A stretch of DNA of 64,000 nt from the sequence record MT533174.1; one strand, given 5' to 3'. The notes below the pieces were generated by a model that was given only the letters and a program-made list of their open reading frames with translations, did not search any database and had not been told where the DNA came from. The stretch is from Escherichia phage CJ20. This document shows positions 1-64,000 of the stretch, in pieces; within the stretch, counting starts at the first letter, position 1; each line of letters starts with the position of its first letter. The translations under genes were made by a program, and so were the position numbers.

Positions 1-236
1 TTTAAAGACATTGCAGTTGGTGAAAAATTTGTCCTGGGTAATGGTCAACAACTGATTCGCATTTCGCCTTTAATGGATTCAAATGAACATCCTGTGCGCA
101 CTGAAAACTGTTTGGATTATCCTTTTTATCAGAAGCGTTTTGCAATTGAAAATAATACTGAGTGCTTCACAGTTGATGAACTGATGGAATCATCAGAAGA
201 AGTTGACTTGTGGGATGGTGTGGTAGACCCTGAATA
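1..236 (+). CDS. hypothetical protein, 3' fragment entering from upstream of window
   Basis: Open frame from window edge to TAA at 234-236; next gene follows after GAGGAAAA RBS. Confidence 0.35.
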
Positions 237-252
237 AACTGAGGAAAATATT

Positions 253-597
253 ATGTCTAAAGTATTTTTTGGTAATGCTAAAGTTATGTTCTTTAAACAG
301 ATTAGCCTTCAGGAGGCGTCGGAGGCATTCAATCAAAGTATGATTCCTGACGTACATCCAAAAGTTATGACGAGTGCTGATTTCGTTTTCGTCCAAGACC
401 CGGAAACAGGCTTTTATCGGTTCATTAAATTTCGTATGAGTATGGAGCCAGGTTATCATAGTGCTTACTACGTGAGTTATGAAAATGTTATCAAAGAATT
501 GCGTAATACCTATAAGCGCGCTTTGACCCCGCTGAATAAGGTGTATAATGCTTCCTTTTATACGAGCGGATTTATTTTAGAACAACTTCAAAAATAG
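253..597 (+). CDS. hypothetical early protein (114 aa)
   Basis: ATG preceded by GAGGAAAA RBS; compact spacing with neighbours; no recognisable motif. Confidence 0.5.
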   Translation: MSKVFFGNAKVMFFKQISLQEASEAFNQSMIPDVHPKVMTSADFVFVQDPETGFYRFIKFRMSMEPGYHSAYYVSYENVIKELRNTYKRALTPLNKVYNASFYTSGFILEQLQK

Positions 598-626
598 TGT
601 ACATACTCTTGGGGTCAGAGTATAAT
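597..626 (+). promoter_or_regulatory. T4-type early promoter (-35 GTGTACA 597-603, 17 bp spacer, -10 TATAAT 621-626)
   Basis: Matches T-even early consensus GTTTAC-N17-TATAAT; -10 sits in loop of inverted repeat GGGGTCA/TGACCCC. Confidence 0.6.
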
Positions 627-670
627 GACCCCACTGGAGCACAAAACTTTAACTTACTGAGGAAATTAAT

Positions 671-1120
671 ATGACTACTTACATGACCCGTCGTGACGTA
701 CTGAATGCTGGCGCTACCACTGTTGCTCACATCCATAATGGCAATTATGTTGCAGGGCGTCCAACTAAAGAAGCTATCGCCCAACCAGGTTTTTATTTCG
801 TGGTCAAAGGTGAAGGCGAATCGCGTATTGTTGCCGCACGTTTTTATGTTGGTAACCAACGTTCACAACAAGGGTTTGACACTGTATTAAGTCACATCCG
901 CAAACAGCGTTCACAACTGTCACGCACAATGGCGAACAATGGTGTTATCTATGAAGTCCTGTTTGTTCCAGTTTCTAAAATGAAACCCCTGACAACTGGT
1001 TATGGTAAAGGTCAAATTGCGATGGCGTTCACTCGCTCACATAGTTCTGATTGCCAGACCCTTTCAGAAATGAATCGCATGCTTGCTGATAACTTTAAAT
1101 TCATTCTGCAGAGCTATTAA
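671..1120 (+). CDS. ndd: nucleoid disruption protein Ndd-like (149 aa)
   Basis: Size and position immediately upstream of stp/ac/gene 52 as in T4; C-terminal [10 protein letters not shown] motif recalled from T4 Ndd. Confidence 0.6.
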
Positions 1121-1121
1121 T

Positions 1122-1202
1122 ATGAGTAATTTCCATAACGAACATGTGATGCAATGGCATCGTCATAATCTTAAATTAACTGGCGTCTTTGGACGCCCTT
1201 GA
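1122..1202 (+). CDS. stp: Stp peptide (26 aa), activator of host PrrC anticodon nuclease
   Basis: 26-codon [29 protein letters not shown] closely resembles recalled T4 Stp; lies between ndd and ac as in T4. Confidence 0.6.
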
Positions 1203-1209
1203 GGAAAAT

Positions 1210-1374
1210 ATGACATCAGTTTTTACTTTTATCTGGCTCGTAGCTGTTATCGTTGCTGTGACTCTTTTTGCTACAGGTGTATGGGTCCCAAGTACTCTTT
1301 TTGCAGGATTTATTTGCACATGGTTTGTACTGGATGCCTTAGTTAAATTTCTGGAATCAGCGGTTAATAAATGA
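1210..1374 (+). CDS. ac: small membrane protein, Ac-like (54 aa)
   Basis: ATG after GAGGAAAAT RBS; single hydrophobic helix; position between stp and gene 52. Confidence 0.45.
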   Translation: MTSVFTFIWLVAVIVAVTLFATGVWVPSTLFAGFICTWFVLDALVKFLESAVNK

Positions 1375-1511
1375 TTAAACAAATCTTGGGCTACTCGTTA
1401 GCCCTTGCTACCTTATTGGTAGCGCTGTATTATGGAGTTATGTTTGCATTAGTGCAGGTTGTGCTTTTTATTTCTGATGCTATAATGGCAGTACATTCAC
1501 TGATATGGTAA
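1371..1511 (+). CDS. small hydrophobic protein (46 aa)
   Basis: ATGA start/stop overlap with preceding ORF; predicted TM helix; ends 4 nt before gene 52. Confidence 0.3.
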   Translation: MIKQILGYSLALATLLVALYYGVMFALVQVVLFISDAIMAVHSLIW

Positions 1512-1515
1512 AAAT

Positions 1516-2847
1516 ATGCAACTGAATAAACGTGATTTAAAAGACATTATTGACGTGGAAGCATTGTCATATGCTATCTACACTGTGGAAGGTCGTGCAA
1601 TCCCAAACATGATTGATGGTTTTAAACCAGTTCACAGATTTGTTATGGCGAGAGCATTAGACCTGGCGCGTGGTGATAAGAATAAATTCCATAAGGTTGC
1701 ATCCATCGCCGGCGGCGTGGCTGATTATGGTTATCACCATGGCGAAGCATCAGCGGAAGAAGCAACTTCTGGTCTGGTCGCAACATATAAAAATGAATAC
1801 CCCATGTTTGATGGGCAAGGCAACTTTGGTTCCAGAATGGTGCCAGAAGCATCATCAGCTCGTTATGTATTCGCAAGGGTTTCAAAGAACTTTTATAACT
1901 TGTTTAAGGATACAGAATATGCTCCGGTCCATCCTGATGAAGAACATAAGCCTCCTGCTTTTTATCTTCCTGTTATTCCTACTGTATTACTTAACGCCAC
2001 TTCTGGGATTGCTGTTGGCTTCGCTACTGATATTCTTCCTCATTCGTTCCAGGACGTCAAGGAAGCTGTTAAAGCTATCGTGGAAGGTCGTGAGCCGGTT
2101 GCTCCGAAAGTAAAATATCCAGAATTCCGTGGTGAAGTTGTTGAGCTGGAAGAGCCTGGTAAGTATGAGCTTCATGGCACGTACAAAATGACTTCCAGAA
2201 CTCAAATGGAAATTACTGAAATTCCAGTCCAATGGAACCTGGAAAAGTATACAAGTAAAATCCTGGACCCACTGGAAGAGAAAGGTTTTATCACCTGGAA
2301 AGATAACTGTGGCGAGCATGGTTTTGGGTTTAAGATTAAATTCCGCAAAGAATACAAGCTGGATGGTACTGAAGAAGAGAATCATGAGAAAATCATGAAA
2401 GACTTCGGTCTGATTGAGAAGCTCTCCCAGAACTTAACAGTGCTTAATCACAAAGGTAAACTGGCTGAATACACCAACACGCTTGACCTGATTCGCGATT
2501 TCGTTGATGTCCGTAAGACTTATGTCCAAGTGCGAATTGATAGTAAGATTAAAGAAACTGAAGCAGCATTTAAACTGGCCCGGGCGAAAGTTTTCTTTAT
2601 TAAAGAAGTGATTGACGGCAAGGTTGTTATCCAGGGGAAACCTCGTAAGAAGTTGATTGAGGAGCTCCAGGCAAGCGAAATATATGGTGAGTTTGCAGAG
2701 AAGTTAGTGGCGATGAACATCTACCATATGACCTCTGATGAAGCCAAGAAGCTTGCAGACGAAGCAAAGGCTAAGAAAGCTGAGCATGAGTACTGGAAGG
2801 CAACTGATGTTAAAACTGAATACCTTAATGACTTGGAGGCTCTATGA
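1516..2847 (+). CDS. 52: DNA topoisomerase II medium subunit (GyrA-like cleavage-religation subunit), 443 aa
   Basis: N-terminal GyrA-like region (IPNMIDGFKPVHRFV, NFGS); size matches T4 gp52 (442 aa). Confidence 0.9.
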   Translation: MQLNKRDLKDIIDVEALSYAIYTVEGRAIPNMIDGFKPVHRFVMARALDLARGDKNKFHKVASIAGGVADYGYHHGEASAEEATSGLVATYKNEYPMFDGQGNFGSRMVPEASSARYVFARVSKNFYNLFKDTEYAPVHPDEEHKPPAFYLPVIPTVLLNATSGIAVGFATDILPHSFQDVKEAVKAIVEGREPVAPKVKYPEFRGEVVELEEPGKYELHGTYKMTSRTQMEITEIPVQWNLEKYTSKILDPLEEKGFITWKDNCGEHGFGFKIKFRKEYKLDGTEEENHEKIMKDFGLIEKLSQNLTVLNHKGKLAEYTNTLDLIRDFVDVRKTYVQVRIDSKIKETEAAFKLARAKVFFIKEVIDGKVVIQGKPRKKLIEELQASEIYGEFAEKLVAMNIYHMTSDEAKKLADEAKAKKAEHEYWKATDVKTEYLNDLEAL

Positions 2848-2933
2848 GCATAGAAAATGAATACGCAGTGATTTGTGCTGCTGTAGCTGGCCTGTTGATT
2901 GCCTGGGTTATTGGCAAAGTGATTGATTCTTAA
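2844..2933 (+). CDS. small hydrophobic peptide (29 aa)
   Basis: ATGA overlap with gene 52 stop; single TM-like segment; below ORF-track cutoff. Confidence 0.25.
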   Translation: MSIENEYAVICAAVAGLLIAWVIGKVIDS

Positions 2934-2935
2934 AA

Positions 2936-2965
2936 ACTAGGACCCTTCGGGGTCCTTTTTATTTT
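2936..2965 (+). terminator. rho-independent terminator (GGACCC-UUCG-GGGUCC + U-run)
   Basis: GC stem with UUCG tetraloop followed by T-run downstream of gene 52. Confidence 0.7.
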
Positions 2966-2973
2966 AAAAAGTA

Positions 2974-3003
2974 GTGTACAATCCCCTTGACCTGATGCAT
3001 AAT
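2974..3003 (+). promoter_or_regulatory. T4-type early promoter (-35 GTGTACA, -10 CATAAT) with conserved leader
   Basis: GTGTACA-N17-CATAAT followed by conserved GATTCCATACTGAGTTAC leader shared with other copies. Confidence 0.6.
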
Positions 3004-3052
3004 GATTCCATACTGAGTTACAAACTGAATCACAAAAACTTTGGAGAATAAA

Positions 3053-3268
3053 ATGTTTACTGCACAACAGAATGAAGGTCAAGAATACATTAACGCTAAA
3101 TTCAAATCTAATAAAGAAGCTTGCTATTATTACTTTGACATGTTCAAACTGGCGAATTCTAAAGAAGAACGTAAACAAGCGATTGATGTTATTGTTTCTA
3201 CTTCCCATATGAAGCGTACTGTGGTACAATCATATGCATCCAATTACATGAAATCTATTAAGGGATAA
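3053..3268 (+). CDS. hypothetical small protein (71 aa)
   Basis: ATG with GGAGAATAAA RBS downstream of early promoter; ORF-track start at 3041 uses TTG. Confidence 0.4.
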   Translation: MFTAQQNEGQEYINAKFKSNKEACYYYFDMFKLANSKEERKQAIDVIVSTSHMKRTVVQSYASNYMKSIKG

Positions 3269-3270
3269 TT

Positions 3271-3879
3271 ATGAACAAGTTAAATTATATCGTTAAATGC
3301 TCCCAGAACGCTCTACACGAGACTGATGTCAATGCTCTGGTGTTTGTATACAAAAACAACTTTGTTCGTCCAGAGGTTGTTTTAGACCAGCAGAACACAT
3401 CAATTGATAGCGTACAGACATTGTTGAATAACAACTATGTTGAAGCTTCTGGTGATGGTTTGATGGTTACAGAAAAAGGTGTTGACCTTATTCTGGATGC
3501 GGCTGAACTTTGGGCAAATGAAAATAATCCTGACCTTCTGGAAGTAAAGAAGACAAGAACAAAACGCGGTGTGACTGATGAAATGGAAGCGACTGCAGAA
3601 TATATCAAAGAGCAATTGTTGTCCATTGGTATTGACTTTAAGAGCATTTCAGAAGACCGCAGTAATTTGATTGTGAAGTTCAAGCGTGTCAAGACATTAA
3701 AACAGATTGATGTGCGACGTGATGGTCAGATTCGCGTGCATGCGTATAATACTGAACAAAAGATAGTAAAACAGTTTACAGACGTGGGATTTAGCGTTAA
3801 AGTAGGTGGATTGAATACCTACATTGACAATCATATGTCAACTGAAAACATTCAACATGTTATTAACATCTTAAAGTGA
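3271..3879 (+). CDS. motA: middle transcription activator MotA-like (202 aa)
   Basis: Shares SGDGL(I/M)xT and KQFTDVGxS motifs with recalled T4 MotA; position next to gene 52. Confidence 0.6.
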   Translation: MNKLNYIVKCSQNALHETDVNALVFVYKNNFVRPEVVLDQQNTSIDSVQTLLNNNYVEASGDGLMVTEKGVDLILDAAELWANENNPDLLEVKKTRTKRGVTDEMEATAEYIKEQLLSIGIDFKSISEDRSNLIVKFKRVKTLKQIDVRRDGQIRVHAYNTEQKIVKQFTDVGFSVKVGGLNTYIDNHMSTENIQHVINILK

Positions 3880-3886
3880 GGAAATT

Positions 3887-4231
3887 ATGAATAAGCTGAA
3901 TATTGTTAATGAATTGCGTGCTTGTGTAGAACCTACTCAAGAGGGTTGGGATGTTTGGTATCATGGCGCTTATCTTGGAACTATTATCAAGGTCAAAGCT
4001 GGGTTATATTTAATCATTCGTGAAAATTCTGAATTCCCTAATGGAGTAGCTCCTGGTGGTATTCGCAAGAACTTCATGGCGGCAATTGGTGCCTTTGTTC
4101 CAGCAGCATATGAAGTATATAAAGCTGACTACAAAGAATACCAGGAATCACAACCAGTTATTCGCTCAATTGGTGTTAATAAAGCACAACAGAAAAGTCT
4201 GTGGCAACGTGTTAAAGGTTGGTTCAAATGA
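3887..4231 (+). CDS. hypothetical protein (114 aa)
   Basis: Tightly packed early ORF with RBS; no recognisable domain. Confidence 0.5.
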
Positions 4232-4716
4232 ATCCATTAAAAGGTAAAGAATTATCCTTTAAAGACCGTATGGCCTTATTGGATAAAGCTCTTTCTCGTG
4301 AAACTCCTGAAAGTCTCGCTGCTAAACTACAGGCATATGGTGATTACACTGAATATACAGAAGAGGATGTTTTAGAAGAGGTTCCTGAAATCTGTTGGCA
4401 GATTGCTCATTGGAACAACAATGAAAAATATCAGCGACGGATTGTGTGTGCTGCCAACCGCTTTAAGTTAAAAGATGGTGGGACTCTGGTTATTCCTGGT
4501 GCCAGACATTATTCCAAGGATATGGCAGAAGTGCTTGACCAGGTAAGTGATAAACTCGTGTCAGACCATGTTTGTGGTGACGACCAAGGATTTATTGACC
4601 AATACAGCAATTACTGGACCCGCGAAGAAGCAATGATTATTGCGACTTATGCAAATCAGGTGCGCATTGAACGTGGTGGCAGTGAGAAAGAACTTTATTC
4701 AGAGGACCTTTACTAA
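4228..4716 (+). CDS. hypothetical protein (162 aa)
   Basis: ATGA overlap with upstream ORF; in-frame with track ORF 4219-4716. Confidence 0.5.
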
Positions 4717-4994
4717 TGAACCTTAAACAACTCCAAATTGATGCGATTGAAAACCATATTAATCATATCAAACGTCTGAATACCATGATGGAAGAAAACT
4801 GGGGAACTTATGTTAACCAACCAGCTTGGGATGCCCTAGACCATGAATATATAAAGGATATTAGTGATAACACATATAGAGTTAGAGAAGGTCTGAAGCC
4901 CTTCCTGCGTGATATGTATATTGCGACTAATAAAGAAATTATTAGCTCTCTTGAATACCAATTAAGGAAATTGCATGAACAACCTGGTAGCTAA
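4716..4994 (+). CDS. hypothetical protein (92 aa); size and position compatible with Arn
   Basis: TAATG overlap with upstream ORF; 92 aa lying between motA and asiA; assignment by position only. Confidence 0.4.
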   Translation: MNLKQLQIDAIENHINHIKRLNTMMEENWGTYVNQPAWDALDHEYIKDISDNTYRVREGLKPFLRDMYIATNKEIISSLEYQLRKLHEQPGS

Positions 4995-5094
4995 ACACGA
5001 TTTCAATAAGGCGTCTGTCCATAAGGATAAGAAGAAAACCGAAATGCAGTCCAAACGCAAGCAGAAGCACAAGGAGAATCACTATGAGTCATAA
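4975..5094 (+). CDS. small lysine-rich basic peptide (39 aa)
   Basis: ATG-initiated ORF overlapping end of previous gene; very basic composition; may be non-coding. Confidence 0.2.
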   Translation: MNNLVAKHDFNKASVHKDKKKTEMQSKRKQKHKENHYES

Positions 5095-5248
5095 CTTAGA
5101 GAACACCATCACTGGTCAGCGTACACGCGAGCAGGCTTGCTTTGAGGAATTCCTTGGAGCTGATTTTAAGTTCCAGGAACCAGTTGAACAGTTGTATCAG
5201 GAATATGTTGTACAGATGGAAAATCATGTGTACAACCCAGAGGAATAA
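5084..5248 (+). CDS. small hypothetical protein (54 aa)
   Basis: ATG-initiated ORF filling gap before asiA. Confidence 0.25.
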   Translation: MSHNLENTITGQRTREQACFEEFLGADFKFQEPVEQLYQEYVVQMENHVYNPEE

Positions 5249-5306
5249 TAGTACAATATCCCTACTGAATAATTGAATGTCTTATTGAATACTTGAGTAA
5301 ATTAAA

Positions 5307-5582
5307 ATGACTAAATTTGAAATCGTTTCTGAAATTGTTACTGTAACTTCAATTTTGATTAAAACCGACCGGGAAGATATTACGATGAAGCGTGATGTGT
5401 TTATCGCGTTTTTGAATGAGTTGGGATTGAGGAATGAGAATGGTAATGAGTTAAACAATGTATCGTTTAACAAGTTGTTTAAAAGTTTATCTGAAGATGA
5501 AATTGAACAAATCATTGAACAATTTAACGAAGGATTCGAAGATATACACCGTTATCTTATGATGTATACCTCCGGATTCTAA
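5307..5582 (+). CDS. asiA: anti-sigma70 factor AsiA (91 aa)
   Basis: Strong similarity to recalled T4 AsiA (VTVTSILIK, FIAFLNE, NEGFE, YRYLxMYT). Confidence 0.8.
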   Translation: MTKFEIVSEIVTVTSILIKTDREDITMKRDVFIAFLNELGLRNENGNELNNVSFNKLFKSLSEDEIEQIIEQFNEGFEDIHRYLMMYTSGF

Positions 5583-6232
5583 CGTGTACGCCCGAGCGTA
5601 CGACCTGCTTGTCCACACATAGCAGAAAGCCTATCAAAACTAAGGTCGGGTTTTTGCTTATACCAGTACAACGAGACTGTGCCTGCGTAAACGTTTTCCA
5701 AATTAAAGAATGGGCAGCTGAACATATATTCGAAGCTGCTTTTTTTCTTTGTTGGTAAGAATACAGATTCCGTGCCGGATTCAAAATAATTACCATTAAC
5801 CCCCGCCAAATATTCTGCTGAAGTTTTATCTATTGGAAACCCACCCAAATTTTTTTCATCAACTGATTCAGGCAATATCCCCTCATACCCCACCATATCC
5901 ACAAAGTAGTTAAGGTTAGTTGGTCTAAAGGAATATATCGCCGTGAAGTCAGCTCCGCTTGACGAGTGGACTATCTGGATTTGCTCGATAGCTGCAATTT
6001 TAAATCTGTTATCCTGGTCTTGCCTTATCATTTCTGTGTACGAGGCGTATGAAGCATCCCTGTACGCATCTAAAATTGCATCACCTTTATACCAGATTAC
6101 CGCCATTAAAAATAATAGAACAATAACTAGTACCCGGGAAAAAACAACTTTCCCGGTCGCATTATCTTTAAAAATTCTATCAAGAAGTCCAAAAAGTAGG
6201 TCTGATAATGAAAATCCTACTTTTGGTTCCAT
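5579..6232 (-). CDS. t: holin T (217 aa)
   Basis: Close match to recalled T4 holin T (SDLLFGLLDRIFKDNATGKV, NYFVDMVGYEG, DRLSAMCGQA); one N-terminal TM segment. Confidence 0.85.
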   Translation of the reverse strand: MEPKVGFSLSDLLFGLLDRIFKDNATGKVVFSRVLVIVLLFLMAVIWYKGDAILDAYRDASYASYTEMIRQDQDNRFKIAAIEQIQIVHSSSGADFTAIYSFRPTNLNYFVDMVGYEGILPESVDEKNLGGFPIDKTSAEYLAGVNGNYFESGTESVFLPTKKKSSFEYMFSCPFFNLENVYAGTVSLYWYKQKPDLSFDRLSAMCGQAGRTLGRTR

Positions 6233-6250
6233 ACTTTTCTCCTTTAAAGA

Positions 6251-6258
6251 TATTTATA
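6251..6258 (-). promoter_or_regulatory. late promoter TATAAATA for holin t
   Basis: TATAAATA on minus strand about 19 nt upstream of t start, with AAAGGAG RBS between. Confidence 0.55.
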
Positions 6259-6269
6259 ATACAGAAGTA

Positions 6270-7052
6270 TTACACACGGCTTCCGTGGATGGTTCCTACG
6301 TTCTGCCAAGAAGGAGCATTGCCTGTAACGGCTGCACCGCCGGCCCCACCGCCTGATGTTGAGACTTTCTTGCCCCAACCATTTCCCCCGGCAGCAGCTA
6401 CGTTACCACCATTACCGGCACCCCACTGTCCACCAGCGTTACCACCTGAACCAGCCGCAGTTAGAGACGCGTTACCACCCGGTTGATACCCAACGGAGCC
6501 ACCGAGTCCGAATGGACGGCCGCCACCACCACCACAGGTGGCATTAGTTGGCCATCTATTTTGCAATGATGCAGCGCCGCCGCCACCGCCGCCACCGGCG
6601 ATAGAACCATTATTACGAATACGGAGTTTAGTTCCGGCAGCGTTATGGATTGCTGTACCACCTGCTTGGCCTGCAGAACCATTGGTAGAACCGTTACCTC
6701 CTCGACCATAAACAGTTACACCGCTGTTAATAGTAAGCTGTATATACGCATTAGGTAAGTTGCTAGGGAATTCCAGGCAAGGGTTTCCTCTGCTGTTAGA
6801 TACTAAGTCACCAGTGATTGTAATAACCACTGGCGCACCACCTTGGGCTCTCATCCAGTTAATAAGGGAGTTTCTATCATAATTATGGTTGGCGCCTATA
6901 GATAGATAAATTTCTTTTGATTGTCCTGCCATCGAACCCATCCAACCCGGTACTGCAACTCGCACATCTCGCATTGCCGCATCCATCCAACGTTGTCCCG
7001 TTTCATCTACGGCAGATTGTCCAATCCAACCAGGAACACCTACAATTGCCAT
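6270..7052 (-). CDS. 38: long tail fibre adhesin gp38, T2-type glycine-rich receptor-recognition protein (260 aa)
   Basis: Multiple poly-Gly islands separating short variable segments; located directly downstream of gene 37. Confidence 0.75.
   Translation of the reverse strand: MAIVGVPGWIGQSAVDETGQRWMDAAMRDVRVAVPGWMGSMAGQSKEIYLSIGANHNYDRNSLINWMRAQGGAPVVITITGDLVSNSRGNPCLEFPSNLPNAYIQLTINSGVTVYGRGGNGSTNGSAGQAGGTAIHNAAGTKLRIRNNGSIAGGGGGGGAASLQNRWPTNATCGGGGGRPFGLGGSVGYQPGGNASLTAAGSGGNAGGQWGAGNGGNVAAAGGNGWGKKVSTSGGGAGGAAVTGNAPSWQNVGTIHGSRV
6330..6620. repeat. low-complexity GGN/CCN codon repeats (glycine islands of gp38)
   Basis: Runs of ccgccgccacc-type triplets on plus strand encoding Gly stretches on minus strand. 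Confidence 0.7.
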
Positions 7053-7063
7053 TAAAAATCCTT

Positions 7064-7081
7064 AGAGGGCCGAAGCCCTCT
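7064..7081 (-). promoter_or_regulatory. stem-loop between genes 37 and 38 (AGAGGGC-UUCG-GCCCUCU) just upstream of the gp38 RBS
   Basis: Perfect GC hairpin with UUCG loop in the 31 nt gap between gp37 stop and gp38 start. Confidence 0.5.
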
Positions 7082-7083
7082 TG

Positions 7084-10000
7084 TTAATTAAGTTTTGCTT
7101 CAAGTTCTTTAACTTTAGCCGACAGAGTTTTAACTGCTTCAATTAACAGAGCAACTTGTGCCTGGGTTGAAACGGTAAGAACTTTGTTACCTTTAATGTC
7201 GTCAACTTCACGAATAGCTTCAGGTAATACTTTTTCTAAACTCTGTGCAATAACACCTGCTTCGGTATGAACAACTTCGCCACCAATATAATCAGCTTTA
7301 TCATAGATTAAACCGTCTAGCTGTTCAACCTTATCAAGAGCATTTTCAATCGGTTTGAAGTTAGATTTCAAACGAATATCAGAACGAATATAAACGTTCG
7401 GGGCGTTAATATTCATATCCGAATAAGTATCACCTGACTGGAATCTCATGCGGCGGGCGGCATTAGTAATAATATCAAAAATACCGTCACCGCTCTGTTT
7501 AATACCAGTGTCATTATCACCGATTGCAATCGAGTTGCCACCAAGTGCGTTATTGATGTTAATACCAAATGAATTCATTTGATTAACACCAGATACAGTA
7601 GCGTTATTTAATACAAAGCGGTTAGCCCCGCCTGGAGTTTTTTCAAAGTAAGCAATATAGTTAGTTTCATCGGCAATTTCAATACGGTTACCGCGCGTAC
7701 CATCACCTGCATGAAATATACTCATATGTCTTGGATTAGCACCAGACTTATTAAAGTGAATATAACCATTATCTTTGATAACAATATCATTATAGAATGT
7801 GGCAAAGTCGCGAACAGATATGCCATTATTCATTGATACTTCACCAGTCGACAAGCTAATTGCGAAAGGACGTTTACTGTTCCAATCACCATTGACTGTA
7901 GCTGCGCCATCAGTAGCATTTTTATCTGTAAACAGAATATAAAAACTTCCACCGTCGTTTCGTAACATTGTAGCAACAGAACCAGTTTTATCATAGTTAC
8001 TTCTGATACGAATACCGGTTTGGTTATTAATAGCTATTTCAGAATCAGCTTCATAACGTTTTACTTTACCTGTGTCTACCAGGTTGTTAAGCATGTTAGC
8101 TACTTGGCCTTTAACATGATCAACTGGCAAAGAATCTACTGGGTTTTGAGTAGGACCAAAAGCGCCGATAACTTCTACGGTAGCATTATCAACTGCATGC
8201 CAGGTATAAGCTAATTGGTTGGCATAAGTACCAGATTCAACATAGACATCATATGTATTTCCTGAGGTATTAACTACAGCAATATCAGTAAGACCCGCAG
8301 CTGTTCTGGTATACATCACGGCGTTTAAACCTAATGGGCGGTCATTACCAGTACGAAGAACAATTTCTGTTATAGCACACTGCGTAAACAGTCCAGTATT
8401 AAATCCTTTACCACCAGTTACGGTAAATGAAGCAGTAGAAGTAGATTGTGGCATTGTTACTGTTGCAAACTTATACCATCCAGCAGTTGCACCGTATGTT
8501 ACAAATCCGGAATTGACCTTACGGTTTAATGTGGTATTCAAGTTAACAAAATTACCAGAACCACCTGTAATATTACCAGTTCTATCAAATCTGACTTGGC
8601 CTGCTATTAAATCGCGAGGTGAAATAAAATCACCGTTTTTAATAAATTCCCATCCAAAATCAGCGGTCTGTGGACCTGAAGAACCGTTATCTCCGCCACC
8701 ATGGTAATGAACTCGGAAATTACCATTATTAATTAAAGTCCCCAATGAATAGCAACCGTTACCTTGAACATAACGCTGTTTCAAAATCGGAACATATGTA
8801 CCAGTATCAGCTCTATCAATATTCATATAGAACGGCGCACGGACATTTTCATTATTCTGGGAAGCAAATGAACCCGCACCAGCTGGTCGAACTGCGTCAG
8901 TGCATTCGGCATCAATATACGATGCTTGTCCTATCTGCATACGGAAATTAGGAGAAATGCGACTATTACTAGTAACAACAACAAGTTTGCTATCATTGTC
9001 CACAGTAATCATATTACCGCCAGCTCCATCATCGCCTAACGTAACAGAATGGCGCATTTGTACCATACCATTATTAAGACTAATACTTAGCGGGCGGAGA
9101 TTACTTATTCCACCACTTTCACCAGCGTCTTTAGGAGTTGGAATAATATGCAATGCCGCTTCTGAACGACGGAAAATAGCACCGTATTCAGCGTTCCAAA
9201 TTCTTAATGCATCTGCTGTTCCACCAATTTTTACTTGTCCGGTAATAGAAGAACCACCACGAATAGTAGCCCCATTTTCAAAAGTAACGCCACCGCCAAA
9301 TGTACCTTTACCGGAAGCAGTAATATCACCAAGGCCTATGATATGGCCTGTTTCAACAGTTCCGTTAAACTTAAAGTTGACAGGTCCTATACCTCCGGCA
9401 ACGGCCGGATTTGTACGCTGGGCATAAAAATAATAACCTTGCGAATCTGATACTTCAAATACAGTTTCTCTGTTACCGCCGCCTGCATTAAATGAATTAC
9501 CCCAAGCTTTAAGTGTTACAGTGTTTTTGTTTTGACCGTTACGAAGACCTGCGTCCCAATTGATAGTTTTAGTACCATCAACACCAGAAGGCGCTTTAAA
9601 CGATAAAGCATTAGTATTATCATCACCATTTAAAAACAAGCCCGTACGCATAGAAATACGCTGGGTGGAGTTAATTGTTCCGTCCGCTCTAATAGCAACG
9701 CTATTGGAACCGGTTTTAATATCTAAAATTCCTGGTTCAACAATTAAACCTTCTGCCATACCAACAGCCATACGACCCGTGCCACGGAAATAGTGATACA
9801 TTTTAGAATTGCTGTTATAACCGATATGAGTCTGACCATCACCGTTATTATTACCATCAACCTCGGTACGCGCAGTAAACATTGCTTGGTTGTTATTTGG
9901 GAAATCCCAAGTAGAACCAGAATCTCGACTATAACCAACCATCAATTTTTTAGTACTATTAATACCGTTATTAAGAATAGTTGCAGATGAAATACCATTG

Positions 10001-11016
10001 GCCATTAAATCGATAACGCCGTCACGGACCCATTTAATACCTGTATCGTTATCACCAATGGCAATACCTATAGAAATAGCTGAATCTAATGGATAACGAC
10101 CATTTACGCCACTATCAGGAAGACCTACCGAAATAGATTTACCTGCAGTAATACGCCCACTAGTATCAAACGCCCATTGGAAAGATGAAGGCCCAATACC
10201 AGTCCACCAAGAAATTTCTTGTGGCTTACCTTTGCGACAATCAGCAATTTCATGGAAAATACTTGATGCACTTGATGCGCGTAATTTACGCAAATAGTTT
10301 AAACCGTTAGTAGTATCATCAGAACCATCAGCTGGTGGGTTATAAACCCAGGTCGGTAATGAAACCCAGTCATAGCCGATGTTGGCATTTGCAACAAATG
10401 ATTTTGTACTGAAATTAATATTTTTGGTAACAATTTCAGGTCCAGTGATAATACCGTTGGCCGAGTTAATATTACCCGAAGCCGAAATATTACCTGCGCG
10501 GACCTCAATATTGCCATTATCTACAATAAAACTACCATTACGATTAAAAGTCCAATATTTTGAATCACCCGCTTCATTAATATAATGGAATTTAAAACTG
10601 CCTTCGCTTACTAATGTACCTGCTGAAAAAGTGCCGTCTTTATAACGTTGCTTAATCAAAGGGTGATATTCTGATACTGAGGTAGTTGAACTCAAATCCG
10701 TAAAGATAGGTGCTTTAGTCAGATGTTGGTTTGCCCATGCGCCATTACCGGCGGTCTTAGGTAAAAATTCAATATATTTACCGGCATAAACAAATTGGTT
10801 ACCGTTAAGGTTAAATGTCCCATTTTGAAGAACATCCCCATCAATAGTTCCGCCTTTTGCAAAGCCCAAATCAATAATCTGTCCTTGGTCGGATTTAGTA
10901 AAAATAGTGCGGTCACGCAAGTTAATAGCCAGTTCGCCTTCATCTAACTGAGCTGCAGTAGGCTTGGCTCCTGGTGTTTTACTTCTTTTAAATTGTATCG
11001 ATTTTAAAGTAGCCAT
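7084..11016 (-). CDS. 37: long tail fibre distal subunit gp37 (1310 aa) with C-terminal intramolecular chaperone domain
   Basis: N-terminus and central blocks match recalled T4 gp37; C-terminal SDIRLK motif plus coiled coil. Confidence 0.85.
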   Translation of the reverse strand: MATLKSIQFKRSKTPGAKPTAAQLDEGELAINLRDRTIFTKSDQGQIIDLGFAKGGTIDGDVLQNGTFNLNGNQFVYAGKYIEFLPKTAGNGAWANQHLTKAPIFTDLSSTTSVSEYHPLIKQRYKDGTFSAGTLVSEGSFKFHYINEAGDSKYWTFNRNGSFIVDNGNIEVRAGNISASGNINSANGIITGPEIVTKNINFSTKSFVANANIGYDWVSLPTWVYNPPADGSDDTTNGLNYLRKLRASSASSIFHEIADCRKGKPQEISWWTGIGPSSFQWAFDTSGRITAGKSISVGLPDSGVNGRYPLDSAISIGIAIGDNDTGIKWVRDGVIDLMANGISSATILNNGINSTKKLMVGYSRDSGSTWDFPNNNQAMFTARTEVDGNNNGDGQTHIGYNSNSKMYHYFRGTGRMAVGMAEGLIVEPGILDIKTGSNSVAIRADGTINSTQRISMRTGLFLNGDDNTNALSFKAPSGVDGTKTINWDAGLRNGQNKNTVTLKAWGNSFNAGGGNRETVFEVSDSQGYYFYAQRTNPAVAGGIGPVNFKFNGTVETGHIIGLGDITASGKGTFGGGVTFENGATIRGGSSITGQVKIGGTADALRIWNAEYGAIFRRSEAALHIIPTPKDAGESGGISNLRPLSISLNNGMVQMRHSVTLGDDGAGGNMITVDNDSKLVVVTSNSRISPNFRMQIGQASYIDAECTDAVRPAGAGSFASQNNENVRAPFYMNIDRADTGTYVPILKQRYVQGNGCYSLGTLINNGNFRVHYHGGGDNGSSGPQTADFGWEFIKNGDFISPRDLIAGQVRFDRTGNITGGSGNFVNLNTTLNRKVNSGFVTYGATAGWYKFATVTMPQSTSTASFTVTGGKGFNTGLFTQCAITEIVLRTGNDRPLGLNAVMYTRTAAGLTDIAVVNTSGNTYDVYVESGTYANQLAYTWHAVDNATVEVIGAFGPTQNPVDSLPVDHVKGQVANMLNNLVDTGKVKRYEADSEIAINNQTGIRIRSNYDKTGSVATMLRNDGGSFYILFTDKNATDGAATVNGDWNSKRPFAISLSTGEVSMNNGISVRDFATFYNDIVIKDNGYIHFNKSGANPRHMSIFHAGDGTRGNRIEIADETNYIAYFEKTPGGANRFVLNNATVSGVNQMNSFGININNALGGNSIAIGDNDTGIKQSGDGIFDIITNAARRMRFQSGDTYSDMNINAPNVYIRSDIRLKSNFKPIENALDKVEQLDGLIYDKADYIGGEVVHTEAGVIAQSLEKVLPEAIREVDDIKGNKVLTVSTQAQVALLIEAVKTLSAKVKELEAKLN

Positions 11017-11024
11017 AATGCCTC

Positions 11025-11684
11025 TTAATAATATCCAAAATCTTCAGATGTACCTCTAAGAACAACCTGGTCAATACGAGGAACGTGTTCGTTCAATGTA
11101 CCTGGGTTCCTAGATATGAAATTCGGGGCTGAAAGAACACCAGCCATAGATTGTATGTTACTATTATTTATTTGGACCTGTTTTGCGTTATCCACATCAC
11201 TTAATCCAACTTGTGCTTTTGACGGAGTATTCCCTGGAGAAAACACTCGACCTGATTCGTCTTTAATTTGACGACCAAGGATATCACCCATTACAGTAAG
11301 ACGGTTTGCACCTATAACAGTAGTCGGGTCGAAAATTACAAACGGTGTACCATCCGATGTCTCAAGACCCATACCTTTGCTCATTCTAAATGAGAAAGAA
11401 TATGTAGCAGACATCGGGGAGTTGTTTACTTTACGTCCTAATTTAACCCAATACCCATCAGTGTCTTTAAACTGTAAATCTTTATCAAACCCTACAGTGT
11501 TTAAATATGTCCCACCTGCTGCTTTAGAAACAAAGTCGTTATCTGCTGCTTGCGGTTTATTGAATTCTGTATATACTTTATATGTTTTGTAAAATAAATC
11601 ATTGCTTACGGGCGTCAACGGAAAATTGCCCTGGTGCCATATTACTGACCCGCCAGTCGTTGAGCCTACTCTTAAATCGGCCAT
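11025..11684 (-). CDS. 36: long tail fibre subunit gp36 (219 aa)
   Basis: Size and position between genes 35 and 37 as in T4. Confidence 0.7.
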   Translation of the reverse strand: MADLRVGSTTGGSVIWHQGNFPLTPVSNDLFYKTYKVYTEFNKPQAADNDFVSKAAGGTYLNTVGFDKDLQFKDTDGYWVKLGRKVNNSPMSATYSFSFRMSKGMGLETSDGTPFVIFDPTTVIGANRLTVMGDILGRQIKDESGRVFSPGNTPSKAQVGLSDVDNAKQVQINNSNIQSMAGVLSAPNFISRNPGTLNEHVPRIDQVVLRGTSEDFGYY

Positions 11685-11709
11685 ATTAGTTCCCCTTATT
11701 AGATAGGAG

Positions 11710-11717
11710 TATTTATA
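11710..11717 (-). promoter_or_regulatory. late promoter TATAAATA upstream of gene 36
   Basis: TATAAATA on minus strand about 26 nt upstream of gene 36 ATG. Confidence 0.55.
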
Positions 11718-11720
11718 ACG

Positions 11721-11745
11721 AAAAAAGGACCCGAAGGTCCTTATT
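11721..11745 (-). terminator. rho-independent terminator after gene 35 (GGACC-UUCG-GGUCC + U6)
   Basis: GC hairpin followed by U-run on minus-strand transcript, between gene 35 stop and gene 36 late promoter. Confidence 0.55.
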
Positions 11746-12877
11746 GTTTTTCTCTGAATTCCGCGGCAAATACGAATCCAGCTTGACTGGACCTTGTTGC
11801 ATTTTTATCATTCAATTGTGCAATGACATTACCCATATTACCTGGTTCTCCAGCCACAACCATTCTTATGCCGTTAATACCGATTTCTGCGGATTTAGCC
11901 TGTGTTTCTTGTCGAGCGATTTCTGTAAAGAAAATATTCCTTACTCCACCTTGTCCAGCAGCAACGGTCTTCCTTGCATACAATGTAAATCCATCAGCAT
12001 TCGGTGGAACAACAACATAACGTTCAAACGTCATCCATGCACCAGCCGGTGGACTTGCTTGACCTGTAGATGGGATATCATAATCGTTTGACTGAATCAT
12101 CGTCTGACCATTAAAGAATCGAACAGACATCTGAGTTGTTCCAAGGTCTTTAAGCGCCTGGTCATATGTCAGCTGAAACTTCAGGTAAAAAGTATCACCA
12201 GGGGCCATATTATAATCGGCCGCAGGAGTGATGGGAGAGTCTGTGGGGAAGCGTTTTATTTCTTGTGTACTATTACTATAATATGTGTTTCCGTCTTCCA
12301 CGACGCGCAGAGGGAATCCTGTGCCACCCACATCAGCAAAGTCGTCGTACACCATTTCCAATGGAGTCAATACATCTTCAACAGTTTTCCCGTCATTATA
12401 CAACACATGCTCTTTAACGATTGCATTTCGACCAGAGATATAAAAAGCCGAATACGAAGTATCAACTTGGTCAATCAACCACTTATCCGGAAATGCAGTC
12501 GAGCCGCGTGTTCTGAACCAATCAATTAAAGTTTGGGAAGCATTCAATTTCCCCTGCGATATCAAACAAACAATCCTACCCGCTGGAATGGAATTAATAT
12601 AAGTCACAAAGGCCTGTGAAATGACATCATAGTCTTTTGTGAAACCATAGTTTTTGGTTGCAGTGATTGTATTTGTTACTGGGTCAATCTCAATAAGGTT
12701 TAATCCATTTTGGAAGTTCTGAGGCCCGAAGGCCTCATCTTGAAACTTAACGTAGGGATAGTTTGGCGATTTGGTACAAGTCCCAGCAATCGACAATTTA
12801 TATCTTACTGCGTTATTTTCAGAAAGCACGGGAACTTGGACATATCCCTGTCCAAATTCAGCCATAAATCTTTCCAT
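11741..12877 (-). CDS. 35: long tail fibre hinge protein gp35 (378 aa)
   Basis: Size and position between genes 34 and 36 as in T4. Confidence 0.7.
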   Translation of the reverse strand: MERFMAEFGQGYVQVPVLSENNAVRYKLSIAGTCTKSPNYPYVKFQDEAFGPQNFQNGLNLIEIDPVTNTITATKNYGFTKDYDVISQAFVTYINSIPAGRIVCLISQGKLNASQTLIDWFRTRGSTAFPDKWLIDQVDTSYSAFYISGRNAIVKEHVLYNDGKTVEDVLTPLEMVYDDFADVGGTGFPLRVVEDGNTYYSNSTQEIKRFPTDSPITPAADYNMAPGDTFYLKFQLTYDQALKDLGTTQMSVRFFNGQTMIQSNDYDIPSTGQASPPAGAWMTFERYVVVPPNADGFTLYARKTVAAGQGGVRNIFFTEIARQETQAKSAEIGINGIRMVVAGEPGNMGNVIAQLNDKNATRSSQAGFVFAAEFREKQ

Positions 12878-12885
12878 AATACCTC

Positions 12886-15800
12886 TTATGGTGTATCAAT
12901 CCATTCGAATTTAACGGATTTAGTTACTGGGTCCGGAACAATACGTACGTTACCGATTCTTAACCAATCCCTGATAGTCAGGTTACTCATCGAAGCGTTA
13001 TCAGCAGGCAATGCACCAATATCCGACGGCTGAGGTGGGTTACCGCCATCAAAGACCTGAACAAAACCAGACCATGCGTTTTTGTTCTGCTGCCATGTAC
13101 GAGTCCAACGAGTGGTGCTTGCATTAGCAGTATTCGGATAAGTAATCCAGTCTTGATAGAGTGAATTCAGCGTGTTGCCAAACTGAGTCAATGTACCAGG
13201 TGATTTAACTTCTTCACCACGCTCCAAATAAGGCAGACCAGTTACTTCGTTAGTCTTTTCAACCATTTTGAAATAACCAGGGAATTGCTTATAAGTGGCT
13301 TCGTCATTAACGTCAACGGACCAGAAACCGGTATTATCTGCATTAGGTTTTCTAGAATAAAGGTCCGCAGGTTTAGTACCCTGAGAACGAATTCTCGAGT
13401 TAACAGTTAAACCACCCAAATTTATAGTAGCACCTTTGGCAATGATTAAGCTTTCACCAATCGTTACTTGGCCAGATGTATTACTAATAGCTAATGGTCT
13501 TAATCCGTTAAAGCCACCAGTCTGGTCATTTGCATTTGTAAGCATGAAATAGATGTTCGAGTTATCATTACGAATAAAGAACCCGTACTGTCCATTAATA
13601 GCTCTAAATGCGTTTGCACTATAGGTTATAAATTCACCTTGTGCAGTCACCGAACGTCCAAATGTTGCCGCACCATTAGCATTCAATGTTCCGGATGCAT
13701 TAACGTTAATCGGTTGAACTGTGCCGTTGATACTAAAAGTAATATTACCAAGATTATTCCGTTGCGAATAAAAGTGATTAGATGTTTCATCACCAACTTC
13801 AAACACGGTAGAACGAGTCGTATCCGAACCGCCACCATACTGGTTACCCCACACACGGATGCTCATTGACTGAACCGGGTTTGCACCGGATGCAGGACCT
13901 TTTTCGAAAACGATACGGGTCGGAGTTCCTGTGTTACGTATAGTAAATGTGGAGTTAGCAGCCAACGAGCCACCAAATTCACCGGTACCACCAGTCGCCA
14001 GCTGACCATCAACTCTTATGTTCTTTCTAAGGGTTAATGTACCTTCAACGATTTGGTCAATATCACGACGAATGAACTGCGTGCTATCCAGGTTATCCAG
14101 TTTATCCGAGTCTGCGGCTTTAGCTAAACGCGGCAGGAAGTTACCAAGGGTTTTGTTTAACTCATACGGAGAGATAGCATAGCTATTTTTCTCGTACAGG
14201 TCAAGAGCCTGGGTCGAACCTGCAGTTGCATTACCGACAAAAGTAATTGCACCTTCAGACATCTTAGCAAAGCCGCGGGTCGTCGTGGTTGCTGCCCATG
14301 TTGGTTCGGACTGCGCAATCCATTTCAGACTAACCGGAGAAACAGCCAGAACTGAACTTGTTCCTGCGATAGTTTCTGCGCGAGTAGCGATGCGAACAAT
14401 ACCTTCGGTGCCTTCTGTGGCTTTTTTCGACATCAACTTAAGCGGAGTAACGATTGTTTTATCGTCAGTACCAGTATTAACTTCAAGTTGAGTAGCCAGT
14501 CTTGCAGTGCCACGTTGAGTCTCATTTGCTTCAAGAATATTCAGCGTATAATGGTCCCAGAGCGTCCCTGTTTCTACTAAACCACTTGCTGCAATAACAG
14601 AAGTACGAGCAGTATTATTAAGTCTAGTTTTAATTTTTAATGGCGTTGCGATACGAGTATCATCAGTGCCAGTATCAAATTCTGATTGCGTAGCAATCTC
14701 GGCTATGCCGGATAATGATTCTGTTGCTTTACGGTCATTCAACGTTTTAGGAGTCACAGCTCTGGTATAATCGGTTCCGGCATTAGTTTCAGCCTGAGTT
14801 GCAATCTCGATTAAACCATGGTTTGAATCTGTTGCTCTGCGTGCACCTAATGTTTCCGGAGTCACGACCGAGTTACTGAATCCTGTATTTGTTGCCCCGG
14901 CGTTAACTTCTGACTGAGTAGCCAGATATACAGCACCTTGGTTATTCTGGTCAGCTTTATATTGGTCCAAAGCTTTCGGAGAAATTACCAGAGTGGTTGT
15001 ATTTTTATTATAAACGTTTGTCCCAACAGTTATACGGCTTGCTGCTGGAGTAGTCCCAGTAGTAGGAACATACTTAACGATACCAGATAAGCTTTCGGAG
15101 CCCTGACGAGCTTGTAGCTTGCGTGGAGTGATGATTGTAGTATCATCTATACCTGCATCAGTTTCTTGCTGTGTGGCGATTTCTGCGAGCCCACGTCTTG
15201 TTTCTGTAGCTGTACGTTCGTTTAACTTTTTCGGAGAAACGATAATATCATCCTGGAAAGCAAAAGTCGTATCCTGGTTCACCTGAGCAGTGTTAGCAAT
15301 TCGTGCAATACCACGACGTGATTCAGTAGCCACACGGTTAGCCAAAGTCTGCGGAGTAATTGCTAATTCTTTTTCAGGGTTATTTTCATGGTCAACGTTG
15401 GCCTGTGCCTGGTTAGCCAATGCAATAACACCCAGACGAGCACGGGTCAAATCATCCTTCGAGTCAACTCGTTCTACAGTCGGAACGTTTTGCGCAACAA
15501 CCCAATAGTTAATGTTCTTAACCGTATCTTCAAGATAACTTAATTCGATAACTGGCGTATAACTTATGTTACCATTGAAAGTCAAAGAGTCAACCAATAC
15601 CCATTCAGTATCCGGTGGATATTCCGAACGTTTCGGGAACTGGAGCAGCTGAACAGAAGACGCGATTTTATCAGTAGCCGAAGCTTTAATATTAACAGTC
15701 TGTGCCTTGCGAAGATAGTTCAGAGCAATCTTAACTACGTCCCCTGGACGAACACCCGTCGGAAGGTCGATGTTAATTGTCTGCGAGGTGTTGTTATCAT

Positions 15801-16785
15801 TACCGAACACGATAATACTTTCGTTTGACAGCAATTTCACACTGTCACGGATTACGCGCAGGCGAGTTTTGTTATCACCATCCCAAGTCACCCACAGTTT
15901 TTCAGTGGCATTATAAACGAAGAAGCCATCACCAGTTGTACGGAATTCCATACTGTGCTGACCCTGTTTACCCAGAGAGCTTGACTCGTCAAACGTTTCA
16001 ACATCCAGGTGATATAATGGCCCTAATCCATCTATGTCTACCGATTTGACAATATCACCTTGGTTAGCATACTTAGGAAGAACAAATGTAATTTTTTCTG
16101 CAGTCGTATAATGACGCATAATAAAATCTGATGCTTGAGTTCGATATTTACCAGAGCTTGGTTCAATTCTTATTCCGCGTTCTTCGTTACCGGCTTCCCA
16201 AAACTGCCATAAGCGGTTTGAAAAGATAAGCATGTTATAAGAGAACGGTTTTGTAATTAAAACTTCTGAATACTGATTACCAAAACGAACAATCTTTTGG
16301 TTACCTTGACCAGGTACGTTGCTCGATTGAACTTTGATTTCATTATAACCGGTATTACCACCGATATCTTTAATAACGATGGTATCACCATCAGTCGGGT
16401 TCGGGGGTAATGTAAATGTGGTAAAGCTTGCAGCTGAGTCGACCGCGATAAATTCCCCGGAATTAAGCTGACGAGTCGGAGATGCAACAGTTTCCCATTT
16501 CGGGTCAGTACGGGTTGCAGTCCAATATTGCTGAACAAATGAGCCAGCTGGTTCTGCGATTTCGCGTTGGGAAACCCAAATACGGTTATCATAGATAACT
16601 GCGAAGTTCTTTTTGTATCCACGCGTTGCATCATATTGTTGAACTGTGTTTTCTTCTATAAAGAAATCTACGTTAACGCCGTCTGACAAAACTGAGTAAT
16701 CAGCTTTAGCGACATTAATGACTTTCTCACCAGCAGCATCGAGACCGGATGTTGCTCTGAATGCTGGTTTTAAAATATCGGCCAT
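12886..16785 (-). CDS. 34: long tail fibre proximal subunit gp34 (1299 aa)
   Basis: Size close to T4 gp34 (1289 aa); first gene of 34-38 cluster; internal repeats. Confidence 0.8.
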   Translation of the reverse strand: MADILKPAFRATSGLDAAGEKVINVAKADYSVLSDGVNVDFFIEENTVQQYDATRGYKKNFAVIYDNRIWVSQREIAEPAGSFVQQYWTATRTDPKWETVASPTRQLNSGEFIAVDSAASFTTFTLPPNPTDGDTIVIKDIGGNTGYNEIKVQSSNVPGQGNQKIVRFGNQYSEVLITKPFSYNMLIFSNRLWQFWEAGNEERGIRIEPSSGKYRTQASDFIMRHYTTAEKITFVLPKYANQGDIVKSVDIDGLGPLYHLDVETFDESSSLGKQGQHSMEFRTTGDGFFVYNATEKLWVTWDGDNKTRLRVIRDSVKLLSNESIIVFGNDNNTSQTINIDLPTGVRPGDVVKIALNYLRKAQTVNIKASATDKIASSVQLLQFPKRSEYPPDTEWVLVDSLTFNGNISYTPVIELSYLEDTVKNINYWVVAQNVPTVERVDSKDDLTRARLGVIALANQAQANVDHENNPEKELAITPQTLANRVATESRRGIARIANTAQVNQDTTFAFQDDIIVSPKKLNERTATETRRGLAEIATQQETDAGIDDTTIITPRKLQARQGSESLSGIVKYVPTTGTTPAASRITVGTNVYNKNTTTLVISPKALDQYKADQNNQGAVYLATQSEVNAGATNTGFSNSVVTPETLGARRATDSNHGLIEIATQAETNAGTDYTRAVTPKTLNDRKATESLSGIAEIATQSEFDTGTDDTRIATPLKIKTRLNNTARTSVIAASGLVETGTLWDHYTLNILEANETQRGTARLATQLEVNTGTDDKTIVTPLKLMSKKATEGTEGIVRIATRAETIAGTSSVLAVSPVSLKWIAQSEPTWAATTTTRGFAKMSEGAITFVGNATAGSTQALDLYEKNSYAISPYELNKTLGNFLPRLAKAADSDKLDNLDSTQFIRRDIDQIVEGTLTLRKNIRVDGQLATGGTGEFGGSLAANSTFTIRNTGTPTRIVFEKGPASGANPVQSMSIRVWGNQYGGGSDTTRSTVFEVGDETSNHFYSQRNNLGNITFSINGTVQPINVNASGTLNANGAATFGRSVTAQGEFITYSANAFRAINGQYGFFIRNDNSNIYFMLTNANDQTGGFNGLRPLAISNTSGQVTIGESLIIAKGATINLGGLTVNSRIRSQGTKPADLYSRKPNADNTGFWSVDVNDEATYKQFPGYFKMVEKTNEVTGLPYLERGEEVKSPGTLTQFGNTLNSLYQDWITYPNTANASTTRWTRTWQQNKNAWSGFVQVFDGGNPPQPSDIGALPADNASMSNLTIRDWLRIGNVRIVPDPVTKSVKFEWIDTP
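14390..15380 (-). repeat. internal tandem protein repeats in gp34
   Basis: At least six repeats of a motif like RGIAxIATQxExNxGTDDTxxxTPxxL in the translation. Confidence 0.6.
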
Positions 16786-16815
16786 GTGCTTTATCCTTAT
16801 TGATTGGTATACGTG

Positions 16816-16823
16816 TATTTATA
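16816..16823 (-). promoter_or_regulatory. late promoter TATAAATA upstream of gene 34
   Basis: TATAAATA on minus strand about 31 nt upstream of gene 34 ATG. Confidence 0.6.
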
Positions 16824-16852
16824 TTGCTTTAAAAATTTTATGCTAATATAAT
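16823..16852 (+). promoter_or_regulatory. middle promoter (MotA box ATTGCTTTA + -10 TAATAT/TATAAT) upstream of rnh
   Basis: MotA-box-like TGCTTTA about 12-15 bp upstream of a -10 hexamer; abuts divergent late promoter. Confidence 0.5.
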
Positions 16853-16880
16853 CGAGTCAACTAATTGAACAGAGGTTCAT

Positions 16881-17825
16881 ATGAATTTAGATTTTTTACT
16901 CCCTGAAGAAGACCGTCAAAAAGATGGTTTTCAGTTACTCGATTTTAGTCAGCTCATCATGGCTGCAGCCTTCCAGGAATTCGGCAAAGACGCAGGCTTT
17001 CCGAAGGTAACAACTGCAATGACCCGCCACTTGGTGCTGAACTCTATCCGAAAAAATATCGTGCAGTTCAAGAAGCTCGGTTATACGATTCCAATTATTT
17101 GTGTTGATAACTCGAAGAATGGTTATTGGCGTCGAACGAAATCTTATTATTATAAGAAAAACCGTGCGAAAGCTCGCGAAGAGTCTCAATTCGATTGGGA
17201 AGGTCTACATGCTGCCATGCACATCATCATCGATGAAATGGAAAAACATATGCCTTACATCGTGATGAATATAGATAAAGTCGAGGCTGATGACCATATT
17301 GCAGTATTAACAAAATTGCTCACTGGTCTCGGTCATCCGGTTATGGTTGTTTCTTCAGATGGTGACTTTACCCAGTTGCATAAATTCCCTGGGGTGAAAC
17401 AATGGTCCCCGATGCAGAAAAAATATGTCAAAACTAAATCAGGCGATGCCCTTATGGATTGCGTGACAAAGGTTGTTAAAGGTGACAAAAAAGATAACGT
17501 GTCGAGCATCAAGGTTCGTGGTGATTTTTATTACACTCACGAAGAAGGTGAACGCACTCCACCGACACGTGCAGCCGAGCTTGAACAAATTGCGCTCAAC
17601 TATTACGACCATGACGTGCTGAAAACGCTTTTAACAGAAGAGCAATATAATAGATTCTGTGAAAACCAATTGTTGATTGATATGGACTTTATCCCAACGG
17701 AAATATCCGCTTCAATCTTAGAACGATATAATAACTACGTTATCCCAGCCAAAAGTAAAGTTTATCCTTACTTTGTTAAGTCTGGTCTGTCTAAACTAAC
17801 TGCAAACATTGCTGAATTTTATTAA
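16881..17825 (+). CDS. rnh: RNase H / 5'-3' flap exonuclease (314 aa)
   Basis: Strong similarity to recalled T4 RNase H (GYWRR, YYYKKNRAKAREES, ADDHIAVL, SSDGDFTQLHK, KGDKKDNV). Confidence 0.85.
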   Translation: MNLDFLLPEEDRQKDGFQLLDFSQLIMAAAFQEFGKDAGFPKVTTAMTRHLVLNSIRKNIVQFKKLGYTIPIICVDNSKNGYWRRTKSYYYKKNRAKAREESQFDWEGLHAAMHIIIDEMEKHMPYIVMNIDKVEADDHIAVLTKLLTGLGHPVMVVSSDGDFTQLHKFPGVKQWSPMQKKYVKTKSGDALMDCVTKVVKGDKKDNVSSIKVRGDFYYTHEEGERTPPTRAAELEQIALNYYDHDVLKTLLTEEQYNRFCENQLLIDMDFIPTEISASILERYNNYVIPAKSKVYPYFVKSGLSKLTANIAEFY

Positions 17826-17833
17826 GGTATATT

Positions 17834-18103
17834 ATGAAAGAGAAAAAAGTGAAAGTTGAATTTTGTCCTGATACTCATGGTGCTGAACTGGCCAAGCTGA
17901 TTAAAGCTGCTTCCGATACCAAATTAAAAATGGAAGCATATGCAGACGAAATTAAAGACCTTAAAGATAAGGCAAAAACTGAATTAGGCGTTGACGGTAA
18001 GATGTTCAATACACAGCTCGGCCTGTATCATAAAGGCACTCGTGAGCGTTTTGAAGATGAAAAAACCGAAGCTGTGGAGCTCTATGATGTCCTCTTTAGT
18101 TAA
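17834..18103 (+). CDS. dsbA: dsDNA-binding protein DsbA-like (89 aa)
   Basis: 89 aa as in T4 DsbA; position between rnh and gene 33. Confidence 0.6.
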   Translation: MKEKKVKVEFCPDTHGAELAKLIKAASDTKLKMEAYADEIKDLKDKAKTELGVDGKMFNTQLGLYHKGTRERFEDEKTEAVELYDVLFS

Positions 18104-18377
18104 TTTTGATACACAGAAAACTGAATCGCCTTCTGGGGCGATTAGTAAGCAGCAAAACGGGCTTGATATTGAAGCCATGGTCGAGTCAACTGAAATGTCT
18201 TATCTGGAAGCTACAACTGCCTGGTTGGAAGAACGTGGAATTCCTGAGGGCAATTTTGCGCGATATATCCCTGCGGGAATCGTCGATAAGATTATGAATG
18301 AAGCATATGATGATAACCTGCTTCGTCCGAGTATGTCTCGTACACAGAAAACTAATACGCTGGACTTTTTGTTATGA
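18084..18377 (+). CDS. 33: late transcription co-activator gp33-like (97 aa)
   Basis: Position between dsbA and 59; start chosen at first ATG near dsbA stop (track start 17991 would overlap dsbA by over 100 nt). Confidence 0.45.
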   Translation: MMSSLVNFDTQKTESPSGAISKQQNGLDIEAMVESTEMSYLEATTAWLEERGIPEGNFARYIPAGIVDKIMNEAYDDNLLRPSMSRTQKTNTLDFLL

Positions 18378-19042
18378 TTACGATTCGCATGCCTCCAAAT
18401 AACAACCGATATATAAATGGTAAATCAGTATACCAACTGTACTTATCCATCAAACAGCATTTTTCGGGTCGTTATGATATTATCAAATATAACTGGACCA
18501 TGCGAATCTCCGATAGTGCTTATCAAAAACGTCGCGATAAGTATTTTTTCGAAAAGCTTAGCGATAAGTACACTCTTAAAGAATTAACGTTAATATTCAT
18601 GTCAAACCTGGTTGCGAACCAGGATGCATGGATAGGCGATATAAGTGATGCCGATGCTCTGATATTTTACAGAGAATACATTGGCAGACTTAAAAGAATT
18701 AGACAAGTATACGAAGATGATATAAAGAACATCTATTACTTCAGTAAGAAAGTCGAAGTCAAATCGCTCCAAGAGATTTTCGAGTATAATACTAAAGTGA
18801 ATACAAGTTATATTTTCAAACTTCTCCAATCGAATGTTATCTCATTTGAAACGTTTTGTTTGCTTGATTCATTTTTAGGTATTATAAATAAACATGATGA
18901 ACAGACTAACGACTTGGTTTGGGAAAAGTATTCAACCAAACTAAATGCCTATAAGAAAATCTTAAATATAGATTCTCTTGAAGCTCGTAAATTGTTCATC
19001 GAGACCGTTAAAAACTGTCAAATAACGCTTCAAACACTTTGA
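18374..19042 (+). CDS. 59: helicase loader gp59 (222 aa)
   Basis: Very close match to recalled T4 gp59 (NLVANQDAWIGDISDADAL, YYFSKKVEV, SYIFKLLQSN). Confidence 0.85.
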   Translation: MITIRMPPNNNRYINGKSVYQLYLSIKQHFSGRYDIIKYNWTMRISDSAYQKRRDKYFFEKLSDKYTLKELTLIFMSNLVANQDAWIGDISDADALIFYREYIGRLKRIRQVYEDDIKNIYYFSKKVEVKSLQEIFEYNTKVNTSYIFKLLQSNVISFETFCLLDSFLGIINKHDEQTNDLVWEKYSTKLNAYKKILNIDSLEARKLFIETVKNCQITLQTL

Positions 19043-19102
19043 AGTATAATTAATACGTAATCAAAACAACTGCTAAAAATCAAATAATCTAAGGAAAATC
19101 AT

Positions 19103-20014
19103 ATGTCTATGTTTAAACGTAAAAACCCTGCTGACCTGGCTGCTTCCCTTAACGCTCTTAAAGGTGGTTCTGGTTTCTCTTCTGACGATAAAAAAGAATG
19201 GAAACTGAAAGATACTGATGGCGTCGGCTCTGCGGTTATTCGTTTCCTGCCTTCTAAGAATGAAGAAAATCCATCTCCATTCATCAAGCTCGTTAACCAC
19301 GGCTTTAAAAATGCTGGTCAATGGTATATTGAAAACTGTACTTCTACTCACGGCGATTATGAAAACTGTCCTGTGTGTGCGTACATGAATAAGAATGACC
19401 TGTACAATACAAACGAATCCGAATATCGTAAACTGAAGCGTAATACTTCTTACTGGGCTAACATCCTGGTCATTAAAGACCCTGCTGTTCCGTCTAACGA
19501 AGGTCAAGTATTCAAATATCGCTTTGGTAAGAAAATCATGGACAAAATCAACCAGATGGTTGAAGTCGATGTTGACATGGGCGAAACAGCTATTGATGTA
19601 ACTTGTCCTTTTGAAGGTGCGAACTTCGTACTGAAATCTAAACTGGTTTCCGGTTATAAAAACTACGATGATTCCAAATTCATGAACCAGTCTGAAATCG
19701 CCGGCATCAATGATGAAGCATTCCAGAAAAAACTTTGGGACGACATGTCTGACCTGAATGAATTGCTGGTATTTAAATCTCTTGAAGAGAATCAGAAGAA
19801 ATTCTCTAAAGTAATGGGTACAGCTGCTCTCGGTGGTGCTGCTTCTAAAGCTGCTGCGCAAGCCGATAAACTGGGCGCTGACCTGGACGATTTTGATAAA
19901 GATATGGAAGACTTCACTTCCAGCAAACCTGCTAAGTCTGAACGCGCTGCGACTGCTCCAAGCACTCCAGAGCCTTCTGATGATGGTCTTGACGACCTTC
20001 TGGCTGGCCTTTAA
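19103..20014 (+). CDS. 32: single-stranded DNA-binding protein gp32 (303 aa)
   Basis: MFKRK N-terminus, zinc-site C-x3-H-x5-C-x2-C, acidic C-terminal tail; matches T4 gp32. Confidence 0.9.
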
Positions 20015-20018
20015 TATA

Positions 20019-20046
20019 AGGGGACCTTCGGGTCCCTTTTTTATTT
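20019..20046 (+). terminator. rho-independent terminator after gene 32
   Basis: GGGACC-UUCG-GGUCCC hairpin plus T-run. Confidence 0.75.
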
Positions 20047-20056
20047 TCAAAAAGTA

Positions 20057-20086
20057 GTGTACAAGTCCTTTGAGCTAAGGCATAAT
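20057..20086 (+). promoter_or_regulatory. T4-type early promoter (GTGTACA-N17-CATAAT)
   Basis: Consensus early promoter with conserved leader GATTCCATCAACTACTGAT. Confidence 0.6.
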
Positions 20087-20124
20087 GATTCCATCAACTA
20101 CTGATAACAACTGAGGAAATAAAA

Positions 20125-20487
20125 ATGGAAATCGGCAAAAAATATGAGTTCAATCCACATCGTATTAAATCTTTCATTGATATTAGTTCATCGAATGCTA
20201 GTATGGTCGACATCATCCAAGAAAATGGCGGTTGGTTTGAAGTTAAATCAATATCAAGTGCAGACGGCTATGATTATGTAACCGAAATCATTTGTGCTAA
20301 TGGTGCAATCTATAATGATGATGGCATGGGTGATGATTATTTTGAACTTAGTGAAGAAGAGTTTTATTGCTTCCGCGAATACTCCAGTTATGCAAAAACA
20401 CCTTCAGGGGCGGTTTCTATTAATTGTGTTGTGGATGCTAATAACGTCGACCAAATCATTGAACTTCTACAAAAAGCTTTCAAATAA
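20125..20487 (+). CDS. hypothetical protein (120 aa), member of a small paralogous family
   Basis: RBS + ATG; shares GKKY and DDYFELSEEEFYCF motifs with ORF 20834-21202. Confidence 0.5.
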   Translation: MEIGKKYEFNPHRIKSFIDISSSNASMVDIIQENGGWFEVKSISSADGYDYVTEIICANGAIYNDDGMGDDYFELSEEEFYCFREYSSYAKTPSGAVSINCVVDANNVDQIIELLQKAFK

Positions 20488-20549
20488 CAGTTTACAACGG
20501 GTCTATGGTTGAGATACTATAGGCCTATCAACTACATGAGGAAAATAAA

Positions 20550-20777
20550 ATGGCTAAAGTTAATATTGATATCGTTGATTTTGAATACACTTACGAAGTT
20601 ATCCGCAATCGTTATCCTTCTTTGTGTATGACTTACATTAAAGATACCCAATTCTTTAGTGTTCAAATTGAAGTCCAGGGTCCTCTTGAAGACCTTACCC
20701 GCTTTATGCAAAATGAATATTGCGAAGGGATGCACCCGGAAGACGCTAAATTTTATATGAATTTGATTGAAGCTTAG
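20550..20777 (+). CDS. hypothetical protein (75 aa)
   Basis: GAGGAAAATAAA RBS; own early promoter upstream (GTTTACA 20490-20496). Confidence 0.5.
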
Positions 20778-20833
20778 TATACAAACCAACGGGAACATGC
20801 TAATATGTTCCCAACTGAAATGAGGAAATTAAA

Positions 20834-21202
20834 ATGATGGAAACTGGTAAATTTTACGTATTAGACCCTGCTGCTAAAAAACAATTCATCGCTGGTAGTC
20901 CTGATGATAATTCGTGCATAGTCAAGCTGATGGAACAGCATGGCAGTTCCTTCAAAGTCCTGGATATGTGCTTTATTGATGGCGATTATTTTGTTGAAAA
21001 AGTTGAAATGAAAGATGGCACCATCCTGAATAGTATGGGGGATTCTGATGAGTACTTTGAACTCGCTGAATGGGAATTCTGTCACTTCCTGGAAGTTGAT
21101 GGCGATGCTCCTTATGTTGATACCCAAACCATTCATGTGCAGGTAAATCATAAAAATGCCGCAGAAGTCATTGCACTGATTAAAGCAACTTTTGGGGTCT
21201 AA
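20834..21202 (+). CDS. hypothetical protein (122 aa), paralogue of 20125-20487 and 33097-33639
   Basis: Shares GKFY...AKKQFIAG with ORF 33097 and DEYFELAEWEF with ORF 20125. Confidence 0.5.
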   Translation: MMETGKFYVLDPAAKKQFIAGSPDDNSCIVKLMEQHGSSFKVLDMCFIDGDYFVEKVEMKDGTILNSMGDSDEYFELAEWEFCHFLEVDGDAPYVDTQTIHVQVNHKNAAEVIALIKATFGV

Positions 21203-21203
21203 T

Positions 21204-21458
21204 ATGACTAAAGATGATTTCCTGGATGCAGTAGAAAAAGCAAGCGAACAATTTGAAGTAATGGGTGTACGAGTTCATAAAGACAGAAATTATGGCCTCG
21301 ATGTTCAAACATACTCATTGTGGCTTGTTGGTGAACACAGTCTTGCAACCAATCTTGTTATGGGGGTTGATACTCATCCTTTATTAGTTAAGTTCAGAAG
21401 TATGGAAAAAGCCACCAAGGAAATGATTAAACTTGGCAAATGGCTTGATAAAATTTAA
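21204..21458 (+). CDS. hypothetical protein (84 aa)
   Basis: First ATG in frame; ORF-track start at 21192 is TTG. Confidence 0.45.
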   Translation: MTKDDFLDAVEKASEQFEVMGVRVHKDRNYGLDVQTYSLWLVGEHSLATNLVMGVDTHPLLVKFRSMEKATKEMIKLGKWLDKI

Positions 21459-21464
21459 AAAGTA

Positions 21465-21494
21465 GTGTACAACCAAATGGGGCTATGACATAAT
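21465..21494 (+). promoter_or_regulatory. T4-type early promoter (GTGTACA-N17-CATAAT)
   Basis: Conserved cassette AAAAAGTAGTGTACAA...CATAATGGTCCCATACTGAGTTAC. Confidence 0.6.
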
Positions 21495-21531
21495 GGTCCC
21501 ATACTGAGTTACCAAATAACTGGAGAATAAA

Positions 21532-21771
21532 ATGAAATTACAACGTGAGAGCATCAAAGATTCAGAAGTTAAAGGTAAATGGTACTTCACAATCCAGGGT
21601 AACAATCCAGAAGCTCTGGAAAAAGCTGAACAAGCTTTGTGTGAAATGGGTTGGAAAGATGAGTGTGATGGTTGTCCTCTTTATGAAGATGGCAGCTCGT
21701 CTGGTTTCTGGATTCACCACTCTGATGTTGACCAATTTAAAGCTGACTGGAAAGTTGCTAAGAAAGCGTGA
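21532..21771 (+). CDS. hypothetical protein (79 aa), Cys-containing
   Basis: RBS GGAGAATAAA; CEMGWKDECDGCP motif may bind metal. Confidence 0.5.
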   Translation: MKLQRESIKDSEVKGKWYFTIQGNNPEALEKAEQALCEMGWKDECDGCPLYEDGSSSGFWIHHSDVDQFKADWKVAKKA

Positions 21772-21781
21772 GGAAAATATA

Positions 21782-22119
21782 ATGCTTGCTGAATACACTT
21801 GTTTTGCTAAAGATGATGCACATCCTGAACTGATTCTTGAAGTTAAGGTTAATACTCTTGAACAAAAATTTGATTGGAGCCTTTACATCTATCCTAAAAA
21901 TAATATTGATGGTCCACAGAAATATACGCTTAATGACAAGTGCATTAGTGGTATCATTGGATATGGTACAAGTGAAAGCAAATATTCATTAGAAGATATT
22001 CGCCAATCACGTTGCGCGGTATCATATTTTGATACAGATACAATTAAACATCTTTACAAATTGATTCTCGATATTCGCAAAGATTTTACTGCCATTAAAA
22101 AGACAGTTAAGGAATTAAA

Positions 22120-22123
<4 letters not shown>
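21782..22123 (+). CDS. hypothetical protein (113 aa)
   Basis: ATG after GAGGAAAATATA RBS; track ORF 21545-22123 is the same frame extended upstream. Confidence 0.45.
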
Positions 22124-23785
<1,662 letters not shown>

Positions 23786-23916
23786 TGCAAATTCAAATTG
23801 CTGGCATTTTATTTTTGGTCGTAATGGTCAGACTTAACTTCCTTCTATAAATACGATTCCGCTCCAGGGGTCATGTGTTAGTATAAGCATGACCCCATTT
23901 TATAACAGAGGAAAAC

Positions 23917-26172
23917 ATGCAAGTACAAAAAAGTAGTGGCGTATCTCAAGATTTTGATGGCCAGAAAATTATTAAAGTTCTTTCCTGGTCATGTGAAGGA
24001 ACCAATATCGACCCGTATGAATTATACGAAACAATCAAACCACATCTGCGCGATGGTATGACTACTCGTGATATTCAGACGGTTATCATCAAAGTGTCTG
24101 CTGGGCTTATCTCGGTTGAAGAACCAGATTACCAATACGTTGCAGCGAAGGCTACGATGTTTGCTCTGCGTAAAGATGTTTATGGCCAGTTTGAGCCACG
24201 TTCTTTTATTGACCAGATTTCTTATTGTGTTAATGAAGGCAAATATGACCCGGAGCTGTTGTCAAGCTACTCGGCTGAAGAGATTACTTATCTGGAATCT
24301 CGTATCAAGCACGAACGCGATTTTGACCTGACTTATGCAGGCGCGATGCAGTTGAAAGAGAAATACCTGGTTAAAGATAAAACCACTGGGAAAATCTACG
24401 AGACTCCACAATTCGCTATCATGGCTATCGGAATGGCACTGCACCAGGATGAACCAACGGACCGTCTGAAGCACGTTTGCCGTTTTTATGATGCAGTATC
24501 CACTCGACAGGTTTCGTTGCCTACACCTATCATGGCGGGCGCCAGAACACCTACCAGGCAGTTCAGTTCCTGCGTGGTTATCGAAGCTGCTGACTCCCTG
24601 AAGTCAATCAATAAGACTGCCAATTCAATCATCGAATATATCAGTAAGCGTGCGGGTATCGGCATCAACGTTGGTATGATTCGTGCCGAAGGTTCGAAAA
24701 TCGGTATGGGTGAAGTCAAGCATACTGGTGTTATTCCGTTCTGGAAACATTTCCAAACGGCTGTTAAATCCTGTTCACAAGGTGGAATCCGTGGCGGCGC
24801 TGCTACTGCTTATTATCCTATTTGGCATTTGGAAGTTGAAAATTTACTCGTTCTGAAGAACAACAAAGGCGTTGAAGAAAACCGTATCAGGCATATGGAC
24901 TATGGTGTCCAGTTGAATAACCTGATGATGGAACGACTGGCCAAGAATGATTACATCACTCTGTTTAGTCCACACGAAGCTGGCGGTGAATTGTATTATT
25001 CATATTTTGATAACCCGGATAAATTCCGTGAGTTATATGAAGCCTTAGAAAAAGACCCGACAGTTCGTAAGAAACGTATCAAAGCAAAAGATGTATTTGA
25101 ATTATTCATGACCGAACGTTCCGGTACAGCCAGGGTTTATCCGCAGTTCGTCGATAACGTGAATGACTACACTCCGTTCATCCGCGATAAGGCTCCGATT
25201 CGTCAATCAAACCTTTGCTGCGAAATTGCAATCCCGACTACTGATGTGAACAGCGAAGACGCTGAAATCGGATTGTGCACCCTCTCTGCATTTGTTCTGG
25301 ATAGTTTTGACTGGCAGGACCAAGATAAGATTAACGAGCTAGCCGAAGTTCAAGTTCGTGCTCTTGATAATCTGTTGGACTACCAGGGTTATCCGGTTAA
25401 AGAAGCTCTGAAAGCCAAAAAACGCCGCAACCTGGGTGTTGGGGTTACTAACTATGCTGCATGGTTGGCAAGCAATTTCGCTTCCTACACTGATGCAAAC
25501 GATTTAACGCATGAACTGTTCGAGAGATTACAATATGGCCTTATCCGTGCATCAATCAAACTCGCCAAAGAAAAAGGACCTTGCGAATATTATTCAGACA
25601 CTCGTTGGGCTCGAGGCGAATTACCTATCGACTGGTACAATAAAAAGATTGACCAAATCGCAGCTCCAAACTACGTTTGTGACTGGGCGCAGTTGCGGGA
25701 AGACCTGGTTGCGCATGGCATCCGTAATAGCACATTATCAGCACTTATGCCTTGTGAGTCATCTTCCCAAGTTTCTAACAGTACAAACGGTATCGAACCT
25801 CCGCGTGGACCAGTCTCTATTAAAGAGTCAAAAGAGGGTTCCTTTAATCAAGTCGTGCCCAATATTGAGCACAATAAAGGATTGTACGATTACGCATGGG
25901 TGCTAGCTAAGCAAGGTAACAAACCTTATCTGACACAAGTCGCGATTATGTTGAAATGGATTTGTCAGTCAGCATCAGCCAATACATATTATGACCCGCA
26001 GAATTATCCGAAAGGAAAAGTTCCGATGTCAGTTATGCTTGACGACCTGATGTACTTCTGGTATTTTGGTGGAAAAAACCTTTATTATCATAACACTCGA
26101 GATGGTTCCGGAACAGACGATTACGAAATCGAAGCTCCTAAAGCAGAAGACTGCTCCGCCTGTAAACTTTGA
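23917..26172 (+). CDS. nrdA: ribonucleotide reductase large subunit NrdA (751 aa)
   Basis: Class I RNR active site SNLCCEIAIP; C-terminal CSACKL redox pair; length close to T4 NrdA. Confidence 0.9.
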   Translation: MQVQKSSGVSQDFDGQKIIKVLSWSCEGTNIDPYELYETIKPHLRDGMTTRDIQTVIIKVSAGLISVEEPDYQYVAAKATMFALRKDVYGQFEPRSFIDQISYCVNEGKYDPELLSSYSAEEITYLESRIKHERDFDLTYAGAMQLKEKYLVKDKTTGKIYETPQFAIMAIGMALHQDEPTDRLKHVCRFYDAVSTRQVSLPTPIMAGARTPTRQFSSCVVIEAADSLKSINKTANSIIEYISKRAGIGINVGMIRAEGSKIGMGEVKHTGVIPFWKHFQTAVKSCSQGGIRGGAATAYYPIWHLEVENLLVLKNNKGVEENRIRHMDYGVQLNNLMMERLAKNDYITLFSPHEAGGELYYSYFDNPDKFRELYEALEKDPTVRKKRIKAKDVFELFMTERSGTARVYPQFVDNVNDYTPFIRDKAPIRQSNLCCEIAIPTTDVNSEDAEIGLCTLSAFVLDSFDWQDQDKINELAEVQVRALDNLLDYQGYPVKEALKAKKRRNLGVGVTNYAAWLASNFASYTDANDLTHELFERLQYGLIRASIKLAKEKGPCEYYSDTRWARGELPIDWYNKKIDQIAAPNYVCDWAQLREDLVAHGIRNSTLSALMPCESSSQVSNSTNGIEPPRGPVSIKESKEGSFNQVVPNIEHNKGLYDYAWVLAKQGNKPYLTQVAIMLKWICQSASANTYYDPQNYPKGKVPMSVMLDDLMYFWYFGGKNLYYHNTRDGSGTDDYEIEAPKAEDCSACKL

Positions 26173-26210
26173 TATAATTATGCTCATGGATGAGCTATTG
26201 AGGAAATAAA

Positions 26211-27389
26211 ATGAGTACAGTTTTTAATACCACTCCAGTGGATGTTTTAGCTGAGCCGATGTTTTTTGGTTCAGGATTGGGGATTGCCCGTTATGATATC
26301 CAGCGCCATAAAGTTTTCGAAGAATTAACAGAAAAGCAATTATCATTCTTCTGGCGACCTGAGGAAGTAAACCTGATGATGGATGGAGCCCAATTTAATA
26401 AGCTTCCTGAACATCAACAAAATATTTTTACCAACAACCTGAAATACCAATCACTTCTGGATAGTATTCAGGGTCGTGCTCCAGCTGCAGCATTAGCCGC
26501 ATTAGTTTCTGACCCGAGTCTTGATACATGGATTCAGACCTGGACATTCAGCGAGACAATTCACTCTCGTTCTTATACGCACATAATGCGAAATCTCTAT
26601 ACGGACCCGGCGAAGGTATTCGACGAAATCCTGTTAGATGATGCAATCATGAAGCGTGCAGAATCCATTGGTCATTACTATGATGATGTTCTGAATAAAA
26701 CTCGTCAATGGCAAAACCAGATTGCTTTTGTTGAACTGGCCAAAGAAACTCCCGAAGCGGACGAACGTTTGGAACGAGCTATCAAACAAGAAGCTATCGC
26801 CAAACGAGTATTGATGAAGTCTCTTTATCTCTGCCTGCATGTTATTAACGCGCTGGAAGCTATTCGTTTTTATGTATCTTTTGCATGTACTTTCAACTTC
26901 CATAAGAACATGGAAATCATGGAAGGTAACGCGAAGATAATGAAGTTCATCGCCCGTGATGAACAGCTCCATCTTAAGGGGACCCAATATATTCTTCGTC
27001 AGCTGCAGACTGGTGTTGACGGTGACGAATGGGTTAAAATTGCTCACGAATGTGAAGCAGAAGCCGCAGCTATTTTCATGGAAGTCAATCGCCAGGAAAA
27101 GGAATGGGCTGTACATCTGTTTAAAGATGGTGGACTCCCCGGGCTGAGCGTCGAGATTCTTAACCGGTTCATCGATTACCTGACGGTTTCTCGTATGAAG
27201 CAATGTGGTCTCCCGTGTGAAATCGTGTTAGAATCTACTAAGCACCCGATTCCATGGATTCGCGAATATCTTAACTCTGATAATGTGCAATCTGCACCAC
27301 AAGAAGTTGAGTTGTCTGCTTACCTGGTAGCCCAGATTGACAATGACGTCGATGAGAATGTTCTTGCTGGTTTCCGTAAATATCTATAA
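26211..27389 (+). CDS. nrdB: ribonucleotide reductase small subunit NrdB (392 aa), uninterrupted
   Basis: Di-iron ligand motifs (SETIHSRSYTHI, DEQLHL); continuous ORF. Confidence 0.9.
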   Translation: MSTVFNTTPVDVLAEPMFFGSGLGIARYDIQRHKVFEELTEKQLSFFWRPEEVNLMMDGAQFNKLPEHQQNIFTNNLKYQSLLDSIQGRAPAAALAALVSDPSLDTWIQTWTFSETIHSRSYTHIMRNLYTDPAKVFDEILLDDAIMKRAESIGHYYDDVLNKTRQWQNQIAFVELAKETPEADERLERAIKQEAIAKRVLMKSLYLCLHVINALEAIRFYVSFACTFNFHKNMEIMEGNAKIMKFIARDEQLHLKGTQYILRQLQTGVDGDEWVKIAHECEAEAAAIFMEVNRQEKEWAVHLFKDGGLPGLSVEILNRFIDYLTVSRMKQCGLPCEIVLESTKHPIPWIREYLNSDNVQSAPQEVELSAYLVAQIDNDVDENVLAGFRKYL

Positions 27390-27390
27390 G

Positions 27391-27412
27391 GAAAGGGCTT
27401 CGGCCCTTTTTG
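27391..27412 (+). terminator. rho-independent terminator after nrdB (GGGC-UUCG-GCCC + U5)
   Basis: GC hairpin with UUCG loop and T-run; ends 4 nt before denA ATG. Confidence 0.65.
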
Positions 27413-27415
27413 CCC

Positions 27416-27826
27416 ATGAAACAAATCGCTGATGAATACAGTTTTATAAAATACGCGGAGTTAGAGTTAGTCGATGGTAAAATCCCTATCCTTACTCTCG
27501 CAAACAAGAAAAATGTTATCTATGCTATTTCAGTTGATGATGAACTAGTGTATATTGGTAAGACGAACAACCTTAAGAAGCGTATCAACTATTACCGGAC
27601 TGCGATTAACCGAATCGACCAGACGAGTGATTCAAACAAATCCCGGATGATACATGAAGCTTTACAAGAAGGTAAAAAGGTGGTATTCTATGCACGACAA
27701 TGTTTCAATCTGTCAATGACCAATGAACTTGGCACAATGTCAGTCGAAACGATGTCTCTGGAAGAGCCGATGTTCATCAAGCTTTTTAATCCCCCGTGGA
27801 ATTACCAACATAAGGTGAAGAAATGA
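27416..27826 (+). CDS. denA: endonuclease II DenA-like (136 aa), GIY-YIG-type
   Basis: 136 aa as T4 DenA; N-terminus and VYIGKT...LKKR motif; position after nrdB. Confidence 0.6.
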   Translation: MKQIADEYSFIKYAELELVDGKIPILTLANKKNVIYAISVDDELVYIGKTNNLKKRINYYRTAINRIDQTSDSNKSRMIHEALQEGKKVVFYARQCFNLSMTNELGTMSVETMSLEEPMFIKLFNPPWNYQHKVKK

Positions 27827-28959
27827 TTGAATTATATGATAACTTAATGAAGCTTTGCGCCGAATCCGATAAAGGTAAGTTTTTCTATACGGATTTTGTT
27901 TCTCCATTTGAAACTAAGTTCCGCATCTTCAGCTATAACTATGCTTCCTATAGTGATTGGCTTCTTGATGATGCACTGGAGTGTCGTGGCATTATGTTTG
28001 AAATGGATGACAATGGTCCAGTTCGCATTGCTGCCCGTCCTATGGAAAAATTCTTTAATCTGGGTGAGAACCCAATGACCATGGACCTTAACCTTGATGA
28101 AGTTGTCCTGGTTACTGCAAAAGCTGATGGTAGCTTGGTTTCTACTTATATGGACCAGACCAATATTGCTTTTAAATCCAAAGGGTCAATTAAAAGCTCC
28201 CAAGCTGCTGAATCTCTGCAGGTGTTTAAACAACCGCACCGTGAAGCGTTCAGGGCTCGTGTGACTGAAATCACTGAAGCTGGTTATACATGCAATATGG
28301 AATATGTTGCACCAACCAACCGCATTGTTTTGCCTTACCAGGAACGTGACCTGATTTTACTGAACGTTCGTCATAATGAAACTGGCGAATATATTCCTTA
28401 TCCTGAGCTGTTCAAAGATGCTGCACTCCGTCCTTTCCTGGTTGAAGCATATGACCTGGTGAGCATTGAGAATGTTCGTGGTATGAAAGAGATTGAAGGT
28501 TTCGTCTACGAGCTGGCAAGTGGTCAGAAGTTCAAGCTGAAAACAGAATGGTATTGTGCTCTGCACCATACTAAAGACTCCATTAATAATAATGAGCGCC
28601 TGTTTGAAGTTGTTGTTGCCGGCGGCGCAGATGATGTTATTGCCATGTTTACTGGTGATGATTATGCTCGCGAAAAAGTTAATGCCTTTACCATTGTACA
28701 TCTGGATTATCTGTCTAATACGCTGGGATTGTTGCTTGATGCCCAGAAACAGTTAGCAGGAAAAGACCGTCGCGAGTTTGCGATTAAAGGTCAAGAGTTG
28801 TGTAAACCATACCCGGGATTGTTCTCCGTATTAATGAACACATATCAACGCCCGCAGGAAACCGAACAAACGATTGCTCAAATCAATAAAGTTTTCCTTA
28901 AAAATCATAAACTTTACATTCCGTCGGACTACCAAGCGGAAGTAATCCTTCCTGAATAA
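27823..28959 (+). CDS. rnlA: RNA ligase 1 (378 aa)
   Basis: Adenylylation motif KADGSL; extensive similarity to recalled T4 Rnl1. Confidence 0.85.
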   Translation: MIELYDNLMKLCAESDKGKFFYTDFVSPFETKFRIFSYNYASYSDWLLDDALECRGIMFEMDDNGPVRIAARPMEKFFNLGENPMTMDLNLDEVVLVTAKADGSLVSTYMDQTNIAFKSKGSIKSSQAAESLQVFKQPHREAFRARVTEITEAGYTCNMEYVAPTNRIVLPYQERDLILLNVRHNETGEYIPYPELFKDAALRPFLVEAYDLVSIENVRGMKEIEGFVYELASGQKFKLKTEWYCALHHTKDSINNNERLFEVVVAGGADDVIAMFTGDDYAREKVNAFTIVHLDYLSNTLGLLLDAQKQLAGKDRREFAIKGQELCKPYPGLFSVLMNTYQRPQETEQTIAQINKVFLKNHKLYIPSDYQAEVILPE

Positions 28960-28969
28960 TAAAAAAGGG

Positions 28970-28999
28970 GTGTACAAGCCCCTCCTTTCTATACATAAT
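28970..28999 (+). promoter_or_regulatory. T4-type early promoter (GTGTACA-N17-CATAAT); -35 lies in loop of GGGG/CCCC hairpin
   Basis: Consensus spacing; leader GGTTCCATCAACTACTGAT shared with promoter at 20057. Confidence 0.55.
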
Positions 29000-29030
29000 G
29001 GTTCCATCAACTACTGATGAGGACTAAAAC

Positions 29031-29264
29031 ATGTTAAACTTAATTACAAATGAAAGAGTTACACAGGCATATGGTGACAGTAATGACGGAATCTATGTCT
29101 ACAAGGGAGACCGCCGGATTGGTTTCATTACTGACCTGAAGGCCAAATTGTTAAAAGAACTGAAAGCTCAAACAGGTGATTCTGGGTTTAGAGCAAGAGC
29201 CAAAAAGAAAGATGAACGCCTGGGTGCCAACTCTTTTGGTCCCCGGGGTTACAACCGCTACTAA
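29031..29264 (+). CDS. hypothetical protein (77 aa), tandem paralogue of next ORF
   Basis: Shares YGDxxDGIYVYKGxxxIGxxTDL N-terminal motif with ORF 29278. Confidence 0.45.
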   Translation: MLNLITNERVTQAYGDSNDGIYVYKGDRRIGFITDLKAKLLKELKAQTGDSGFRARAKKKDERLGANSFGPRGYNRY

Positions 29265-29277
29265 TGAGGAAAATATT

Positions 29278-29781
29278 ATGGATATGCAACTGATTTCAAA
29301 TGAAATGATTGTCAATGAATATGGTGACCGTCATGACGGAATTTATGTCTATAAAGGGACCAAGAAAATTGGTCTCATGACTGACTTGCGGAAAAAACTC
29401 GCCTCCAATAAAAAGTTGAAGGCGAAACAAAAAGAATATCGCGATAAAAAATCAGAAGAGCGGAAAGAAGCACTGCATGAATCTGTTCCTGAAATGGTTG
29501 ACTTCTTAAAGAACCATTTGGTTAAATATGATGCAGAAGTGTTCATCAATCAGACCCAACCTAATGTGCATATCAATGGATGTGTTTGTTATGTTGTGGT
29601 TGAACCCCTGACACTTCAACACCGCCTGGGAATTAAACACCCAGTGTTAACCCAGGATGATATGGCGGATGAAGTTGGTAATCAGTTCCGCATTTCAGCA
29701 TCTGACAGTACAAATCACATCCTCCTGAATGGTTTATCCCAGGATGATATTGTTGAGGTAATCATCAAGTTATGCAAATAA
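29278..29781 (+). CDS. hypothetical protein (167 aa)
   Basis: GAGGAAAATATT RBS + ATG; N-terminal third paralogous to ORF 29031. Confidence 0.5.
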   Translation: MDMQLISNEMIVNEYGDRHDGIYVYKGTKKIGLMTDLRKKLASNKKLKAKQKEYRDKKSEERKEALHESVPEMVDFLKNHLVKYDAEVFINQTQPNVHINGCVCYVVVEPLTLQHRLGIKHPVLTQDDMADEVGNQFRISASDSTNHILLNGLSQDDIVEVIIKLCK

Positions 29782-30125
29782 GTAATCTCACTGCAGGGCT
29801 TATGCTCGCCCTGATAGTAACTGCTGGTAGTGGTTTCTATCTAAAAGCAAAAGTGGATAATCTCAAGACAGCGGTGGCGGAAGTCACCAAAGTCGCAGAA
29901 GATAATGCGAAAAATCTGCAATCAGTAAAAGACCAGGTTAATCAAATTAATCTCCTTGACCAACAGCGCCAGGAATATGTTGAACTCCTGCAGAAGGAAA
30001 ATGATAAACTTCGCGCAGATGCAAAACGTGCTAAGGTTGTGGCTGCGAAGCCTAAATTAGTTGAAAAACAGATTAATCAGTCATTTGATAAGTTCGCCCA
30101 GGACTTCCAGGAGCTCACCAAATGA
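29772..30125 (+). CDS. putative i-spanin (Rz-like), 117 aa
   Basis: N-terminal TM helix then coiled-coil-like periplasmic region; directly precedes a lipoprotein ORF. Confidence 0.55.
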   Translation: MQISNLTAGLMLALIVTAGSGFYLKAKVDNLKTAVAEVTKVAEDNAKNLQSVKDQVNQINLLDQQRQEYVELLQKENDKLRADAKRAKVVAAKPKLVEKQINQSFDKFAQDFQELTK

Positions 30126-30412
30126 TGAAATCTATCATGGCAGTATGTTTGGCTATTGGACTCGTTTCATGCGCCCAGAAGCCCGTTGTGGAGCCCACAA
30201 TCCAAGTTCATCCTAATTGGCCTGTTGCATTGGCTGATTACAAACAGCAATGGGAAGTTAAGGTAATTGATGGTCAAGTCTGGGTTGGTATGCCTTTTGA
30301 AGCATCGCAAGAATTCAGGATTTGGATGAATGATGTAAAAAGGTATGTACATGACCAAAAAGGTATGTTATGTTATTATCGTTCTGAACTAAAAGAGGAA
30401 CGTTGCAAATGA
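30122..30412 (+). CDS. putative o-spanin (Rz1-like outer-membrane lipoprotein), 96 aa
   Basis: Signal peptide with lipobox LVSC; ATGA overlap with i-spanin; several Cys. Confidence 0.55.
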   Translation: MMKSIMAVCLAIGLVSCAQKPVVEPTIQVHPNWPVALADYKQQWEVKVIDGQVWVGMPFEASQEFRIWMNDVKRYVHDQKGMLCYYRSELKEERCK

Positions 30413-30516
30413 TTGAGTCTTGTATCGATGGGTCGGATGTCATTCTATTTGGCTTTACATGCTTTTGTTTTGGAATCGTGCTTAGCATGTGTATAAATGG
30501 TATTTTTGGAAAGTAG
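30409..30516 (+). CDS. small Cys-rich hydrophobic peptide (35 aa)
   Basis: ATGA overlap with o-spanin stop; may be non-coding. Confidence 0.2.
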   Translation: MIESCIDGSDVILFGFTCFCFGIVLSMCINGIFGK

Positions 30517-30545
30517 TTTACAAACTCTTGGGAGCAGAGTATAAT
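30516..30545 (+). promoter_or_regulatory. T4-type early promoter (GTTTACA-N17-TATAAT) with -10 inside GGAGCA/TGCTCC hairpin
   Basis: Consensus elements and 17 bp spacer; same loop sequence GAGTATAA as promoter at 597. Confidence 0.6.
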
Positions 30546-30573
30546 GCTCCTACGGATTATAAAATTTGAGGAA

Positions 30574-31058
30574 ATGACTATGACATTACGTGATAACAGT
30601 TTTGTGGCTAAGCCTGAATACATTTCAGGTGTTAAATCCCCTGCATTACAAAAGCTCTTAAAATTAGGGTCCTGTGCAAGTACACCAATTGAAAAGAAGG
30701 CAACTTTTGATTTTGCTTGGGCTATGGTGGACGGTATTGATGTAGTAAGACAGGTAACTTTTTATGCTCCGGGCGCTATTAAGCCTTCGCAAATTATTAA
30801 TCTGGATGGAAGTAATTATATTACTATTCAGCATTGGTATCGTATGATGCGACCTGTTTGGGAATACCCGGAATTTATTGAAGAATACAATGAAAAAGAA
30901 CGTATTCGTGAGCTAGTAAAAAGTTTTGAATACGCGGCTAAACGCCATGGTCAAATGCAATCTGCCGCTGCACTTGGTGATGTTTCTGAAAGTGCAGCTT
31001 ATGAAACTGGTAAAATCCTTAAAACCTGTCGCGAAGAACTTTATAAGGAGCTTGGCGT

Positions 31059-31062
<4 letters not shown>
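30574..31062 (+). CDS. hypothetical protein (162 aa); position compatible with Alc
   Basis: ATG after GAGGAAATGACT RBS; placement before pseT resembles T4 alc; no diagnostic motif. Confidence 0.4.
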
Positions 31063-32280
<1,218 letters not shown>

Positions 32281-32281
<1 letters not shown>

Positions 32282-32478
32282 TGAATAATATCGAAAAGAT
32301 TTTTCGTACAATCGAAGAAATTGAAAAACGTAAATGCTTTTTCTTCGGAGTATGGCCTTTAACTGATGGACGTATTGGCCTGGATGTTATGGACTATAAA
32401 GATGAAGACAAGGTCGATGGTGGTATTTTTAAATCCGCTCCAGAACTCTTAGCCTTCTTGGAAGAACATTATGTATAA
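32281..32478 (+). CDS. hypothetical protein (65 aa)
   Basis: ATGA overlap with pseT. Confidence 0.45.
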
Positions 32479-32686
32479 CAAACACCATGAAGTTGAAGAA
32501 GAAGCTTATAAAGAGCTTCAGAAACTGGTAGGGCAGAATATGTCTCCTGCTCTTATCAACAACCTGGCTGCACTGCGCAATGATATCAACGAACGATACA
32601 AGGGCGAATATTATGTTGAATTCGTTCCGCTGACTGAAGTCATTGACCGATTTATCGTTAATGTCAAGGTGCATACCGTCCATTAA
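32471..32686 (+). CDS. hypothetical protein (71 aa)
   Basis: Overlapping start with previous ORF. Confidence 0.45.
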   Translation: MYNKHHEVEEEAYKELQKLVGQNMSPALINNLAALRNDINERYKGEYYVEFVPLTEVIDRFIVNVKVHTVH

Positions 32687-32711
32687 CGCTTTAAAAATTT
32701 TATGTTATAAT
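32685..32711 (+). promoter_or_regulatory. middle promoter (MotA-box-like AACGCTTTA, 12 bp spacer, -10 TATAAT) followed by GGGGTCTAGGTCC palindrome
   Basis: Same architecture as promoters at 51303 and 56051. Confidence 0.45.
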
Positions 32712-32757
32712 GGGGTCTAGGTCCTTTGGATACCCCAATAACTAAGCGAGAAAAGAA

Positions 32758-33036
32758 ATGTTTCCTACATATTCTGAAATTGTTAAAGTAGTTTTTAGTC
32801 AGATTGTATCTGATTATCTATACGAAAGCGTCGACGTGTCGACTGAACTAAAGGTGCATGGTCGTTTGTCTGCTATTCTGGAAATCATGTTCCCGGATGC
32901 AGTTGATGCAATCACTGTTCAACTCACGCCTGGCGCAGCATTTGCAATTGTTCCATTTAAAATTGATAACCACATTTTGGCTATTTCATGCAAAATGGAC
33001 TTCCAGAAACAAACGGTAGTTGTCGAAGCAATTTAA
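32758..33036 (+). CDS. hypothetical protein (92 aa)
   Basis: RBS + ATG downstream of middle-type promoter. Confidence 0.5.
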   Translation: MFPTYSEIVKVVFSQIVSDYLYESVDVSTELKVHGRLSAILEIMFPDAVDAITVQLTPGAAFAIVPFKIDNHILAISCKMDFQKQTVVVEAI

Positions 33037-33096
33037 GTGTTTACTTTCACCACGGATGGTGTATAATGAATTTCATCAACACATGAGGAAAACAAA

Positions 33097-33639
33097 ATGA
33101 GTAATTTCTTTGAAGAAGGAAAGTTTTACAAGTTCGCATCTGAAAATGCCAAAAAACAGTTTATTGCCGGAGGCTGGGCAGCTAATTACCAAATTGCCAA
33201 ATACATCGGTATGACTCCGTTTGAAGTGAAAATTGTACCTGATACCGCGAGCGGTGGAAGAAAAGTTTGTGAGATTCGTTTGATTGATGAAAAGAATTTT
33301 GTGGATTTGGCAAAAATATCTGGTGCACAGAACAGGCATCATGGAGCAATGTTTGTTTCTGCTGGTCCATTGTCTGATGAATTTGATTATTTCATCCAAG
33401 CGGAAGTTGGTGTTAAGCCAGAAGTTGAACCTGTGCCAGTGAAACTTGCATCAGTTTGGAAATTGCTTGTGGTTAAAAATGGCAAGATTGAGATTAACTC
33501 TCGTCATGTGTCAAAAGAATATGCGGAAGGCGAAGCAGAGCGTCTGTTAAACCGTGGTACTGTTGAAGATTGCTATATTATCAAAGGCGATATCACAAAA
33601 GCTTCTATCATTAAACAAGTAAAACAGGAGACAATCTGA
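33097..33639 (+). CDS. hypothetical protein (180 aa), paralogue of ORF 20834
   Basis: GAGGAAAACAAA RBS; N-terminal GKFY...AKKQFIAGG motif shared with ORF 20834. Confidence 0.5.
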   Translation: MSNFFEEGKFYKFASENAKKQFIAGGWAANYQIAKYIGMTPFEVKIVPDTASGGRKVCEIRLIDEKNFVDLAKISGAQNRHHGAMFVSAGPLSDEFDYFIQAEVGVKPEVEPVPVKLASVWKLLVVKNGKIEINSRHVSKEYAEGEAERLLNRGTVEDCYIIKGDITKASIIKQVKQETI

Positions 33640-33884
33640 TGCTTAGCGAAACCCCAATTACTGTTGAAGAGTTCCACGAAAAAGTGAAGGCATTTGCTCA
33701 AGCGATGATTAATCGCGTATCAGAGCGATTCCCTGCTGCGACTTTGCAAGTTATTCAGGAATCTGCACGCAGTTTTATGATTGTCATTAATCCGAAAATT
33801 ACTCTAAAAGGTGGTGACCAATTGACCCAACTGAAATTGGGTTCTGACGGTCTGGTTGAAGCGCAGCGAGTGTATATTCAATGA
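33639..33884 (+). CDS. hypothetical protein (81 aa)
   Basis: ATGA overlap with neighbours. Confidence 0.45.
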   Translation: MLSETPITVEEFHEKVKAFAQAMINRVSERFPAATLQVIQESARSFMIVINPKITLKGGDQLTQLKLGSDGLVEAQRVYIQ

Positions 33885-34216
33885 TGAATTTAATGGATAT
33901 TTTCAAAGAAGCACTTAAAAATGATTTAGGTGACCATCGTAAGTTGGACCCAGAAACAACTGCATTTATCAAAGTAACGCTTGCAAATGATGCTCTGTTT
34001 AAAAGTATTCACCCAAGTAATTATGATGCGGTTGTTATTACAGAAGCTCCTGTAGAAATTGGTGAGCGAATGTTTGGGGTGATTTTTGGCGATAAGAAAA
34101 AACGCTTCAGCGACGGTGATAGTATAATTACAACACATGTTAAGAGCATTACTAAATTGCGACATGAATTATATCGTGTTGAAACTATTAAAACCAATTA
34201 TCTCGTGGTGATGTAA
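33881..34216 (+). CDS. hypothetical protein (111 aa)
   Basis: ATGA overlap with neighbours. Confidence 0.45.
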   Translation: MMNLMDIFKEALKNDLGDHRKLDPETTAFIKVTLANDALFKSIHPSNYDAVVITEAPVEIGERMFGVIFGDKKKRFSDGDSIITTHVKSITKLRHELYRVETIKTNYLVVM

Positions 34217-34798
34217 ATGAAACCAACTACTGTTCTGCAAATCGCATACCTTGTATCTCAAGAATCAAAATGTTGCTCCTGGAAAGTGGGAGCTGTTATT
34301 GAAAAGAATGGCCGCATTATTTCTACAGGGTATAATGGTTCCCCTGCAGGTGGGGTTAACTGTTGCGAGCATGCGGAAGAGCAAGGTTGGTTACTGAATA
34401 AACCTAAACCTGTTCTCGTCCCTGGACATAAGCCAGAATGCGTGAGATTCGGTCAGGTTGACCGTTTTGTATTGGCGAAAGCTCATCGCGAAGAACATTC
34501 TGCATGGTCAAAGAACAACGAAATTCATGCCGAGCTTAATGCGATTCTGTTTGCAGCCAGAATGGGTTCATCAATTGAAGGCGCTACTATGTATGTGACG
34601 CTTTCTCCTTGCCCTGATTGTGCAAAGGCAATTTCTCAATCAGGAATCAAGAAATTGGTTTACTGTGAAACGTATGATAAGAATATTCCTGGTTGGGATG
34701 ATATCCTGAAGAATGCAGGAATTGAAGTGTTCAATGTGCCTAAGCGTAGTCTAGACAAATTGAACTGGGAAAACATTAACGAATTTTGTGGTGAATAA
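34217..34798 (+). CDS. cd: dCMP deaminase (193 aa)
   Basis: Zinc-site HAELNAI and PCxxC motifs; length equals T4 Cd. Confidence 0.8.
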   Translation: MKPTTVLQIAYLVSQESKCCSWKVGAVIEKNGRIISTGYNGSPAGGVNCCEHAEEQGWLLNKPKPVLVPGHKPECVRFGQVDRFVLAKAHREEHSAWSKNNEIHAELNAILFAARMGSSIEGATMYVTLSPCPDCAKAISQSGIKKLVYCETYDKNIPGWDDILKNAGIEVFNVPKRSLDKLNWENINEFCGE

Positions 34799-35031
34799 TG
34801 AAATTTCGTCTAGTTAAATTTTCAGGGCTAAACTCAAAAGGCGAAAGCTTAGTAGCCTATTCAGTAGAATACAAAAAGTACTTTTTCTCTCGCTGGAAAT
34901 CGTACTATAAATCCGAGTGGGTTCGCGCCGAAACGAACTATAAAACGGTGCCTATTCTTGAAAATTGTCACCATCTATTGCGTGCTCTAAAAGAGCGTAA
35001 TGCAACCACTATTAAAACTGTTTTGGAATAA
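34798..35031 (+). CDS. hypothetical protein (77 aa)
   Basis: Start overlaps cd stop. Confidence 0.45.
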   Translation: MKFRLVKFSGLNSKGESLVAYSVEYKKYFFSRWKSYYKSEWVRAETNYKTVPILENCHHLLRALKERNATTIKTVLE

Positions 35032-35033
35032 TT

Positions 35034-35333
35034 ATGATTTTAACTGAACAAGAAACAATTCGTCTTCGTGAAAAAGTCAAGACTATCTTGTCTGTTGGCT
35101 TTCATGAAGTTCTGTTTGAAAAAGCAGATGGCAGCGTTCGTCGTATGACTTGTACTCGCGACCTGGACCTGCTTCCATATAAAGAAATCCAGACCCCTGG
35201 ACCAGAAGCTCATAAAGAACCAGTTAGCTATATCCGGGTATTTGATACCAAGCTTAATGAATGGCGTTCATTCTGTTTCAATAAATTGATTTCCGTGAAT
35301 GGGCTACAGACCGAGACTCTGCTTGTCCTTTAA
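35034..35333 (+). CDS. hypothetical protein (99 aa)
   Basis: Compact spacing after previous ORF. Confidence 0.45.
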   Translation: MILTEQETIRLREKVKTILSVGFHEVLFEKADGSVRRMTCTRDLDLLPYKEIQTPGPEAHKEPVSYIRVFDTKLNEWRSFCFNKLISVNGLQTETLLVL

Positions 35334-35364
35334 TGCTTCAAACGGTGCGTGTTATTATTAATAC

Positions 35365-35712
35365 ATGACCAAACAACATGGATTAAATATGGAATTACCA
35401 ATTAAAGCAGTAGGTGAATATATTATTTTGGTTTCTGAGCCAAAGCAAGCTGGTGATGAAGAAACTACGGCATCAGGTATCGTTATCGGAAAACTCCATC
35501 AGGGTGAAATCCCAGAGATGTGTGAAGTATTTTCGGTTGGTCCAGATGTTCCTGAAGGTTTCTGTGAAGTAGGTGATTTGACTCCTCTTCCGGTTGGCAA
35601 GATTGCAAACGTTCCACATCCTCTGGTTGCTCTGGGACTTAAGCAGGCTAAAGAAGTTAAGCAGAAATTTGTGACCTGCCATTATAAAGCTGTTCCTTGT
35701 CTTTATAAGTAA
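35365..35712 (+). CDS. 31: co-chaperonin gp31 (GroES analogue), about 111-115 aa
   Basis: Close match to recalled T4 gp31 (AVGEYxILVSEP, [25 protein letters not shown](V/I)PCLYK); alternative start at 35389. Confidence 0.8.
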
Positions 35713-35883
35713 AATTAGCGTTATAAATAATAATATGGATTGGTTGATGTCATACAGAGCTTTGCTGGTGTATGGGGTTAGCTAATCCTAAACGGTGGAC
35801 TACAACTGAGAGACTTGCCGCAAGGAAGTGAAATTCAGAAGAACGTGTCCACCAAATATTCACCTCATATTGAGGCTTCTAAA

Positions 35884-36138
35884 ATGTCTTTAAACAAACA
35901 ATTACAACACGCTCTCGAACTGCAACGCACTGCATGGAATAACGGTCACGAAAACTACGGCGCATCTATTGATGTTGAAGCCGAAGCACTGGAAATTCTG
36001 CAGTATTTCAAACATCTTAACCCGGTTCAAACCGACCTTCGCGCAGTGCTCGAAGCAAAAGATGAACTGAAATTTGCTAAGCCGCTGGCATCTGCTGCCC
36101 GTAAAGCTGTTCGCCATTTTGTCGTAACCCTGAAGTAA
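35884..36138 (+). CDS. rIII: rIII-like lysis-inhibition accessory protein (84 aa)
   Basis: C-terminal FAKPLxSAARKAVRHFVVTLK and EALEILQYFKHLNP resemble recalled T4 rIII; position after gene 31. Confidence 0.5.
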   Translation: MSLNKQLQHALELQRTAWNNGHENYGASIDVEAEALEILQYFKHLNPVQTDLRAVLEAKDELKFAKPLASAARKAVRHFVVTLK

Positions 36139-36200
36139 GCTGTAGGTGATTCGCTACCTTAGTGCGGCTAGAAAATCGAGGAGCCGTCGAACTGCCTGAT

Positions 36201-36220
36201 TAATGATTCGCGAATCATTA
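36201..36220. repeat. perfect 20 bp palindrome TAATGATTCG/CGAATCATTA
   Basis: Exact inverted repeat inside an ORF-free GC-rich intergenic region. Confidence 0.9.
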
Positions 36221-36434
36221 TAGTTTTAAGACCCCAGCAGTTTTACGGTGTACCTCTTGAATGTATTTTGTACTATCACGCGTCAGAAAAAGGTTATCTG
36301 TCTAAGCCGTGGTTGGTATGATGACGAGGTTTATGGTTATCCTGTCGTTAAATATCCGAAACCTAATGTTCCCTTCGAGGGCTTGCGCAGGCAACGTCAA
36401 TAAGTCCTGCATTCTATTTTAAAGAGAATTTAAT

Positions 36435-36596
36435 ATGGCTAAGAAAGAAGTTAAAGTTGTTGATGGCTCCTCCAAACGCGCTGGTTACAAGCGTGCGTCC
36501 AACAAGCGAATCAATCAGGTAACTGATAAACTTCAGGCTCGTGCTCGTGCGGTATTGCGTGCCGATGCAGCTTGCTTTGGTAAGCCGAAAGCATAA
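36435..36596 (+). CDS. small basic protein (53 aa), Lys/Arg-rich
   Basis: ATG-initiated ORF followed directly by a strong terminator; may be non-coding. Confidence 0.3.
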   Translation: MAKKEVKVVDGSSKRAGYKRASNKRINQVTDKLQARARAVLRADAACFGKPKA

Positions 36597-36601
36597 GTTC
36601 A

Positions 36602-36629
36602 GGGACTCTTCGGAGTCCCTTTTTTATTT
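36602..36629 (+). terminator. rho-independent terminator (GGGACUC-UUCG-GAGUCCC + U-run)
   Basis: GC hairpin with UUCG loop and T-run. Confidence 0.75.
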
Positions 36630-36640
36630 TCCATAAAGGG

Positions 36641-36670
36641 GTTTACAACAGGGTTTGACCAGTGCATAAT
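36641..36670 (+). promoter_or_regulatory. T4-type early promoter (GTTTACA-N17-CATAAT) with conserved leader
   Basis: Cassette GTTTACA...CATAATGATTCCATACTGAGTTAC. Confidence 0.6.
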
Positions 36671-36711
36671 GATTCCATACTGAGTTACACAATAAAACAC
36701 TGGAGAATAAA

Positions 36712-37080
36712 ATGAAAATCAATCTTAACTCATACATCAAAGGTAAAGACCACGACGGTTACAAAGCCATTGAAACTAAAGAAATGCAATGGCACTTGTA
36801 TAAAGAACAGTTTGAATTCGTTTCTTGTATGACTCCAGAAGGTCCTTCTGATGACTTCTCCTGGAAAATTATGGTAACAAACTTTTTTACTGGTGATACC
36901 TACGAACTGAAAACTTTGATTCTTGGCAAGATTCGTTGTAAGACCTATGAAGATGAAGAAACTGGTTATTCTGAAGATGTTACATGGTATCAAAATGGTC
37001 GCACCACTGCTGATGATTTGATTGAAAAAATGAAAGCTAAGGGTGAATTAAATTTAGATAATTGGATTAAAGTCGCATAA
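36712..37080 (+). CDS. hypothetical protein (122 aa)
   Basis: GGAGAATAAA RBS + ATG after early promoter. Confidence 0.5.
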   Translation: MKINLNSYIKGKDHDGYKAIETKEMQWHLYKEQFEFVSCMTPEGPSDDFSWKIMVTNFFTGDTYELKTLILGKIRCKTYEDEETGYSEDVTWYQNGRTTADDLIEKMKAKGELNLDNWIKVA

Positions 37081-37151
37081 AACAGTTTACTTTGGTACAG
37101 GTTATGATATTATAGACCTGTACCAACAAATGAAAACAACTGGAGAATAAA

Positions 37152-37517
37152 ATGAACTACATCAACTTTGAACGCAAATATGTTTCTAACTGCATCCCAG
37201 GTTCTTCTGAAGTTATTTGCCTGTGGAAACATAAAAATGGTTCAGTGTGCGAAATTGAACAGTATATGACTCCTAACTACGTTTATATGCGATTTGAAAA
37301 TGGTATCACTCTTTCAATCACTATGACCGGTTCAACCTTTAAAATTGCTTTAGATGATGATTTCCGTGAACGTGATTTAGGGACTCATCCTTGCTGGAAT
37401 GGTGTTAATCGCAAGCCGTTGGTTAAAACTTGGATTCGTCATATCCTGGGTAACAAAGCAAAACCTGAACACCTGGAAGCAATCTTTGATGTAGTTCTTA
37501 ATGAATTTGATATCTAA
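37152..37517 (+). CDS. hypothetical protein (121 aa)
   Basis: GGAGAATAAA RBS + ATG; own early-type promoter upstream (GTTTACT 37085-37091). Confidence 0.5.
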   Translation: MNYINFERKYVSNCIPGSSEVICLWKHKNGSVCEIEQYMTPNYVYMRFENGITLSITMTGSTFKIALDDDFRERDLGTHPCWNGVNRKPLVKTWIRHILGNKAKPEHLEAIFDVVLNEFDI

Positions 37518-37553
37518 TCTTAAACGGGGCGAAAGCCCCTTGAGGAAAATACT

Positions 37554-37841
37554 ATGTTTATGACTACTTACTTTGATACACGTAAAAATTTCTGTGAAGT
37601 TGTCTTTTCTAAAGCAAGCCCAGGCGTACCTGCTGATAAGCAACCAACTAAAGAATCCATTAAAAACTATGCGGATATAGTTTGCCCAGTTGAATTCAGG
37701 ACTGTTAATGGACGTGATACTCTGGCAATCACCAAGCTTAGCCGCGACATTGATATTGACCCAATTGCAGCACGTGAAGTCAATTCGTCTGATATTAATG
37801 GCGGTAATGTTAAATCACACGGTTTCCAGATGAGGTTCTAA
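37554..37841 (+). CDS. hypothetical protein (95 aa)
   Basis: GAGGAAAATACT RBS + ATG immediately after a GNRA-loop hairpin. Confidence 0.45.
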   Translation: MFMTTYFDTRKNFCEVVFSKASPGVPADKQPTKESIKNYADIVCPVEFRTVNGRDTLAITKLSRDIDIDPIAAREVNSSDINGGNVKSHGFQMRF

Positions 37842-38035
37842 TGAAACTATTTCTATCGCAAACCGTCCAGTTAAAAGGCGTAGGTATTCCTGGAATGATT
37901 TCTAAGGTCTTGCCTGCTTTTCAATTAGGCAATATTTCCATTAAAGAAGCATATGCAGTCCTGTGGGTTGACGGAACAGAAGACGTTCGCATGGGTGGTG
38001 AGTTGTCTGTAATCAAATGTTTAAAGCGAGGATAA
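37841..38035 (+). CDS. hypothetical protein (64 aa)
   Basis: Overlapping start/stop with previous ORF. Confidence 0.4.
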   Translation: MKLFLSQTVQLKGVGIPGMISKVLPAFQLGNISIKEAYAVLWVDGTEDVRMGGELSVIKCLKRG

Positions 38036-38036
38036 T

Positions 38037-38249
38037 ATGTTTAAGAAACTGATTCAGAAAATTTTGGGAACAGAAATGGTTGAAGTTACTTATCGCGTAA
38101 CTGACGTGAGTCCATGGGCCCGAAATATTGAACCATATACTAAAACAATTAAAATGCTGAAATCTGACGGTGGATTATCTATTAAAGACCGTCTACCTGG
38201 TTATGGTCATTGGGCTGATGTAGATATTATCAGCGTCAAAGATATTTAA
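38037..38249 (+). CDS. hypothetical protein (70 aa), tandem paralogue 1
   Basis: Shares EMVEVTYRVxD...SIKxRLPxxGxWxxxxIISVKD with next ORF. Confidence 0.45.
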   Translation: MFKKLIQKILGTEMVEVTYRVTDVSPWARNIEPYTKTIKMLKSDGGLSIKDRLPGYGHWADVDIISVKDI

Positions 38250-38258
38250 GGAACCTTC

Positions 38259-38471
38259 ATGATTAAGAAATTATTTAAAAAGCTGTTTGGCTTGGAAATG
38301 GTTGAAGTTACTTATCGTGTTATTGATTTATCACCTCCATATGCTTGTGATGAAGATGCTATTAAGACTGTTGTAATGCGAAAAACATATCGCGGGCGGT
38401 CAATTAAATCCAGATTACCGGACCACGGTATGTGGTATGCAACCAAGATTATCAGTGTCAAAGATGTCTGA
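38259..38471 (+). CDS. hypothetical protein (70 aa), tandem paralogue 2
   Basis: Same length and conserved motif blocks as ORF 38037. Confidence 0.45.
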   Translation: MIKKLFKKLFGLEMVEVTYRVIDLSPPYACDEDAIKTVVMRKTYRGRSIKSRLPDHGMWYATKIISVKDV

Positions 38472-38922
38472 GTTAGAAATCAGAAGCAATTTCCCATGGC
38501 CGTCATGTGCATTAAGTAACTTTGCTAAACGGCCTTTTGTTATGGAGGGCATCCAGTTTGGGGGTCTTGAAGGCTTCCTTCAAGGGTGTAAGGTGAAAAA
38601 TCATGAACAACAAAAACGTATATTTGGGATGTCCGGCTTGGCCGCCCAGCAAAGTGGAAGAGCTTATGCAAGAGCTGCGGACCGTGGGACGCTTTTCTGG
38701 CTTGGAATTCCCTTTTCAAGATACTCTGCAGCATGGAAAGAGTTGTATACAAATGCATATTTTGAAGCAGCGCTCCAAAACAGAGGGTTTCGCGATGCGT
38801 TACAATCCACAAAAGGCAAAGTTTTAAAGCATTCGATGGCGAGCCACCTTACTGTTCATGATACAATATTGACTGAACAAGAATTTATTGACATACTTAA
38901 CCAATTGAGAGATGCATTATGA
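38464..38922 (+). CDS. NADAR (YbiA/DUF1768)-like domain protein (152 aa)
   Basis: N-terminal LSNFA...P...EG..F...EGFLQGCK pattern resembles the NADAR/YbiA signature; motif-level only. Confidence 0.45.
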   Translation: MSELEIRSNFPWPSCALSNFAKRPFVMEGIQFGGLEGFLQGCKVKNHEQQKRIFGMSGLAAQQSGRAYARAADRGTLFWLGIPFSRYSAAWKELYTNAYFEAALQNRGFRDALQSTKGKVLKHSMASHLTVHDTILTEQEFIDILNQLRDAL

Positions 38923-39743
38923 AACCCGTTATTTTAACAGATATTGATGGCGTATGTTTGTCATGGCAGTCAGGCTTGCCTTATTTCGCCCAAAAATACA
39001 ATTTACCCCTGGAACATATCCTTAAGATGATTCAGGATGAAAAATTTGTGACCCCTGGTAAACTGTTCAATTGTGATGAAGAGTTGGGAGCACAGTTGAT
39101 TGAGAAATATAACTGTTCAGATTTTATTCGCTATTTGTCTCCTTACGCAGATGCGTTAAGGGTTATTAATAACCTCAAAGAGCAATATGATTTTGTGGCT
39201 GTTACTGCCCTAGGTGATTCCATTGACGCCCGTCTGAATCGTCAATTCAACCTGAATGCTTTGTTCCCTGGTGCATTTAAAGAAGTGATGATGTGTGGCC
39301 ATACAGCCTCTAAAGAAGAGTTATTCCAGAAAGCGAAGACCAAATATAATGTCGTTTGTTATATTGATGACCTTGCACACCATTGCGACCATGCGAGTGA
39401 AATCCTTGAAGTCCCGGTTTATTGGATGGCCCGTGGCGAACGTGATGCTATTCCTAAAACAGCTTCCAAAGTTTTTAATTGGGACGATATTGCTGGACAG
39501 CTTAAACTGAAACACAAAGATGAACCAGTCAAACCAGAATTCACCCCTGATGAACTCCGTAAACTGGAAGAGTTGTTTCGTGAAACTCGCCGTCTTCAAC
39601 AACAAATGCAACAAGGCTGGCAGCCAGGTCAACCATGGACCCCTGGATATAATCCAGCATATCCATATCAATATGGCCCACGCGTAGGTACTGGCATTGA
39701 ATATTGGTACAATCAACCGACTGGTGGCCAAGGGGGTAATTGA
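38919..39743 (+). CDS. HAD-superfamily hydrolase-like protein with Gln/Pro/Gly/Tyr-rich C-terminal tail (274 aa)
   Basis: N-terminal LTDIDGV (DxDG HAD motif I); low-complexity tail QQQMQQGWQPGQPWTPGYNPAYPYQYGP. Confidence 0.45.
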   Translation: MKPVILTDIDGVCLSWQSGLPYFAQKYNLPLEHILKMIQDEKFVTPGKLFNCDEELGAQLIEKYNCSDFIRYLSPYADALRVINNLKEQYDFVAVTALGDSIDARLNRQFNLNALFPGAFKEVMMCGHTASKEELFQKAKTKYNVVCYIDDLAHHCDHASEILEVPVYWMARGERDAIPKTASKVFNWDDIAGQLKLKHKDEPVKPEFTPDELRKLEELFRETRRLQQQMQQGWQPGQPWTPGYNPAYPYQYGPRVGTGIEYWYNQPTGGQGGN

Positions 39744-40021
39744 TGTTTGTCGTTCATACTATTTCTGATTACGGTCCTACTACTACCATGGATTATGGCC
39801 ATGTTAATCAGTTTATTCGTCATGTGAATCATGATTACTCGTTTGATATTAACCCAGCCAAAGACCATCCGGTTTGGCGTGAATGTGTTGAGCAAGGGTT
39901 TATCTATGTTCACTTTATGTCTAAGTTTAAACCAGATGGGCGAATGAGATTTGTGTTCACTTATCACAAACGCCTGGATTTGCTTTTGGAAGATGTGGCA
40001 TATAATAGAGCCAACGACTAA
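39740..40021 (+). CDS. hypothetical protein (93 aa)
   Basis: ATGA overlap with previous ORF. Confidence 0.45.
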   Translation: MMFVVHTISDYGPTTTMDYGHVNQFIRHVNHDYSFDINPAKDHPVWRECVEQGFIYVHFMSKFKPDGRMRFVFTYHKRLDLLLEDVAYNRAND

Positions 40022-40030
40022 GAGGTGATT

Positions 40031-41563
40031 ATGATTTTAGATATTTTAAATGAAATTGCTGCAACCGATTCCACTAAAGAGAAACAAGCTATCCTGGAAT
40101 CATATTCTGACAATGAAACCCTTAAACGCGTGTATCGTTTGACATATTCCAAAGGCATCCAGTTCTATATTAAGAAATGGCCAAAACCTGGGACAACGAC
40201 TCAAAGCTTTGGTATGCTGAATATCGATGATATGCTTGACTTTATCGAATTCACATTAGCCTCTCGTAAATTAACAGGTAATGCTGCAATCGAGGAATTA
40301 TCTGGCTATATTGCTGATGGTAAAAAGGCTGATGTTGAAGTCCTGCGGCGTGTTATGATGCGTGACCTGGAATGTGGGGCATCCGTATCAATTGCAAATA
40401 AGGTTTGGAAAGGTTTAATTCCTGAACAACCGCAGATGCTCGCTTCTTCCTATGATGAAGCCGGTATTGCCAAGAACATTAAGTTCCCGGCCTTTGCGCA
40501 ATTGAAAGCCGACGGCGCTCGGTGTTTTGCAGAAGTTCGTGGCGATGAGTTGGATGATGTTCGATTGTTATCCCGAGCTGGCAACGAATACCTCAAGCTT
40601 GACCTTCTTAAAAAGGAATTGATTGAAGCTACCCGTGAAGCGCGTGAGAGACATCCTGAGGGCGTTTTGATTGACGGTGAGTTAGTATATCATGAACAGA
40701 AAATAGCTCCCCAGAATGACGGTTTGGGCTTCCTTTTTGACGATTCAGATGAGATTGCCCCTGCACAAGAAACTGCGGAATCAAGAACCTTTTCAAATGG
40801 TCTGGCAAACAAATCATTGAAAGGAACTATTTCGGCAGCAGAAGCTTCTTGCATGAAATTCCAGGTTTGGGATTATGTTCCGCTGATTGAAGTCTATTCT
40901 GATGTTAAGATTCTCAATCCGTTGAAATACGATGTGCGTTTTGCTGTTCTGGAAAAAATGATTGCAGATAACGTGGTGCTGCATGGTTTTGACCGCATGA
41001 TTCTGATTGAAAACCATGTTGTTAACAATCTCGATGAAGCGAAGGTTATCTATAAGAAATATGTGGATGAAGGTCTTGAAGGTATTATCCTTAAGAACAT
41101 GGCATCGATTTGGGAAAACAAGCGCTCAAAGAACTTGTACAAGTTCAAAGAAGTAATTGACATTGCAATGGAAATCATTGGATATTACGAGCACGATAAA
41201 GACCCGGATAAGATTGGCGGTGTTGTGCTTCGTTCTTCTTGTGGTAAGATTACAAATAACTGTGGTTCTGGGTTTAAAGACACAACTCAAGTTAAAGATA
41301 AGAAAACCAAAAAATGGGTTACTATTCCGATTGAGGAGCGTCATGAAATGGACCGTGAAGCCTTGATGGTTAAAGCTCGTAAAGGTGAATTGGTTGGAAT
41401 GATTGCTGACTGTGAATGTAATGGTTGGTTGACTTCCGAAACTCGTAAAGATAATACGGTTGCATTGTTCCTGCCGATTATCAAAGGGTTCCGTTTCGAT
41501 AAAGACCATGCAGACACATTCGAAGATGTATTTGGCGACTGGGCAAAGACCGGGTTAAAATAA
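40031..41563 (+). CDS. 30: ATP-dependent DNA ligase (510 aa)
   Basis: Adenylylation motif KADGAR; long blocks matching recalled T4 gp30; ATG at 40031 preferred over GTG at 40025. Confidence 0.9.
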   Translation: MILDILNEIAATDSTKEKQAILESYSDNETLKRVYRLTYSKGIQFYIKKWPKPGTTTQSFGMLNIDDMLDFIEFTLASRKLTGNAAIEELSGYIADGKKADVEVLRRVMMRDLECGASVSIANKVWKGLIPEQPQMLASSYDEAGIAKNIKFPAFAQLKADGARCFAEVRGDELDDVRLLSRAGNEYLKLDLLKKELIEATREARERHPEGVLIDGELVYHEQKIAPQNDGLGFLFDDSDEIAPAQETAESRTFSNGLANKSLKGTISAAEASCMKFQVWDYVPLIEVYSDVKILNPLKYDVRFAVLEKMIADNVVLHGFDRMILIENHVVNNLDEAKVIYKKYVDEGLEGIILKNMASIWENKRSKNLYKFKEVIDIAMEIIGYYEHDKDPDKIGGVVLRSSCGKITNNCGSGFKDTTQVKDKKTKKWVTIPIEERHEMDREALMVKARKGELVGMIADCECNGWLTSETRKDNTVALFLPIIKGFRFDKDHADTFEDVFGDWAKTGLK

Positions 41564-41565
41564 CA

Positions 41566-41586
41566 AAGGGCTTCGGCCCTTTTTAG
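41566..41586 (+). terminator. rho-independent terminator after gene 30 (GGGC-UUCG-GCCC + U-run)
   Basis: GC hairpin with UUCG loop and T-run. Confidence 0.65.
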
Positions 41587-41619
41587 TATAAATACATCAT
41601 ATTTTATAAGGAACCTATT

Positions 41620-43680
41620 ATGTCTGAACAATTAAATGAACTCTTTGACAAATATATCGAAGCCTTCGGTTATCCTGTCATTAATATGAACCCAAAATAC
41701 AAGGTCCCACAGGTTTGGCAATTCGGTGTTCCTGGGACCAATTCTCTTATGGCTCGTTTGATGCAATTCACGGGCAAAGAAACAGTTAAACAGTATAAAC
41801 GCGGTGATGCAATTGCCGAGGTATTCCTGCTCTCCGGGACTTCACATGGCCATGCTGTTCCTCTGAAGGGTGGTCTAGGTGAAAAACCTCTTGATGCAAT
41901 TAACCTGATTTTTGTTACAGTGTGGGAAAGCATTAAACTGGGCAAACCTGATGTAGTCTTGTTCCGTTTCCCATCCAAAAAGATGAAAGGACAAGACCAA
42001 GCTGTTATTCGTATTATGAATCGACTGATTCAAATGAAAACCAGCGGGCGTTATCATGTTCTTCCGAATGCTTCTGGCCTCGGTAAAAAGAACGCTTATG
42101 TAATTATGTACAAAAAGGGTGTTGACCTGCTTTCGGTTGATGGTATGCCACCAGTCCCTGAGAAATATCAAAAAGTTGAAACTAAAGTTGGCGATGTATT
42201 CACCAATAAAGATACAGGTGCTCAAGTCTCCAAACAAGAAATCGCAGCCGAAGTTCTGATTGACGCAGCAAACAAAAAGACCGACGCTGCTGTTGCCCAG
42301 AAAACTAAAATCAGTCGCCGAGCTATTGCACAAGCCCAGTACGCACCAAGTGATTCCGTGCCAGAAGGTTGGGACGAAATTGATGCAGAAGCTGCTAAGT
42401 TTAGTCGACCGGCTACGGCAGAACTTATCGATGATTATGAAGAACTGGAAATTTTTGTTCGACCTTCCGAAACGAATACTATGGCTCGTATGCGCGCAGC
42501 AGATGAGGCTATGCGAGCAAATGGTGTTTGGAAAGAAGAAATTCGTGTTGAAGACTCTGACCCAATTTTTAACCGTATGCATCGTGAACTTAAACGTGCC
42601 CCTGTTGGCAGTATGAAGCAGATGCAGATTTTTGCCGAATCATGTGCCGAGATTCTTAACCTTCGCAAAGCTGCATTTATCGAAAGAAAAATGAATGATG
42701 CTCCTCCTAACCTGGATGCAGCCACTTATGCAGCCTCGCTCTGGGAAAAAGAATACACAAGCGCCATTCGTGTTGCAGTTAAAGACTTTGCCGAAGAAGC
42801 ATCAGAAAACACTCTTAATTTCACAGCAGGGTATACTGACAACCGTTTCCATTATGGCCAGCGAGAAGCAATTGCAGATTATTGTGGAGCAAACTATGCT
42901 GATATTAATAATTATTTGATGGGCAAATATTATGAAGAAGAAGCTGAATTCCTAAATCTAGACAGAGTTGTCGAAACAATTAAGGAATTGGATTCGGCCT
43001 TTGAAATTGGACATAAGTTGCCGCCTAATACAACTCTTTGGCGTGGTCAATATTTAAATGTTCCTACATTTGATAAAATTAAGCAATCGAAATTATTTTA
43101 TTTCAGGAACTATGTATCAACGTCGTTTAAACCGATTATCTTTGGTGGTTGGGTGGCGAACGTTGCTATGGCTGCAGTTCATCAGGACTATCGTGATGGG
43201 ACATCTTTCCAGGCTGATGACGAAATTGTTTTACCAGATATGCCGGATGCACGCCGCGACCACGTAATGATGCATGTTGGTTGGAAAATTTCTGGGGCGG
43301 ACTTAATTAACGTAATTGTTCCTGGGGAATTGTCAGGCAACCCATCCGAGCAGGAAGTTATTCTTCCGCGTGGAACTGTAGTTAAGATTACCAAAATTAC
43401 TGATGCTTCGTATCAAGGAAACGCGAACGTCAAAATGCTGGAAGCTGATATCCAGACTACGGACCAACTGGATGAAAATGCAGTTATCTATGATGGTGAT
43501 GTGTTGATGGAAACTGGTGAGCTTGTCGTTTATCAGGGCAAGGAAACAGAAGAGCCAGCAGAATCTGTTGACTTTGCATCGTTTGCATCCTCTGGGGTAA
43601 CGAAGAAAGTCAATCAAGGTCTTGGTATTCTTGCTAGTTGTATTAATTTGGAAGCTATTCCTCCTAAATTCCTTTCGTAG
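41620..43680 (+). CDS. alt: Alt-like ADP-ribosyltransferase (686 aa)
   Basis: C-terminal ART triad R (LWRGQ) / STS (YVSTSF) / ExE-like (SEQEVILPRG); size and position next to gene 30 as T4 Alt. Confidence 0.65.
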   Translation: MSEQLNELFDKYIEAFGYPVINMNPKYKVPQVWQFGVPGTNSLMARLMQFTGKETVKQYKRGDAIAEVFLLSGTSHGHAVPLKGGLGEKPLDAINLIFVTVWESIKLGKPDVVLFRFPSKKMKGQDQAVIRIMNRLIQMKTSGRYHVLPNASGLGKKNAYVIMYKKGVDLLSVDGMPPVPEKYQKVETKVGDVFTNKDTGAQVSKQEIAAEVLIDAANKKTDAAVAQKTKISRRAIAQAQYAPSDSVPEGWDEIDAEAAKFSRPATAELIDDYEELEIFVRPSETNTMARMRAADEAMRANGVWKEEIRVEDSDPIFNRMHRELKRAPVGSMKQMQIFAESCAEILNLRKAAFIERKMNDAPPNLDAATYAASLWEKEYTSAIRVAVKDFAEEASENTLNFTAGYTDNRFHYGQREAIADYCGANYADINNYLMGKYYEEEAEFLNLDRVVETIKELDSAFEIGHKLPPNTTLWRGQYLNVPTFDKIKQSKLFYFRNYVSTSFKPIIFGGWVANVAMAAVHQDYRDGTSFQADDEIVLPDMPDARRDHVMMHVGWKISGADLINVIVPGELSGNPSEQEVILPRGTVVKITKITDASYQGNANVKMLEADIQTTDQLDENAVIYDGDVLMETGELVVYQGKETEEPAESVDFASFASSGVTKKVNQGLGILASCINLEAIPPKFLS

Positions 43681-43682
43681 GG

Positions 43683-43712
43683 GTTTACAAGCACAAGGAA
43701 GTGCGATACAAT
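43683..43712 (+). promoter_or_regulatory. T4-type early promoter (GTTTACA-N17-TACAAT)
   Basis: Consensus -35 and spacing, weaker -10. Confidence 0.5.
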
Positions 43713-43743
43713 GTTCATATCAATTGCACATGAGGAAAATAAA

Positions 43744-44034
43744 ATGAAATCATCTTTTCGCTTTAATGGTCAGGAACTGGTAGTTGAGAATGTTATCCCG
43801 GCTTCAGAAGAGTTTGACAGCGCGGTGGGTAATGAACTGCGGCGCGTGTTTGGCGAAGATAAGAAGTTTGACCTTCGCCCTGTTGAAAACTTTGTAAATT
43901 CTGAACAAACAGAAAATATTTTTAATGGTGTAGTAACTGGGCAACTTGAATCTGAAGCACCAATTGCAATTACAGTATTTGTTAAGAAAGAAGCTGTCAT
44001 GACTGCAACAGGTTTCATTTCATTCCGCAAATAA
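43744..44034 (+). CDS. hypothetical protein (96 aa)
   Basis: GAGGAAAATAAA RBS + ATG after early promoter. Confidence 0.45.
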   Translation: MKSSFRFNGQELVVENVIPASEEFDSAVGNELRRVFGEDKKFDLRPVENFVNSEQTENIFNGVVTGQLESEAPIAITVFVKKEAVMTATGFISFRK

Positions 44035-44064
44035 AAAAGGGACCTTCGGGTCCCTTTCTTTTTA
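44033..44064. terminator. bidirectional rho-independent terminator (A-run, GGGACC-UUCG-GGUCCC, T-run)
   Basis: Sits between convergent ORF 43744-44034 (+) and gene 54 (-). Confidence 0.75.
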
Positions 44065-44073
44065 TAATATACG

Positions 44074-45006
44074 TTAACTTCTCCCAGAACCAGTAAACGT
44101 ATTGTATAGACTTGTTAATCCAGATTGAGCACCAGACAAGCGACTCAATTTGGCAACTTCTGCGTTCAAGTTGTTATCTGAACTAATACCAGATACACCT
44201 TTAATAACCTTATCTTCCAACCATTCCAATGCAGCAGCTCTTCCCACCGCACCAGTTGACATAACGCGATAAGCAAAAGTTACATCAAATGTAGCTATCT
44301 GATTATCCCCTTCATAGCTCAATTCAGGCGCTGATACACTTACAGGAACACAACCGGTTAACATAACAACCGTATGTGGTAACCCATTACGCGAATGAAG
44401 GTTAACCTGAATATCAGCTTCAACGTCTTCAGGCAAAGCCCTTAGTTGGGTAACTGGGTCCTGTACAGAGTTAACCCAATCGTTAAATGCTCTGAAGTTC
44501 CCCGCCTCTGAATCCATTCTAAAGCTCAATACCAACGGAGAATATTCTCTCCCTGTTATCTTGATATTTGGCGCATTATGGTTAAGGTCCATTTCGTAGT
44601 TCAATGTGTTATCCGGAAGCTTAACAGAGTGAACTAATAGACCAGCCGTTGGATAAGCCATATTAAAGAAATCAAGCAGGTAAGTACCAACCTCAAATTC
44701 CCCTAATAATGATTGCACAACACGGTTACTCATTGCACCGATAAGATATTTGCTTATCCCTGATTTACGAATAAGCTTTTGTGTTCCGGCAGTAACAAGA
44801 GTTGTTATCCCTTGAGTTAAGTCACCTTGTGTTAATCCGAACCAATCTGAGTTAACAGGAAGGTTGCTGAATAATGCGCCACCAAACTGGTCCAGAAGAT
44901 TCTGAGATTTAGAGGAAGGTGCGGTCGCGAAGACCACACTAAAAAGGTTATTCCTTTGCAAGTCGATATTAATCGCTTGTGTTTGAAATTCTTGTAAAGT
45001 AAACAT
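44074..45006 (-). CDS. 54: baseplate tail-tube initiator gp54 (310 aa)
   Basis: Size and order 54-48-29-28-27-51 as in T4. Confidence 0.75.
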   Translation of the reverse strand: MFTLQEFQTQAINIDLQRNNLFSVVFATAPSSKSQNLLDQFGGALFSNLPVNSDWFGLTQGDLTQGITTLVTAGTQKLIRKSGISKYLIGAMSNRVVQSLLGEFEVGTYLLDFFNMAYPTAGLLVHSVKLPDNTLNYEMDLNHNAPNIKITGREYSPLVLSFRMDSEAGNFRAFNDWVNSVQDPVTQLRALPEDVEADIQVNLHSRNGLPHTVVMLTGCVPVSVSAPELSYEGDNQIATFDVTFAYRVMSTGAVGRAAALEWLEDKVIKGVSGISSDNNLNAEVAKLSRLSGAQSGLTSLYNTFTGSGRS

Positions 45007-46100
45007 TAGAAACCTTCCGCATATAATGAGCCACGGTTAAGCGTAATGATTTCACGGAAAGTGATTTCAAGTACAAAAGTCGATGGCAGGTTAGGAGCAA
45101 TAGCCAATCCACCGAAATGACCATCTGGGGATTTATCGAATCTTATGCTCTGAATCTGACACGGCCCAAATAGCTCCCCGCGACCATCATACGAGCTTGT
45201 ATCGCCAAAGTTGCGGATATACCAAATGGTAGGGTTAGAGACCACCAGAACGTTCGTTAGGAAGCTTGTTATCTCTTCACCGAGCAACTTGCCGTCAAAG
45301 TTATCGATTGCTTCCTTTTTGAAGGTGGATTTATACCATGTATCGATTTTTTCTTTCAGCTCGGAAGCAAACGAACTTTTACCAGTTTCCCCATAGGAGT
45401 AATAGTTAAAAATCTCGTATATCTTCACTATCTGGATTAAGTCCTGGGCTGAACGTGGTGTCATTTCCCATGTGTAAACTTTTGTCCTGTTATCCGGGCC
45501 AGCGTACATGCTTCTTGCCGTTGTGTAAATCTGTTCACCGTGGTCGGCCATTACACCGTTTGTAACTGATTCGAGTGCGCCGAAAACTGCAGTCGATGCA
45601 ATGTTACTAAGAATGCCAGTAGCTGAGCCACCACCTTTCGTAATAAGAGACTCACCAACATCGTTGAATCGATGCGATACGGATTCTACATCAGACTTCG
45701 AACGAGGCAACAGGATATTTGCAACAGCGTTCGAATCAAAACTTTTACCTGTTGAACCGGCTCCGGTTAATTTTGATTTAGCAAAAGATGTTAAACTTTT
45801 AACCGGGTTAAATGAAGCACCGTTGGAAACTTTCTTTAATGAAGTCAATTGGCTTGACCTGTCTGAGCGTAATTCCGGAGATGTTCTTGAACTGAAATTG
45901 TATGCCGTGAATAACAGACCATTTTTATAAAGGTCATTAACTCGCATATCATCTGAAGAATCATTACCGGAAGCTCGTTCTGCTGGATATTGCGCCACAA
46001 TAGTAGCTTGAGTCTGGGCAGCTTTTGACTGCCCAGCGGAGGTCTTAGAACCTCCGTTAAATAAACCCGCAATATCAATATCGAGTTCTTTTACTTTCAT
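45006..46100 (-). CDS. 48: baseplate tail-tube cap gp48 (364 aa)
   Basis: Same length as T4 gp48; position. Confidence 0.75.
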   Translation of the reverse strand: MKVKELDIDIAGLFNGGSKTSAGQSKAAQTQATIVAQYPAERASGNDSSDDMRVNDLYKNGLLFTAYNFSSRTSPELRSDRSSQLTSLKKVSNGASFNPVKSLTSFAKSKLTGAGSTGKSFDSNAVANILLPRSKSDVESVSHRFNDVGESLITKGGGSATGILSNIASTAVFGALESVTNGVMADHGEQIYTTARSMYAGPDNRTKVYTWEMTPRSAQDLIQIVKIYEIFNYYSYGETGKSSFASELKEKIDTWYKSTFKKEAIDNFDGKLLGEEITSFLTNVLVVSNPTIWYIRNFGDTSSYDGRGELFGPCQIQSIRFDKSPDGHFGGLAIAPNLPSTFVLEITFREIITLNRGSLYAEGF

Positions 46101-46108
46101 GTTATTCC

Positions 46109-47854
46109 TTAGTTAATTCTCGTGGCCTGTCTCATGCCAGGGGCAGGGGTTGAACTTTGAGGAGGCATATTGTATTGCGTCCTGGAAGTCTTCTGAATAT
46201 TATTGACCGTGTTAATTTGTGCCTGAGCCGGTGCATCCTTGTATTTATTTTCTTTGGCCTTCATGCCTTCGTCAACCTTCGCAGCTTGTTGTGCATCCGG
46301 AGAAGTCTTAACATCCGGCGGTTTAACTTTCGGTTCGTCTTTGAACTTCTCAAGAGACTTATCAAGTTTTTCCAACAGGGCGCGCATATTCAGGTCTTTC
46401 GGAGCTCCACCTTTTGCCATAGCAGGGTCAGCTAATTGTTTTTCAATGTTAGCTCTCATTTCCAGCGCATTCTTTTTATCGGTTGCGTCTGGCTTCATTA
46501 GATTGTCGGCAGTTTGGGTCAAACGAATAATATCAGCCTGTGCTTTGTCACGCTTCTTGAAATAGTCCAGACGTTCTTCTTCCGGAAGGTCTCTGAAGCT
46601 TGTGTCAATACCGCCTGCGCGAAGTTGGTCAGCTTGTTCCTTGGTAAGATTACCATATTTTTCGGCTTGATTAATTAGTTCAGGTTTATCCTTATACTTC
46701 TTATTCATCTTCTCTGCAGCTTCCATTGCTTCAGCCGAACGTTTGTCATGATATTTTGCTATCTTGGTTTGGTCTTCATCATCCAGAGTTGCCCCTGTAT
46801 TTTGCTGATAAGACATCAAAGCCGAGGCTTCCACATTATCGGCTAAATCGCCCATCCCAGGGATTTTGCTTAAGATAGCTGAAATCAGTTTCGAAATCCC
46901 AAGCATAAGAAGTTGAGCCATGTTCTTCGTTAAGTTGACCATCCCACGGATAATAGCTTCAGCTAATCCCAACCAATTCTTTTGACTAAACATCGCTTCG
47001 GCGTTCTTAGCCCAGGTCATTAGTCCTTCGAGCAACGGGCCCCATTCTTTGAACTTATTATTAAATTCAACCCATCCTTTTTCGAATTGCTTCATGAAAT
47101 ATTGGAAGTAAACTCGTATCGCATCGATACCGAATACCAACAACAATAATCCACCAATAAGCTTGGCTGCTTCGGCTGCTGCCGTAATTGTATATTTGAA
47201 CAGCATCCCGGAGATTCGGTCAGCTACAGAAATCGATGCCTTAAATCCTTTTTCGGTTATCTTCGAAAGGGTATCAAGCTTATCGCCGAGAGACCAAGTG
47301 TTAGTCTCTTTACCTTCTGCATCATTCTTTGGCTGCTCCGGTTCCGGTATGAAGTCTGCCTCTGGCTTTTGTTCTTCAGGCGGTATGAGCGCCGGAACGC
47401 TCGCTGTGGGCTTATTCTCTTCAGGCTCTGGTAATGCATCCTCAACGGGTTTAAGGCTTTCAGAACCAGCCACAGGAGACGTGACGCCTATTTTACCGCT
47501 TATCATTGCGCTGAGTTTGTCGAGCTTATCTGAGAGAATATCCGTAAGGTTTTTAATCCCTTGTTGAGTCTTCTCGGTGGCTTCGGCCGTCAGTTCGACC
47601 CCAGCACTGATATCCTGGAGAACTCCATTATTGGTTTGGATATTCTCTATAATCTGATTACCCTTATCCTCAATAGCTTCCGATACAAGTTCGGTCGCAG
47701 CCTGAGTATTTGTAAGAGTCGTATTCAGATTCGATAGTTCATCATTCTGTTCAGCAGAGAGGGCTTCCGCCCTCCTTTGTGGTGCTAATTCTTCGATAAG
47801 CTTTTTATTCGGTCCACCACGTCTGAAGCTCGTTTGTTCGGAGTTCTTATTCAT
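46109..47854 (-). CDS. 29: tail tape-measure / baseplate hub protein gp29 (581 aa)
   Basis: Size close to T4 gp29 (590 aa); charged coiled-coil-rich composition; position. Confidence 0.75.
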   Translation of the reverse strand: MNKNSEQTSFRRGGPNKKLIEELAPQRRAEALSAEQNDELSNLNTTLTNTQAATELVSEAIEDKGNQIIENIQTNNGVLQDISAGVELTAEATEKTQQGIKNLTDILSDKLDKLSAMISGKIGVTSPVAGSESLKPVEDALPEPEENKPTASVPALIPPEEQKPEADFIPEPEQPKNDAEGKETNTWSLGDKLDTLSKITEKGFKASISVADRISGMLFKYTITAAAEAAKLIGGLLLLVFGIDAIRVYFQYFMKQFEKGWVEFNNKFKEWGPLLEGLMTWAKNAEAMFSQKNWLGLAEAIIRGMVNLTKNMAQLLMLGISKLISAILSKIPGMGDLADNVEASALMSYQQNTGATLDDEDQTKIAKYHDKRSAEAMEAAEKMNKKYKDKPELINQAEKYGNLTKEQADQLRAGGIDTSFRDLPEEERLDYFKKRDKAQADIIRLTQTADNLMKPDATDKKNALEMRANIEKQLADPAMAKGGAPKDLNMRALLEKLDKSLEKFKDEPKVKPPDVKTSPDAQQAAKVDEGMKAKENKYKDAPAQAQINTVNNIQKTSRTQYNMPPQSSTPAPGMRQATRIN

Positions 47855-48365
47855 TTAGGAGTTCCATTATTTTCAGTAACCCCTTAACAGGACCATTCGG
47901 GCCCGGGATTGCTAATGTGCTTGTGATATCGTCTGCCCACTTAGCAACAAAAGCAGGCATATCCAGAAAGTCTGGAACATCTTCCCCGAGATAAAGGGTC
48001 TCCAGGAGATTGTCAACTGGTCCGAATTCTTCATACGGTTTATTGGAGCGGAATTTAAATGTCTTTCCTTGATAAGAGAATTCAAGGCGCTGACAGATAT
48101 AAACATCATCCAGCTTATATGTAAATCCATTAATCTCGCGTTTGTCTTTTAGCTTACCATTGAATTCCAGAAGATGTAAAGATACAAAGTCGGATTCGGC
48201 TGCTGTAAGATTAGGGAATATCGATTGCATAATCTTTCTTAATGCAACATAAGGATTAGGTTCGTTTTTAATCAGATTGTGATGCTTGAGTCCAAGCTTG
48301 GGCACATGAATCTCTTTATCACCCAGCTGTATTTTCTTCGTCGGCAGAATCAGTTTTAAGTTCAT
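47847..48365 (-). CDS. 28: baseplate hub distal subunit gp28 (about 172 aa)
   Basis: Start at internal Met (MNLKLILP) to limit overlap with gene 27; track ORF extends to 48407. Confidence 0.55.
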
Positions 48366-49488
48366 TTTTAACCTTCGGTGGTTCTTCAACTTCGATAGGC
48401 TTACCATTGGTAAACATATAGAGGTTTGTAATTGATGTATTGTTACTCACTTCATGAATAACTTCGTCTACGTAAAAATCATATTTGAATTGGTTCTTCG
48501 GGTCATAGAAATTTATCTTATCACCCGGGGTTAATTCAAAGTTCCCGTATGTTTTGCAGTGCGCGTAACCATCATATTGAGACATGGTTATTAATCGTTG
48601 TGCTTCCTCGAAACCATTTCGGTATGTGTAATCTGCATAGCCCCCGGAACGAGATACCAGAATGCTGTTTTGTCCTTCCCCAAAAGTTATTCTGGTTGCG
48701 TTCTTATCAAGGAATGAATGCGCGTACACGGTTGCGTTTTCATATGGTTTTCTTGTATGTTGGTTTGCTTTTGTTAACCATTCAAAATCGAAGGCTAACG
48801 GAGTCTCGAGGTTTTGTACAAACTGACCAACCAATCGAGGTTCACCCACCACAAAATTAATCGGCTCTTGTGTGGTTAACCATTCATAATCCTGAATACT
48901 TATGCCATCGATATCTTCCCATACAAATACAAATTTATCAGACTCAACCGCAAGACCTACTTCCCTTATGAATTCCATATATTGGTTCATCGAATCACAC
49001 CATGGAACATTAGGAGCATAAACGTTTATGCCGTTTATCGGAGGAGCAAGTAATGGTCGGTCCTGATAAATTACCCCGGTCATTTCTACTAATGTTTCTT
49101 GTACACTCGGGTAAAACATACGACTAAATTTCAGGTCTTCAATTTCGTGAATAGGCGCCAGTTGAATTGTAATTATGTTATCACCCTTTGAATCCACAGA
49201 AACTGCAAAGTGTTTGCTTCCATATATTCTGGATTGAGTTCGGTCAGAGTTGGCATTCTTAACGGAGACCTGAATAATTTGTTCACCGTTCATTTTTGTA
49301 TGTAAGTTCTTTGTGTCGTAGAATTGCAACAGACCTTCATTTCTTCCGTAAAGAGAATCACGCATGGTCATAGTTGTAAATGTCGCAGCCAGTTCTACAA
49401 AACGGTGTTCGAGCCAGGCATCATAATCTTCGTAAAGGCGTATGCTGATATTAGGAAAGCCTTCACGCTGCATAGATTTAGCTGTCAT
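48319..49488 (-). CDS. 27: baseplate hub subunit gp27 (389 aa)
   Basis: Extensive similarity to recalled T4 gp27 ([33 protein letters not shown]). Confidence 0.85.
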
Positions 49489-50237
49489 TTCTTCAAGTCC
49501 TTCTCAACTAACGATAAAGCAATACCTCGTTCGATGGGAATCATATGCATGATGCTATCGAGCGTATATTGGTTCTTTACCAGCAAGTGGTTAATTTGAT
49601 AAAATACAAAGACTTCATCCGGGTTAAGGATAAGCTTAAAGACATCAATCAAGTCTGTATATTCGGTTTTGTGTTTTTCGCAGCAACCATATGTAAATGG
49701 AATATAAACTGAATGCATTTTCTTAAGGAGCTCTTCGAGACTCTCTATATCAATTGCATCAATAACCTGCATCTTCGTTTCTTCAGGAAGGTCTTCCCAA
49801 TTGTACTTTTGTTCTGAGTCTTCGACAGTCTGGATGGTGTTTAGAACAAGCTCCGACTTATCTTTATATTCCACTTCAGGGAACTTAAATTGTATTTTTA
49901 TCCCTGCAGTTTCCATTGTCGGATTTATCAATGGACCTTGACTCATATTAAACAAAGTCTGCTTTGTCTTTTTACATTTTTGACATTCGAACGCTACCGG
50001 GACTTTTGTCTTACCGATAGAGGAAGTGAATACCTTCAGGAATATATAAGGTCTCCATGCTTTCGGATACTCTCCAAAATAATCTTCCAACAGTTCGTCT
50101 AATAATTGTTTTTGTTCTTCGACGGATTTGTTGTTCATGTCGTTCCGCACAAGCAGTAAATCACGGTAATCAGCGACTGTAAACGGTTTGAAACGATGAA
50201 CTCCGTCTGGCATTTCACATCTTACGATATTGGCCAT
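49485..50237 (-). CDS. 51: baseplate hub assembly catalyst gp51 (250 aa)
   Basis: Size equals T4 gp51 (249 aa); position between 27 and 26; Cys-rich segments. Confidence 0.65.
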
Positions 50238-50261
50238 AGAATCCCCTTTTATCTTTATTGA

Positions 50262-50273
50262 TATTTATAAATA
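50262..50273. promoter_or_regulatory. overlapping divergent late promoters (TATTTATAAATA) for gene 51 (-) and gene 26 (+)
   Basis: TATAAATA reads on plus strand at 50266-50273 and on minus strand at 50262-50269. Confidence 0.55.
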
Positions 50274-50290
50274 CAGTAAAGGAGCAAATT

Positions 50291-50914
50291 ATGACTTATG
50301 AATTTATTGTCCAAATTAAAAATAAAACTATAAATTGTAGGGCTTTTACCTTGCGCGAATACAAAGATTTGCTTCAGGCAAAATTAGAAAAGCGTATGGA
50401 ACCTGCAATAATTGAACTGCTTAATAAATGCACTGATGCTAAAGGGTTAAACAAACAGGAAGCTGAACTGCTTCTTATTAATCTCTGGGCAAATAGTCTC
50501 GGAGCTGTTAATGTCGAGCATACATGGGTATGCGAGTGTGGAAAGGAACAAGATATTCCTGTGACTATAAGTCGCGCAAGCATCGTGGATGAGTCTGAAG
50601 TTATTCGTGATTTCGGGGCGTTTAAAATTAAATTCCGTTATCCTGGACTGTTTGAAGATGGCGATAAAGGAAAAATGATTGCTTGTTGTATCGAATATAT
50701 TATCACGGAAGGCGGCGAGCGCATCGTTGTTGATGACTTAAATGAAGCCGAAATCGAGGACCTGTACAATGCAATTACCCTCGATGATATAAATGCACTA
50801 ACGGAAGAACTTCTCAAGCCACAGGTCCAAATGGCTATTCCTATCTCTTGCGAGTGTGGAGCGCATTCTGTCCATGTAATTAAGGGGCTTAAAGAATTCT
50901 TTAAGTTTATGTAA
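50291..50914 (+). CDS. 26: baseplate hub subunit gp26 (207 aa)
   Basis: ATG after AAAGGAGCAAATT RBS gives a length near T4 gp26 (208 aa); position. Confidence 0.65.
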   Translation: MTYEFIVQIKNKTINCRAFTLREYKDLLQAKLEKRMEPAIIELLNKCTDAKGLNKQEAELLLINLWANSLGAVNVEHTWVCECGKEQDIPVTISRASIVDESEVIRDFGAFKIKFRYPGLFEDGDKGKMIACCIEYIITEGGERIVVDDLNEAEIEDLYNAITLDDINALTEELLKPQVQMAIPISCECGAHSVHVIKGLKEFFKFM

Positions 50915-51304
50915 ATGAATATAAACAAAATGTATAGCGATGTATCTCCTGACTTGTCAATGAGTTGGGATAAAGACGTTGCTAAAGTAACTGGCGCAAG
51001 GTCCGTTAAGAACAGCCTTCTGGGAATAATCACCACAAGAAAAGGGTCAAGGCCTTTTATGCCTGAATTTGGATGTGATATAAGTAATCAGCTTTTTGAG
51101 AATATCACTCCATTAATCACAGATACCATTAAACGCAACATCGTCTCCGCGGTGCGGAACTTCGAACCGAGGATAAGCAATCTACAGGTTGCAGTTGTCC
51201 CTATGTATGATGATAACTCCATTATCGTAACGGTTCAGTTCAGCATTGTTGATGACCCTGATACCCTCGAACAAATCAGGATTCAGCTAAGTCAAAACGG
51301 TTAA
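50915..51304 (+). CDS. 25: baseplate wedge protein gp25 (129 aa)
   Basis: Strong similarity to recalled T4 gp25 (KNSLLGIITTRKGSRPF, PEFGCD, QLFEN). Confidence 0.85.
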   Translation: MNINKMYSDVSPDLSMSWDKDVAKVTGARSVKNSLLGIITTRKGSRPFMPEFGCDISNQLFENITPLITDTIKRNIVSAVRNFEPRISNLQVAVVPMYDDNSIIVTVQFSIVDDPDTLEQIRIQLSQNG

Positions 51305-51329
51305 TGCTTTAATTTTATGGCTGTATAAT
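51303..51329 (+). promoter_or_regulatory. middle promoter (MotA box AATGCTTTA, 12 bp spacer, -10 TATAAT) followed by GGTTCTAGACCC palindrome
   Basis: Sequence architecture upstream of uvsY. Confidence 0.55.
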
Positions 51330-51357
51330 GGTTCTAGACCCTTACATTGGATACATT

Positions 51358-51792
51358 ATGAAAACAGAGATTGAATATAAGTTGGAAGTATTTCAGGACG
51401 AGTTAGATGCAGATTTAAAAATTGATGGTACACAACTTCAATATGAAACACAAAACAACGTTTTGTTGCATAGCAAATGGTTGAGATTGTATACTAACTG
51501 CAAGAAAGAAATAATGCGTCTTGAGATTCAGAAGAAAACTGCACTGAAAAAACGACTAGACCATTATACAGGAAGGGGTGACCCAGGGGAAGAAGTATGC
51601 ATGGATGTATACGAGAAGTCAGAATTGAAAACAGTCATGGCCGCGGATTCAAGCGTGCTGAAGATTGATACTTCAATTCAATATTGGGCACTACTCCAGG
51701 ACTTCTGTAGCGCTGCATTAGATGGTGTTAAGTCACGAAGTTTCGCACTTAAACATATGTTAGAAATAAGACAATTCGAGGCAGGTAAATGA
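51358..51792 (+). CDS. uvsY: recombination mediator UvsY (144 aa)
   Basis: Strong similarity to recalled T4 UvsY (TQLQYE, LYSKWL, YSGRGD, DTSIQYW, LDGVKSRSFALKH). Confidence 0.8.
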   Translation: MKTEIEYKLEVFQDELDADLKIDGTQLQYETQNNVLLHSKWLRLYTNCKKEIMRLEIQKKTALKKRLDHYTGRGDPGEEVCMDVYEKSELKTVMAADSSVLKIDTSIQYWALLQDFCSAALDGVKSRSFALKHMLEIRQFEAGK

Positions 51793-51933
51793 TGAAACAG
51801 AATATTAGTAAGATTCTCGACGAGATGGTTATCTCTGCAAACTGAATAACTGAAATTGTTAATGAGATGAAAGCTCGTGCTGCTATTATGAAGAGTACTA
51901 AATAGATATGTAAGTTTAACTGAGGAGACAATC

Positions 51934-52101
51934 ATGTCAGATAAGATTTGTGTTGTCTGTAAAACTCCAATCGATTCTGCGTTGGTTGTGGATACAGACC
52001 AAGGTCCGGTGCATCCGGGCGCTTGTTATAATTATGTTCAGAGTTTGCCAGTTACGGAAAATACAGAAGAGCAACTGAACGAGACCCAACTTTTAATTTA
52101 G
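51934..52101 (+). CDS. small Cys-containing protein (55 aa), possible zinc ribbon
   Basis: CVVC...C motif; lies between uvsY and the terminator, as the uvsY.-x genes do in T4. Confidence 0.3.
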   Translation: MSDKICVVCKTPIDSALVVDTDQGPVHPGACYNYVQSLPVTENTEEQLNETQLLI

Positions 52102-52125
52102 CTAGTGTTGTTAACCATTTTGGTT

Positions 52126-52156
52126 TTGCCCCTTCCTTTTGGTTGGGGCCTTTTTA
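52126..52156 (+). terminator. rho-independent terminator (GCCCC / GGGGC stem, 12 nt loop, U-run)
   Basis: Hairpin plus T5 run between convergent uvsY operon and uvsW.1. Confidence 0.5.
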
Positions 52157-52157
52157 T

Positions 52158-52385
52158 TTAGAAATCTTCGTCTTCTTCATCGTCCATATCCTCAAGCTCG
52201 GCACGTTTACCGGCAAGAGCGTCACGAACACTGATATCATCGGAATCTTTCAATTCAGCTTCTTTGCTGCGCTTTTTATAATAACCTTCCAGCTCCTTCA
52301 GACCGTCCATGGTCTGACAAGAACCTATCTTAGACATGAAGCTTTCAATTGCCGCTTCATACATAATTTCTTCAAATGACTTCAT
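52158..52385 (-). CDS. uvsW.1: UvsW.1-like acidic protein (75 aa)
   Basis: Small ORF immediately downstream of uvsW with acidic C-terminus, as T4 UvsW.1. Confidence 0.55.
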   Translation of the reverse strand: MKSFEEIMYEAAIESFMSKIGSCQTMDGLKELEGYYKKRSKEAELKDSDDISVRDALAGKRAELEDMDDEEDEDF

Positions 52386-53884
52386 TATATTTCCACCTGT
52401 TTAATGATATAATTGAATTTTTCGTCTGCATACCGCTGAATACGTTCTAATGCGTGTTTCAGTGCAAAGTTAATATGAACATATTTCTTTTTAGCGTTTG
52501 CTGATTTGGGTTTGACCCCCATATCATCCACGATGTCCCACACGTTTGCGGTCGATTTGGATTCATGTTTTCGAAGTACACGACCAATTGTCTGGAGTAC
52601 AATTACCTTTGACTTGACCGGGTGAGCGAAAATAATATGATGGAGGTTTTTAACGGAAATCCCCGTTGAGAATACACCGTATGAAGCTACAACAATAATT
52701 CCCTTTCCATTCTCTGCCATGACCTTCAGAGCATTACGGGTTTCGGTATCAACTTCCCCGGAAACATAATACACATTCTCATGACCGGCTTCCTTAAGCA
52801 TTTCAAACATCGATTTACCGTGCTCGATATTCTTAAACATCAAAAAGACGTTTTCATCTTTTTTAGCAAGCTTAAGTGCAAGGTTTGTTACCCATTTATT
52901 TCTACGCGTAGCTTTCGTAATTACCTTGATTTCATCCTGATAAGTTTTACCTTTCATTTTAACGGTGAATTCATCAGGATATCGAAGGAAAATACTATTT
53001 ATCTTAAGGTCAGTAACTTGTCCTTCATCCATTAATTGGGATGTGGATACTGGTTTAAAGATATCACCAAACAGACCCATATATTGCATAAGGTTTGCTT
53101 TGCCGTCACGGAGAGAACCAGAGAGACCAAATTTAAACATACAATTAGTCAGGCCTTCGATAACGGTCGAAATGGATTTACCAGTAGCCATATGGCATTC
53201 ATCATTCATAAACTGACCGAACTGTGAAAACCATTCTTTAGGTTGTTTTACTGCCGTCTGATAAGTAGACACATAAATCATTGCATCCGAATCACGTTTA
53301 GTTCCGGAACGGATACCGAGACAAGCTTCTCGAGGGAACAATCTATAATCAACAAAGTCATTAATCATCTGGTCAACGAGCGCAGTTGTAGGTACAAGGA
53401 TAAGAACCTTGCCTTCATAGTTCTCGAGATAATATCGCGCCAGAAGCGCCTGGATGAGGCTTTTACCTGCAGATGTAGGTAAGTTCAATATTTTTCTTCT
53501 GTTGACCAGACCGTCGTATACGGCGTCTGTTTGGTACCAATGGGGAGTAATCTTGGTATGGCCTGAATAGATTTCTTTTGACTCGACCCATTTGTCGAAT
53601 TCTTCGCGAGAGATTTCTTCTTTCTCGGTGATTTGCGGGTCAATCCAAAATGAATAACCAAACTGGTCAGCGAATTTTTTAATCTGGTTAACTAAGCCGT
53701 ACGGTAATTTACGGTTATAATCCAGGAGACGGATACGTCCGTCCCAAACTCCCGCTTTGAATTTAGGGTTAAACCGATAGTTTTCGGCTTCAAAACTGAA
53801 ATAGTCACGGAGTTCATAGAAGATGCTATCTTCACATTCAACATGTACATGACTAAAATTTAAAAAGTTGATTTTGATATCCAT
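52385..53884 (-). CDS. uvsW: SF2 DNA helicase UvsW (about 499 aa)
   Basis: Walker A PTSAGKS, DECH box, helicase motifs; start at MDIKINF as in T4; track start 53923 adds 13 codons. Confidence 0.85.
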   Translation of the reverse strand: MDIKINFLNFSHVHVECEDSIFYELRDYFSFEAENYRFNPKFKAGVWDGRIRLLDYNRKLPYGLVNQIKKFADQFGYSFWIDPQITEKEEISREEFDKWVESKEIYSGHTKITPHWYQTDAVYDGLVNRRKILNLPTSAGKSLIQALLARYYLENYEGKVLILVPTTALVDQMINDFVDYRLFPREACLGIRSGTKRDSDAMIYVSTYQTAVKQPKEWFSQFGQFMNDECHMATGKSISTVIEGLTNCMFKFGLSGSLRDGKANLMQYMGLFGDIFKPVSTSQLMDEGQVTDLKINSIFLRYPDEFTVKMKGKTYQDEIKVITKATRRNKWVTNLALKLAKKDENVFLMFKNIEHGKSMFEMLKEAGHENVYYVSGEVDTETRNALKVMAENGKGIIVVASYGVFSTGISVKNLHHIIFAHPVKSKVIVLQTIGRVLRKHESKSTANVWDIVDDMGVKPKSANAKKKYVHINFALKHALERIQRYADEKFNYIIKQVEI

Positions 53885-53912
53885 GATGATTCCAAGGTAA
53901 TAAATATATCTA

Positions 53913-53920
53913 TATTTATA
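53913..53920 (-). promoter_or_regulatory. late promoter TATAAATA upstream of uvsW
   Basis: TATAAATA on minus strand about 30 nt upstream of uvsW ATG. Confidence 0.5.
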
Positions 53921-53938
53921 CAATAACCGAGGTTCATT

Positions 53939-54607
53939 ATGATTGATAAGAACTATATTGAGGAAATTCGTGTCCTCGAGAAAAAAGAAGCCAAAGAAAA
54001 ATTAGCCAAATATGCAGCATCACTTGGTGTTGATGTTAAGAAAACAAAAACCTTTGATAATATGTTGACTGACCTGGAAGCAGGACTTAAAGCATTTGCT
54101 GACATGCCTATGCCTGATGATAATGAAGGCCTGAGCATCACTGACCTTATCGATGCCGATGATGAATTGTCAGGTGCTAAATTTGATGGCGATGAGTCAG
54201 CTAAAGAAGAAGCTAAACTCTTATTTGATGCTCCAACCGAAGCAAAGGTTGAAGTTGTTGAAATCGAAGAACCAACAGTTGTTGTGGTTGAAGAAGACGT
54301 TCCTTTTGTCGAAGAAAAGTTCGAAGCTGCTGTTGCTAAGGTTATCGAATCTGAAAAACCTGTATTTGCTCTGCCAAAAAACTTTAGTCCAAATCTTATG
54401 CTTATTGGCAAGAACCCTGGATTCTGTACTGTTCCATGGTGGATTTATCAGTGGATTGCCGAGACTCCAGATTGGAAAGAACGTCCAACTGCTTTCCCAC
54501 ATCCCACCGCGCACCAAACTCTATTTAGTTTGATTTATTACATCAATCGTAATGGGTCTGTTCTAGTACGAGAAACTCGTAACTCATCTTTTGTCACTTT
54601 AAAATAA
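53939..54607 (+). CDS. hypothetical acidic protein (222 aa); position and size compatible with Inh
   Basis: Size near T4 Inh (226 aa) and position next to hoc; acidic central region; by position only. Confidence 0.4.
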   Translation: MIDKNYIEEIRVLEKKEAKEKLAKYAASLGVDVKKTKTFDNMLTDLEAGLKAFADMPMPDDNEGLSITDLIDADDELSGAKFDGDESAKEEAKLLFDAPTEAKVEVVEIEEPTVVVVEEDVPFVEEKFEAAVAKVIESEKPVFALPKNFSPNLMLIGKNPGFCTVPWWIYQWIAETPDWKERPTAFPHPTAHQTLFSLIYYINRNGSVLVRETRNSSFVTLK

Positions 54608-54616
54608 GGGTTTATT

Positions 54617-55465
54617 ATGGCTTATACCGTAACTATTGCTCCTTTGGCGGCTACGGCCGTTATTGGAGCAACAACCAATTTCACTGCGACCGGTTCCGGT
54701 GCTGCAGCTGAAGGTACCGAATCATTTGTCTGGACCGTTGATGGCGTTCCTCAATCTTCTGTGACTGCTGCAATGGATTATGTTGCTGTTGGTCCAGCAG
54801 GCAGTAAGACTATTAAAGTTGTTGCAACAACTACACCAGCGGACGGCGGACCAGAAACAGCTGAAGCCGAAACAACTTTAACTATCCAGAATAAAACAAT
54901 GTCTGGTGTTTCTGTGACATTAACCCCAGCTTCGATTAATGTTCCGGAAGACACCATAGCTTCATTTAAAGCAGATGTAGTTGGCGCACCGAGTGGAGCT
55001 ACTTTTGCCTATTCTTGGAAGAAAGACGGTTCTCCTGTAGTTGGCACCACGGATACTTTAGCAATCGATACAAGCGCCGAAGGTTCCCAGTTAATTGAAG
55101 TTTCTGTTGTTGTATCTGCTACAGATTATAATCCTGTTACAGTTACCAAAACCGGTAATGTAACTATCACAGCCAAAGTCGCGCCAGTTCCAGAGGGTGA
55201 ACTACCTTACGTTCATCCGCTGCCAGTTCGTAATTCAGCTTATATCTGGTGTGGTTGGTGGGTTATGGACGAAATTCAGAAAATGACTCTTGCTGGGCAA
55301 GACTGGAAAACTGATGCTCCAGATAGCCCGTATTATTTGCACCGATATACCCTTCAAAAAATGATTACCGACTATCCAGAGGTTGATGTACAGGAATCTC
55401 GTAATGGTCGAATTATTCATCGCACCGCTTTAGAAGCTGGTATTATATACGATTACGTTTATTAA
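54617..55465 (+). CDS. hoc: Hoc-like outer capsid decoration protein with Ig-like repeats (282 aa)
   Basis: Thr/Val/Ala-rich beta-strand repeats typical of Ig-like domains, then Trp-rich C-terminal domain; position after inh. Confidence 0.5.
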   Translation: MAYTVTIAPLAATAVIGATTNFTATGSGAAAEGTESFVWTVDGVPQSSVTAAMDYVAVGPAGSKTIKVVATTTPADGGPETAEAETTLTIQNKTMSGVSVTLTPASINVPEDTIASFKADVVGAPSGATFAYSWKKDGSPVVGTTDTLAIDTSAEGSQLIEVSVVVSATDYNPVTVTKTGNVTITAKVAPVPEGELPYVHPLPVRNSAYIWCGWWVMDEIQKMTLAGQDWKTDAPDSPYYLHRYTLQKMITDYPEVDVQESRNGRIIHRTALEAGIIYDYVY

Positions 55466-55469
55466 TTAA

Positions 55470-55498
55470 AAAGGGACCTTCGGGTCCCTTTGTTTTTA
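55470..55498 (+). terminator. rho-independent terminator after hoc (GGGACC-UUCG-GGUCCC + U-run)
   Basis: Canonical hairpin and T-run. Confidence 0.75.
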
Positions 55499-55581
55499 TG
55501 GTACTGTACAAACGTTGCCTGGCATAAAAACCCTGTTTACAAGTTAAAAATTCCATGTTAAGATAGCTTCACTAACTCAAC

Positions 55582-55785
55582 ATGAGAATCATTATGGATA
55601 AGGTTAAAGTACATTTTCTGCATGAATCTGGTATGACATTTATTGAAATCGCCAAGGTATTAGGCGGGACTGCTAAAGAGATGGCAAAAGCCTGGGTTGA
55701 TGTAGAACAAGCTAAAGCTAAATTTAAAGCGAAAGAAAAGATTGTTTATCGTAAACGTTTGAATAACAAAAAGGTGAAGAAATGA
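55582..55785 (+). CDS. hypothetical small basic protein (67 aa)
   Basis: ORF with basic C-terminus; GMTFIEIAKVLGGTAKEMAKAW resembles a helix-turn-helix by eye. Confidence 0.4.
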   Translation: MRIIMDKVKVHFLHESGMTFIEIAKVLGGTAKEMAKAWVDVEQAKAKFKAKEKIVYRKRLNNKKVKK

Positions 55786-56045
55786 CATTTGCAGAAGAAC
55801 TACGCCAAATAGCCAAAGAGTCACAAGATAAAGTTGCAAATGACTTTATTGCTATATTTCGCAAAGTGGCTATTGCCGCTGCCGAGAATGGCAAAGATGC
55901 TGTTAATATGGCAGTTTCTGAAAAAGAGTATGAAGAAGGAAACCGTGCAAAGATATCTGAATTTCTGCGGGCAGAAAAATTTACATCATTTACCTGGAAT
56001 TATGACTGGCAAGAAGCCAAGCCCATGCTGTATGTAAAATTCTGA
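55782..56045 (+). CDS. hypothetical protein (87 aa)
   Basis: ATGA overlap with previous ORF. Confidence 0.45.
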   Translation: MTFAEELRQIAKESQDKVANDFIAIFRKVAIAAAENGKDAVNMAVSEKEYEEGNRAKISEFLRAEKFTSFTWNYDWQEAKPMLYVKF

Positions 56046-56050
56046 CCCTT

Positions 56051-56078
56051 TTTGCTTCAAATAAAAATGCGGTATAAT
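56051..56078 (+). promoter_or_regulatory. middle promoter (MotA box TTTGCTTCA, 13 bp spacer, -10 TATAAT) followed by GGTTCTAGACCC palindrome
   Basis: Same architecture and identical downstream palindrome as the uvsY promoter. Confidence 0.5.
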
Positions 56079-56174
56079 GGTTCTAGACCCTTTGTGACTA
56101 TTAATTCCTTTCAGAGAAAGAAAGTATAGTGGGTCTAATTTATAATGATATTTATAACATCAAAGTGAGAGATT

Positions 56175-57182
56175 ATGTTTAAAAAATACAACAGCCTTGA
56201 AAATCACTATAACAACAAGTTCATTGAAAAGATTCGTCTACAAGGCTTCACCAGCGGTGAATGGGTAGCTCGTGAAAAGATTCATGGTACCAATTTTTCA
56301 TTAATTATTGAACAAGACAATGTGACATGCGCGAAACGCACTGGACCTATCCTACCCGCAGAAGATTTCTATGGTTATGAAATTGTATTAAAGAACTACG
56401 CAGATTCTATTAAATCTGTGCAGAAACTTTTGCAGGATATTAATTACCAGGCTTACCAGATTTATGGCGAGTTTGCCGGGGCAGGTATCCAGAAGAATGT
56501 GGATTACGGTGATAAAGATTTCTATGTGTTTGATATCCGCGTTACTAAGGAAGATGGCTCTGAATCCGTCCTGACTGACACACTTATGGAAGCCTTCTGC
56601 ATTATTCATAAGTTTAAAGTTGCTCCGCGCCTGGCTACCGGAAGCTTTGAAGACCTTATTAAACTCCCTAATGACCTGGATTCTGTGGTCCCTGATTACA
56701 ATTTTACAGTGGATAACGCAGGATTGACTACAGCAAATACCACTGATTTTGATGCAAAGGTGGAAGGTAAAGTATTCACTGCTGAAGGATTTGTATTAAA
56801 ACCTGATGTTCCTGCCTGGTTACCTAACGGCGAGCGTGTAGCGATTAAATGTAAGAACTCTAAATTCAGTGAAAAGAAAAAGTCTGATAAACCTATTAAG
56901 GCTGCTGTTGTGTTGTCCCAGGAAGACCTGGATATTTTATGGAAGTTCACTGATTATGTGACTGTTAACCGTATTAATAATGTTATCAGTAAGATTGGTG
57001 AAGTATCTCCGAAAGACTTTGGAAAGGTAATGGGTTTGACTGTCCAGGATATCCTGGAAGAAGCTGGTCGTGAAGGCCTTGAATTGACCCAGTCAGAAAA
57101 TCCTGTTGAAGTTAAAAAGCAACTTATCACAAATGTAAGAGAAACATTAAGACATGTTTGGATTGCATTAATTAGTGAATAA
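56175..57182 (+). CDS. rnlB: RNA ligase 2 (335 aa)
   Basis: Motif I KIHGTN; near-identical N-terminus to recalled T4 Rnl2. Confidence 0.85.
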
Positions 57183-57185
57183 AAA

Positions 57186-57212
57186 AAGGGCCGCAAGGCC
57201 CTTATTCTTTTT
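57186..57212. terminator. bidirectional terminator (GGGCC-GCAA-GGCCC flanked by A7 and T-rich runs)
   Basis: Between convergent rnlB (+) and gp24 paralogue (-). Confidence 0.7.
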
Positions 57213-58485
57213 CCAGTGGTGGAAGTTTAACACCAAGATAAGAACTCAATTGGCTTTGGTTAGCCATCTTATCCATATCAGCCCCATCAATAAGGCGGGC
57301 TTCTTTATCATCTTTAGCAACGGTGTAGGGGTTAGCTGTCAAAGCATAACGAGCTAACAGTGCAACCGTAGGCTGTAAGCTTTCAGGGTCAACAATAACC
57401 TTGAATTCCCCAACCGATGTATCACCCTCATCATCAACTTCGCTAAGCCCTTCCGTATAAGGCGCATAATACAAAGATGCGACCGTCTGACCCTCGCCCA
57501 TATCCGCATTTACGCCAACAATAACATAATCGCATGGACTATTCATATCTGCATAAAGAGGCAAACCGTTCTTCAGAACACCATAGGCCAATTCATCCTG
57601 GTCTTCCTTTTTCTCAACCCAGCCAGAAGCGGCTAAAATAGCTGCACAACGGGAAGAAGCAACCGCATATGTACCAGCAAACGAAGTCTGACGTTGAACT
57701 GCAGAATTCATTTCACACATATAATAATACAGGGTTCGTGCGCGGTCCTGTGCGTTATCATATTTCGGGTCAGTGAGATTCAACACACCTTTTTCAGAAA
57801 CACCTTGTACCTTGAAGCGAGAACTAACAGTAATAAGGGATTGCAATACATCCTTATTAATTTCCTCTGCCATTTGAATGCCGAGAATATTATCGATGAA
57901 GTCTGTTGCATCGAAACCGTTTGCTTCCAGGTCCTGAGCAAGCTCGACAGTTAAAGAAGTTTTCAACTTTCTGGATTTAACTTCAGTCTGCCATTTATCG
58001 ATACGGAAACCAGCTTCAGCAATTTCAGGATGCCCCTTTTCAAATTTATCAGTGAAAGCAGCATCTGACATCATTCTTATATGTCCAGCAGCAATGGCTT
58101 CAGAAATAACTTCACCTAAATCAGTTTCGAGTGTCCCGGCAAAGGGGGAAGCTTCCAGAACTTTGAATACAACGCTTTCAAACTGAAACATATCGCCGAC
58201 TGCATAAGCTTCGTCTTTGTTCGTAAATTCTGGGATATTCTTACGCTCGAACATACCAATCTGGCCCGCGAATGTCGCTCCACCAAGATATGTCATTTTA
58301 TCATCTGGGGTCAGAACACGAACACCATACAACGCTGCAACAGGCTGGGTAGTTTTCTGTTCGGCAACGAGTGCTTTAAAAATTCGTTTATTCGTGGCCT
58401 GGGTATAAGAAAGCAAATTAGGACGGGCGACCTGGTTGGCCGCCGTTAATGTTGATTCGTGAATTAGTGCGTTAATCTTTTGCAT
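57202..58485 (-). CDS. head vertex protein gp24 paralogue (427 aa), second tandem copy
   Basis: gp23/gp24-fold signature blocks shared with upstream copy; GAGG RBS; start abuts upstream stop (TAAATG). Confidence 0.75.
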   Translation of the reverse strand: MQKINALIHESTLTAANQVARPNLLSYTQATNKRIFKALVAEQKTTQPVAALYGVRVLTPDDKMTYLGGATFAGQIGMFERKNIPEFTNKDEAYAVGDMFQFESVVFKVLEASPFAGTLETDLGEVISEAIAAGHIRMMSDAAFTDKFEKGHPEIAEAGFRIDKWQTEVKSRKLKTSLTVELAQDLEANGFDATDFIDNILGIQMAEEINKDVLQSLITVSSRFKVQGVSEKGVLNLTDPKYDNAQDRARTLYYYMCEMNSAVQRQTSFAGTYAVASSRCAAILAASGWVEKKEDQDELAYGVLKNGLPLYADMNSPCDYVIVGVNADMGEGQTVASLYYAPYTEGLSEVDDEGDTSVGEFKVIVDPESLQPTVALLARYALTANPYTVAKDDKEARLIDGADMDKMANQSQLSSYLGVKLPPLEKE

Positions 58486-59766
58486 TTACGCCTCATAAAT
58501 GATTGGCGGAAGTTTAACACCGAGCAGATAAGACATATTGCTCTGGCCGGCCATTAAATCCATATTAGTTGCATCGATAATACGAGCTTCTTTGTCGTCT
58601 TTAGCAACGGTGTAAGGGTTAGCTGAAAGTGCATATCGAACCATCAGGGAGATAGATGGCTGCAAACTGTCTGGGTCCACAATGACCTTAAACGCACCTA
58701 CGTGTTCTTCATCATCTAAGTCCAGGCCTTCGGTATAAGGAGCATAGAAGATTGAGCCTACGACTTCGTTTCCACCGTAATTTTCTTTAACGCCAACGGT
58801 TACATAATCCAATGGACTGTTAACATCACAGAATACAGGAAGACCATTAATCAAATAACCGTACGCTGTTTCAGGAAGCCATTGCTCGTCTTCAGGTTTA
58901 TGCTTCAGCCAGCCAGAACCAGCCAACATAGCAGCAACACGGCTAGAGGCAACAACAAAGGTACCGGAATAAGATGTAGTTTTCTGAATTTCGGAGTTCA
59001 TTTCGCAAACCAGTTCGTACAGTTTACGTGCACCTTCTGGAGCTGCATCATATGTTAAATCGATGGTGCCATTGTCAGAAACGCCAGTTACTTTATAACG
59101 CTTGGAAACGGTAATAAGAGACTGAAGAACATCTTTGTTAATTTCATCTGCCATAATAGTGGCAAGCAGGTCTTCCAAGAAAGCAGGAGCGTTAAACCCA
59201 TTTGCTTCCATATCCTGAGCAAGTTCAACAGTTAGTGCAGTTTTCAATTTACGTGTTTTAACCGGAGCATTCCATTTATTAACCTGGAATACAGCATTAC
59301 TAATCTCAACATCACCGGCTTCAAATTTCTCGGTGTGTGCCGCATCAGGAACCAAACGAATGGTTAATGCAATAAGACCTTCTTGCAGAACATCAGATAA
59401 CACTGTTTCTTTGGTCGATGCAAATGGATTATCAACCAGAGCTTTATAAACGGTATTTTGATATTTTACATATTCACCTTTAGCTACAGGCTGAGTGGCT
59501 GTAGTTAATTCTGGAATAGTTGTACGGTCTTTAGAACCGACTTCGCCACCATAAGTAGCACCAGTCTGGAAACTGAATTCATTATCAGGAGTAAGATATT
59601 TAACACCGTACAGAGCCGCAACTGGCTGGTTAGTACGTTGTTCAGCGATAATATCGCGGTAAATCAATTTGGTTGTAGCACGGGTCAAAGCAACAAGATT
59701 CGGGCGGCCCAAGGAGTTGCTGGTAGTGGTAGTTGACTCGCGCAGTAATTTGTTAATCTTTGCCAT
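58486..59766 (-). CDS. 24: head vertex protein gp24 (426 aa)
   Basis: Similarity to gp23 core blocks; size equals T4 gp24 (427 aa); late promoter upstream; position next to gene 23. Confidence 0.8.
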   Translation of the reverse strand: MAKINKLLRESTTTTSNSLGRPNLVALTRATTKLIYRDIIAEQRTNQPVAALYGVKYLTPDNEFSFQTGATYGGEVGSKDRTTIPELTTATQPVAKGEYVKYQNTVYKALVDNPFASTKETVLSDVLQEGLIALTIRLVPDAAHTEKFEAGDVEISNAVFQVNKWNAPVKTRKLKTALTVELAQDMEANGFNAPAFLEDLLATIMADEINKDVLQSLITVSKRYKVTGVSDNGTIDLTYDAAPEGARKLYELVCEMNSEIQKTTSYSGTFVVASSRVAAMLAGSGWLKHKPEDEQWLPETAYGYLINGLPVFCDVNSPLDYVTVGVKENYGGNEVVGSIFYAPYTEGLDLDDEEHVGAFKVIVDPDSLQPSISLMVRYALSANPYTVAKDDKEARIIDATNMDLMAGQSNMSYLLGVKLPPIIYEA

Positions 59767-59792
59767 TTGCGCTTTCCTTTTGTGATATACTT

Positions 59793-59800
59793 TATTTATA
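59793..59800 (-). promoter_or_regulatory. late promoter TATAAATA upstream of gene 24
   Basis: TATAAATA on minus strand about 27 nt upstream of gp24 ATG. Confidence 0.6.
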
Positions 59801-59806
59801 AAAGTT

Positions 59807-59836
59807 GTTTACAACCCGATTAAGATAAGACATAAT
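59807..59836 (+). promoter_or_regulatory. T4-type early promoter (GTTTACA-N17-CATAAT) with conserved leader
   Basis: Cassette shared with promoters at 2974, 21465 and 36641. Confidence 0.6.
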
Positions 59837-59872
59837 GATTTCATACTGAGTTACCAAACAATGGAGTCTAAA

Positions 59873-60154
59873 ATGAACAAAGTATCTTTCCTTCGGAATA
59901 CCTTTAAAAATCTGGAAATTGAAGTTGTTGCATTGGTCAACAAATACCCAAATGGTGTTAATGGTAATGCTCTGAACAAACTAGTTAAAAAATATGAAAA
60001 CTTAGCATATGATACTGATTTTTGGTGGAATGGTAATTATTCTACTCACACCAAAGACAAATCAGGTAACTGGTTGAAACTTCAAGAGAACAGTGTTAAT
60101 TTCAGAGACCTCATCAAGCGCCGGGTAGAAGTTCATTTAAATGGTATGGTATGA
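59873..60154 (+). CDS. hypothetical early protein (93 aa) between late genes 24 and 23
   Basis: GGAG RBS + ATG after early promoter; opposite strand to flanking late genes. Confidence 0.45.
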   Translation: MNKVSFLRNTFKNLEIEVVALVNKYPNGVNGNALNKLVKKYENLAYDTDFWWNGNYSTHTKDKSGNWLKLQENSVNFRDLIKRRVEVHLNGMV

Positions 60155-60162
60155 AAACAAGA

Positions 60163-60187
60163 AAGGGACCTCAAGGGTCCCTTTTTA
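60163..60187. terminator. rho-independent terminator (GGGACC...GGUCCC + U-run)
   Basis: Hairpin between convergent ORF 59873-60154 (+) and gene 23 (-). Confidence 0.65.
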
Positions 60188-60204
60188 TTTAACTTAATCT
60201 AAGA

Positions 60205-61764
60205 TTAAATTCCCTTAACATATACACGTCTAAAGTAACCGTTCAAGCCGAGGCTGTTAACGATGTCCGGCATACCGTTTTGAATACGCTTGGTCGGAGC
60301 CTGAGCTGCCGGGTCAGCGAACGGGTTAATACCGATACCGTAACGGGTTTTGAAGCCCATAACCGGCTGGAAGTTTTTCGGGTCAGAGCCACGCAGCGGG
60401 GTCAGTGCAACATATGGTGCGTAGTAGATACCAGCATCCATTTCGTTAGCGCCTTTGTAACCGATGGTGAAGTAATCTGCGCGAGCATACTGGTCGATGT
60501 AGACACGGTATTTGCCACCCAGAACACCAGCGAACACAGCTTTAGTGGTGTCAACGTTGAAACCTTTACCCAGACCCTGAGCAGCATAAGATACGGAGGT
60601 ATCAACTGCAGCCAGTACGTTAACTACGTTACGGGAAGCGATGATGAAGTTACCTGCACCACGACCGGTCTGACGAGCGATTTCAGCGGCTTCTTTATCA
60701 ATCTGGAACAGTAAAGCTTTGAAGCTTTCACCAGCCCAACGAGCACCACGGATATCAATCGGGTCCTGGAAGTCAAACACACCAGCTTTAGCGCCAACGG
60801 TGTTGGTCATACCAGATTTACCAACCTGAGCGGAGTAGTTAATCCAATCGATAACTTCACGGTTGATTTCCAGCATAATTTCGGTAGCCAGAATACCACT
60901 CAATTCGGCATCAGCATCCATACCATGAACAGCGCGCAGGTCCTGTGCCAGTTCGATGGAGTAGCTTGCTTTCAGCTGACGGGATTTAGCTTCGATAACT
61001 TGTTTATCGATACGGAAGCCCATTTCGTTCCACGGGTTATCAGTAGAACCGTTAAAGCCTTCCTGCAATTCGGCGATAGAAGTAGCCATACCTTCAGCGA
61101 TTTCTGCCAACTTACCAGCTTCGAGCAGTTTGGTAACTTCAGCGTCAAGTTTAGCAGCATCAGTAGCACCAGCATCAACGGTTACAGCTTCAACAGCCTG
61201 GTAGTGTGCAGAACCGGTTGCTTCGAAGAAGTGAGAATAAATTTTACCAACAGTAAGCAGTTTGCCTGCAGCCAGTGCTTCGAAAGTTTTAGCAGCGCCC
61301 TGACCAGAGAACATAGCGTTCGGAGCATACATCGGGTGGAAAGCTTCTTTAGCACCAGATGCAACAGGGTCTTTACCGTAAACTGCACGCAGGGCAAATA
61401 CCTGGCCAGTTGGGTTGTTCAGAGGCTGTACGCCACAAATATCAAACGCAATCAGATGCGGGATAGCACGACGAACCATACCCATAACTGCCGGCCCAAT
61501 CTGAGTTACTGCACCAGAGGTCTGGCCAGCAGCGATATTGGTAGCATCATAACCATGGTCACCACCGATTTCAGCTTCAGTCAGGAAAGAACCAAATGCT
61601 TCGGAGATTTTTTCGTCACGGTATTCAGGAGCGGTCAGGATATCTTGTTCCTGGTTTTCAAAGATTTTAGCGATGATAGCTTGTTTAGAAGCACCAACGA
61701 TTTCAGGAAGAGCTTCGTTTTCCAGCAGAGCGGACCATTTTTGAACTAATGCATTCTTTTTCAT
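60205..61764 (-). CDS. 23: major capsid protein gp23 (519 aa)
   Basis: Long near-identical blocks to recalled T4 gp23 (AIIAKIFENQE, GSFLTEAEIGGDHGY, NPWNEMGFRIDKQVIEAKSRQLKA, C-terminal YFRRVYVKGI). Confidence 0.9.
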   Translation of the reverse strand: MKKNALVQKWSALLENEALPEIVGASKQAIIAKIFENQEQDILTAPEYRDEKISEAFGSFLTEAEIGGDHGYDATNIAAGQTSGAVTQIGPAVMGMVRRAIPHLIAFDICGVQPLNNPTGQVFALRAVYGKDPVASGAKEAFHPMYAPNAMFSGQGAAKTFEALAAGKLLTVGKIYSHFFEATGSAHYQAVEAVTVDAGATDAAKLDAEVTKLLEAGKLAEIAEGMATSIAELQEGFNGSTDNPWNEMGFRIDKQVIEAKSRQLKASYSIELAQDLRAVHGMDADAELSGILATEIMLEINREVIDWINYSAQVGKSGMTNTVGAKAGVFDFQDPIDIRGARWAGESFKALLFQIDKEAAEIARQTGRGAGNFIIASRNVVNVLAAVDTSVSYAAQGLGKGFNVDTTKAVFAGVLGGKYRVYIDQYARADYFTIGYKGANEMDAGIYYAPYVALTPLRGSDPKNFQPVMGFKTRYGIGINPFADPAAQAPTKRIQNGMPDIVNSLGLNGYFRRVYVKGI

Positions 61765-61785
61765 GTGTTGTATAACCTTATTAAA

Positions 61786-62604
61786 TTAAGAAATTCGTGA
61801 TGCTGCGAGAGCAGACAAGTCCGCGAAGGACAGGGTAGGCTTGGCGCCTTTTTCTTCAACTGCTTCTGAGATGTAATTCAGTGCCGCAGCATCGTCTACA
61901 GAATTATTTATAGCTGCTTCGGTGATAGGTTTTTCGGCGGTGTCTACCTGACCTTTAACCATTTCAACGATAGCGCCAATTTTGGTACCGAACGCATCGG
62001 AATAATCCATACCTTCTACCAGAGAACCAACTTTTTCTTTCTGAGATTCGGTCAGGTCTTTGGTCGCTTCAGTCAACGCAACTTCACGTTGGACATAATT
62101 GATATAAGCATCACGCTTAGCAACTTCTTCGAACAGATTAGCGGTTTCTTCTTTCTGTTCAGCCAGTTCTTCCTGCATTTCTGCAACAACATCAACAGAT
62201 TCTTCTGGAACAACAACGTTGTGCTCAACGAACAGTTCTTTCATGCCAGTAAACATGGATTCGAACAGGTCAGCTTTAATGCCACGGTCGACAGCCAGTT
62301 TGTTTTCAGCAAGCCATTCTTTAGCAACGTGGTCCAGGAATTTAGCTGCAGATTCTTTCAGTTTTTTCTCTGCTTTTTCGTCGGATTCTTCTTTATTCTT
62401 TTCGACTTCTTCTTCAGCTTTTTCAGCAATTTTCTGAATGTGAGATTCTGCCAGTTTGATGGCGTGTTGCTTGACGGTAGCTTCGAATACAGTGCCGAAG
62501 GTAGCTTTCGCTTCCGGGGACAAATTAACTGATTCGAAAATACTATCGAGAGCAACGGAAGCATCGATGTTTTGAGCTTCAGAAATGAGTTGTTCTTTAA
62601 GCAT
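61786..62604 (-). CDS. 22: prohead core scaffold protein gp22 (272 aa)
   Basis: Acidic coiled-coil-rich protein of T4 gp22 size, between 21 and 23; late promoter upstream. Confidence 0.75.
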   Translation of the reverse strand: MLKEQLISEAQNIDASVALDSIFESVNLSPEAKATFGTVFEATVKQHAIKLAESHIQKIAEKAEEEVEKNKEESDEKAEKKLKESAAKFLDHVAKEWLAENKLAVDRGIKADLFESMFTGMKELFVEHNVVVPEESVDVVAEMQEELAEQKEETANLFEEVAKRDAYINYVQREVALTEATKDLTESQKEKVGSLVEGMDYSDAFGTKIGAIVEMVKGQVDTAEKPITEAAINNSVDDAAALNYISEAVEEKGAKPTLSFADLSALAASRIS

Positions 62605-62633
62605 TTTGTAGTCCTGTTGTTAAGATATACATT

Positions 62634-62641
62634 TATTTATA
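62634..62641 (-). promoter_or_regulatory. late promoter TATAAATA upstream of gene 22
   Basis: TATAAATA on minus strand about 30 nt upstream of gp22 ATG. Confidence 0.55.
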
Positions 62642-63275
62642 ACGTCTTTAAAGCCTCTGCGAGAGCCATAAAGGCGTCATCGGCACTGGTATCGGCTTCC
62701 GCCGTTTGTGATTCTGTAATCTGCTTTGGTTTGACCCAAGCGTCCGGAGCACTTGGCCCCCATACTGCGTCTACTCCAACCGTCAATTTAAAACCTTCAT
62801 TAACGATGCTATAACCTTTTGCTGATTTAGTCAGGGAACCAAGTCCACGACTAGATACGCCAGGAATCCAACCTGCTCTTATATTCGCAGCAAGTTTATC
62901 ACCTGGACCATGGTCGCCTTCGATAATACGCGCGCGGCCATATACATCATTCCCTTTCCACCACATTTCCTCGATAATAATTGCTGCCTGCATAGGGTCA
63001 ACGTTTGCGCGAGGTGGATGGTTTAATTCTCCAAGAGACTGCTTGGTTTCAACCTGTTCGGCGATATAGTCCGCAACGGCTTTTTCCAAAATATGTTTAG
63101 GATAAAGTCGTTTATTACGGTTAACAACTTCAGCTTGTAGGAAAATACCTTCAATATAAAGTCCTGGCTTTAAACCGCTGCTGGAACCATCATGAGATTC
63201 CAACATCGGTACACCATCTTTAATTTCGCCCGGTTGACCCCAGTGTTCGATTAGTAACTCTGGTTTCTGTTCCAT
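62637..63275 (-). CDS. 21: prohead protease gp21 (212 aa)
   Basis: Same length as T4 gp21; position between 68 and 22. Confidence 0.75.
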   Translation of the reverse strand: MEQKPELLIEHWGQPGEIKDGVPMLESHDGSSSGLKPGLYIEGIFLQAEVVNRNKRLYPKHILEKAVADYIAEQVETKQSLGELNHPPRANVDPMQAAIIIEEMWWKGNDVYGRARIIEGDHGPGDKLAANIRAGWIPGVSSRGLGSLTKSAKGYSIVNEGFKLTVGVDAVWGPSAPDAWVKPKQITESQTAEADTSADDAFMALAEALKTL

Positions 63276-63703
63276 TAATCAAGTCCGAATGCTTTACGCT
63301 TAGCTCGAGCTTTTTTGCGCTTGCGCTCTGCTCTGATTTGCGTAGATGGGTTTGCTCTTTTCGTTTTAGTAGCCAGACGGGCAATTTGACGACGTTTAGC
63401 TTTAGAAAGACCAGTTGTTTGGAAAGCATTACGCTTACGAGTAGCTCGGTCTTTTGTGCGGGTTAACTCACCGCGAGACGATACATGTTTAACGATAAAT
63501 TCGTTAAGCTGAACACCTTCATTCAGAGCGCCGATAACCGTTGCTTTTTCGTATTCACCGGCTGCAAACATGTTTTCTACAATAATATTTATATCGTCTT
63601 TTTCTAAGGCTTCAGATAATGAATCAAATTGTCCCTGAGCTTCTTCGGAAACACTTTCGATGTTTTCAAGAGTTAATTCGTAATCATCAGGGATAATAAA
63701 CAT
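63275..63703 (-). CDS. 68: prohead core protein gp68 (142 aa)
   Basis: Size and position as T4 gp68; basic C-terminal half. Confidence 0.6.
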
Positions 63704-63963
63704 TATTCATCGTCCTCATCATCATCATCGTCGCCTTCGTCAGCGTCATCAGATTCTTTTTTGTCTTTCTTTTCTGCTTTACCGTCGTCCTTGCCTTCAT
63801 CTTCATCTTCTTTAGGCTCTTCGCCTTCAATCATGATGGAACGTGCAATTTCAATCTTACGTTCTTCAATCAAACTACCGCATACTGGGCCAATGTTTTC
63901 AGCAAAATATTTGCGAACGGCTACGAGGTCGTTTGATTTAATGGCTTCAAATAAATCATCCAT
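63703..63963 (-). CDS. 67: prohead core protein gp67 (86 aa) with poly-acidic C-terminus
   Basis: Size and position as T4 gp67; Asp/Glu-rich tail. Confidence 0.6.
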
Positions 63964-64000
63964 TAGAAATCCTCTTCTTCTTCTTCAGGGTTTTGGAAAC
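63963..64000 (-). CDS. 20: portal vertex protein gp20, 3' fragment (continues beyond window)
   Basis: Open minus-strand frame ending ...EEEEEDF-stop with TAATG overlap onto gene 67; identity inferred from T4 order 20-67-68-21. Confidence 0.4.
   Translation of the reverse strand, partial: FQNPEEEEEDF

What the first reader, a model, noticed from the sequence alone, without database searches (positions are those of the whole stretch)
36602..36711. Recurrent early promoter plus conserved leader cassettes
At least six sites share AAA(A)GT(A)GT(G/T)TACAA - 17 bp - CATAATG plus a 17-20 nt leader. One leader variant, (A/G)TT(C/T)CATACTGAGTTAC, is at 2974-3025, 21465-21515, 36641-36690 and 59807-59855. 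A second, GATTCCATCAACTACTGAT, is at 20057-20105 and 28970-29015. Several are preceded by a UUCG-loop terminator. They bracket blocks of small accessory ORFs, like the promoter-early-stem-loop cassettes proposed to drive modular shuffling in T4-type genomes.
Basis: partly seen in the sequence, partly recalled or inferred. Interest (0 to 1): 0.45.

Follow-up and report, generated by a model that had tools for sequence, protein, structure and literature searches.

The report
Repeated early promoter cassettes, T4-like phage
The window comes from a T4-like coliphage (genus Gaprivervirus), and the flagged repeats are its terminator, early-promoter, leader and ribosome-site cassettes, a lineage-specific version of the known T4-type early promoter or "PeSL" modules, several of which sit exactly where related phages have gained, lost or swapped small genes.

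Summary
All six sites are at the stated coordinates, all on the + strand, and far above chance. Two more sites (597, 30516) share the -35 block but have a hairpin over the -10.

The window is a Gaprivervirus, about 95% identical to VR20 and SP18. The + strand is the early-gene strand.

Each cassette has these parts:
- often a UUCG-loop intrinsic terminator
- an A/T tract
- TGTACA or TTTACA, a 17 bp spacer, then CATAAT
- a 6-nt discriminator
- an invariant 12-13 nt transcript start
- a Shine-Dalgarno site

In leader-A cassettes the Shine-Dalgarno site is GGAGAAUAAAA, the published RegB/S1 cleavage consensus.

Leader A (AUACUGAGUUAC) is the most repeated 12-mer of a full relative (12 copies). 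It is nearly confined to Gaprivervirus. Leader B (AUCAACUAC) is the shared start of early transcripts in Dhakavirus and a T4-like phage too.

The leader core never varies among orthologues (0 of 104 columns, against 20 of 136 in the spacer). It is unstructured.

In nine relatives, gene-content breakpoints fall inside four of the five strict cassettes in the stretch compared with all nine relatives. The junctions lie in the hairpin, in the -10/discriminator or at the Shine-Dalgarno site. This fits the PeSL model.

Verdict: real, and a new member of a known kind. The function of the invariant leader is unknown.

The parts
36601..36631 (+). Focal cassette: intrinsic terminator of gene 30.9. Stem GGGACTC, loop TTCG, stem GAGTCCC, then TTTTTTATTTT. 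The T run doubles as the A/T-rich upstream region of the promoter.
   Evidence: -14.2 kcal/mol, z -3.95. In TH54 the stem carries a compensatory change (GGGGCTC/GAGCCCC). SP18 and TH54 have an extra gene inserted here between two such hairpins.
36642..36670 (+). Focal cassette: sigma-70-type early promoter. -35 TTTACA (36642-47), 17-bp spacer, -10 CATAAT (36665-70).
   Evidence: The spacer varies among orthologues while both hexamers do not.
36671..36689 (+). Focal cassette: discriminator GATTCC (36671-76), then the invariant leader core ATACTGAGTTACA. The transcription start at A36677 is inferred.
   Evidence: The start site is inferred from the 7-nt distance to the -10 hexamer; it was not measured.
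36702..36714 (+). Focal cassette: GGAGAATAAAA (Shine-Dalgarno site and RegB/S1 target consensus), overlapping the ATG of gene 30.8 (36712-37080).
   Evidence: The consensus GGAGAAUAAAA comes from Durand et al. 2006, PMC1702504.
2939..3055 (+). Leader-A cassette after gp52, upstream of the small ORF that precedes motA. UUCG terminator 2939-56, -35 2975-80, -10 2998-3003, +1 3010, GGAGAATAAAA 3043, ATG 3053.
20018..20127 (+). Leader-B cassette after gene 32, upstream of frd.2a. UUCG terminator 20018-39, -35 20058-63, -10 20081-86, +1 20093 (ATCAACTACTGAT), GAGGAAA 20113, ATG 20125.
   Evidence: In VR26 the same promoter is fused to leader A and to a different gene.
21445..21534 (+). Leader-A cassette upstream of frd.1, without a terminator. 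-35 21466-71, -10 21489-94, discriminator GGTCCC, +1 21501, GGAGAATAAAA 21522, ATG 21532.
   Evidence: Breakpoints abut it in VR26 and TH54.
28955..29033 (+). Leader-B cassette after rnlA, upstream of alc. The hairpin AGGGG-TGTACAAG-CCCCT overlaps the -35. -10 28994-99, +1 29006, ATG 29031.
   Evidence: No breakpoint in nine relatives.
59785..59875 (+). Leader-A cassette driving a 93-aa ORF that lies between the late genes 23 and 24 on the opposite strand. -35 59808-13, -10 59831-36, +1 59843, GGAGTCTAAAA 59863, ATG 59873.
   Evidence: Conserved in SP18, RZ, VR26 and VR20.
585..673 (+). Third cassette type, upstream of ndd. Same -35 block; TATAAT lies inside the hairpin GGGGTC-agagtataat-GACCCC; the leader starts ACTGGAG.
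   Evidence: (-18.3 kcal/mol). The same 35 nt recur at the motB promoter of VR20.
30500..30582 (+). Third cassette type, after pseT.2. TATAAT lies inside the hairpin GGGAGC...GCTCC. ATG 30580.
   Evidence: The downstream gene is replaced in SP18 and TH44, with the junction at the Shine-Dalgarno site/ATG.
20488..20552 (+). Weaker promoter of the same design before frd.3: GTTTACAA, 17 nt, TACTAT, aggcct, ATCAACTAC, then GAGGAAAATAAAATG.
   Evidence: It is a breakpoint in SP18 and VR26.
20777..20836 (+). Weaker promoter before frd.2b: GTATACAA, 16 nt, TAATAT.
   Evidence: It is a breakpoint in SP18 and VR26.

Best explanation
These are the immediate-early expression cassettes of a Gaprivervirus. 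They are the local form of the T-even early promoter, joined to a terminator upstream and to a short leader and ribosome site downstream.

Proposed mechanism:
1. Where a UUCG hairpin plus U run is present, it ends the upstream transcript. Its T run, together with the A tract, forms an A/T-rich upstream element.
2. Unmodified host sigma-70 RNA polymerase binds TGTACA or TTTACA, a 17-bp spacer and CATAAT. It starts at the A that lies 7 nt after the -10 hexamer.
3. The transcript begins with an unstructured, invariant 12-13 nt. This is either AUACUGAGUUAC (leader A) or AUCAACUACUGAU (leader B).
4. The 5' UTR is 25-43 nt long and ends in a strong Shine-Dalgarno site.
5. In leader-A cassettes that site is GGAGAAUAAAA, the optimal target of the phage RegB/S1 endoribonuclease. 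Expression would therefore be a short burst that is cut off after transcription.

Because 60-110 nt of near-identical sequence recurs about 16-30 times per genome, the copies also recombine with one another. This homogenises them within a lineage. It also inserts, deletes or swaps the small genes between them, which is PeSL-type modular shuffling.

Shown here: the anatomy, copy number, strand bias and purifying selection, and the recombinant junctions in relatives.

Inferred, not shown: promoter and terminator activity, the start site, RegB cleavage, and the recombination mechanism.
For: Identity of the phage and of the genes:
- The window is about 95% identical to VR20, SP18 and PSD2001, all Gaprivervirus.
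- The cassettes precede homologues of T4 early genes.

Copy number and strand:
- A full relative (VR20) has 16 strict cassettes, all on the early strand. Ten have leader A, three have leader B and three are the hairpin type.
- A looser scan gives 23, 13 and 20 promoters in VR20, a Dhakavirus and a T4-like phage. All are on one strand in each genome.
- CATACTGAGTTA is the most repeated 12-mer of VR20, with 12 copies. GGAGAATAAAAT has 11 copies.

Selection:
- Among paralogues the spacer is essentially random, while the -10 and positions +1 to +12 are invariant.
- Among orthologues, variable columns are: leader 0 of 104, -10 0 of 48, spacer 20 of 136, distal leader 10 of 136. Fisher p values are 6.6e-6 and 5.7e-3.

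Relationship to other T-even phages:
- In Dhakavirus CLBP2, 25 promoters read TACTAT-AGACCT-ATCAA.
- In the T4-like phage HP3, 7 promoters read TGGTACTAT-ACAACT-ATCAAC.
- The design, and the ATCAAC start, are therefore shared across genera.
- Orthologous genes carry the promoter flavour of their own genus. This is the signature of concerted evolution.

Other parts of the cassette:
- The terminators fold at -12.9 to -14.7 kcal/mol. One shows a compensatory stem change.
- GGAGAAUAAAA is the published RegB/S1 consensus.
- regB is annotated in VR20.

Junctions in relatives:
- VR26 joins the gene-32 promoter to leader A inside CATAATGATTCCAT.
- SP18 and TH44 replace the gene after 30516, starting at the Shine-Dalgarno site/ATG.
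- SP18 and TH54 carry an extra gene (30.6A) at the focal cassette, flanked by two hairpins.
- TH54 lacks the gene that ends at cassette 21465.

Literature:
- PeSLs are defined in PMC2839356 and PMC4122927.
- The properties of T4 early promoters are reviewed in PMC2988021.
Against: - There is no transcript mapping for this phage or its genus, so the start site and the promoter and terminator activities rest on consensus.
- CATAAT has C at -12, and most copies lack the TGn extended -10 that is typical of T4 early promoters.
- Sigma-70 contacts do not explain why +3 to +13 should be invariant.
- Four of eight cassettes show no breakpoint in the relatives examined.
- Most breakpoints in the region lie elsewhere: at homing endonuclease insertions at 19012 and 26181, and at coupled small ORFs at 22125 and 38243.
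- The enrichment test used junction counts made by hand.
Confidence: 0.75

Rival explanations
1. The invariant leader is an RNA-level signal of its own: a 5'-terminal tag on immediate-early mRNAs. A phage or host factor would read it to control stability, translation or timed decay. It would not be a by-product of promoter function. This reading could be true alongside the main explanation.
For: - The leader is invariant at +1 to +13 among orthologues (0 of 104 columns), although the adjacent spacer and distal leader vary.
- It comes in two discrete forms.
- ATCAAC is kept across three genera, although the 6-nt discriminator just upstream differs by genus.
- It always sits at the predicted 5' end.
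- Leader A goes with GGAG ribosome sites in 9 of 10 VR20 copies.
Against: - The leader has no secondary structure (z >= 0 for all six).
- It matches no Rfam family.
- Its complementarity to 16S rRNA is no better than chance.
- No factor is known.
- The motif never occurs away from a promoter, so RNA and DNA roles cannot be separated by sequence alone.
Confidence: 0.25
2. The block from the -10 through the discriminator and leader is a DNA operator. A phage factor would bind it to shut off early promoters a few minutes after infection.
For: - The mechanism of early-promoter shut-off in T4 is described as not completely understood, and AsiA is not required (PMC3014915 and PMC2988021).
- The conserved block overlaps the start site, where a roadblock would act.
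- The sequence of the block is specific to each lineage although the host polymerase is the same.
Against: - This is entirely circumstantial.
- The leader has no dyad symmetry beyond 3-4 bp.
- Concerted evolution by recombination explains the lineage-specific uniformity without any factor.
Confidence: 0.1
3. The repeats are neutral relics of recent duplication or of a selfish mobile cassette, and the leader has no function.
For: - The copies are mosaic and clearly exchange segments.
- The same cassette, including a similar spacer, occurs in Morganella phage MP1 of another genus.
Against: - Paralogous spacers are unrelated while the leader is identical, which recent duplication would not give.
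- Orthologues show purifying selection on the leader.
- ATCAAC is conserved across genera whose nrdA genes differ by about 20%.
Confidence: 0.05

Closest known systems
PeSL (promoter-early stem-loop) cassettes of T4-type phages (Arbiol et al. 2010, PMC2839356; Comeau et al. 2014, PMC4122927)
   Same: - Composite repeats made of an A/T-rich region, a sigma-70-type early promoter, a stem-loop and a Shine-Dalgarno site plus ATG.
- Many copies, concentrated among small accessory genes.
- They sit at insertions, deletions and replacements between close relatives.
- Crossovers lie between the -10 and the ATG, or in the stem-loop.
- Both described architectures occur here: stem-loop upstream of the promoter (as in PST/T4), and stem-loop over the -10 or -35 (as in RB49).
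   Different: - PeSLs were described for RB49/phi1, PST/T4 and nt-1/KVP40, not for Gaprivervirus.
- The hexamers here are TGTACA or TTTACA and CATAAT.
- The papers do not mention a conserved leader (the word 'leader' has 0 hits). Here the first 12-13 transcribed nt are as conserved as the -10.
- Mini-circle formation was not testable.
T4 early promoters (reviewed by Hinton 2010, PMC2988021)
   Same: - Very strong sigma-70 promoters with UP-like A/T tracts, a GTTTAC-like -35, a 17-bp spacer, and 'additional regions of consensus'.
- They lie on the early strand before immediate-early genes.
- A T4-like genome (HP3) and a Dhakavirus show the same layout, and the same ATCAAC start as leader B.
   Different: - The -10 is CATAAT rather than TACTAT or TATAAT.
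- The TGn extended -10 is mostly missing.
- The discriminator is GATTCC.
- Leader A (ATACTGAGTTAC) replaces ATCAAC at orthologous loci and is nearly confined to Gaprivervirus.
RegB/S1 target sites in T4 early mRNAs (Durand et al. 2006, PMC1702504)
   Same: The ribosome-site module GGAGAAUAAAA of the focal cassette, and of those at 3043 and 21522, is letter for letter the stated consensus. It lies in an unstructured leader.
   Different: - Cleavage was not tested.
- Leader-B cassettes use GAGG sites.
- Cassette 59807 has GGAGUCUAAAA, which departs from the A-rich rule.

Membership tests
PeSL cassette | [quoted passage not shown] | tested here: met
   The hexamers are 17 bp apart and follow an A tract or T run in all eight strict sites.
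PeSL cassette | Stem-loop adjacent to or overlapping the promoter | tested here: met
   UUCG terminators lie upstream of 2974, 20057 and 36641. A hairpin overlaps the -35 at 28970 and the -10 at 597 and 30516. At 21465 I saw only a weak 6-bp stem by eye. 59807 has none.
PeSL cassette | Shine-Dalgarno site and start codon of the downstream gene at the 3' end | tested here: met
   All eight sites have them, with 5' UTRs of 25-43 nt.
PeSL cassette | Many copies per genome, preferentially among variable accessory genes | tested here: met
   VR20 has 16 strict copies: in the ndd-motA, frd, alc-pseT, 30.x, nrdC.x, tRNA-proximal ORF, dmd and motB regions, plus one inside the late block between genes 23 and 24.
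PeSL cassette | Located at indel or replacement breakpoints between close relatives, with crossovers inside the cassette | tested here: met
   Breakpoints occur at 20057, 21465, 30516 and 36641 in VR26, TH54, SP18 and TH44. The junctions lie in the hairpin, in the -10/discriminator or at the Shine-Dalgarno site. There are none at 597, 2974, 28970 or 59807. The enrichment is modest.
PeSL cassette | Promoter and terminator activity, and formation of mini-circles by recombination between copies | not testable with these tools
   Needs reporter assays and inverse PCR on infected cells or virion DNA.
T4-type early promoter | GTTTAC-like -35, 17-bp spacer, TAnnnT-like -10 | tested here: met
   TGTACA or TTTACA, 17 bp, then CATAAT or TATAAT. 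C at the first -10 position is a departure.
T4-type early promoter | TGn extended -10 | tested here: not met
   HP3 has TGgTACTAT. Here only 2974 and 36641 have a TG, and it sits one base too close, as TGCATAAT.
T4-type early promoter | Transcribed by unmodified host polymerase immediately after infection | not testable with these tools
   No transcript data were found for the genus.
RegB/S1 target site | Single-stranded GGAG followed by a 7-nt A-rich stretch (GGAGRAYARAA) | tested here: met
   GGAGAATAAAA occurs at 3043, 21522 and 36702, and the leaders are unstructured. 59863 (GGAGTCTAAAA) fits poorly.
RegB/S1 target site | regB gene in the same genome, and cleavage in vivo | not tested
   regB is annotated in the relative VR20, outside the part homologous to the window. 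Cleavage needs primer extension.

The most novel reading that the evidence does not exclude
The invariant first 12-13 transcribed nucleotides are a functional element in their own right. They come as AUCAACUAC, shared by Gaprivervirus, Dhakavirus and T4-like phages, and as AUACUGAGUUAC, which has replaced it at about a dozen Gaprivervirus promoters. One possibility is that they are the cis-element through which T-even early promoters are abruptly shut off a few minutes after infection, a mechanism still described as not understood. Another is that they are a 5' tag read on immediate-early mRNAs.
Probability: 0.15. Interest if true: 0.7.

Novelty: new member of a known kind. Interest (0 to 1): 0.3.

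Why it matters
The cassettes give a ready-made map of the immediate-early transcription units of Gaprivervirus phages, several of which are used or proposed for therapy and biocontrol. They also add a fourth lineage in which promoter-terminator repeats coincide with gene shuffling, which supports the generality of the PeSL idea.

The less expected point is that the initial transcribed sequence is under as much constraint as the -10 hexamer. It is shared across genera, and in one lineage it has been replaced wholesale by a different sequence. That is a clean natural experiment for asking what the first dozen nucleotides of T-even early transcripts do.

Tried and rejected
- RNA structure in the leader: all six 5' UTRs fold no better than shuffles (z -0.03 to +1.2).
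- Known RNA families: no Rfam match in the whole window.
- Translational enhancer by pairing with 16S rRNA: the longest complementarity is 5-7 nt, and 79-100% of shuffles reach it.
- Host origin: 5,426 E. coli genomes match only the terminator hairpin (28-31 nt, 34 genomes). None matches the promoter or leader.
- Generic sigma-70 scan: it does not discriminate (58 hits against 50 expected). The evidence rests on the specific repeats instead.
- Mini-ORF: ATG ATT CCA TAC TGA starts in CATAATG. I set this reading aside because the ATG lies upstream of the predicted start site and has no ribosome site.
- NAD-cap-favouring start context: from memory of the published consensus, CC at -2/-1 and U at +2 fit poorly. 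This was not tested.
- Literature: I found no description of these cassettes in VR7, VR20 or SP18. The MP1 paper only lists MEME-found promoters.
- The Miller 2003 T4 genome review could not be read.

Full report

Yes.
- The 13-mer CATACTGAGTTAC occurs exactly at 3009, 21500, 36676 and 59842, always on the + strand. Six matches at two mismatches or fewer compare with 1.43 expected, and no shuffle reached six.
- The 19-mer GATTCCATCAACTACTGAT occurs at 20087 and, with one mismatch, at 29000, against 0.02 expected.
- All six sites carry GT(G/T)TACAA, 16 nt, then CATAATG. Read as hexamers this is TGTACA or TTTACA, a 17-bp spacer, and CATAAT.
- Three of the six are preceded by a UUCG-loop hairpin and a T run, at -12.9 to -14.7 kcal/mol.

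- two more strict sites (597, 30516) that have the same -35 block but a GC hairpin enclosing a TATAAT -10
- several weaker promoters of the same design
- a conserved ribosome-site module

**2. Where are we?**

The window is about 95% identical to the Gaprivervirus phages VR20, SP18 and PSD2001 (T4-like, Straboviridae). By their annotation the + strand of the window is the early and middle gene strand.

| Cassette | Position |
|---|---|
| 597 | before ndd |
| 2974 | after gp52, before the small ORF ahead of motA |
| 20057 | after gene 32, before frd.2a |
| 21465 | before frd.1 |
| 28970 | after rnlA, before alc |
| 30516 | after pseT.2 |
| 36641 (focal) | between 30.9 and 30.8 |
| 59807 | before a small early-strand ORF wedged between late genes 23 and 24 |

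**3. Anatomy of the focal cassette**

| Coordinates | Element |
|---|---|
| 36594-96 | stop codon of 30.9 |
| 36602-19 | hairpin GGGACTC-TTCG-GAGTCCC |
| 36620-29 | T run |
| 36642-47 | -35 TTTACA |
| 36648-64 | 17-bp spacer |
| 36665-70 | -10 CATAAT |
| 36671-76 | discriminator GATTCC |
| 36677 | predicted start (A) |
| 36677-89 | leader core ATACTGAGTTACA |
| 36702-12 | GGAGAATAAAA |
| 36712 | ATG of 30.8 |

The start site is inferred from its distance to the -10 hexamer.

**4. Genome-wide picture**

I assembled the whole VR20 genome from five fetched pieces.
- A strict scan gives 16 credible cassettes, all on the early strand. Ten have leader A, three have leader B, and three are the hairpin type.
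- CATACTGAGTTA is the most repeated 12-mer of that genome, with 12 copies. GGAGAATAAAAT has 11 copies.
- By BLAST, leader A occurs 9-14 times in every Gaprivervirus record. Elsewhere it occurs three times in Morganella phage MP1 and once each in two other phages.
- The MP1 copy is the complete cassette, with UUCG terminator, promoter, leader and GGAG. Its authors annotated it as a terminator and a promoter.
- Leader B at full length is found only in Gaprivervirus.

**5. The leader is not peculiar to this genus**

- About 16 further VR20 promoters read (-10)-NNNYCC-ATCAACTAC.
- In a Dhakavirus (CLBP2) the most repeated 12-mers are TGATACTATAGACCTATCAACTA. Twenty-five promoters have that form.
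- In HP3, seven promoters read TGGTACTATACAACTATCAAC. HP3 has 35.4% G+C and an nrdA gene as close to the window's as those of AR1 and RB51, so I treat it as T4-like.

So T-even early promoters share a layout in which the -10, a 6-nt discriminator and a transcript starting ATCAAC are conserved. Leader B is the ancestral form. Leader A is a Gaprivervirus (and MP1) replacement.

At orthologous genes the promoter flavour follows the genus, not the gene. Examples are frd.1, the gene at VR20 167874 and the gene at VR20 47759. The host polymerase is the same for all three genera. Lineage-specific uniformity therefore points to homogenisation among copies (concerted evolution), or to co-evolution with a phage factor.

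**6. Selection**

- Among the ten VR20 leader-A paralogues the spacer is essentially random, while the -10 and positions +1 to +12 are invariant.
- Among orthologues from up to six genomes, variable columns are as follows:

| Segment | Variable columns |
|---|---|
| leader +1 to +13 | 0 of 104 |
| -10 | 0 of 48 |
| discriminator | 3 of 48 |
| -35 block | 3 of 64 |
| spacer | 20 of 136 |
| distal leader | 10 of 136 |

- The leader differs from the spacer at p = 6.6e-6 and from the distal leader at p = 5.7e-3.

The leader core is thus under constraint as tight as the -10 hexamer. Recent duplication cannot explain this.

**7. What the leader is not**

- It is unstructured. All six 5' UTRs fold no better than shuffles.
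- The window has no Rfam match.
- The leader does not pair with 16S rRNA beyond chance.
- It has no counterpart in E. coli genomes, which share only the terminator hairpin.

**8. The ribosome-site module**

In the window, three of the four leader-A cassettes end in GGAGAATAAAATG. In VR20, nine of ten have a GGAG site. Durand et al. [quoted passage not shown] RegB cleavage of Shine-Dalgarno sites inactivates immediate-early mRNAs such as motA (PMC2988021 and PMC3014915).

I therefore infer that leader-A cassettes give a burst of expression that is ended after transcription. This is inference from the sequence match only.

**9. Breakpoints**

I compared 16500-40500 with nine relatives, 1-7100 with five, and the 59807 locus with four.

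Breakpoints at cassettes:
- **20057.** VR26 keeps the terminator, -35, spacer and CATAATGATTCCAT of this cassette. It then continues with leader A and a different gene, so the junction lies inside the shared -10/discriminator.
- **21465.** It is a rearrangement boundary in VR26. It is also the right edge of a one-gene deletion in TH54.
- **30516.** The downstream gene is replaced in SP18 and TH44, starting at the Shine-Dalgarno site/ATG.
- **36641 (focal).** SP18 and TH54 carry an extra gene (30.6A) inserted between the T run and the promoter. It is flanked by two UUCG-type hairpins. The TH54 copy of the first hairpin has a compensatory stem change.
- **Weak promoters 20490 and 20777.** They bound the frd.3 gene, which is deleted in SP18 and relocated in VR26.

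No breakpoint was seen at 597, 2974, 28970 or 59807.

Other breakpoints have other causes:
- homing endonuclease insertions at 19012 and 26181, and in SP18 an intron-like endonuclease gene at 32281
- translationally coupled small ORFs at 22125 and 38243
- the td-nrdA spacer

With my hand count of 50 junctions (my later recount gives about 46), of which 15-17 carry breakpoints, four of five strict promoters and six of about ten promoters overall coincide with a breakpoint. The rough hypergeometric p is 0.02-0.03. This is suggestive, not strong.

**10. Comparison with what is known**

The cassettes meet every sequence-level criterion of PeSLs as defined by Arbiol et al. 2010 and Comeau et al. 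2014.
- Both published architectures occur here.
- Crossovers lie between the -10 and the ATG, as in those papers.

The cassettes are also plainly T-even early promoters. They depart in three ways: CATAAT with C at -12, no TGn in most copies, and a different discriminator.

I found no description of them for Gaprivervirus. The PeSL papers do not mention a conserved leader. Hinton's review only speaks of 'additional regions of consensus'.

**11. Verdict**

It is a new member of a known kind.

The residual open point is why the first dozen transcribed nucleotides are invariant, and why one lineage replaced them. The shut-off of T4 early promoters is still described as not completely understood. 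An operator or RNA-tag role for this element therefore cannot be excluded, but nothing here demonstrates it.

Noticed in passing
window 23779-23916 (td-nrdA spacer): The window lacks the nrdA.1 and nrdA.2 genes that eight of nine relatives carry here (insertions of 291-883 nt). A 73-nt stretch (23779-23851) recurs before those genes in the relatives. The spacer also holds a TATAAATA late-promoter-like octamer (23846-53), and a 9-bp hairpin GGGGTCATG...CATGACCCC (23867-96) whose loop contains a -10-like TAGTAT.
   Followed up: partly
window 597-640 and 30516-30560; VR20 166293 and 6504: This is a third promoter family, in which a strong hairpin (-13.7 to -18.3 kcal/mol) encloses the TATAAT -10, like RB49-type PeSLs. 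The ndd and motB promoters of VR20 share an identical 35-nt core that includes the spacer.
   Followed up: partly
L026 (Morganella phage MP1, KX078569.1 61858-61942): A phage of another genus and host carries the complete leader-A cassette: UUCG terminator, AAAAAGTGGTGTACAA, CATAATGATCCCATACTGAGTTA and GGAG. Its spacer resembles that of the VR20 cassette at 19712. This suggests either shared ancestry or transfer of the cassette.
   Followed up: partly
window 36668-36682 and the same position in the other cassettes: The G after CATAAT creates a mini-ORF: ATG ATT CCA TAC TGA in leader A, and a 9-codon ORF in leader B. It always stops before the Shine-Dalgarno site. It lies upstream of the predicted start site and has no ribosome site, so it would be present only in read-through transcripts.
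   Followed up: no
window 57202-59766 (- strand): Gene 24 (capsid vertex protein) is present as two tandem copies, as in VR20 and VR26. SP18 and RZ have a single copy.
   Followed up: no
window 19012/19023, 26181/26209, 32281: The window lacks three insertions that some relatives carry: a segG-type endonuclease gene between genes 59 and 32, an endonuclease gene between nrdA and nrdB, and inserts of 190-700 nt after pseT.
   Followed up: partly
window 38259-38471 and 22120-22350: Two small ORFs are absent from six and four of the nine relatives respectively. Both indels are at translationally coupled gene ends, not at promoters.
   Followed up: partly
window 36601-36631: Chromosomes of 34 of 5,426 E. 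coli genomes contain a 28-31 nt stretch nearly identical to this terminator hairpin plus T run. The promoter and leader have no host match.
   Followed up: no
window 36139-36434 (rIII-30.9 spacer): This is a long spacer with a 50-nt segment (36264-36315) that six of nine relatives replace with about 150 nt. It also contains a weak promoter-like site at 36248 and a 51-aa GTG ORF.
   Followed up: no
L014-L017 (KY608967.1, phage HP3): The record's taxonomy line says Rosemountvirus. However, the 168-kb genome has 35.4% G+C and an nrdA gene as similar to the window's as those of the T4-like phages AR1 and RB51. The label looks wrong.
   Followed up: no

What the first reader, a model, noticed from the sequence alone, without database searches (positions are those of the whole stretch)
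38464..39743. NADAR-like protein coupled to a HAD hydrolase with a low-complexity tail
ORF 38464-38922 carries an N-terminal pattern (LSNFA...EG.QF..LEGFLQGCK) reminiscent of the NADAR/YbiA fold, a family linked to NAD and ADP-ribose metabolism and to reversing DNA ADP-ribosylation by DarT-type toxins. It overlaps the start of a HAD-motif protein (LTDIDGV) whose C-terminus is a Gln/Pro/Tyr/Gly-rich tail. Together with the Alt ADP-ribosyltransferase 2 kb downstream, this is the most plausible counter-defence or ADP-ribose-processing module in the window.
Basis: inference. Interest (0 to 1): 0.6.

Follow-up and report, generated by a model that had tools for sequence, protein, structure and literature searches.

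The report
Known phage anti-DarT enzyme plus phosphatase
The first gene is this T4-like phage's copy of AdfN (gp30.3), an already published enzyme that strips ADP-ribose off phage DNA to defeat the bacterial DarTG1 defence, and the phosphatase-like gene next to it is a separate protein of unknown substrate that is not needed for that job in T4.

Summary
Both ORFs are real and sit at the stated coordinates. The window is a T4-like phage, closest to Gaprivervirus SP18/VR20.

**ORF 38464-38922 is gp30.3.**
- It matches Pfam PF08010 at E = 3e-63 and is 84% identical to T4 gp30.3.
- The catalytic residues E36, K43 and H123 are present, and the protein is full length.
- T4 gp30.3 is already published as AdfN, a NADAR enzyme that removes ADP-ribose from DNA and counters DarTG1.

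**ORF 38919-39743 is gp30.2.**
- It has a capped HAD phosphatase fold with all four catalytic motifs.
- A helix and a disordered Gly/Pro/Tyr/Gln-rich tail follow the fold. The tail carries a conserved C-terminal motif, GTGIEYWYNQPT.

**The proposed NADAR + HAD + Alt module is not supported.**
- In published T4 transposon sequencing on DarTG1, 30.3 insertions are lost (log2FC -7.25). Insertions in 30.2 (-0.12) and alt (-0.01) are neutral.
- Across 80 gp30.3-like viral loci, 61 have no gp30.2 within the up to 6 kb of flank held.
- The conserved neighbour of gp30.2 is the DNA ligase gene.

Verdict: already known, low interest. The function of gp30.2 remains open.

The parts
38464..38922 (+). adfN / gene 30.3: 152-aa NADAR-fold DNA ADP-ribosylglycohydrolase, the orthologue of T4 AdfN
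38569..38592 (+). Catalytic segment E36-G-F-L-Q-G-C-K43 (GAA at 38569-38571, AAG at 38590-38592)
   Evidence: E36 is invariant and K43 is conserved in at least 90% of 77 family members. Both are identical in T4, where E36A and K43A abolish rescue. The segment aligns to the E..Q..K segment of YbiA.
38830..38832 (+). H123 codon (CAT): the histidine after the last strand that marks the phage gp30.3 clade of NADARs
   Evidence: Invariant in 77 sequences. It lies just after strand 120-122 in the model. PMC11125620 states that phage NADARs have His where YbiA has Glu and DarT1-linked NADARs have Asp.
38875..38919 (+). C-terminal helix of AdfN (residues 138-152), intact here
   Evidence: The model has a helix at 138-151. 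The RB69 frameshift that removes the last 15 residues inactivates the protein. The window ORF is full length.
38919..39743 (+). Gene 30.2: 274-aa HAD-superfamily phosphatase-like protein with a C-terminal extension
38940..38948 (+). HAD motif I, D8-I-D10 (GAT ATT GAT): nucleophile and general acid/base
   Evidence: D8 and D10 are invariant in 70 homologues, together with K132, D150 and D151. T96 is conserved in at least 90%.
39546..39614 (+). Long helix (residues 210-232) linking the HAD core to the tail
   Evidence: AF2 secondary structure and pLDDT of 86-92 for this block.
39615..39740 (+). Predicted disordered Gly/Pro/Tyr/Gln/Trp-rich tail (residues 233-274)
   Evidence: pLDDT of 43-59. Composition. 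58 of the 116 cluster representatives are shorter than 245 aa, most ending within about 40 residues of the HAD core.
39687..39722 (+). Conserved C-terminal peptide motif G-T-G-I-E-Y-W-Y-N-Q-P-T inside the tail
   Evidence: The motif [IVL]E[YW][LWYM]xx[QR][PA]T lies 6-10 residues from the C-terminus in 16 of 116 cluster representatives. These include phages whose gp30.2 is only about 50% identical overall. It occurs only once in the six-frame translation of the window.
38037..38471 (+). Context: two tandem, diverged gp30.4 copies directly upstream of adfN
   Evidence: phrog_2042 at E = 3e-34 and 8e-26. The copies are 54% identical to each other, and SP18 and T4 have one copy.
39740..41563 (+). 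Context: gp30.1 (DUF3045, 39740-40021) and ATP-dependent DNA ligase gp30 (40025-41563), the conserved neighbours of gp30.2
   Evidence: Pfam hits. A ligase gene starts between 36 nt before and 1.5 kb after the end of gp30.2, within about 340 nt in 26, in all 28 T4-like loci with usable flank.
41620..43680 (+). Context: Alt ADP-ribosyltransferase. It is syntenic as in T4 and is not part of the AdfN function.
   Evidence: Pfam ADPrib_exo_Tox at E = 2e-19. T4 alt insertions are neutral on DarTG1, log2FC -0.01.

Best explanation
The locus is the 30.3-30.2 gene pair of a T4-like (Tevenvirinae) phage. The two genes sit in one tightly packed, apparently co-transcribed string that runs 30.8 to 30, with Alt just downstream.

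gp30.3 (38464-38922) is the orthologue of T4 AdfN. AdfN is a stand-alone NADAR enzyme that cuts the bond between ADP-ribose and guanine in DNA. When a host DarT1 toxin ADP-ribosylates the replicating phage DNA, AdfN removes the adduct and replication proceeds, so it acts as an orphan antitoxin.
- Shown here: family membership, NADAR fold, intact catalytic E36/K43/H123, and an intact C-terminal helix.
- Shown by others for T4: glycohydrolase activity, and necessity and sufficiency against DarTG1.
- Inferred: that this 84%-identical orthologue does the same.

gp30.2 (38919-39743) is an independent Mg-dependent HAD phosphatase.
- It has an Asp nucleophile (D8), acid/base D10, and T96, K132 and D150/D151.
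- It carries a helical C1 cap, which in this superfamily goes with small-molecule substrates. A (deoxy)nucleotidase-like activity is the best guess, but the substrate is unknown.
- Its tail is a helix plus a disordered segment carrying a short conserved peptide, probably a docking motif.

The adjacency and 4-nt overlap of the two genes reflect T-even gene packing, not a shared function.
For: gp30.3 identity and fold:
- Pfam PF08010 at E = 3.2e-63.
- 84% identity to T4 gp30.3, with E36 and K43 identical and the same 152-aa length.
- E36 and H123 are invariant and K43 is conserved in at least 90% of 77 homologues.
- AF2 pLDDT 93.2.
- The family profile finds only YbiA in the PDB, E = 0.019 over the catalytic segment.
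- 32 of 77 family members hit Pfam NADAR, best E = 1.5e-7.

Published function of the T4 orthologue:
- T4 gp30.3/AdfN is necessary and sufficient against DarTG1. E36A and K43A variants are inactive, and purified protein removes ADP-ribose from DNA (10.1101/2024.07.11.602962).
- Guanine-ADPr hydrolysis was shown in vitro (PMC11125620).
- T4 transposon sequencing gives 30.3 a log2FC of -7.25 on DarTG1 (10.1101/2025.11.20.689424, Data S6).

gp30.2:
- D8, D10, K132, D150 and D151 are invariant.
- The model has a HAD fold with an inserted helical cap at residues 16-86.
- Viral structural neighbours are annotated as 5' nucleotidases.
- 8 of 70 homologues hit Pfam NT5C.

Independence of the two genes:
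- 30.2 has log2FC -0.12 (p = 0.61) and alt -0.01 on DarTG1.
- 61 of 80 gp30.3-like loci lack gp30.2 within the flank, and 66 of 79 gp30.2 loci lack gp30.3.
- Several complete genomes hold both genes 55-60 kb apart.
Against: - No experiment was done on this phage's own protein. It differs from T4 AdfN at 16% of positions.
- The window protein does not itself reach any threshold against Pfam NADAR PF08719.
- The HAD assignment rests on fold and motifs. The best Pfam hit (HAD_2, 14.2 bits) is below the 23.8-bit cut-off.
- The published authors left open that T-even phages encode another factor needed for full AdfN activity. The transposon data argue against 30.2 being that factor in T4, but they come from a single replicate comparison in one host.
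Confidence: 0.88

Rival explanations
1. NADAR, HAD and possibly Alt form one functional module. AdfN releases ADP-ribose from DNA and gp30.2 processes the released ADP-ribose or a derived sugar phosphate, or is the extra phage factor that AdfN needs for full activity in vivo.
For: - The genes overlap by 4 nt and are adjacent in all close T-even relatives.
- AdfN works well only in T-even infections, and the authors mention a possible additional phage factor.
- A phosphatase could plausibly act on ADP-ribose breakdown products (inference only).
Against: - T4 insertions in 30.2 are neutral on DarTG1 (log2FC -0.12, p = 0.61), while 30.3 is at -7.25. alt is at -0.01.
- Only 19 of 80 gp30.3-like loci have gp30.2 within the up to 6 kb of flank held.
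- Several complete phage genomes carry both genes 55-60 kb apart.
- 16 of 29 T4-like gp30.2 loci have no gp30.3 nearby.
- Purified AdfN works alone in vitro.
- Start/stop overlaps recur along this gene string (30.6/30.5, 30.4/30.3, 30.3/30.2, 30.2/30.1), so this overlap is not specific to the pair.
Confidence: 0.05
2. gp30.2 works with the DNA ligase downstream as a DNA-end or nick-processing phosphatase, for example a 3'-phosphatase like the HAD domain of T4 Pnkp, rather than on small molecules.
For: - A ligase gene follows gp30.2 closely in all 28 T4-like loci with usable flank, far more constant than the link to gp30.3.
- A weak phrog_415 'polynucleotide kinase' hit at E = 0.0012.
- A conserved C-terminal peptide could dock it onto a replication or repair protein.
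Against: - The model has a roughly 70-residue helical C1 cap over the active site. By established HAD-family knowledge this goes with small substrates, whereas Pnkp-type phosphatases are capless.
- 30.2 is non-essential in T4, with 72 of 72 TA sites hit, while ligase is essential.
- Conserved gene order in Straboviridae core regions is common without any functional link.
Confidence: 0.1
3. gp30.3 is a housekeeping YbiA-type N-glycosidase acting on riboflavin-pathway intermediates or free nucleotides, not on DNA.
For: - YbiA-like proteins are linked to riboflavin metabolism.
Against: - The diagnostic last-strand residue is His, not the Glu of the YbiA family.
- The T4 orthologue removes ADP-ribose from DNA and is conditionally essential only on DarTG1.
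Confidence: 0.02

Closest known systems
T4 AdfN (gp30.3), anti-DarT factor NADAR; Pfam PF08010 Phage_30_3
   Same: - 84% identical, same 152-aa length, and the same catalytic E36/K43 and clade-specific His.
- Same position between 30.4 and 30.2, with the same 4-nt overlap with 30.2.
   Different: - 24 substitutions, none at invariant family positions.
- Two gp30.4 copies lie upstream here instead of one.
- No experiment has been done on this allele.
DarG1 / DarT1-associated NADAR antitoxins (e.g. Geobacter lovleyi NADAR, PDB 8bat)
   Same: - Same chemistry according to the literature, which is removal of ADP-ribose from guanine in DNA.
- Reported to be the closest cellular relatives of the phage clade.
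   Different: - No N-terminal extension.
- His instead of Asp in the last strand.
- Not encoded next to a DarT toxin.
- T4 AdfN cannot replace DarG1 in uninfected cells.
E. coli YbiA (PDB 2b3w) and Phytophthora NADAR (8bau)
   Same: - The E..Q..K segment aligns.
   Different: - Only 18-19% identity.
- YbiA has Glu in the last strand and a housekeeping context.
HAD superfamily, C1-capped phosphatases; nearest named group is the 5'(3')-deoxyribonucleotidases (Pfam NT5C; PDB 3bwv, 2jao, 6g2n)
   Same: - Rossmann-like HAD core, DxD motif, Thr, Lys and DD motifs, and a helical cap after motif I.
   Different: - No significant sequence match to any curated HAD family.
- An added helix plus a disordered tail with a conserved terminal motif.
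- Substrate unknown.
T4 Pnkp 3'-phosphatase domain (PDB 1ltq, 5uj0)
   Same: - A phage-encoded enzyme.
   Different: - By established knowledge of the family, Pnkp's phosphatase is capless and acts on nucleic-acid ends.
- gp30.2 has a cap and no kinase domain.

Membership tests
NADAR superfamily (YbiA fold) | [quoted passage not shown] | tested here: met
   [not shown]
NADAR superfamily (YbiA fold) | Conserved catalytic Glu and Lys in the helix after the first strands (T4 AdfN E36, K43) | tested here: met
   E36 is invariant and K43 is conserved in at least 90% of 77 homologues, and both are present in the window protein. They align with the E...K segment of YbiA.
NADAR superfamily (YbiA fold) | Charged or catalytic residue in the last strand (Glu in YbiA, Asp in DarT1-linked NADARs, His in the phage gp30.3 clade) | tested here: met
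   H123 is invariant and lies at the end of strand 120-122. The clade rule comes from PMC11125620.
NADAR superfamily (YbiA fold) | Significant sequence-profile match to Pfam PF08719 NADAR | tested here: inconclusive
   The window protein has no hit at E <= 1. However, 32 of 77 family members hit PF08719 (best E = 1.5e-7), and the family profile hits YbiA at E = 0.019.
NADAR superfamily (YbiA fold) | Hydrolysis of guanine-linked ADP-ribose on DNA | not testable with these tools
   Shown for the T4 orthologue in vitro and inferred here from 84% identity.
AdfN / gp30.3 (Pfam PF08010) | Match to PF08010 above the curated cut-off | tested here: met
   212.1 bits against a cut-off of 36, E = 3.2e-63, covering profile positions 2-138 of 138.
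AdfN / gp30.3 (Pfam PF08010) | Intact C-terminal helix (its loss inactivates the RB69 allele) | tested here: met
   Full 152 aa, collinear with T4 to the last residue, with a helix at 138-151 in the model.
AdfN / gp30.3 (Pfam PF08010) | Confers resistance to DarTG1 | not testable with these tools
   T4 data only: genetics and transposon sequencing with log2FC -7.25.
HAD superfamily phosphatase | Rossmann-like HAD core fold | tested here: met
   [not shown]
HAD superfamily phosphatase | Four catalytic motifs: DxD, Thr/Ser, Lys, and DD/ED | tested here: met
   D8, D10, K132, D150 and D151 are invariant, and T96 is conserved in at least 90% of 70 homologues.
HAD superfamily phosphatase | Match to a curated HAD sequence family above its cut-off | tested here: not met
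   HAD_2 scores 14.2 bits against a cut-off of 23.8. No NCBIfam hit. Among homologues the best is Pfam Hydrolase at E = 9.6e-5 in 16 of 70.
5'(3')-deoxyribonucleotidase (NT5C) family | Specific sequence or structure match that separates it from other HADs | tested here: inconclusive
   [not shown]
Proposed NADAR-HAD(-Alt) counter-defence module | Conserved co-occurrence and adjacency of the genes across phages | tested here: not met
   19 of 80 gp30.3-like loci and 13 of 79 gp30.2 loci have the partner within the up to 6 kb of flank held. Both genes lie 55-60 kb apart in several complete genomes.
Proposed NADAR-HAD(-Alt) counter-defence module | Shared phenotype against the same defence system | tested here: not met
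   Read from published T4 transposon data, not tested by me experimentally. On DarTG1, 30.3 is at -7.25, 30.2 at -0.12 and alt at -0.01 log2FC.

The most novel reading that the evidence does not exclude
gp30.2 is not a generic nucleotidase. On this reading it is a ligase-linked HAD phosphatase that a conserved C-terminal docking peptide (GTGIEY[LW]xxQPT, at the end of a disordered tail) recruits to a specific phage or host partner. That would give it a so far undescribed role in DNA or nucleotide transactions, or in countering a defence other than DarTG1.

My data do not exclude this:
- The motif is conserved across phages whose gp30.2 is only about 50% identical overall.
- The ligase adjacency holds in all 28 T4-like loci with usable flank.
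- No function has been published for gp30.2.
Probability: 0.15. Interest if true: 0.4.

Novelty: already known. Interest (0 to 1): 0.15.

Why it matters
It matters little beyond annotation.
- The NADAR gene can be named adfN with confidence, which predicts that this phage resists DarTG1-type defence. That is useful when choosing therapeutic phages or interpreting host range.
- The result is also a caution. Adjacency and start/stop overlap in T-even genomes should not be read as a functional module. The HAD neighbour and Alt are dispensable for the AdfN phenotype in T4.
- The open item is gp30.2. It is a widely conserved T4-like phage phosphatase with intact catalytic residues, a conserved terminal peptide motif and no known substrate or phenotype.

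Tried and rejected
- Single-sequence phmmer of gp30.3 against PDB sequences gave no hit at E <= 10. For gp30.2 it gave only noise-level hits.
- Profile searches of the PDB gave YbiA at E = 0.019 for gp30.3 and nothing significant for gp30.2.
- NCBIfam and PADLOC gave no hits for either protein.
BFVD was used instead.
- Literature searches for 'gp30.2', and for '30.2' plus '30.3' plus 'bacteriophage T4' plus 'alt', found nothing. One search failed on a too-short term.
- I looked for the gp30.2 tail motif elsewhere in the six-frame translation of the window, to see whether other proteins share it. There were no other occurrences.
- I read part 17 of the HIDEN-SEQ supplement hoping for a 30.2 value in another condition. 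That part did not contain the 30.2 row, and I did not pursue it.
- I considered that the T4-annotated internal ORF 30.3' might be a real overlapping gene. The frame is open here but is broken by stops in SP18 and one other relative, and its start codon varies. I do not count it as a conserved gene.
Full report
**What is in the sequence**

The region lies in a T4-like phage.
- A 2.1-kb query around the finding matches 256 phage records.
- The best are Escherichia and Shigella Tevenvirinae at 93-97% identity: TH44, PSD2001, VR20 and SP18, with SP18 classified as Gaprivervirus.
- The + strand carries the canonical T4 order 30.8, 30.7, 30.6, 30.5, 30.4, 30.3, 30.2, 30.1, 30 (DNA ligase), alt.

- ORF 38464-38922 encodes 152 aa and contains the quoted ALSNFA...EGIQFGGLEGFLQGCK stretch.
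- ORF 38919-39743 encodes 274 aa, starts MKPVILTDIDGV, and ends in a 42-residue segment rich in Gly, Pro, Tyr, Gln and Trp.
- The first ORF's start overlaps the stop of the upstream gene (ATGTCTGA). Its stop overlaps the second ORF's start (ATGA).
- Alt begins 1.9 kb further on.

**ORF 1 is gp30.3 / AdfN, a NADAR enzyme**

Sequence evidence:
- It matches Pfam PF08010 (Phage_30_3) at E = 3.2e-63, covering the whole model.
- It is 84% identical to T4 gp30.3 and 93% identical to SP18 gp30.3, with identical length.
- It does not itself hit Pfam NADAR PF08719 at E <= 1. It also has no single-sequence match in the PDB.
- The wider evidence overrides this clause. I aligned 77 homologues.
  - 32 of them hit PF08719, best E = 1.5e-7.
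  - Their profile finds one PDB chain only, E. coli YbiA, at E = 0.019 over the SNF...E..Q..K segment.

Structural evidence:
- The AlphaFold2 model is confident (pLDDT 93.2, pTM 0.89).
- The next hit scores 4.0.

Catalytic residues:
- E36 and H123 are invariant, and K43 is conserved in at least 90% of the family.

**This is already published**

- Johannesman, Carlson and LeRoux (10.1101/2024.07.11.602962; also PMC11257639 and PMC11825919) mapped DarTG1 resistance of T-even phages to gene 30.3 and renamed it adfN.
  - The gene is necessary and sufficient for resistance.
  - E36A and K43A variants are inactive.
  - Purified protein removes ADP-ribose from DarT1-modified DNA.
  - RB69 is sensitive because a frameshift removes the last 15 residues.
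- PMC11125620 showed that T4 gp30.3 hydrolyses guanine-linked ADP-ribose in vitro. It also states that phage NADARs carry His where YbiA has Glu and DarT1-linked NADARs have Asp.
- The window protein has all of these features, including the intact C-terminal helix at residues 138-151.
- I therefore file it as an AdfN orthologue. The activity is inferred from 84% identity and conserved catalytic positions, not tested.

**ORF 2 is gp30.2, a HAD phosphatase-like protein with an extension**

Family and distribution:
- It belongs to phrog_420 (E = 4e-79) and is 73% identical to T4 gp30.2.
- Curated sequence families barely see it. HAD_2 scores 14.2 bits, below its cut-off, and there are no NCBIfam hits.

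Catalytic motifs and fold:
- In 70 aligned homologues, D8, D10, K132, D150 and D151 are invariant and T96 nearly so. That is the full HAD motif set with the DxD signature of phosphotransferases.
- The model (pLDDT 86.5) has a confident HAD core at residues 1-200, with a helical insertion at residues 16-86 directly after motif I, which is a C1 cap.
- A helix at 210-232 and a low-confidence tail at 233-274 follow the core.
  - T4 Pnkp's phosphatase domain scores 13.4.
- Viral structural neighbours include several proteins annotated as 5' nucleotidase.
- 8 of 70 homologues weakly hit Pfam NT5C.

My reading:
- I commit to a Mg-dependent phosphomonoesterase acting on a small molecule, most likely nucleotide-like.
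- The substrate is not established.

**The tail**

- Half of the homologues (58 of 116) are shorter than 245 aa, and most of these stop soon after the HAD core. The extension is therefore an add-on.
- It is not featureless. A motif [IVL]E[YW][LWYM]xx[QR][PA]T sits 6-10 residues from the C-terminus in 16 representatives. Here it reads GTGIEYWYNQPT, at 39687-39722.
- These representatives include Klebsiella and Citrobacter T4-like phages whose gp30.2 is only about 50% identical overall.
- That pattern fits a short docking peptide at the end of a flexible linker. The partner is unknown.
- The motif occurs nowhere else in the window.

**Is there a NADAR-HAD-Alt module?**

Two independent lines say no.

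Genetics in T4:
- The source is the supplementary resampling table Control vs DarTG1 of the HIDEN-SEQ study (10.1101/2025.11.20.689424, Data S6).
- It lists two significant genes: 30.3 (log2FC -7.25, adjusted p 0) and the upstream 30.4 (-1.79, adjusted p 0.014).
- Gene 30.2 is at -0.12 (p = 0.61), 30.1 at -0.01, ligase at +0.06 and alt at -0.01.
- 30.2 is fully non-essential, with 72 of 72 TA sites hit.
- AdfN alone, supplied from a plasmid, restores RB69 plaquing on DarTG1, and purified AdfN works alone in vitro.

Comparative genomics:
- Of 80 viral loci encoding a gp30.3-like NADAR, 14 have gp30.2 immediately adjacent, 5 have it within 2 kb, and 61 do not have it within the up to 6 kb of flank held. 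Only 5 of those 61 have a short downstream flank.
- Of 79 gp30.2-like loci, 66 lack gp30.3 nearby.
- Several complete genomes hold both genes 55-60 kb apart, for example IMGVR_UViG_2706796756 and IMGVR_UViG_2974736276.
- gp30.2 is followed closely by the DNA ligase gene in all 28 T4-like loci with usable flank.
- The 4-nt overlap is ordinary for this gene string. Start/stop overlaps recur along it, at 30.6/30.5, 30.4/30.3, 30.3/30.2 and 30.2/30.1.
- The string is bounded by a terminator-like hairpin at 36601-36620 and another just after the ligase gene.

**Rivals**

- Functional module: about 0.05, disfavoured by the data above.
- gp30.2 as a ligase-associated DNA-end phosphatase: about 0.1. 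The constant ligase adjacency and the Pnkp similarity speak for it. The C1 cap and the non-essentiality speak against it.
- gp30.3 as a YbiA-type housekeeping glycosidase: about 0.02. The His signature and the T4 experiments speak against it.

**Verdict**

- The NADAR and counter-defence interpretation of ORF 1 is correct but already known as AdfN.
- The HAD call is correct at the fold level.
- The module idea is not supported.
- Interest is low. The only open question is the function of gp30.2 and of its conserved terminal motif.

Noticed in passing
window 38037-38249 and 38259-38471 (+): Two tandem, diverged copies of gp30.4 (54% identical to each other, both phrog_2042) sit directly upstream of adfN. 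SP18 and T4 have a single copy. In T4 transposon sequencing, 30.4 is the only other gene significantly depleted on DarTG1 (log2FC -1.79, adjusted p 0.014). This could be a polar effect on 30.3 or a real helper.
   Followed up: partly
window 38603-38827 (+), inside adfN in another frame: This is the counterpart of the T4-annotated internal ORF 30.3'. It is open here (74 aa, ATG start, 62% identical to T4). In SP18 and in locus L010 the same frame has an internal stop, and the start codon varies between ATG, GTG and TTG among relatives. It is probably not a conserved gene.
   Followed up: yes
window 38919-41563 (+); loci L083-L111: The constant neighbour of gp30.2 across T4-like phages is the ATP-dependent DNA ligase gene, sometimes with gp30.1 (DUF3045) between them. 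This holds in all 28 loci with usable flank. gp30.3 is nearby in only 13 of 29.
   Followed up: partly
window 39687-39722 (+): A conserved C-terminal peptide motif, GTGIEY[LW]xxQPT, lies inside the otherwise disordered gp30.2 tail. It is shared with Tequatrovirus and with Klebsiella and Citrobacter T4-like phages. It has no known partner and occurs nowhere else in the window.
   Followed up: partly
literature: PMC11125620 methods versus T4 record NC_000866 (locus L002 6308-6766): The Toxins 2024 paper lists its T4 phage NADAR (gp30.3) construct as residues 1-208, whereas gene 30.3 in the T4 reference record encodes 152 aa. The discrepancy is unexplained. It may reflect a different phage protein or a tagged construct.
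   Followed up: no
loci L112-L161 (viral metagenome contigs): A second, distant group of gp30.2-like HAD proteins (25-35% identical, about 200 aa, no tail) occurs on contigs with no detectable T4-type ligase, Alt or gp30.3 nearby. The HAD family therefore reaches beyond the phages that share the T4-type ligase/Alt/30.x gene neighbourhood.
   Followed up: no

What the first reader, a model, noticed from the sequence alone, without database searches (positions are those of the whole stretch)
51303..51342. Middle promoters share a palindrome immediately after the -10
Three MotA-box promoters are each followed directly by a GC palindrome: GGTTCTAGACCC at 51331-51342 (uvsY) and again at 56079-56090 (rnlB), and GGGGTCTAGGTCC at 32712-32724. 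Transcripts would begin inside or just before this element, giving every such mRNA a 5'-terminal hairpin. That points to a shared post-transcriptional or initiation control for a subset of middle genes.
Basis: seen in the sequence. Interest (0 to 1): 0.45.

Follow-up and report, generated by a model that had tools for sequence, protein, structure and literature searches.

The report
Shared start-site module in phage middle promoters
Three phage "middle" promoters do share a near-palindromic sequence right after the -10 box, but RNA synthesis most likely starts in its centre, so it looks like a conserved start-site module of one promoter subfamily, not a hairpin at the 5' end of the mRNA.

Summary
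The window is a T4-like phage closest to Gaprivervirus (about 95% to UPEC01 and VR20). It encodes MotA and AsiA.

**Observation.** The shared element is real and non-random. GGNNCTAGNNCC occurs three times in 64 kb, always 0-1 nt after the TATAAT of a MotA-box promoter (uvsY, rnlB, a cd.3 homologue). CTAG is otherwise about 7-fold depleted.

**Hairpin reading fails.**
- In T4, three promoters of the same subfamily (PuvsY, PnrdC.7, P34i) have mapped starts at the A seven nt after the -10. By orthology the window transcripts start at the A of CTAG, so the left arm is not transcribed.
- The palindrome folds at -1.7 or 0 kcal/mol.
- Predicted leaders fold no better than shuffles.
- Across 24 family members the dyad pairing equals the shuffled control.

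**What it is.** It is a downstream extension, about -6 to +8, of a conserved subfamily of MotA-dependent promoters.
- The consensus is TATAAT-GGKTCT-A-R-RYCCYT.
- The subfamily includes the T4 origin promoter PuvsY, marginally P34i, and conserved antisense promoters.
- GG at -6/-5, T at -1, A at +1 and G at +2 match known sigma-70 polymerase start-site determinants.
- The +2 to +10 part is lineage-specific (T4 TCTAAGTCC, this lineage TCTAGACC), which suggests gene conversion or a co-evolving factor.

The finding is moderately interesting.

The parts
51303..51311 (+). MotA box (aaTGCTTtA) of the uvsY middle promoter. It overlaps the TAA stop (51302-51304) of the gene 25 homologue.
   Evidence: orthologous to T4 PuvsY
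51324..51329 (+). -10 hexamer TATAAT of PuvsY, 12 bp after the MotA box.
51330..51341 (+). Shared downstream element GGTTCTAGACCC. Positions 51330-51335 form the discriminator (-6 to -1), the predicted +1 is A51336, and 51337-51341 are the first transcribed bases.
   Evidence: the start is inferred from the mapped T4 PuvsY start, 7th nt after the -10
51358..51792 (+). uvsY coding sequence, taken from the likely true start codon.
   Evidence: Pfam UvsY 1.6e-50. The ATG at 51328, annotated as the start in VR20, lies inside the -10 and upstream of the predicted +1.
56051..56059 (+). MotA box (ttTGCTTcA) of the promoter upstream of rnlB.
56073..56078 (+). -10 hexamer TATAAT, 13 bp after the MotA box.
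56079..56090 (+). Shared downstream element GGTTCTAGACCC; predicted +1 is A56085.
56175..57182 (+). rnlB (RNA ligase 2) coding sequence, 90 nt downstream of the predicted start.
   Evidence: Pfam RNA_ligase and T4_Rnl2_C
32685..32693 (+). MotA-like box (aaCGCTTtA) of the promoter upstream of the cd.3 homologue.
32706..32711 (+). -10 hexamer TATAAT, preceded by TGt (an extended -10).
32712..32724 (+). Shared element with one extra G, GGGGTCTAGGTCC. The predicted +1 is A32719, the 8th nt after the -10. Relatives with GGG have it at the 7th.
32758..33036 (+). cd.3 homologue (DUF7355), the first gene of the cd-31 cluster served by this promoter.
   Evidence: VR20 annotation
14525..14562 (+). Peripheral family member, TTTGCTTCA-N13-TATAAT-GGTCCCAGAG. 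It is the orthologue of T4 P34i, the promoter of replication origin oriG, and lies antisense inside the gene 34 homologue (12886-16785, minus strand).
   Evidence: the T4 P34i start is mapped at the A after CCC
3271..3879 (+). motA, the activator that reads the -30 box of these promoters.
   Evidence: Pfam MotA_activ and MotCF
5307..5582 (+). asiA, the anti-sigma co-activator.
   Evidence: Pfam AsiA 7.9e-21

Best explanation
The element is DNA-level promoter sequence. It is the discriminator (-6 to -1), the start site and the first 6-8 transcribed bases of a conserved subfamily of MotA/AsiA-dependent middle promoters. The consensus is TATAAT-GGKTCT-A(+1)-R-RYCCYT.

Its left half and centre supply every known sequence determinant that makes E. 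coli sigma-70 polymerase open stably and start at one defined base:
- GG directly after the -10, read by sigma region 1.2;
- a start 7 nt after the -10;
- pyrimidine at -1 and purine at +1;
- G at +2, the core recognition element.

These promoters lack a consensus -35. Such contacts would fix the start at the A of CTAG and strengthen the open complex.

The following RYCCYT is an initially transcribed sequence. It is kept alike among the members of one genome, either by selection on promoter escape or by short-tract gene conversion.

The dyad symmetry (GG..CTAG..CC) is a by-product of these constraints and does not act as a hairpin.

Shown here: the sequences, their position, family membership, conservation, the lack of structure, and the T4 start sites taken from the literature. 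Inferred: the polymerase contacts and any effect on strength or escape.
For: 1. The position relative to the -10 is fixed (0-1 nt) in every member: 3 of 3 in the window, 8 in VR20 and 6 in T4.
2. Mapped T4 starts of three members are the 7th nt, an A.
3. The most conserved columns are untranscribed or at the start. In 24 members G-6 and C-2 are invariant and A+1 exceeds 90%. The uvsY promoter keeps TATAATGG.YCYA across at least six lineages, while CTAG and the right arm change to CTAT, CCAT or CTAA.
4. The motif matches the four start-site determinants listed in PMC5730371: 7 bp, Y-1/R+1, G+2 and a GGG discriminator.
5. There is no RNA structure and no covariation of the dyad, and no Rfam match.
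6. The spacer between the MotA box and the -10 is unrelated among members, so conservation is confined to about -15 to +10.
Against: 1. The polymerase determinants explain G-6, G-5, T-1, A+1 and G+2. They do not explain the near-invariant C-2 and T-3 or the RYCCYT at +3 to +8.
2. The strongest phage promoters, the T4 early class, use a quite different A/T-rich discriminator and leader, ACAACT-ATCAACTACTGAGG. Most mapped T4 middle promoters also have A/T-rich discriminators. The motif is therefore not a universal optimum.
3. The +1 to +10 part evolves in concert within genomes: 3.44 mismatches between paralogues against 5.43 between orthologues. T4-type genomes carry TCTAAG(T/C)CC at four loci, where VR20 has TCTAGACC (TCT-GACC at nrdC.6) at three of them. 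All these phages use the same host polymerase, so this hints at a phage-specific reader or at gene conversion.
4. No start site has been mapped in this phage itself.
Confidence: 0.55

Rival explanations
1. Promoter-family homogenisation without a function of its own. The members are copies or gene-conversion partners of one another, like the repeated early-promoter cassettes (PeSL/PmSL) of T4-type phages. The shared bases after the -10 are simply carried along. Any role would be as short homology for recombination.
For: - Within-genome paralogues are more alike than between-genome orthologues at +1 to +10.
- Lineage-specific versions sit at the same loci.
- Membership is gained and lost between lineages: rnlB, cd.3 and the gene-18 antisense promoter belong only in the VR20/JS98 lines, PnrdD only in T4.
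- T4 early promoters also share a long downstream consensus.
- Repeated promoter cassettes that mediate shuffling are described in PMC4122927.
Against: - Identity tracts are bounded to about -15 to +10, while the adjacent 11-13 bp spacers and MotA-box flanks are unrelated. Plain conversion or duplication would not stop so precisely in many pairs.
- The core GGKYCYA of the uvsY promoter is kept across at least six lineages while the rest of that intergenic region diverges, which indicates purifying selection.
- The upstream terminator stem-loop that defines PeSL/PmSL is absent.
Confidence: 0.22
2. The element is the recognition site of a phage-encoded factor. The factor would bind the DNA over the start site, or the conserved 5' end of the RNA (AGACCC.. 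or AAGUCC..). It would define a regulon within the middle class that includes the R-loop replication-origin promoters and several non-coding antisense promoters.
For: - The lineage-specific consensus changes in concert although the host polymerase is the same.
- In T4, CTAAGTCC occurs four times in the genome, three of them at these promoters.
- Members include PuvsY (oriF) and, loosely, P34i (oriG).
- Members also include conserved antisense promoters with no gene to serve, in the srd/modA and gene 3/gene 2 spacers of T4, VR20 and a 167-kb phage.
- What distinguishes origin promoters is an open question (PMC3016281).
Against: - No candidate protein is known.
- Dyad symmetry is not conserved, and the arm spacing differs by 1 bp between T4 (13-mer) and this lineage (12-mer).
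- T4 PuvsY lacks the left arm altogether.
- P34i matches only at G-6, G-5, C-2, A+1 and G+2.
- Downstream A+T content of members is no different from other middle promoters.
- T4 oriA's promoter (gene 56) is not a member.
- No complementarity was found to T4 rnaC or rnaD.
Confidence: 0.15
3. One reading: the palindrome is transcribed and forms a 5'-terminal hairpin that controls mRNA stability or translation.
For: The element is self-complementary at 8-10 of 12 positions and lies at the 5' edge of the transcription units. The rnlB leader can pair its predicted 5' end AGACCC with GGGUCU 45 nt downstream.
Against: - Mapped starts of T4 family members fall at the centre of the element, and sigma-70 polymerase prefers to start about 7 bp after the -10 (PMC5730371).
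- Hairpin energy is -1.7 or 0 kcal/mol.
- Leaders are no more structured than shuffles.
- There is no covariation.
- The rnlB long-range stem is not kept in VR25.
Confidence: 0.03

Closest known systems
T4 MotA/AsiA-dependent middle promoters PuvsY, PnrdC.7 and P34i (sigma appropriation)
   Same: - MotA box at -30, an 11-13 bp spacer and a TATAAT -10, with no consensus -35.
- The same genes or positions: uvsY, the inside of gene 34, and the nrdC region in VR20.
- The same downstream pattern, TATAAT-G(G/A)NTCT-A.
- The phage encodes motA and asiA.
   Different: - The published consensus stops at the -10 (the reviews read were PMC2988021 and PMC1524935). No downstream part was mentioned in what could be read.
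- This lineage has TCTAGACC or TCTAGGTCC where T4 has TCTAAGTCC.
- rnlB and cd.3 carry a family promoter here but not in T4.
Sigma-70 core-promoter elements downstream of the -10: the discriminator (sigma region 1.2), the core recognition element (+2 G) and the 'start' element
   Same: GG at -6/-5, a start at the 7th nt, T-1/A+1 and G+2 are the preferences described for E. coli polymerase (PMC5730371; the YRY start element in PMC12641261).
   Different: These elements are short and degenerate in host promoters. Here about 14 bp are nearly identical between promoters, and the conservation includes positions (-3, -2, +3 to +8) with no described polymerase preference.
PeSL/PmSL repeated promoter cassettes of T4-type phages (PMC2839356, PMC4122927)
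   Same: Repeated, lineage-specific promoter-centred sequences in intergenic regions of T4-type genomes. A middle-promoter version (PmSL) with a TGCTT Mot box has been described in vibriophage nt-1.
   Different: PeSL/PmSL are defined by a terminator-like stem-loop upstream of the promoter and by their association with hyperplastic regions. Here there is no upstream stem-loop, the shared part lies downstream of the -10, and several members sit in conserved core regions.
T4 R-loop replication origins oriF (uvsY) and oriG (34)
   Same: The window's 51303-51341 and 14525-14562 are the positional orthologues of the promoters that prime these origins.
   Different: Origin function needs a downstream unwinding element and has not been tested here. 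The rnlB and cd.3 promoters have no known origin counterpart. Downstream A+T content is not distinctive.
5'-terminal stabilising hairpins of bacterial and phage mRNAs (ompA type)
   Same: Only the location at the 5' edge of a transcript.
   Different: No stable or conserved stem is present, and the left arm is not transcribed.

Membership tests
MotA/AsiA-dependent middle promoter (T4 type) | MotA box (a/t)(a/t)TGCTT(t/c)A centred near -30 | tested here: met
   51303-51311, 56051-56059 and 14525-14533 match. 32685-32693 has C for T at one position (CGCTT), a deviation known to be tolerated.
MotA/AsiA-dependent middle promoter (T4 type) | Sigma-70 -10 element TAnnnT, 11-13 bp downstream of the box, with no consensus -35 | tested here: met
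   TATAAT lies at 12 or 13 bp in all cases. No -35-type match at sites 1 and 2; only 4 of 6 at site 3.
MotA/AsiA-dependent middle promoter (T4 type) | The phage encodes MotA and AsiA | tested here: met
   Pfam MotA_activ and MotCF at 3271-3879; AsiA at 5307-5582.
MotA/AsiA-dependent middle promoter (T4 type) | MotA-dependent transcript with a 5' end about 7 nt after the -10 in infected cells | not testable with these tools
   Only inferred from the mapped T4 orthologues PuvsY 115371, PnrdC.7 53325 and P34i 153011.
5'-terminal mRNA hairpin | Both arms lie within the transcript | tested here: not met
   The predicted +1 is the central A. T4 family starts are mapped at that A.
5'-terminal mRNA hairpin | Thermodynamically stable stem, better than shuffled controls | tested here: not met
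   -1.7 kcal/mol (z -0.58) and 0 kcal/mol. Leaders give z -0.3 to +0.8.
5'-terminal mRNA hairpin | Pairing kept by compensatory changes among relatives | tested here: not met
   70.8% paired against 70.5% in shuffles; 266 of 500 shuffles were as high. The rnlB long-range stem is broken in VR25.
PeSL/PmSL regulatory cassette | Terminator-like stem-loop immediately upstream of the promoter | tested here: not met
   No terminator-like site upstream of any of the three promoters.
PeSL/PmSL regulatory cassette | Repeated, lineage-specific promoter sequence present at many intergenic sites | tested here: met
   8 members in VR20 and 6 in T4, each genome with its own consensus.
T4-type R-loop origin (oriF/oriG) | MotA-dependent promoter at the orthologous position | tested here: met
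   uvsY upstream region and the inside of gene 34, antisense. This does not apply to the rnlB and cd.3 sites.
T4-type R-loop origin (oriF/oriG) | [quoted passage not shown] | tested here: inconclusive
   A+T over +1..50 is 72% for uvsY and 56% for 34i in VR20, against a genome value of 59.6%. In T4, family members are no richer than other middle promoters (67.7 +/- 5.7%).
T4-type R-loop origin (oriF/oriG) | Persistent R-loop and autonomous plasmid replication after infection | not testable with these tools
   Requires experiment.
Palindromic operator of a dimeric DNA-binding protein | Dyad symmetry and arm spacing conserved among sites and relatives | tested here: not met
   Symmetry is no better than column composition predicts. 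T4 uses a 13-bp odd spacing and this lineage a 12-bp spacing. T4 PuvsY lacks the left arm.

The most novel reading that the evidence does not exclude
The -6 to +8 module is read by a phage-encoded factor that co-evolves with it, which would explain the lineage-specific versions TCTAAGTCC, TCTAGACC and TCTAGGTCC. It would mark a distinct regulon of MotA promoters whose products are RNAs rather than messages: the primers of the R-loop origins (uvsY, 34i) and the conserved antisense transcripts in the srd/modA, gene 3/gene 2 and gene 18/19 spacers. It would then be the missing sequence rule for which middle promoters become replication origins.
Probability: 0.1. Interest if true: 0.75.

Novelty: new variant of a known kind. 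Interest (0 to 1): 0.4.

Why it matters
Middle promoters of T4-type phages are a textbook case of sigma appropriation, and their consensus is described as ending at the -10.

A conserved, lineage-specific extension over the start site, limited to a subfamily, would have three consequences:
- It would refine promoter prediction and start-codon annotation in hundreds of T4-like genomes. For example, the VR20 uvsY start is placed inside the -10.
- It would give a handle on two conserved antisense promoters that are absent from the published T4 table.
- It would offer a concrete, mutable sequence for asking what sets the origin promoters PuvsY and P34i apart. The T4 replication review lists that as an open question.

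If it is only an optimal discriminator and start sequence, the matter is ordinary promoter fine-tuning.

Tried and rejected
- **RNA hairpin from the palindrome, or a structured leader.** Folding and shuffles, the orthologue check and pair counting were all negative.
- **Known RNA family.** Nothing in Rfam.
- **Coding N-terminal extension of UvsY from the ATG inside TATAATG.** It is in frame here and in the JS98-like contigs. It runs into stops in T4, in the L011-type phage and in L066, and it lies upstream of the predicted +1.
- **Upstream terminator or PeSL structure.** Absent.
- **General optimum of strong phage promoters.** T4 early promoters and most mapped middle promoters use other discriminators.
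- **Origin signature through an A+T-rich downstream region.** Not distinctive. T4 origins oriA, oriC and oriE are only within 3-6 kb of members, and oriE has the wrong strand.
- **Pairing of the conserved 5' end with T4 rnaC or rnaD.** None beyond chance.
- **T4 dRNA-seq start table** (bioRxiv 10.1101/2024.04.04.588121). The one supplementary file held as text contained none of the six T4 start coordinates searched for.
- **Miller 2003 T4 genome review.** Not held.
- **IMG/VR scan for GCTTNA-N11-13-TATAATGGNTC.** Only the T4-like hits were used.
- **The search for related loci with UvsY alone.** It reached only close relatives.

Full report
**Identity of the window.** An 8-kb stretch around the finding matches Gaprivervirus phages (UPEC01, VR20, SP18) at about 95%. 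The annotated VR20 record gives the local gene order 26-25-uvsY ... inh-hoc-24.3-24.2-rnlB. The window encodes MotA (3271-3879) and AsiA (5307-5582). The genes behind the three sites are UvsY, RNA ligase 2 and a DUF7355 protein that VR20 annotates as similar to T4 Cd.3.

**The observation.** The three sequences are present.
- Site 1 is TATAAT 51324-51329 followed by GGTTCTAGACCC at 51330-51341.
- Site 2 is TATAAT 56073-56078 followed by the same 12-mer at 56079-56090.
- Site 3 is TATAAT 32706-32711 followed by GGGGTCTAGGTCC at 32712-32724.

All three have a MotA-type box 12-13 bp upstream. The simple sigma-70 scan finds no -35-type promoter at sites 1 and 2, and a weak one (4 of 6 in the first hexamer) at site 3.

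The coincidence is not chance.
- TATAATGGNTCTAG occurs twice against 0.07 expected.
- GGNNCTAGNNCC occurs three times against 0.32 expected, and nowhere else in the window.
- All three copies abut one of only 65 TATAAT hexamers, roughly 1e-9 by position.
- CTAG is about 7-fold depleted: 31 against 233 expected.

The palindromes are imperfect, with 10/12, 10/12 and 8/12 self-complementary positions. About ten other MotA-box candidates in the window lack the element.

**Where transcription starts.** No start is mapped in this phage, but T4 has the same promoters. Hinton's review tabulates mapped T4 middle-promoter starts (PMC2988021). Placed on the T4 sequence, PuvsY (115371), PnrdC.7 (53325) and P34i (153011) each start at the 7th nt after the -10. 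That is the A that follows TCT or CCC in TATAAT-GAATCT-A, -GGTTCT-A and -GGTCCC-A. Most other promoters in that table also start at the 7th nt. This agrees with the general preference of sigma-70 polymerase (PMC5730371).

By orthology the window's starts are A51336, A56085 and A32719. At A32719 the start is the 8th nt because of one extra G; relatives with GGG have it at the 7th. The start therefore falls at the centre of the palindrome, and the left arm is untranscribed discriminator DNA.

**No RNA structure.**
- Even if transcribed whole, GGUUCUAGACCC folds at -1.7 kcal/mol (z -0.58) and the site-3 version at 0.
- Leaders taken from the predicted +1 fold no better than shuffles (z +0.66, -0.30, +0.77).
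- The rnlB leader can pair AGACCC with GGGUCU at 56131-56136. In VR25 that partner is GGGUAU and the 5' end is AGACCU, so the pairing is not maintained.
- In an alignment of 24 family members, the four possible arm pairs form standard pairs in 70.8% of cells against 70.5% after shuffling. 266 of 500 shuffles were as high, so the symmetry follows from column composition alone.
- Rfam finds nothing.

**What the element belongs to.** A whole-genome view of VR20 shows that GGNNCTAGNNCC occurs only at these three promoters. Looser relatives of the same pattern follow other MotA-box promoters:
- +75162, TATAATGGTTCTAGACC, in the gene 3/gene 2 spacer and pointing antisense into gene 2;
- -47144, GGTTCT-GACCTTTG, upstream of nrdC.6;
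- +11024, GGTTCTAAGGTC, in the srd/modA spacer, antisense;
- -99380, GGTTCTACGG, in the gene 18/19 spacer, antisense;
- the gene-34 internal promoter, GGTCCCAGAG, which is window 14525-14562.

T4 carries the same subfamily at the same places:
- PuvsY, GAATCTAAGTCCATCC;
- the srd/modA spacer, +11885-11897, GAATCTAAGTCCTTCC;
- the gene 3/gene 2 spacer, +75988-76000, GGGTCTAAGTCCCTTCC;
- PnrdC.7, GGTTCTAAGCCC;
- PnrdD, GAATCTGACACC;
- P34i.

Several T4-like contigs in IMG/VR carry the same sequences at up to four of these loci each. JS98-like contigs have TCTAGGTCC or TCTAGGTTC upstream of the rnlB region, of cd.3 and of the nrdC gene. A 167-kb phage has TATAATGGGTCTAGGTCC in its srd/modA spacer.

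The uvsY promoter keeps TATAATGG.YCYA in at least six lineages. CTAG itself and the right arm are not kept; they become CTAT, CCAT or CTAA. In the 24-member alignment G-6 and C-2 are invariant and A+1 exceeds 90%. The spacers between the MotA box and the -10 are unrelated among members.

**Mechanism judged most likely.** The conserved half is DNA that polymerase reads, not RNA. GG directly after the -10, a start at the 7th nt, T at -1 with A at +1, and G at +2 are exactly the four determinants of start-site selection listed in PMC5730371.

For promoters without a consensus -35, these contacts should fix the start and stabilise the open complex. That step is inferred, not shown. The following RYCCYT is an initially transcribed sequence, and its role, perhaps in escape, is not shown either.

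Three things weigh against a purely polymerase-optimum view.
- C-2, T-3 and +3 to +8 have no described preference.
- T4 early promoters and most mapped T4 middle promoters use A/T-rich discriminators.
- The +1 to +10 part evolves in concert. There are 3.44 mismatches between paralogues of one genome against 5.43 between orthologues of different genomes. The genome consensus sequences are TCTAAGTCCTTCC (T4), TCTAGACCCTTTG (VR20) and TCTAGGTCCTTT (JS98-like).

Short-tract gene conversion among promoter copies or a co-evolving phage factor could each explain the concerted change. The sharp bounds of the identity tracts and the long-term conservation of the core argue for selection. The absence of conserved symmetry argues against a dimeric operator.

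**Relation to what is known.** The promoters are members of the MotA/AsiA class, and every sequence-level defining feature was met. PuvsY and P34i are the promoters of the T4 R-loop origins oriF and oriG. The window's 51303-51341 and 14525-14562 are their positional orthologues. However, downstream A+T content does not set family members apart, and P34i is only a marginal member.

The repeated-cassette idea (PeSL/PmSL, PMC4122927) resembles the within-genome similarity, but its defining upstream stem-loop is absent.

The reviews that could be read describe the middle-promoter consensus as MotA box, optional TGn and -10 only. The primary papers (Truncaite 2003, Stoskiene 2007, Miller 2003) could not be read. 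The claim that the downstream consensus is undescribed therefore rests on limited reading. The two antisense T4 promoters are not in Hinton's table.

**Verdict.** The shared element is real. The hairpin and post-transcriptional reading is not supported. The element is best seen as a start-site module of a conserved, partly non-coding subfamily of middle promoters. It is a modest extension of a well-known system, with an open question about what maintains its lineage-specific part.

Noticed in passing
window 51328-51360: The ATG inside TATAATG (51328) is the uvsY start annotated in VR20. It lies in the -10, upstream of the predicted +1. The Pfam UvsY domain begins at residue 15 of the ORF that starts at 51358, so the annotated start is probably 10 codons too early.
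   Followed up: partly
window 14525-14562 (+), inside the gene 34 homologue 12886-16785 (-): Orthologue of the T4 P34i promoter that primes replication origin oriG (TTTGCTTCA-N13-TATAATGGTCCCAGAG), antisense to the tail-fibre gene as in T4.
   Followed up: partly
window 56125-56137: A second -10-like hexamer plus half motif (TATAGTGGGTCTA) lies 52 nt downstream of the rnlB promoter. It is complementary to the predicted 5' end AGACCC. In VR25 it reads TATAGAGGGTATA, so the pairing is not conserved.
   Followed up: partly
window 37085-37125 (+); T4 129890, 20583, 57961, 73543, 73910, 146114: Early promoters (GTTTAC-N17-TAnnnT) carry an inverted repeat whose arms flank the -10, for example TTGGTACAGGT ... 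ACCTGTACCAA. The arm sequences differ between promoters, which looks like covariation. Only the right arm would be in the promoter's own transcript.
   Followed up: no
T4 +11885-11897 and +75988-76000; VR20 +11024, +75162, -99380; L004 3962: MotA-type promoters of the same subfamily sit in the srd/modA, gene 3/gene 2 and gene 18/19 spacers and point antisense to the flanking genes. They are conserved between T4, VR20 and a 167-kb phage, and they are absent from the table of identified T4 middle promoters in PMC2988021.
   Followed up: partly
L004 3962-4010 (also L003, L041): The srd/modA-spacer promoter of a 167-kb phage is followed by four CTAG in 30 nt (GGTCTAGGTCCCTAGTTCTAGATAATCACTAG). CTAG is strongly depleted in the related genomes examined (VR20 and T4).
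   Followed up: no
whole window; VR20; T4: CTAG is about 7-fold under-represented in the window (31 against 233) and about 6-fold in VR20 (106 against 616), but only about 2-fold in T4 (256 against 548).
   Followed up: no
window 19045-19062 and 35353-35370: A second recurrent downstream pattern among MotA-box promoters is TAT(A/T)AT-TAATAC(G/A)T, here upstream of the gene 32 and gene 31 homologues. It resembles T4 P31 and PtRNAE (TATTAT-TAA(T/C)TC-A).
   Followed up: no
T4 early promoters (one search list): Many T4 early promoters share a long downstream consensus, TACTAT-ACAACT-ATCAACTACTGAGG. Class-specific conservation beyond the -10 is therefore not unique to the middle subfamily.
   Followed up: no
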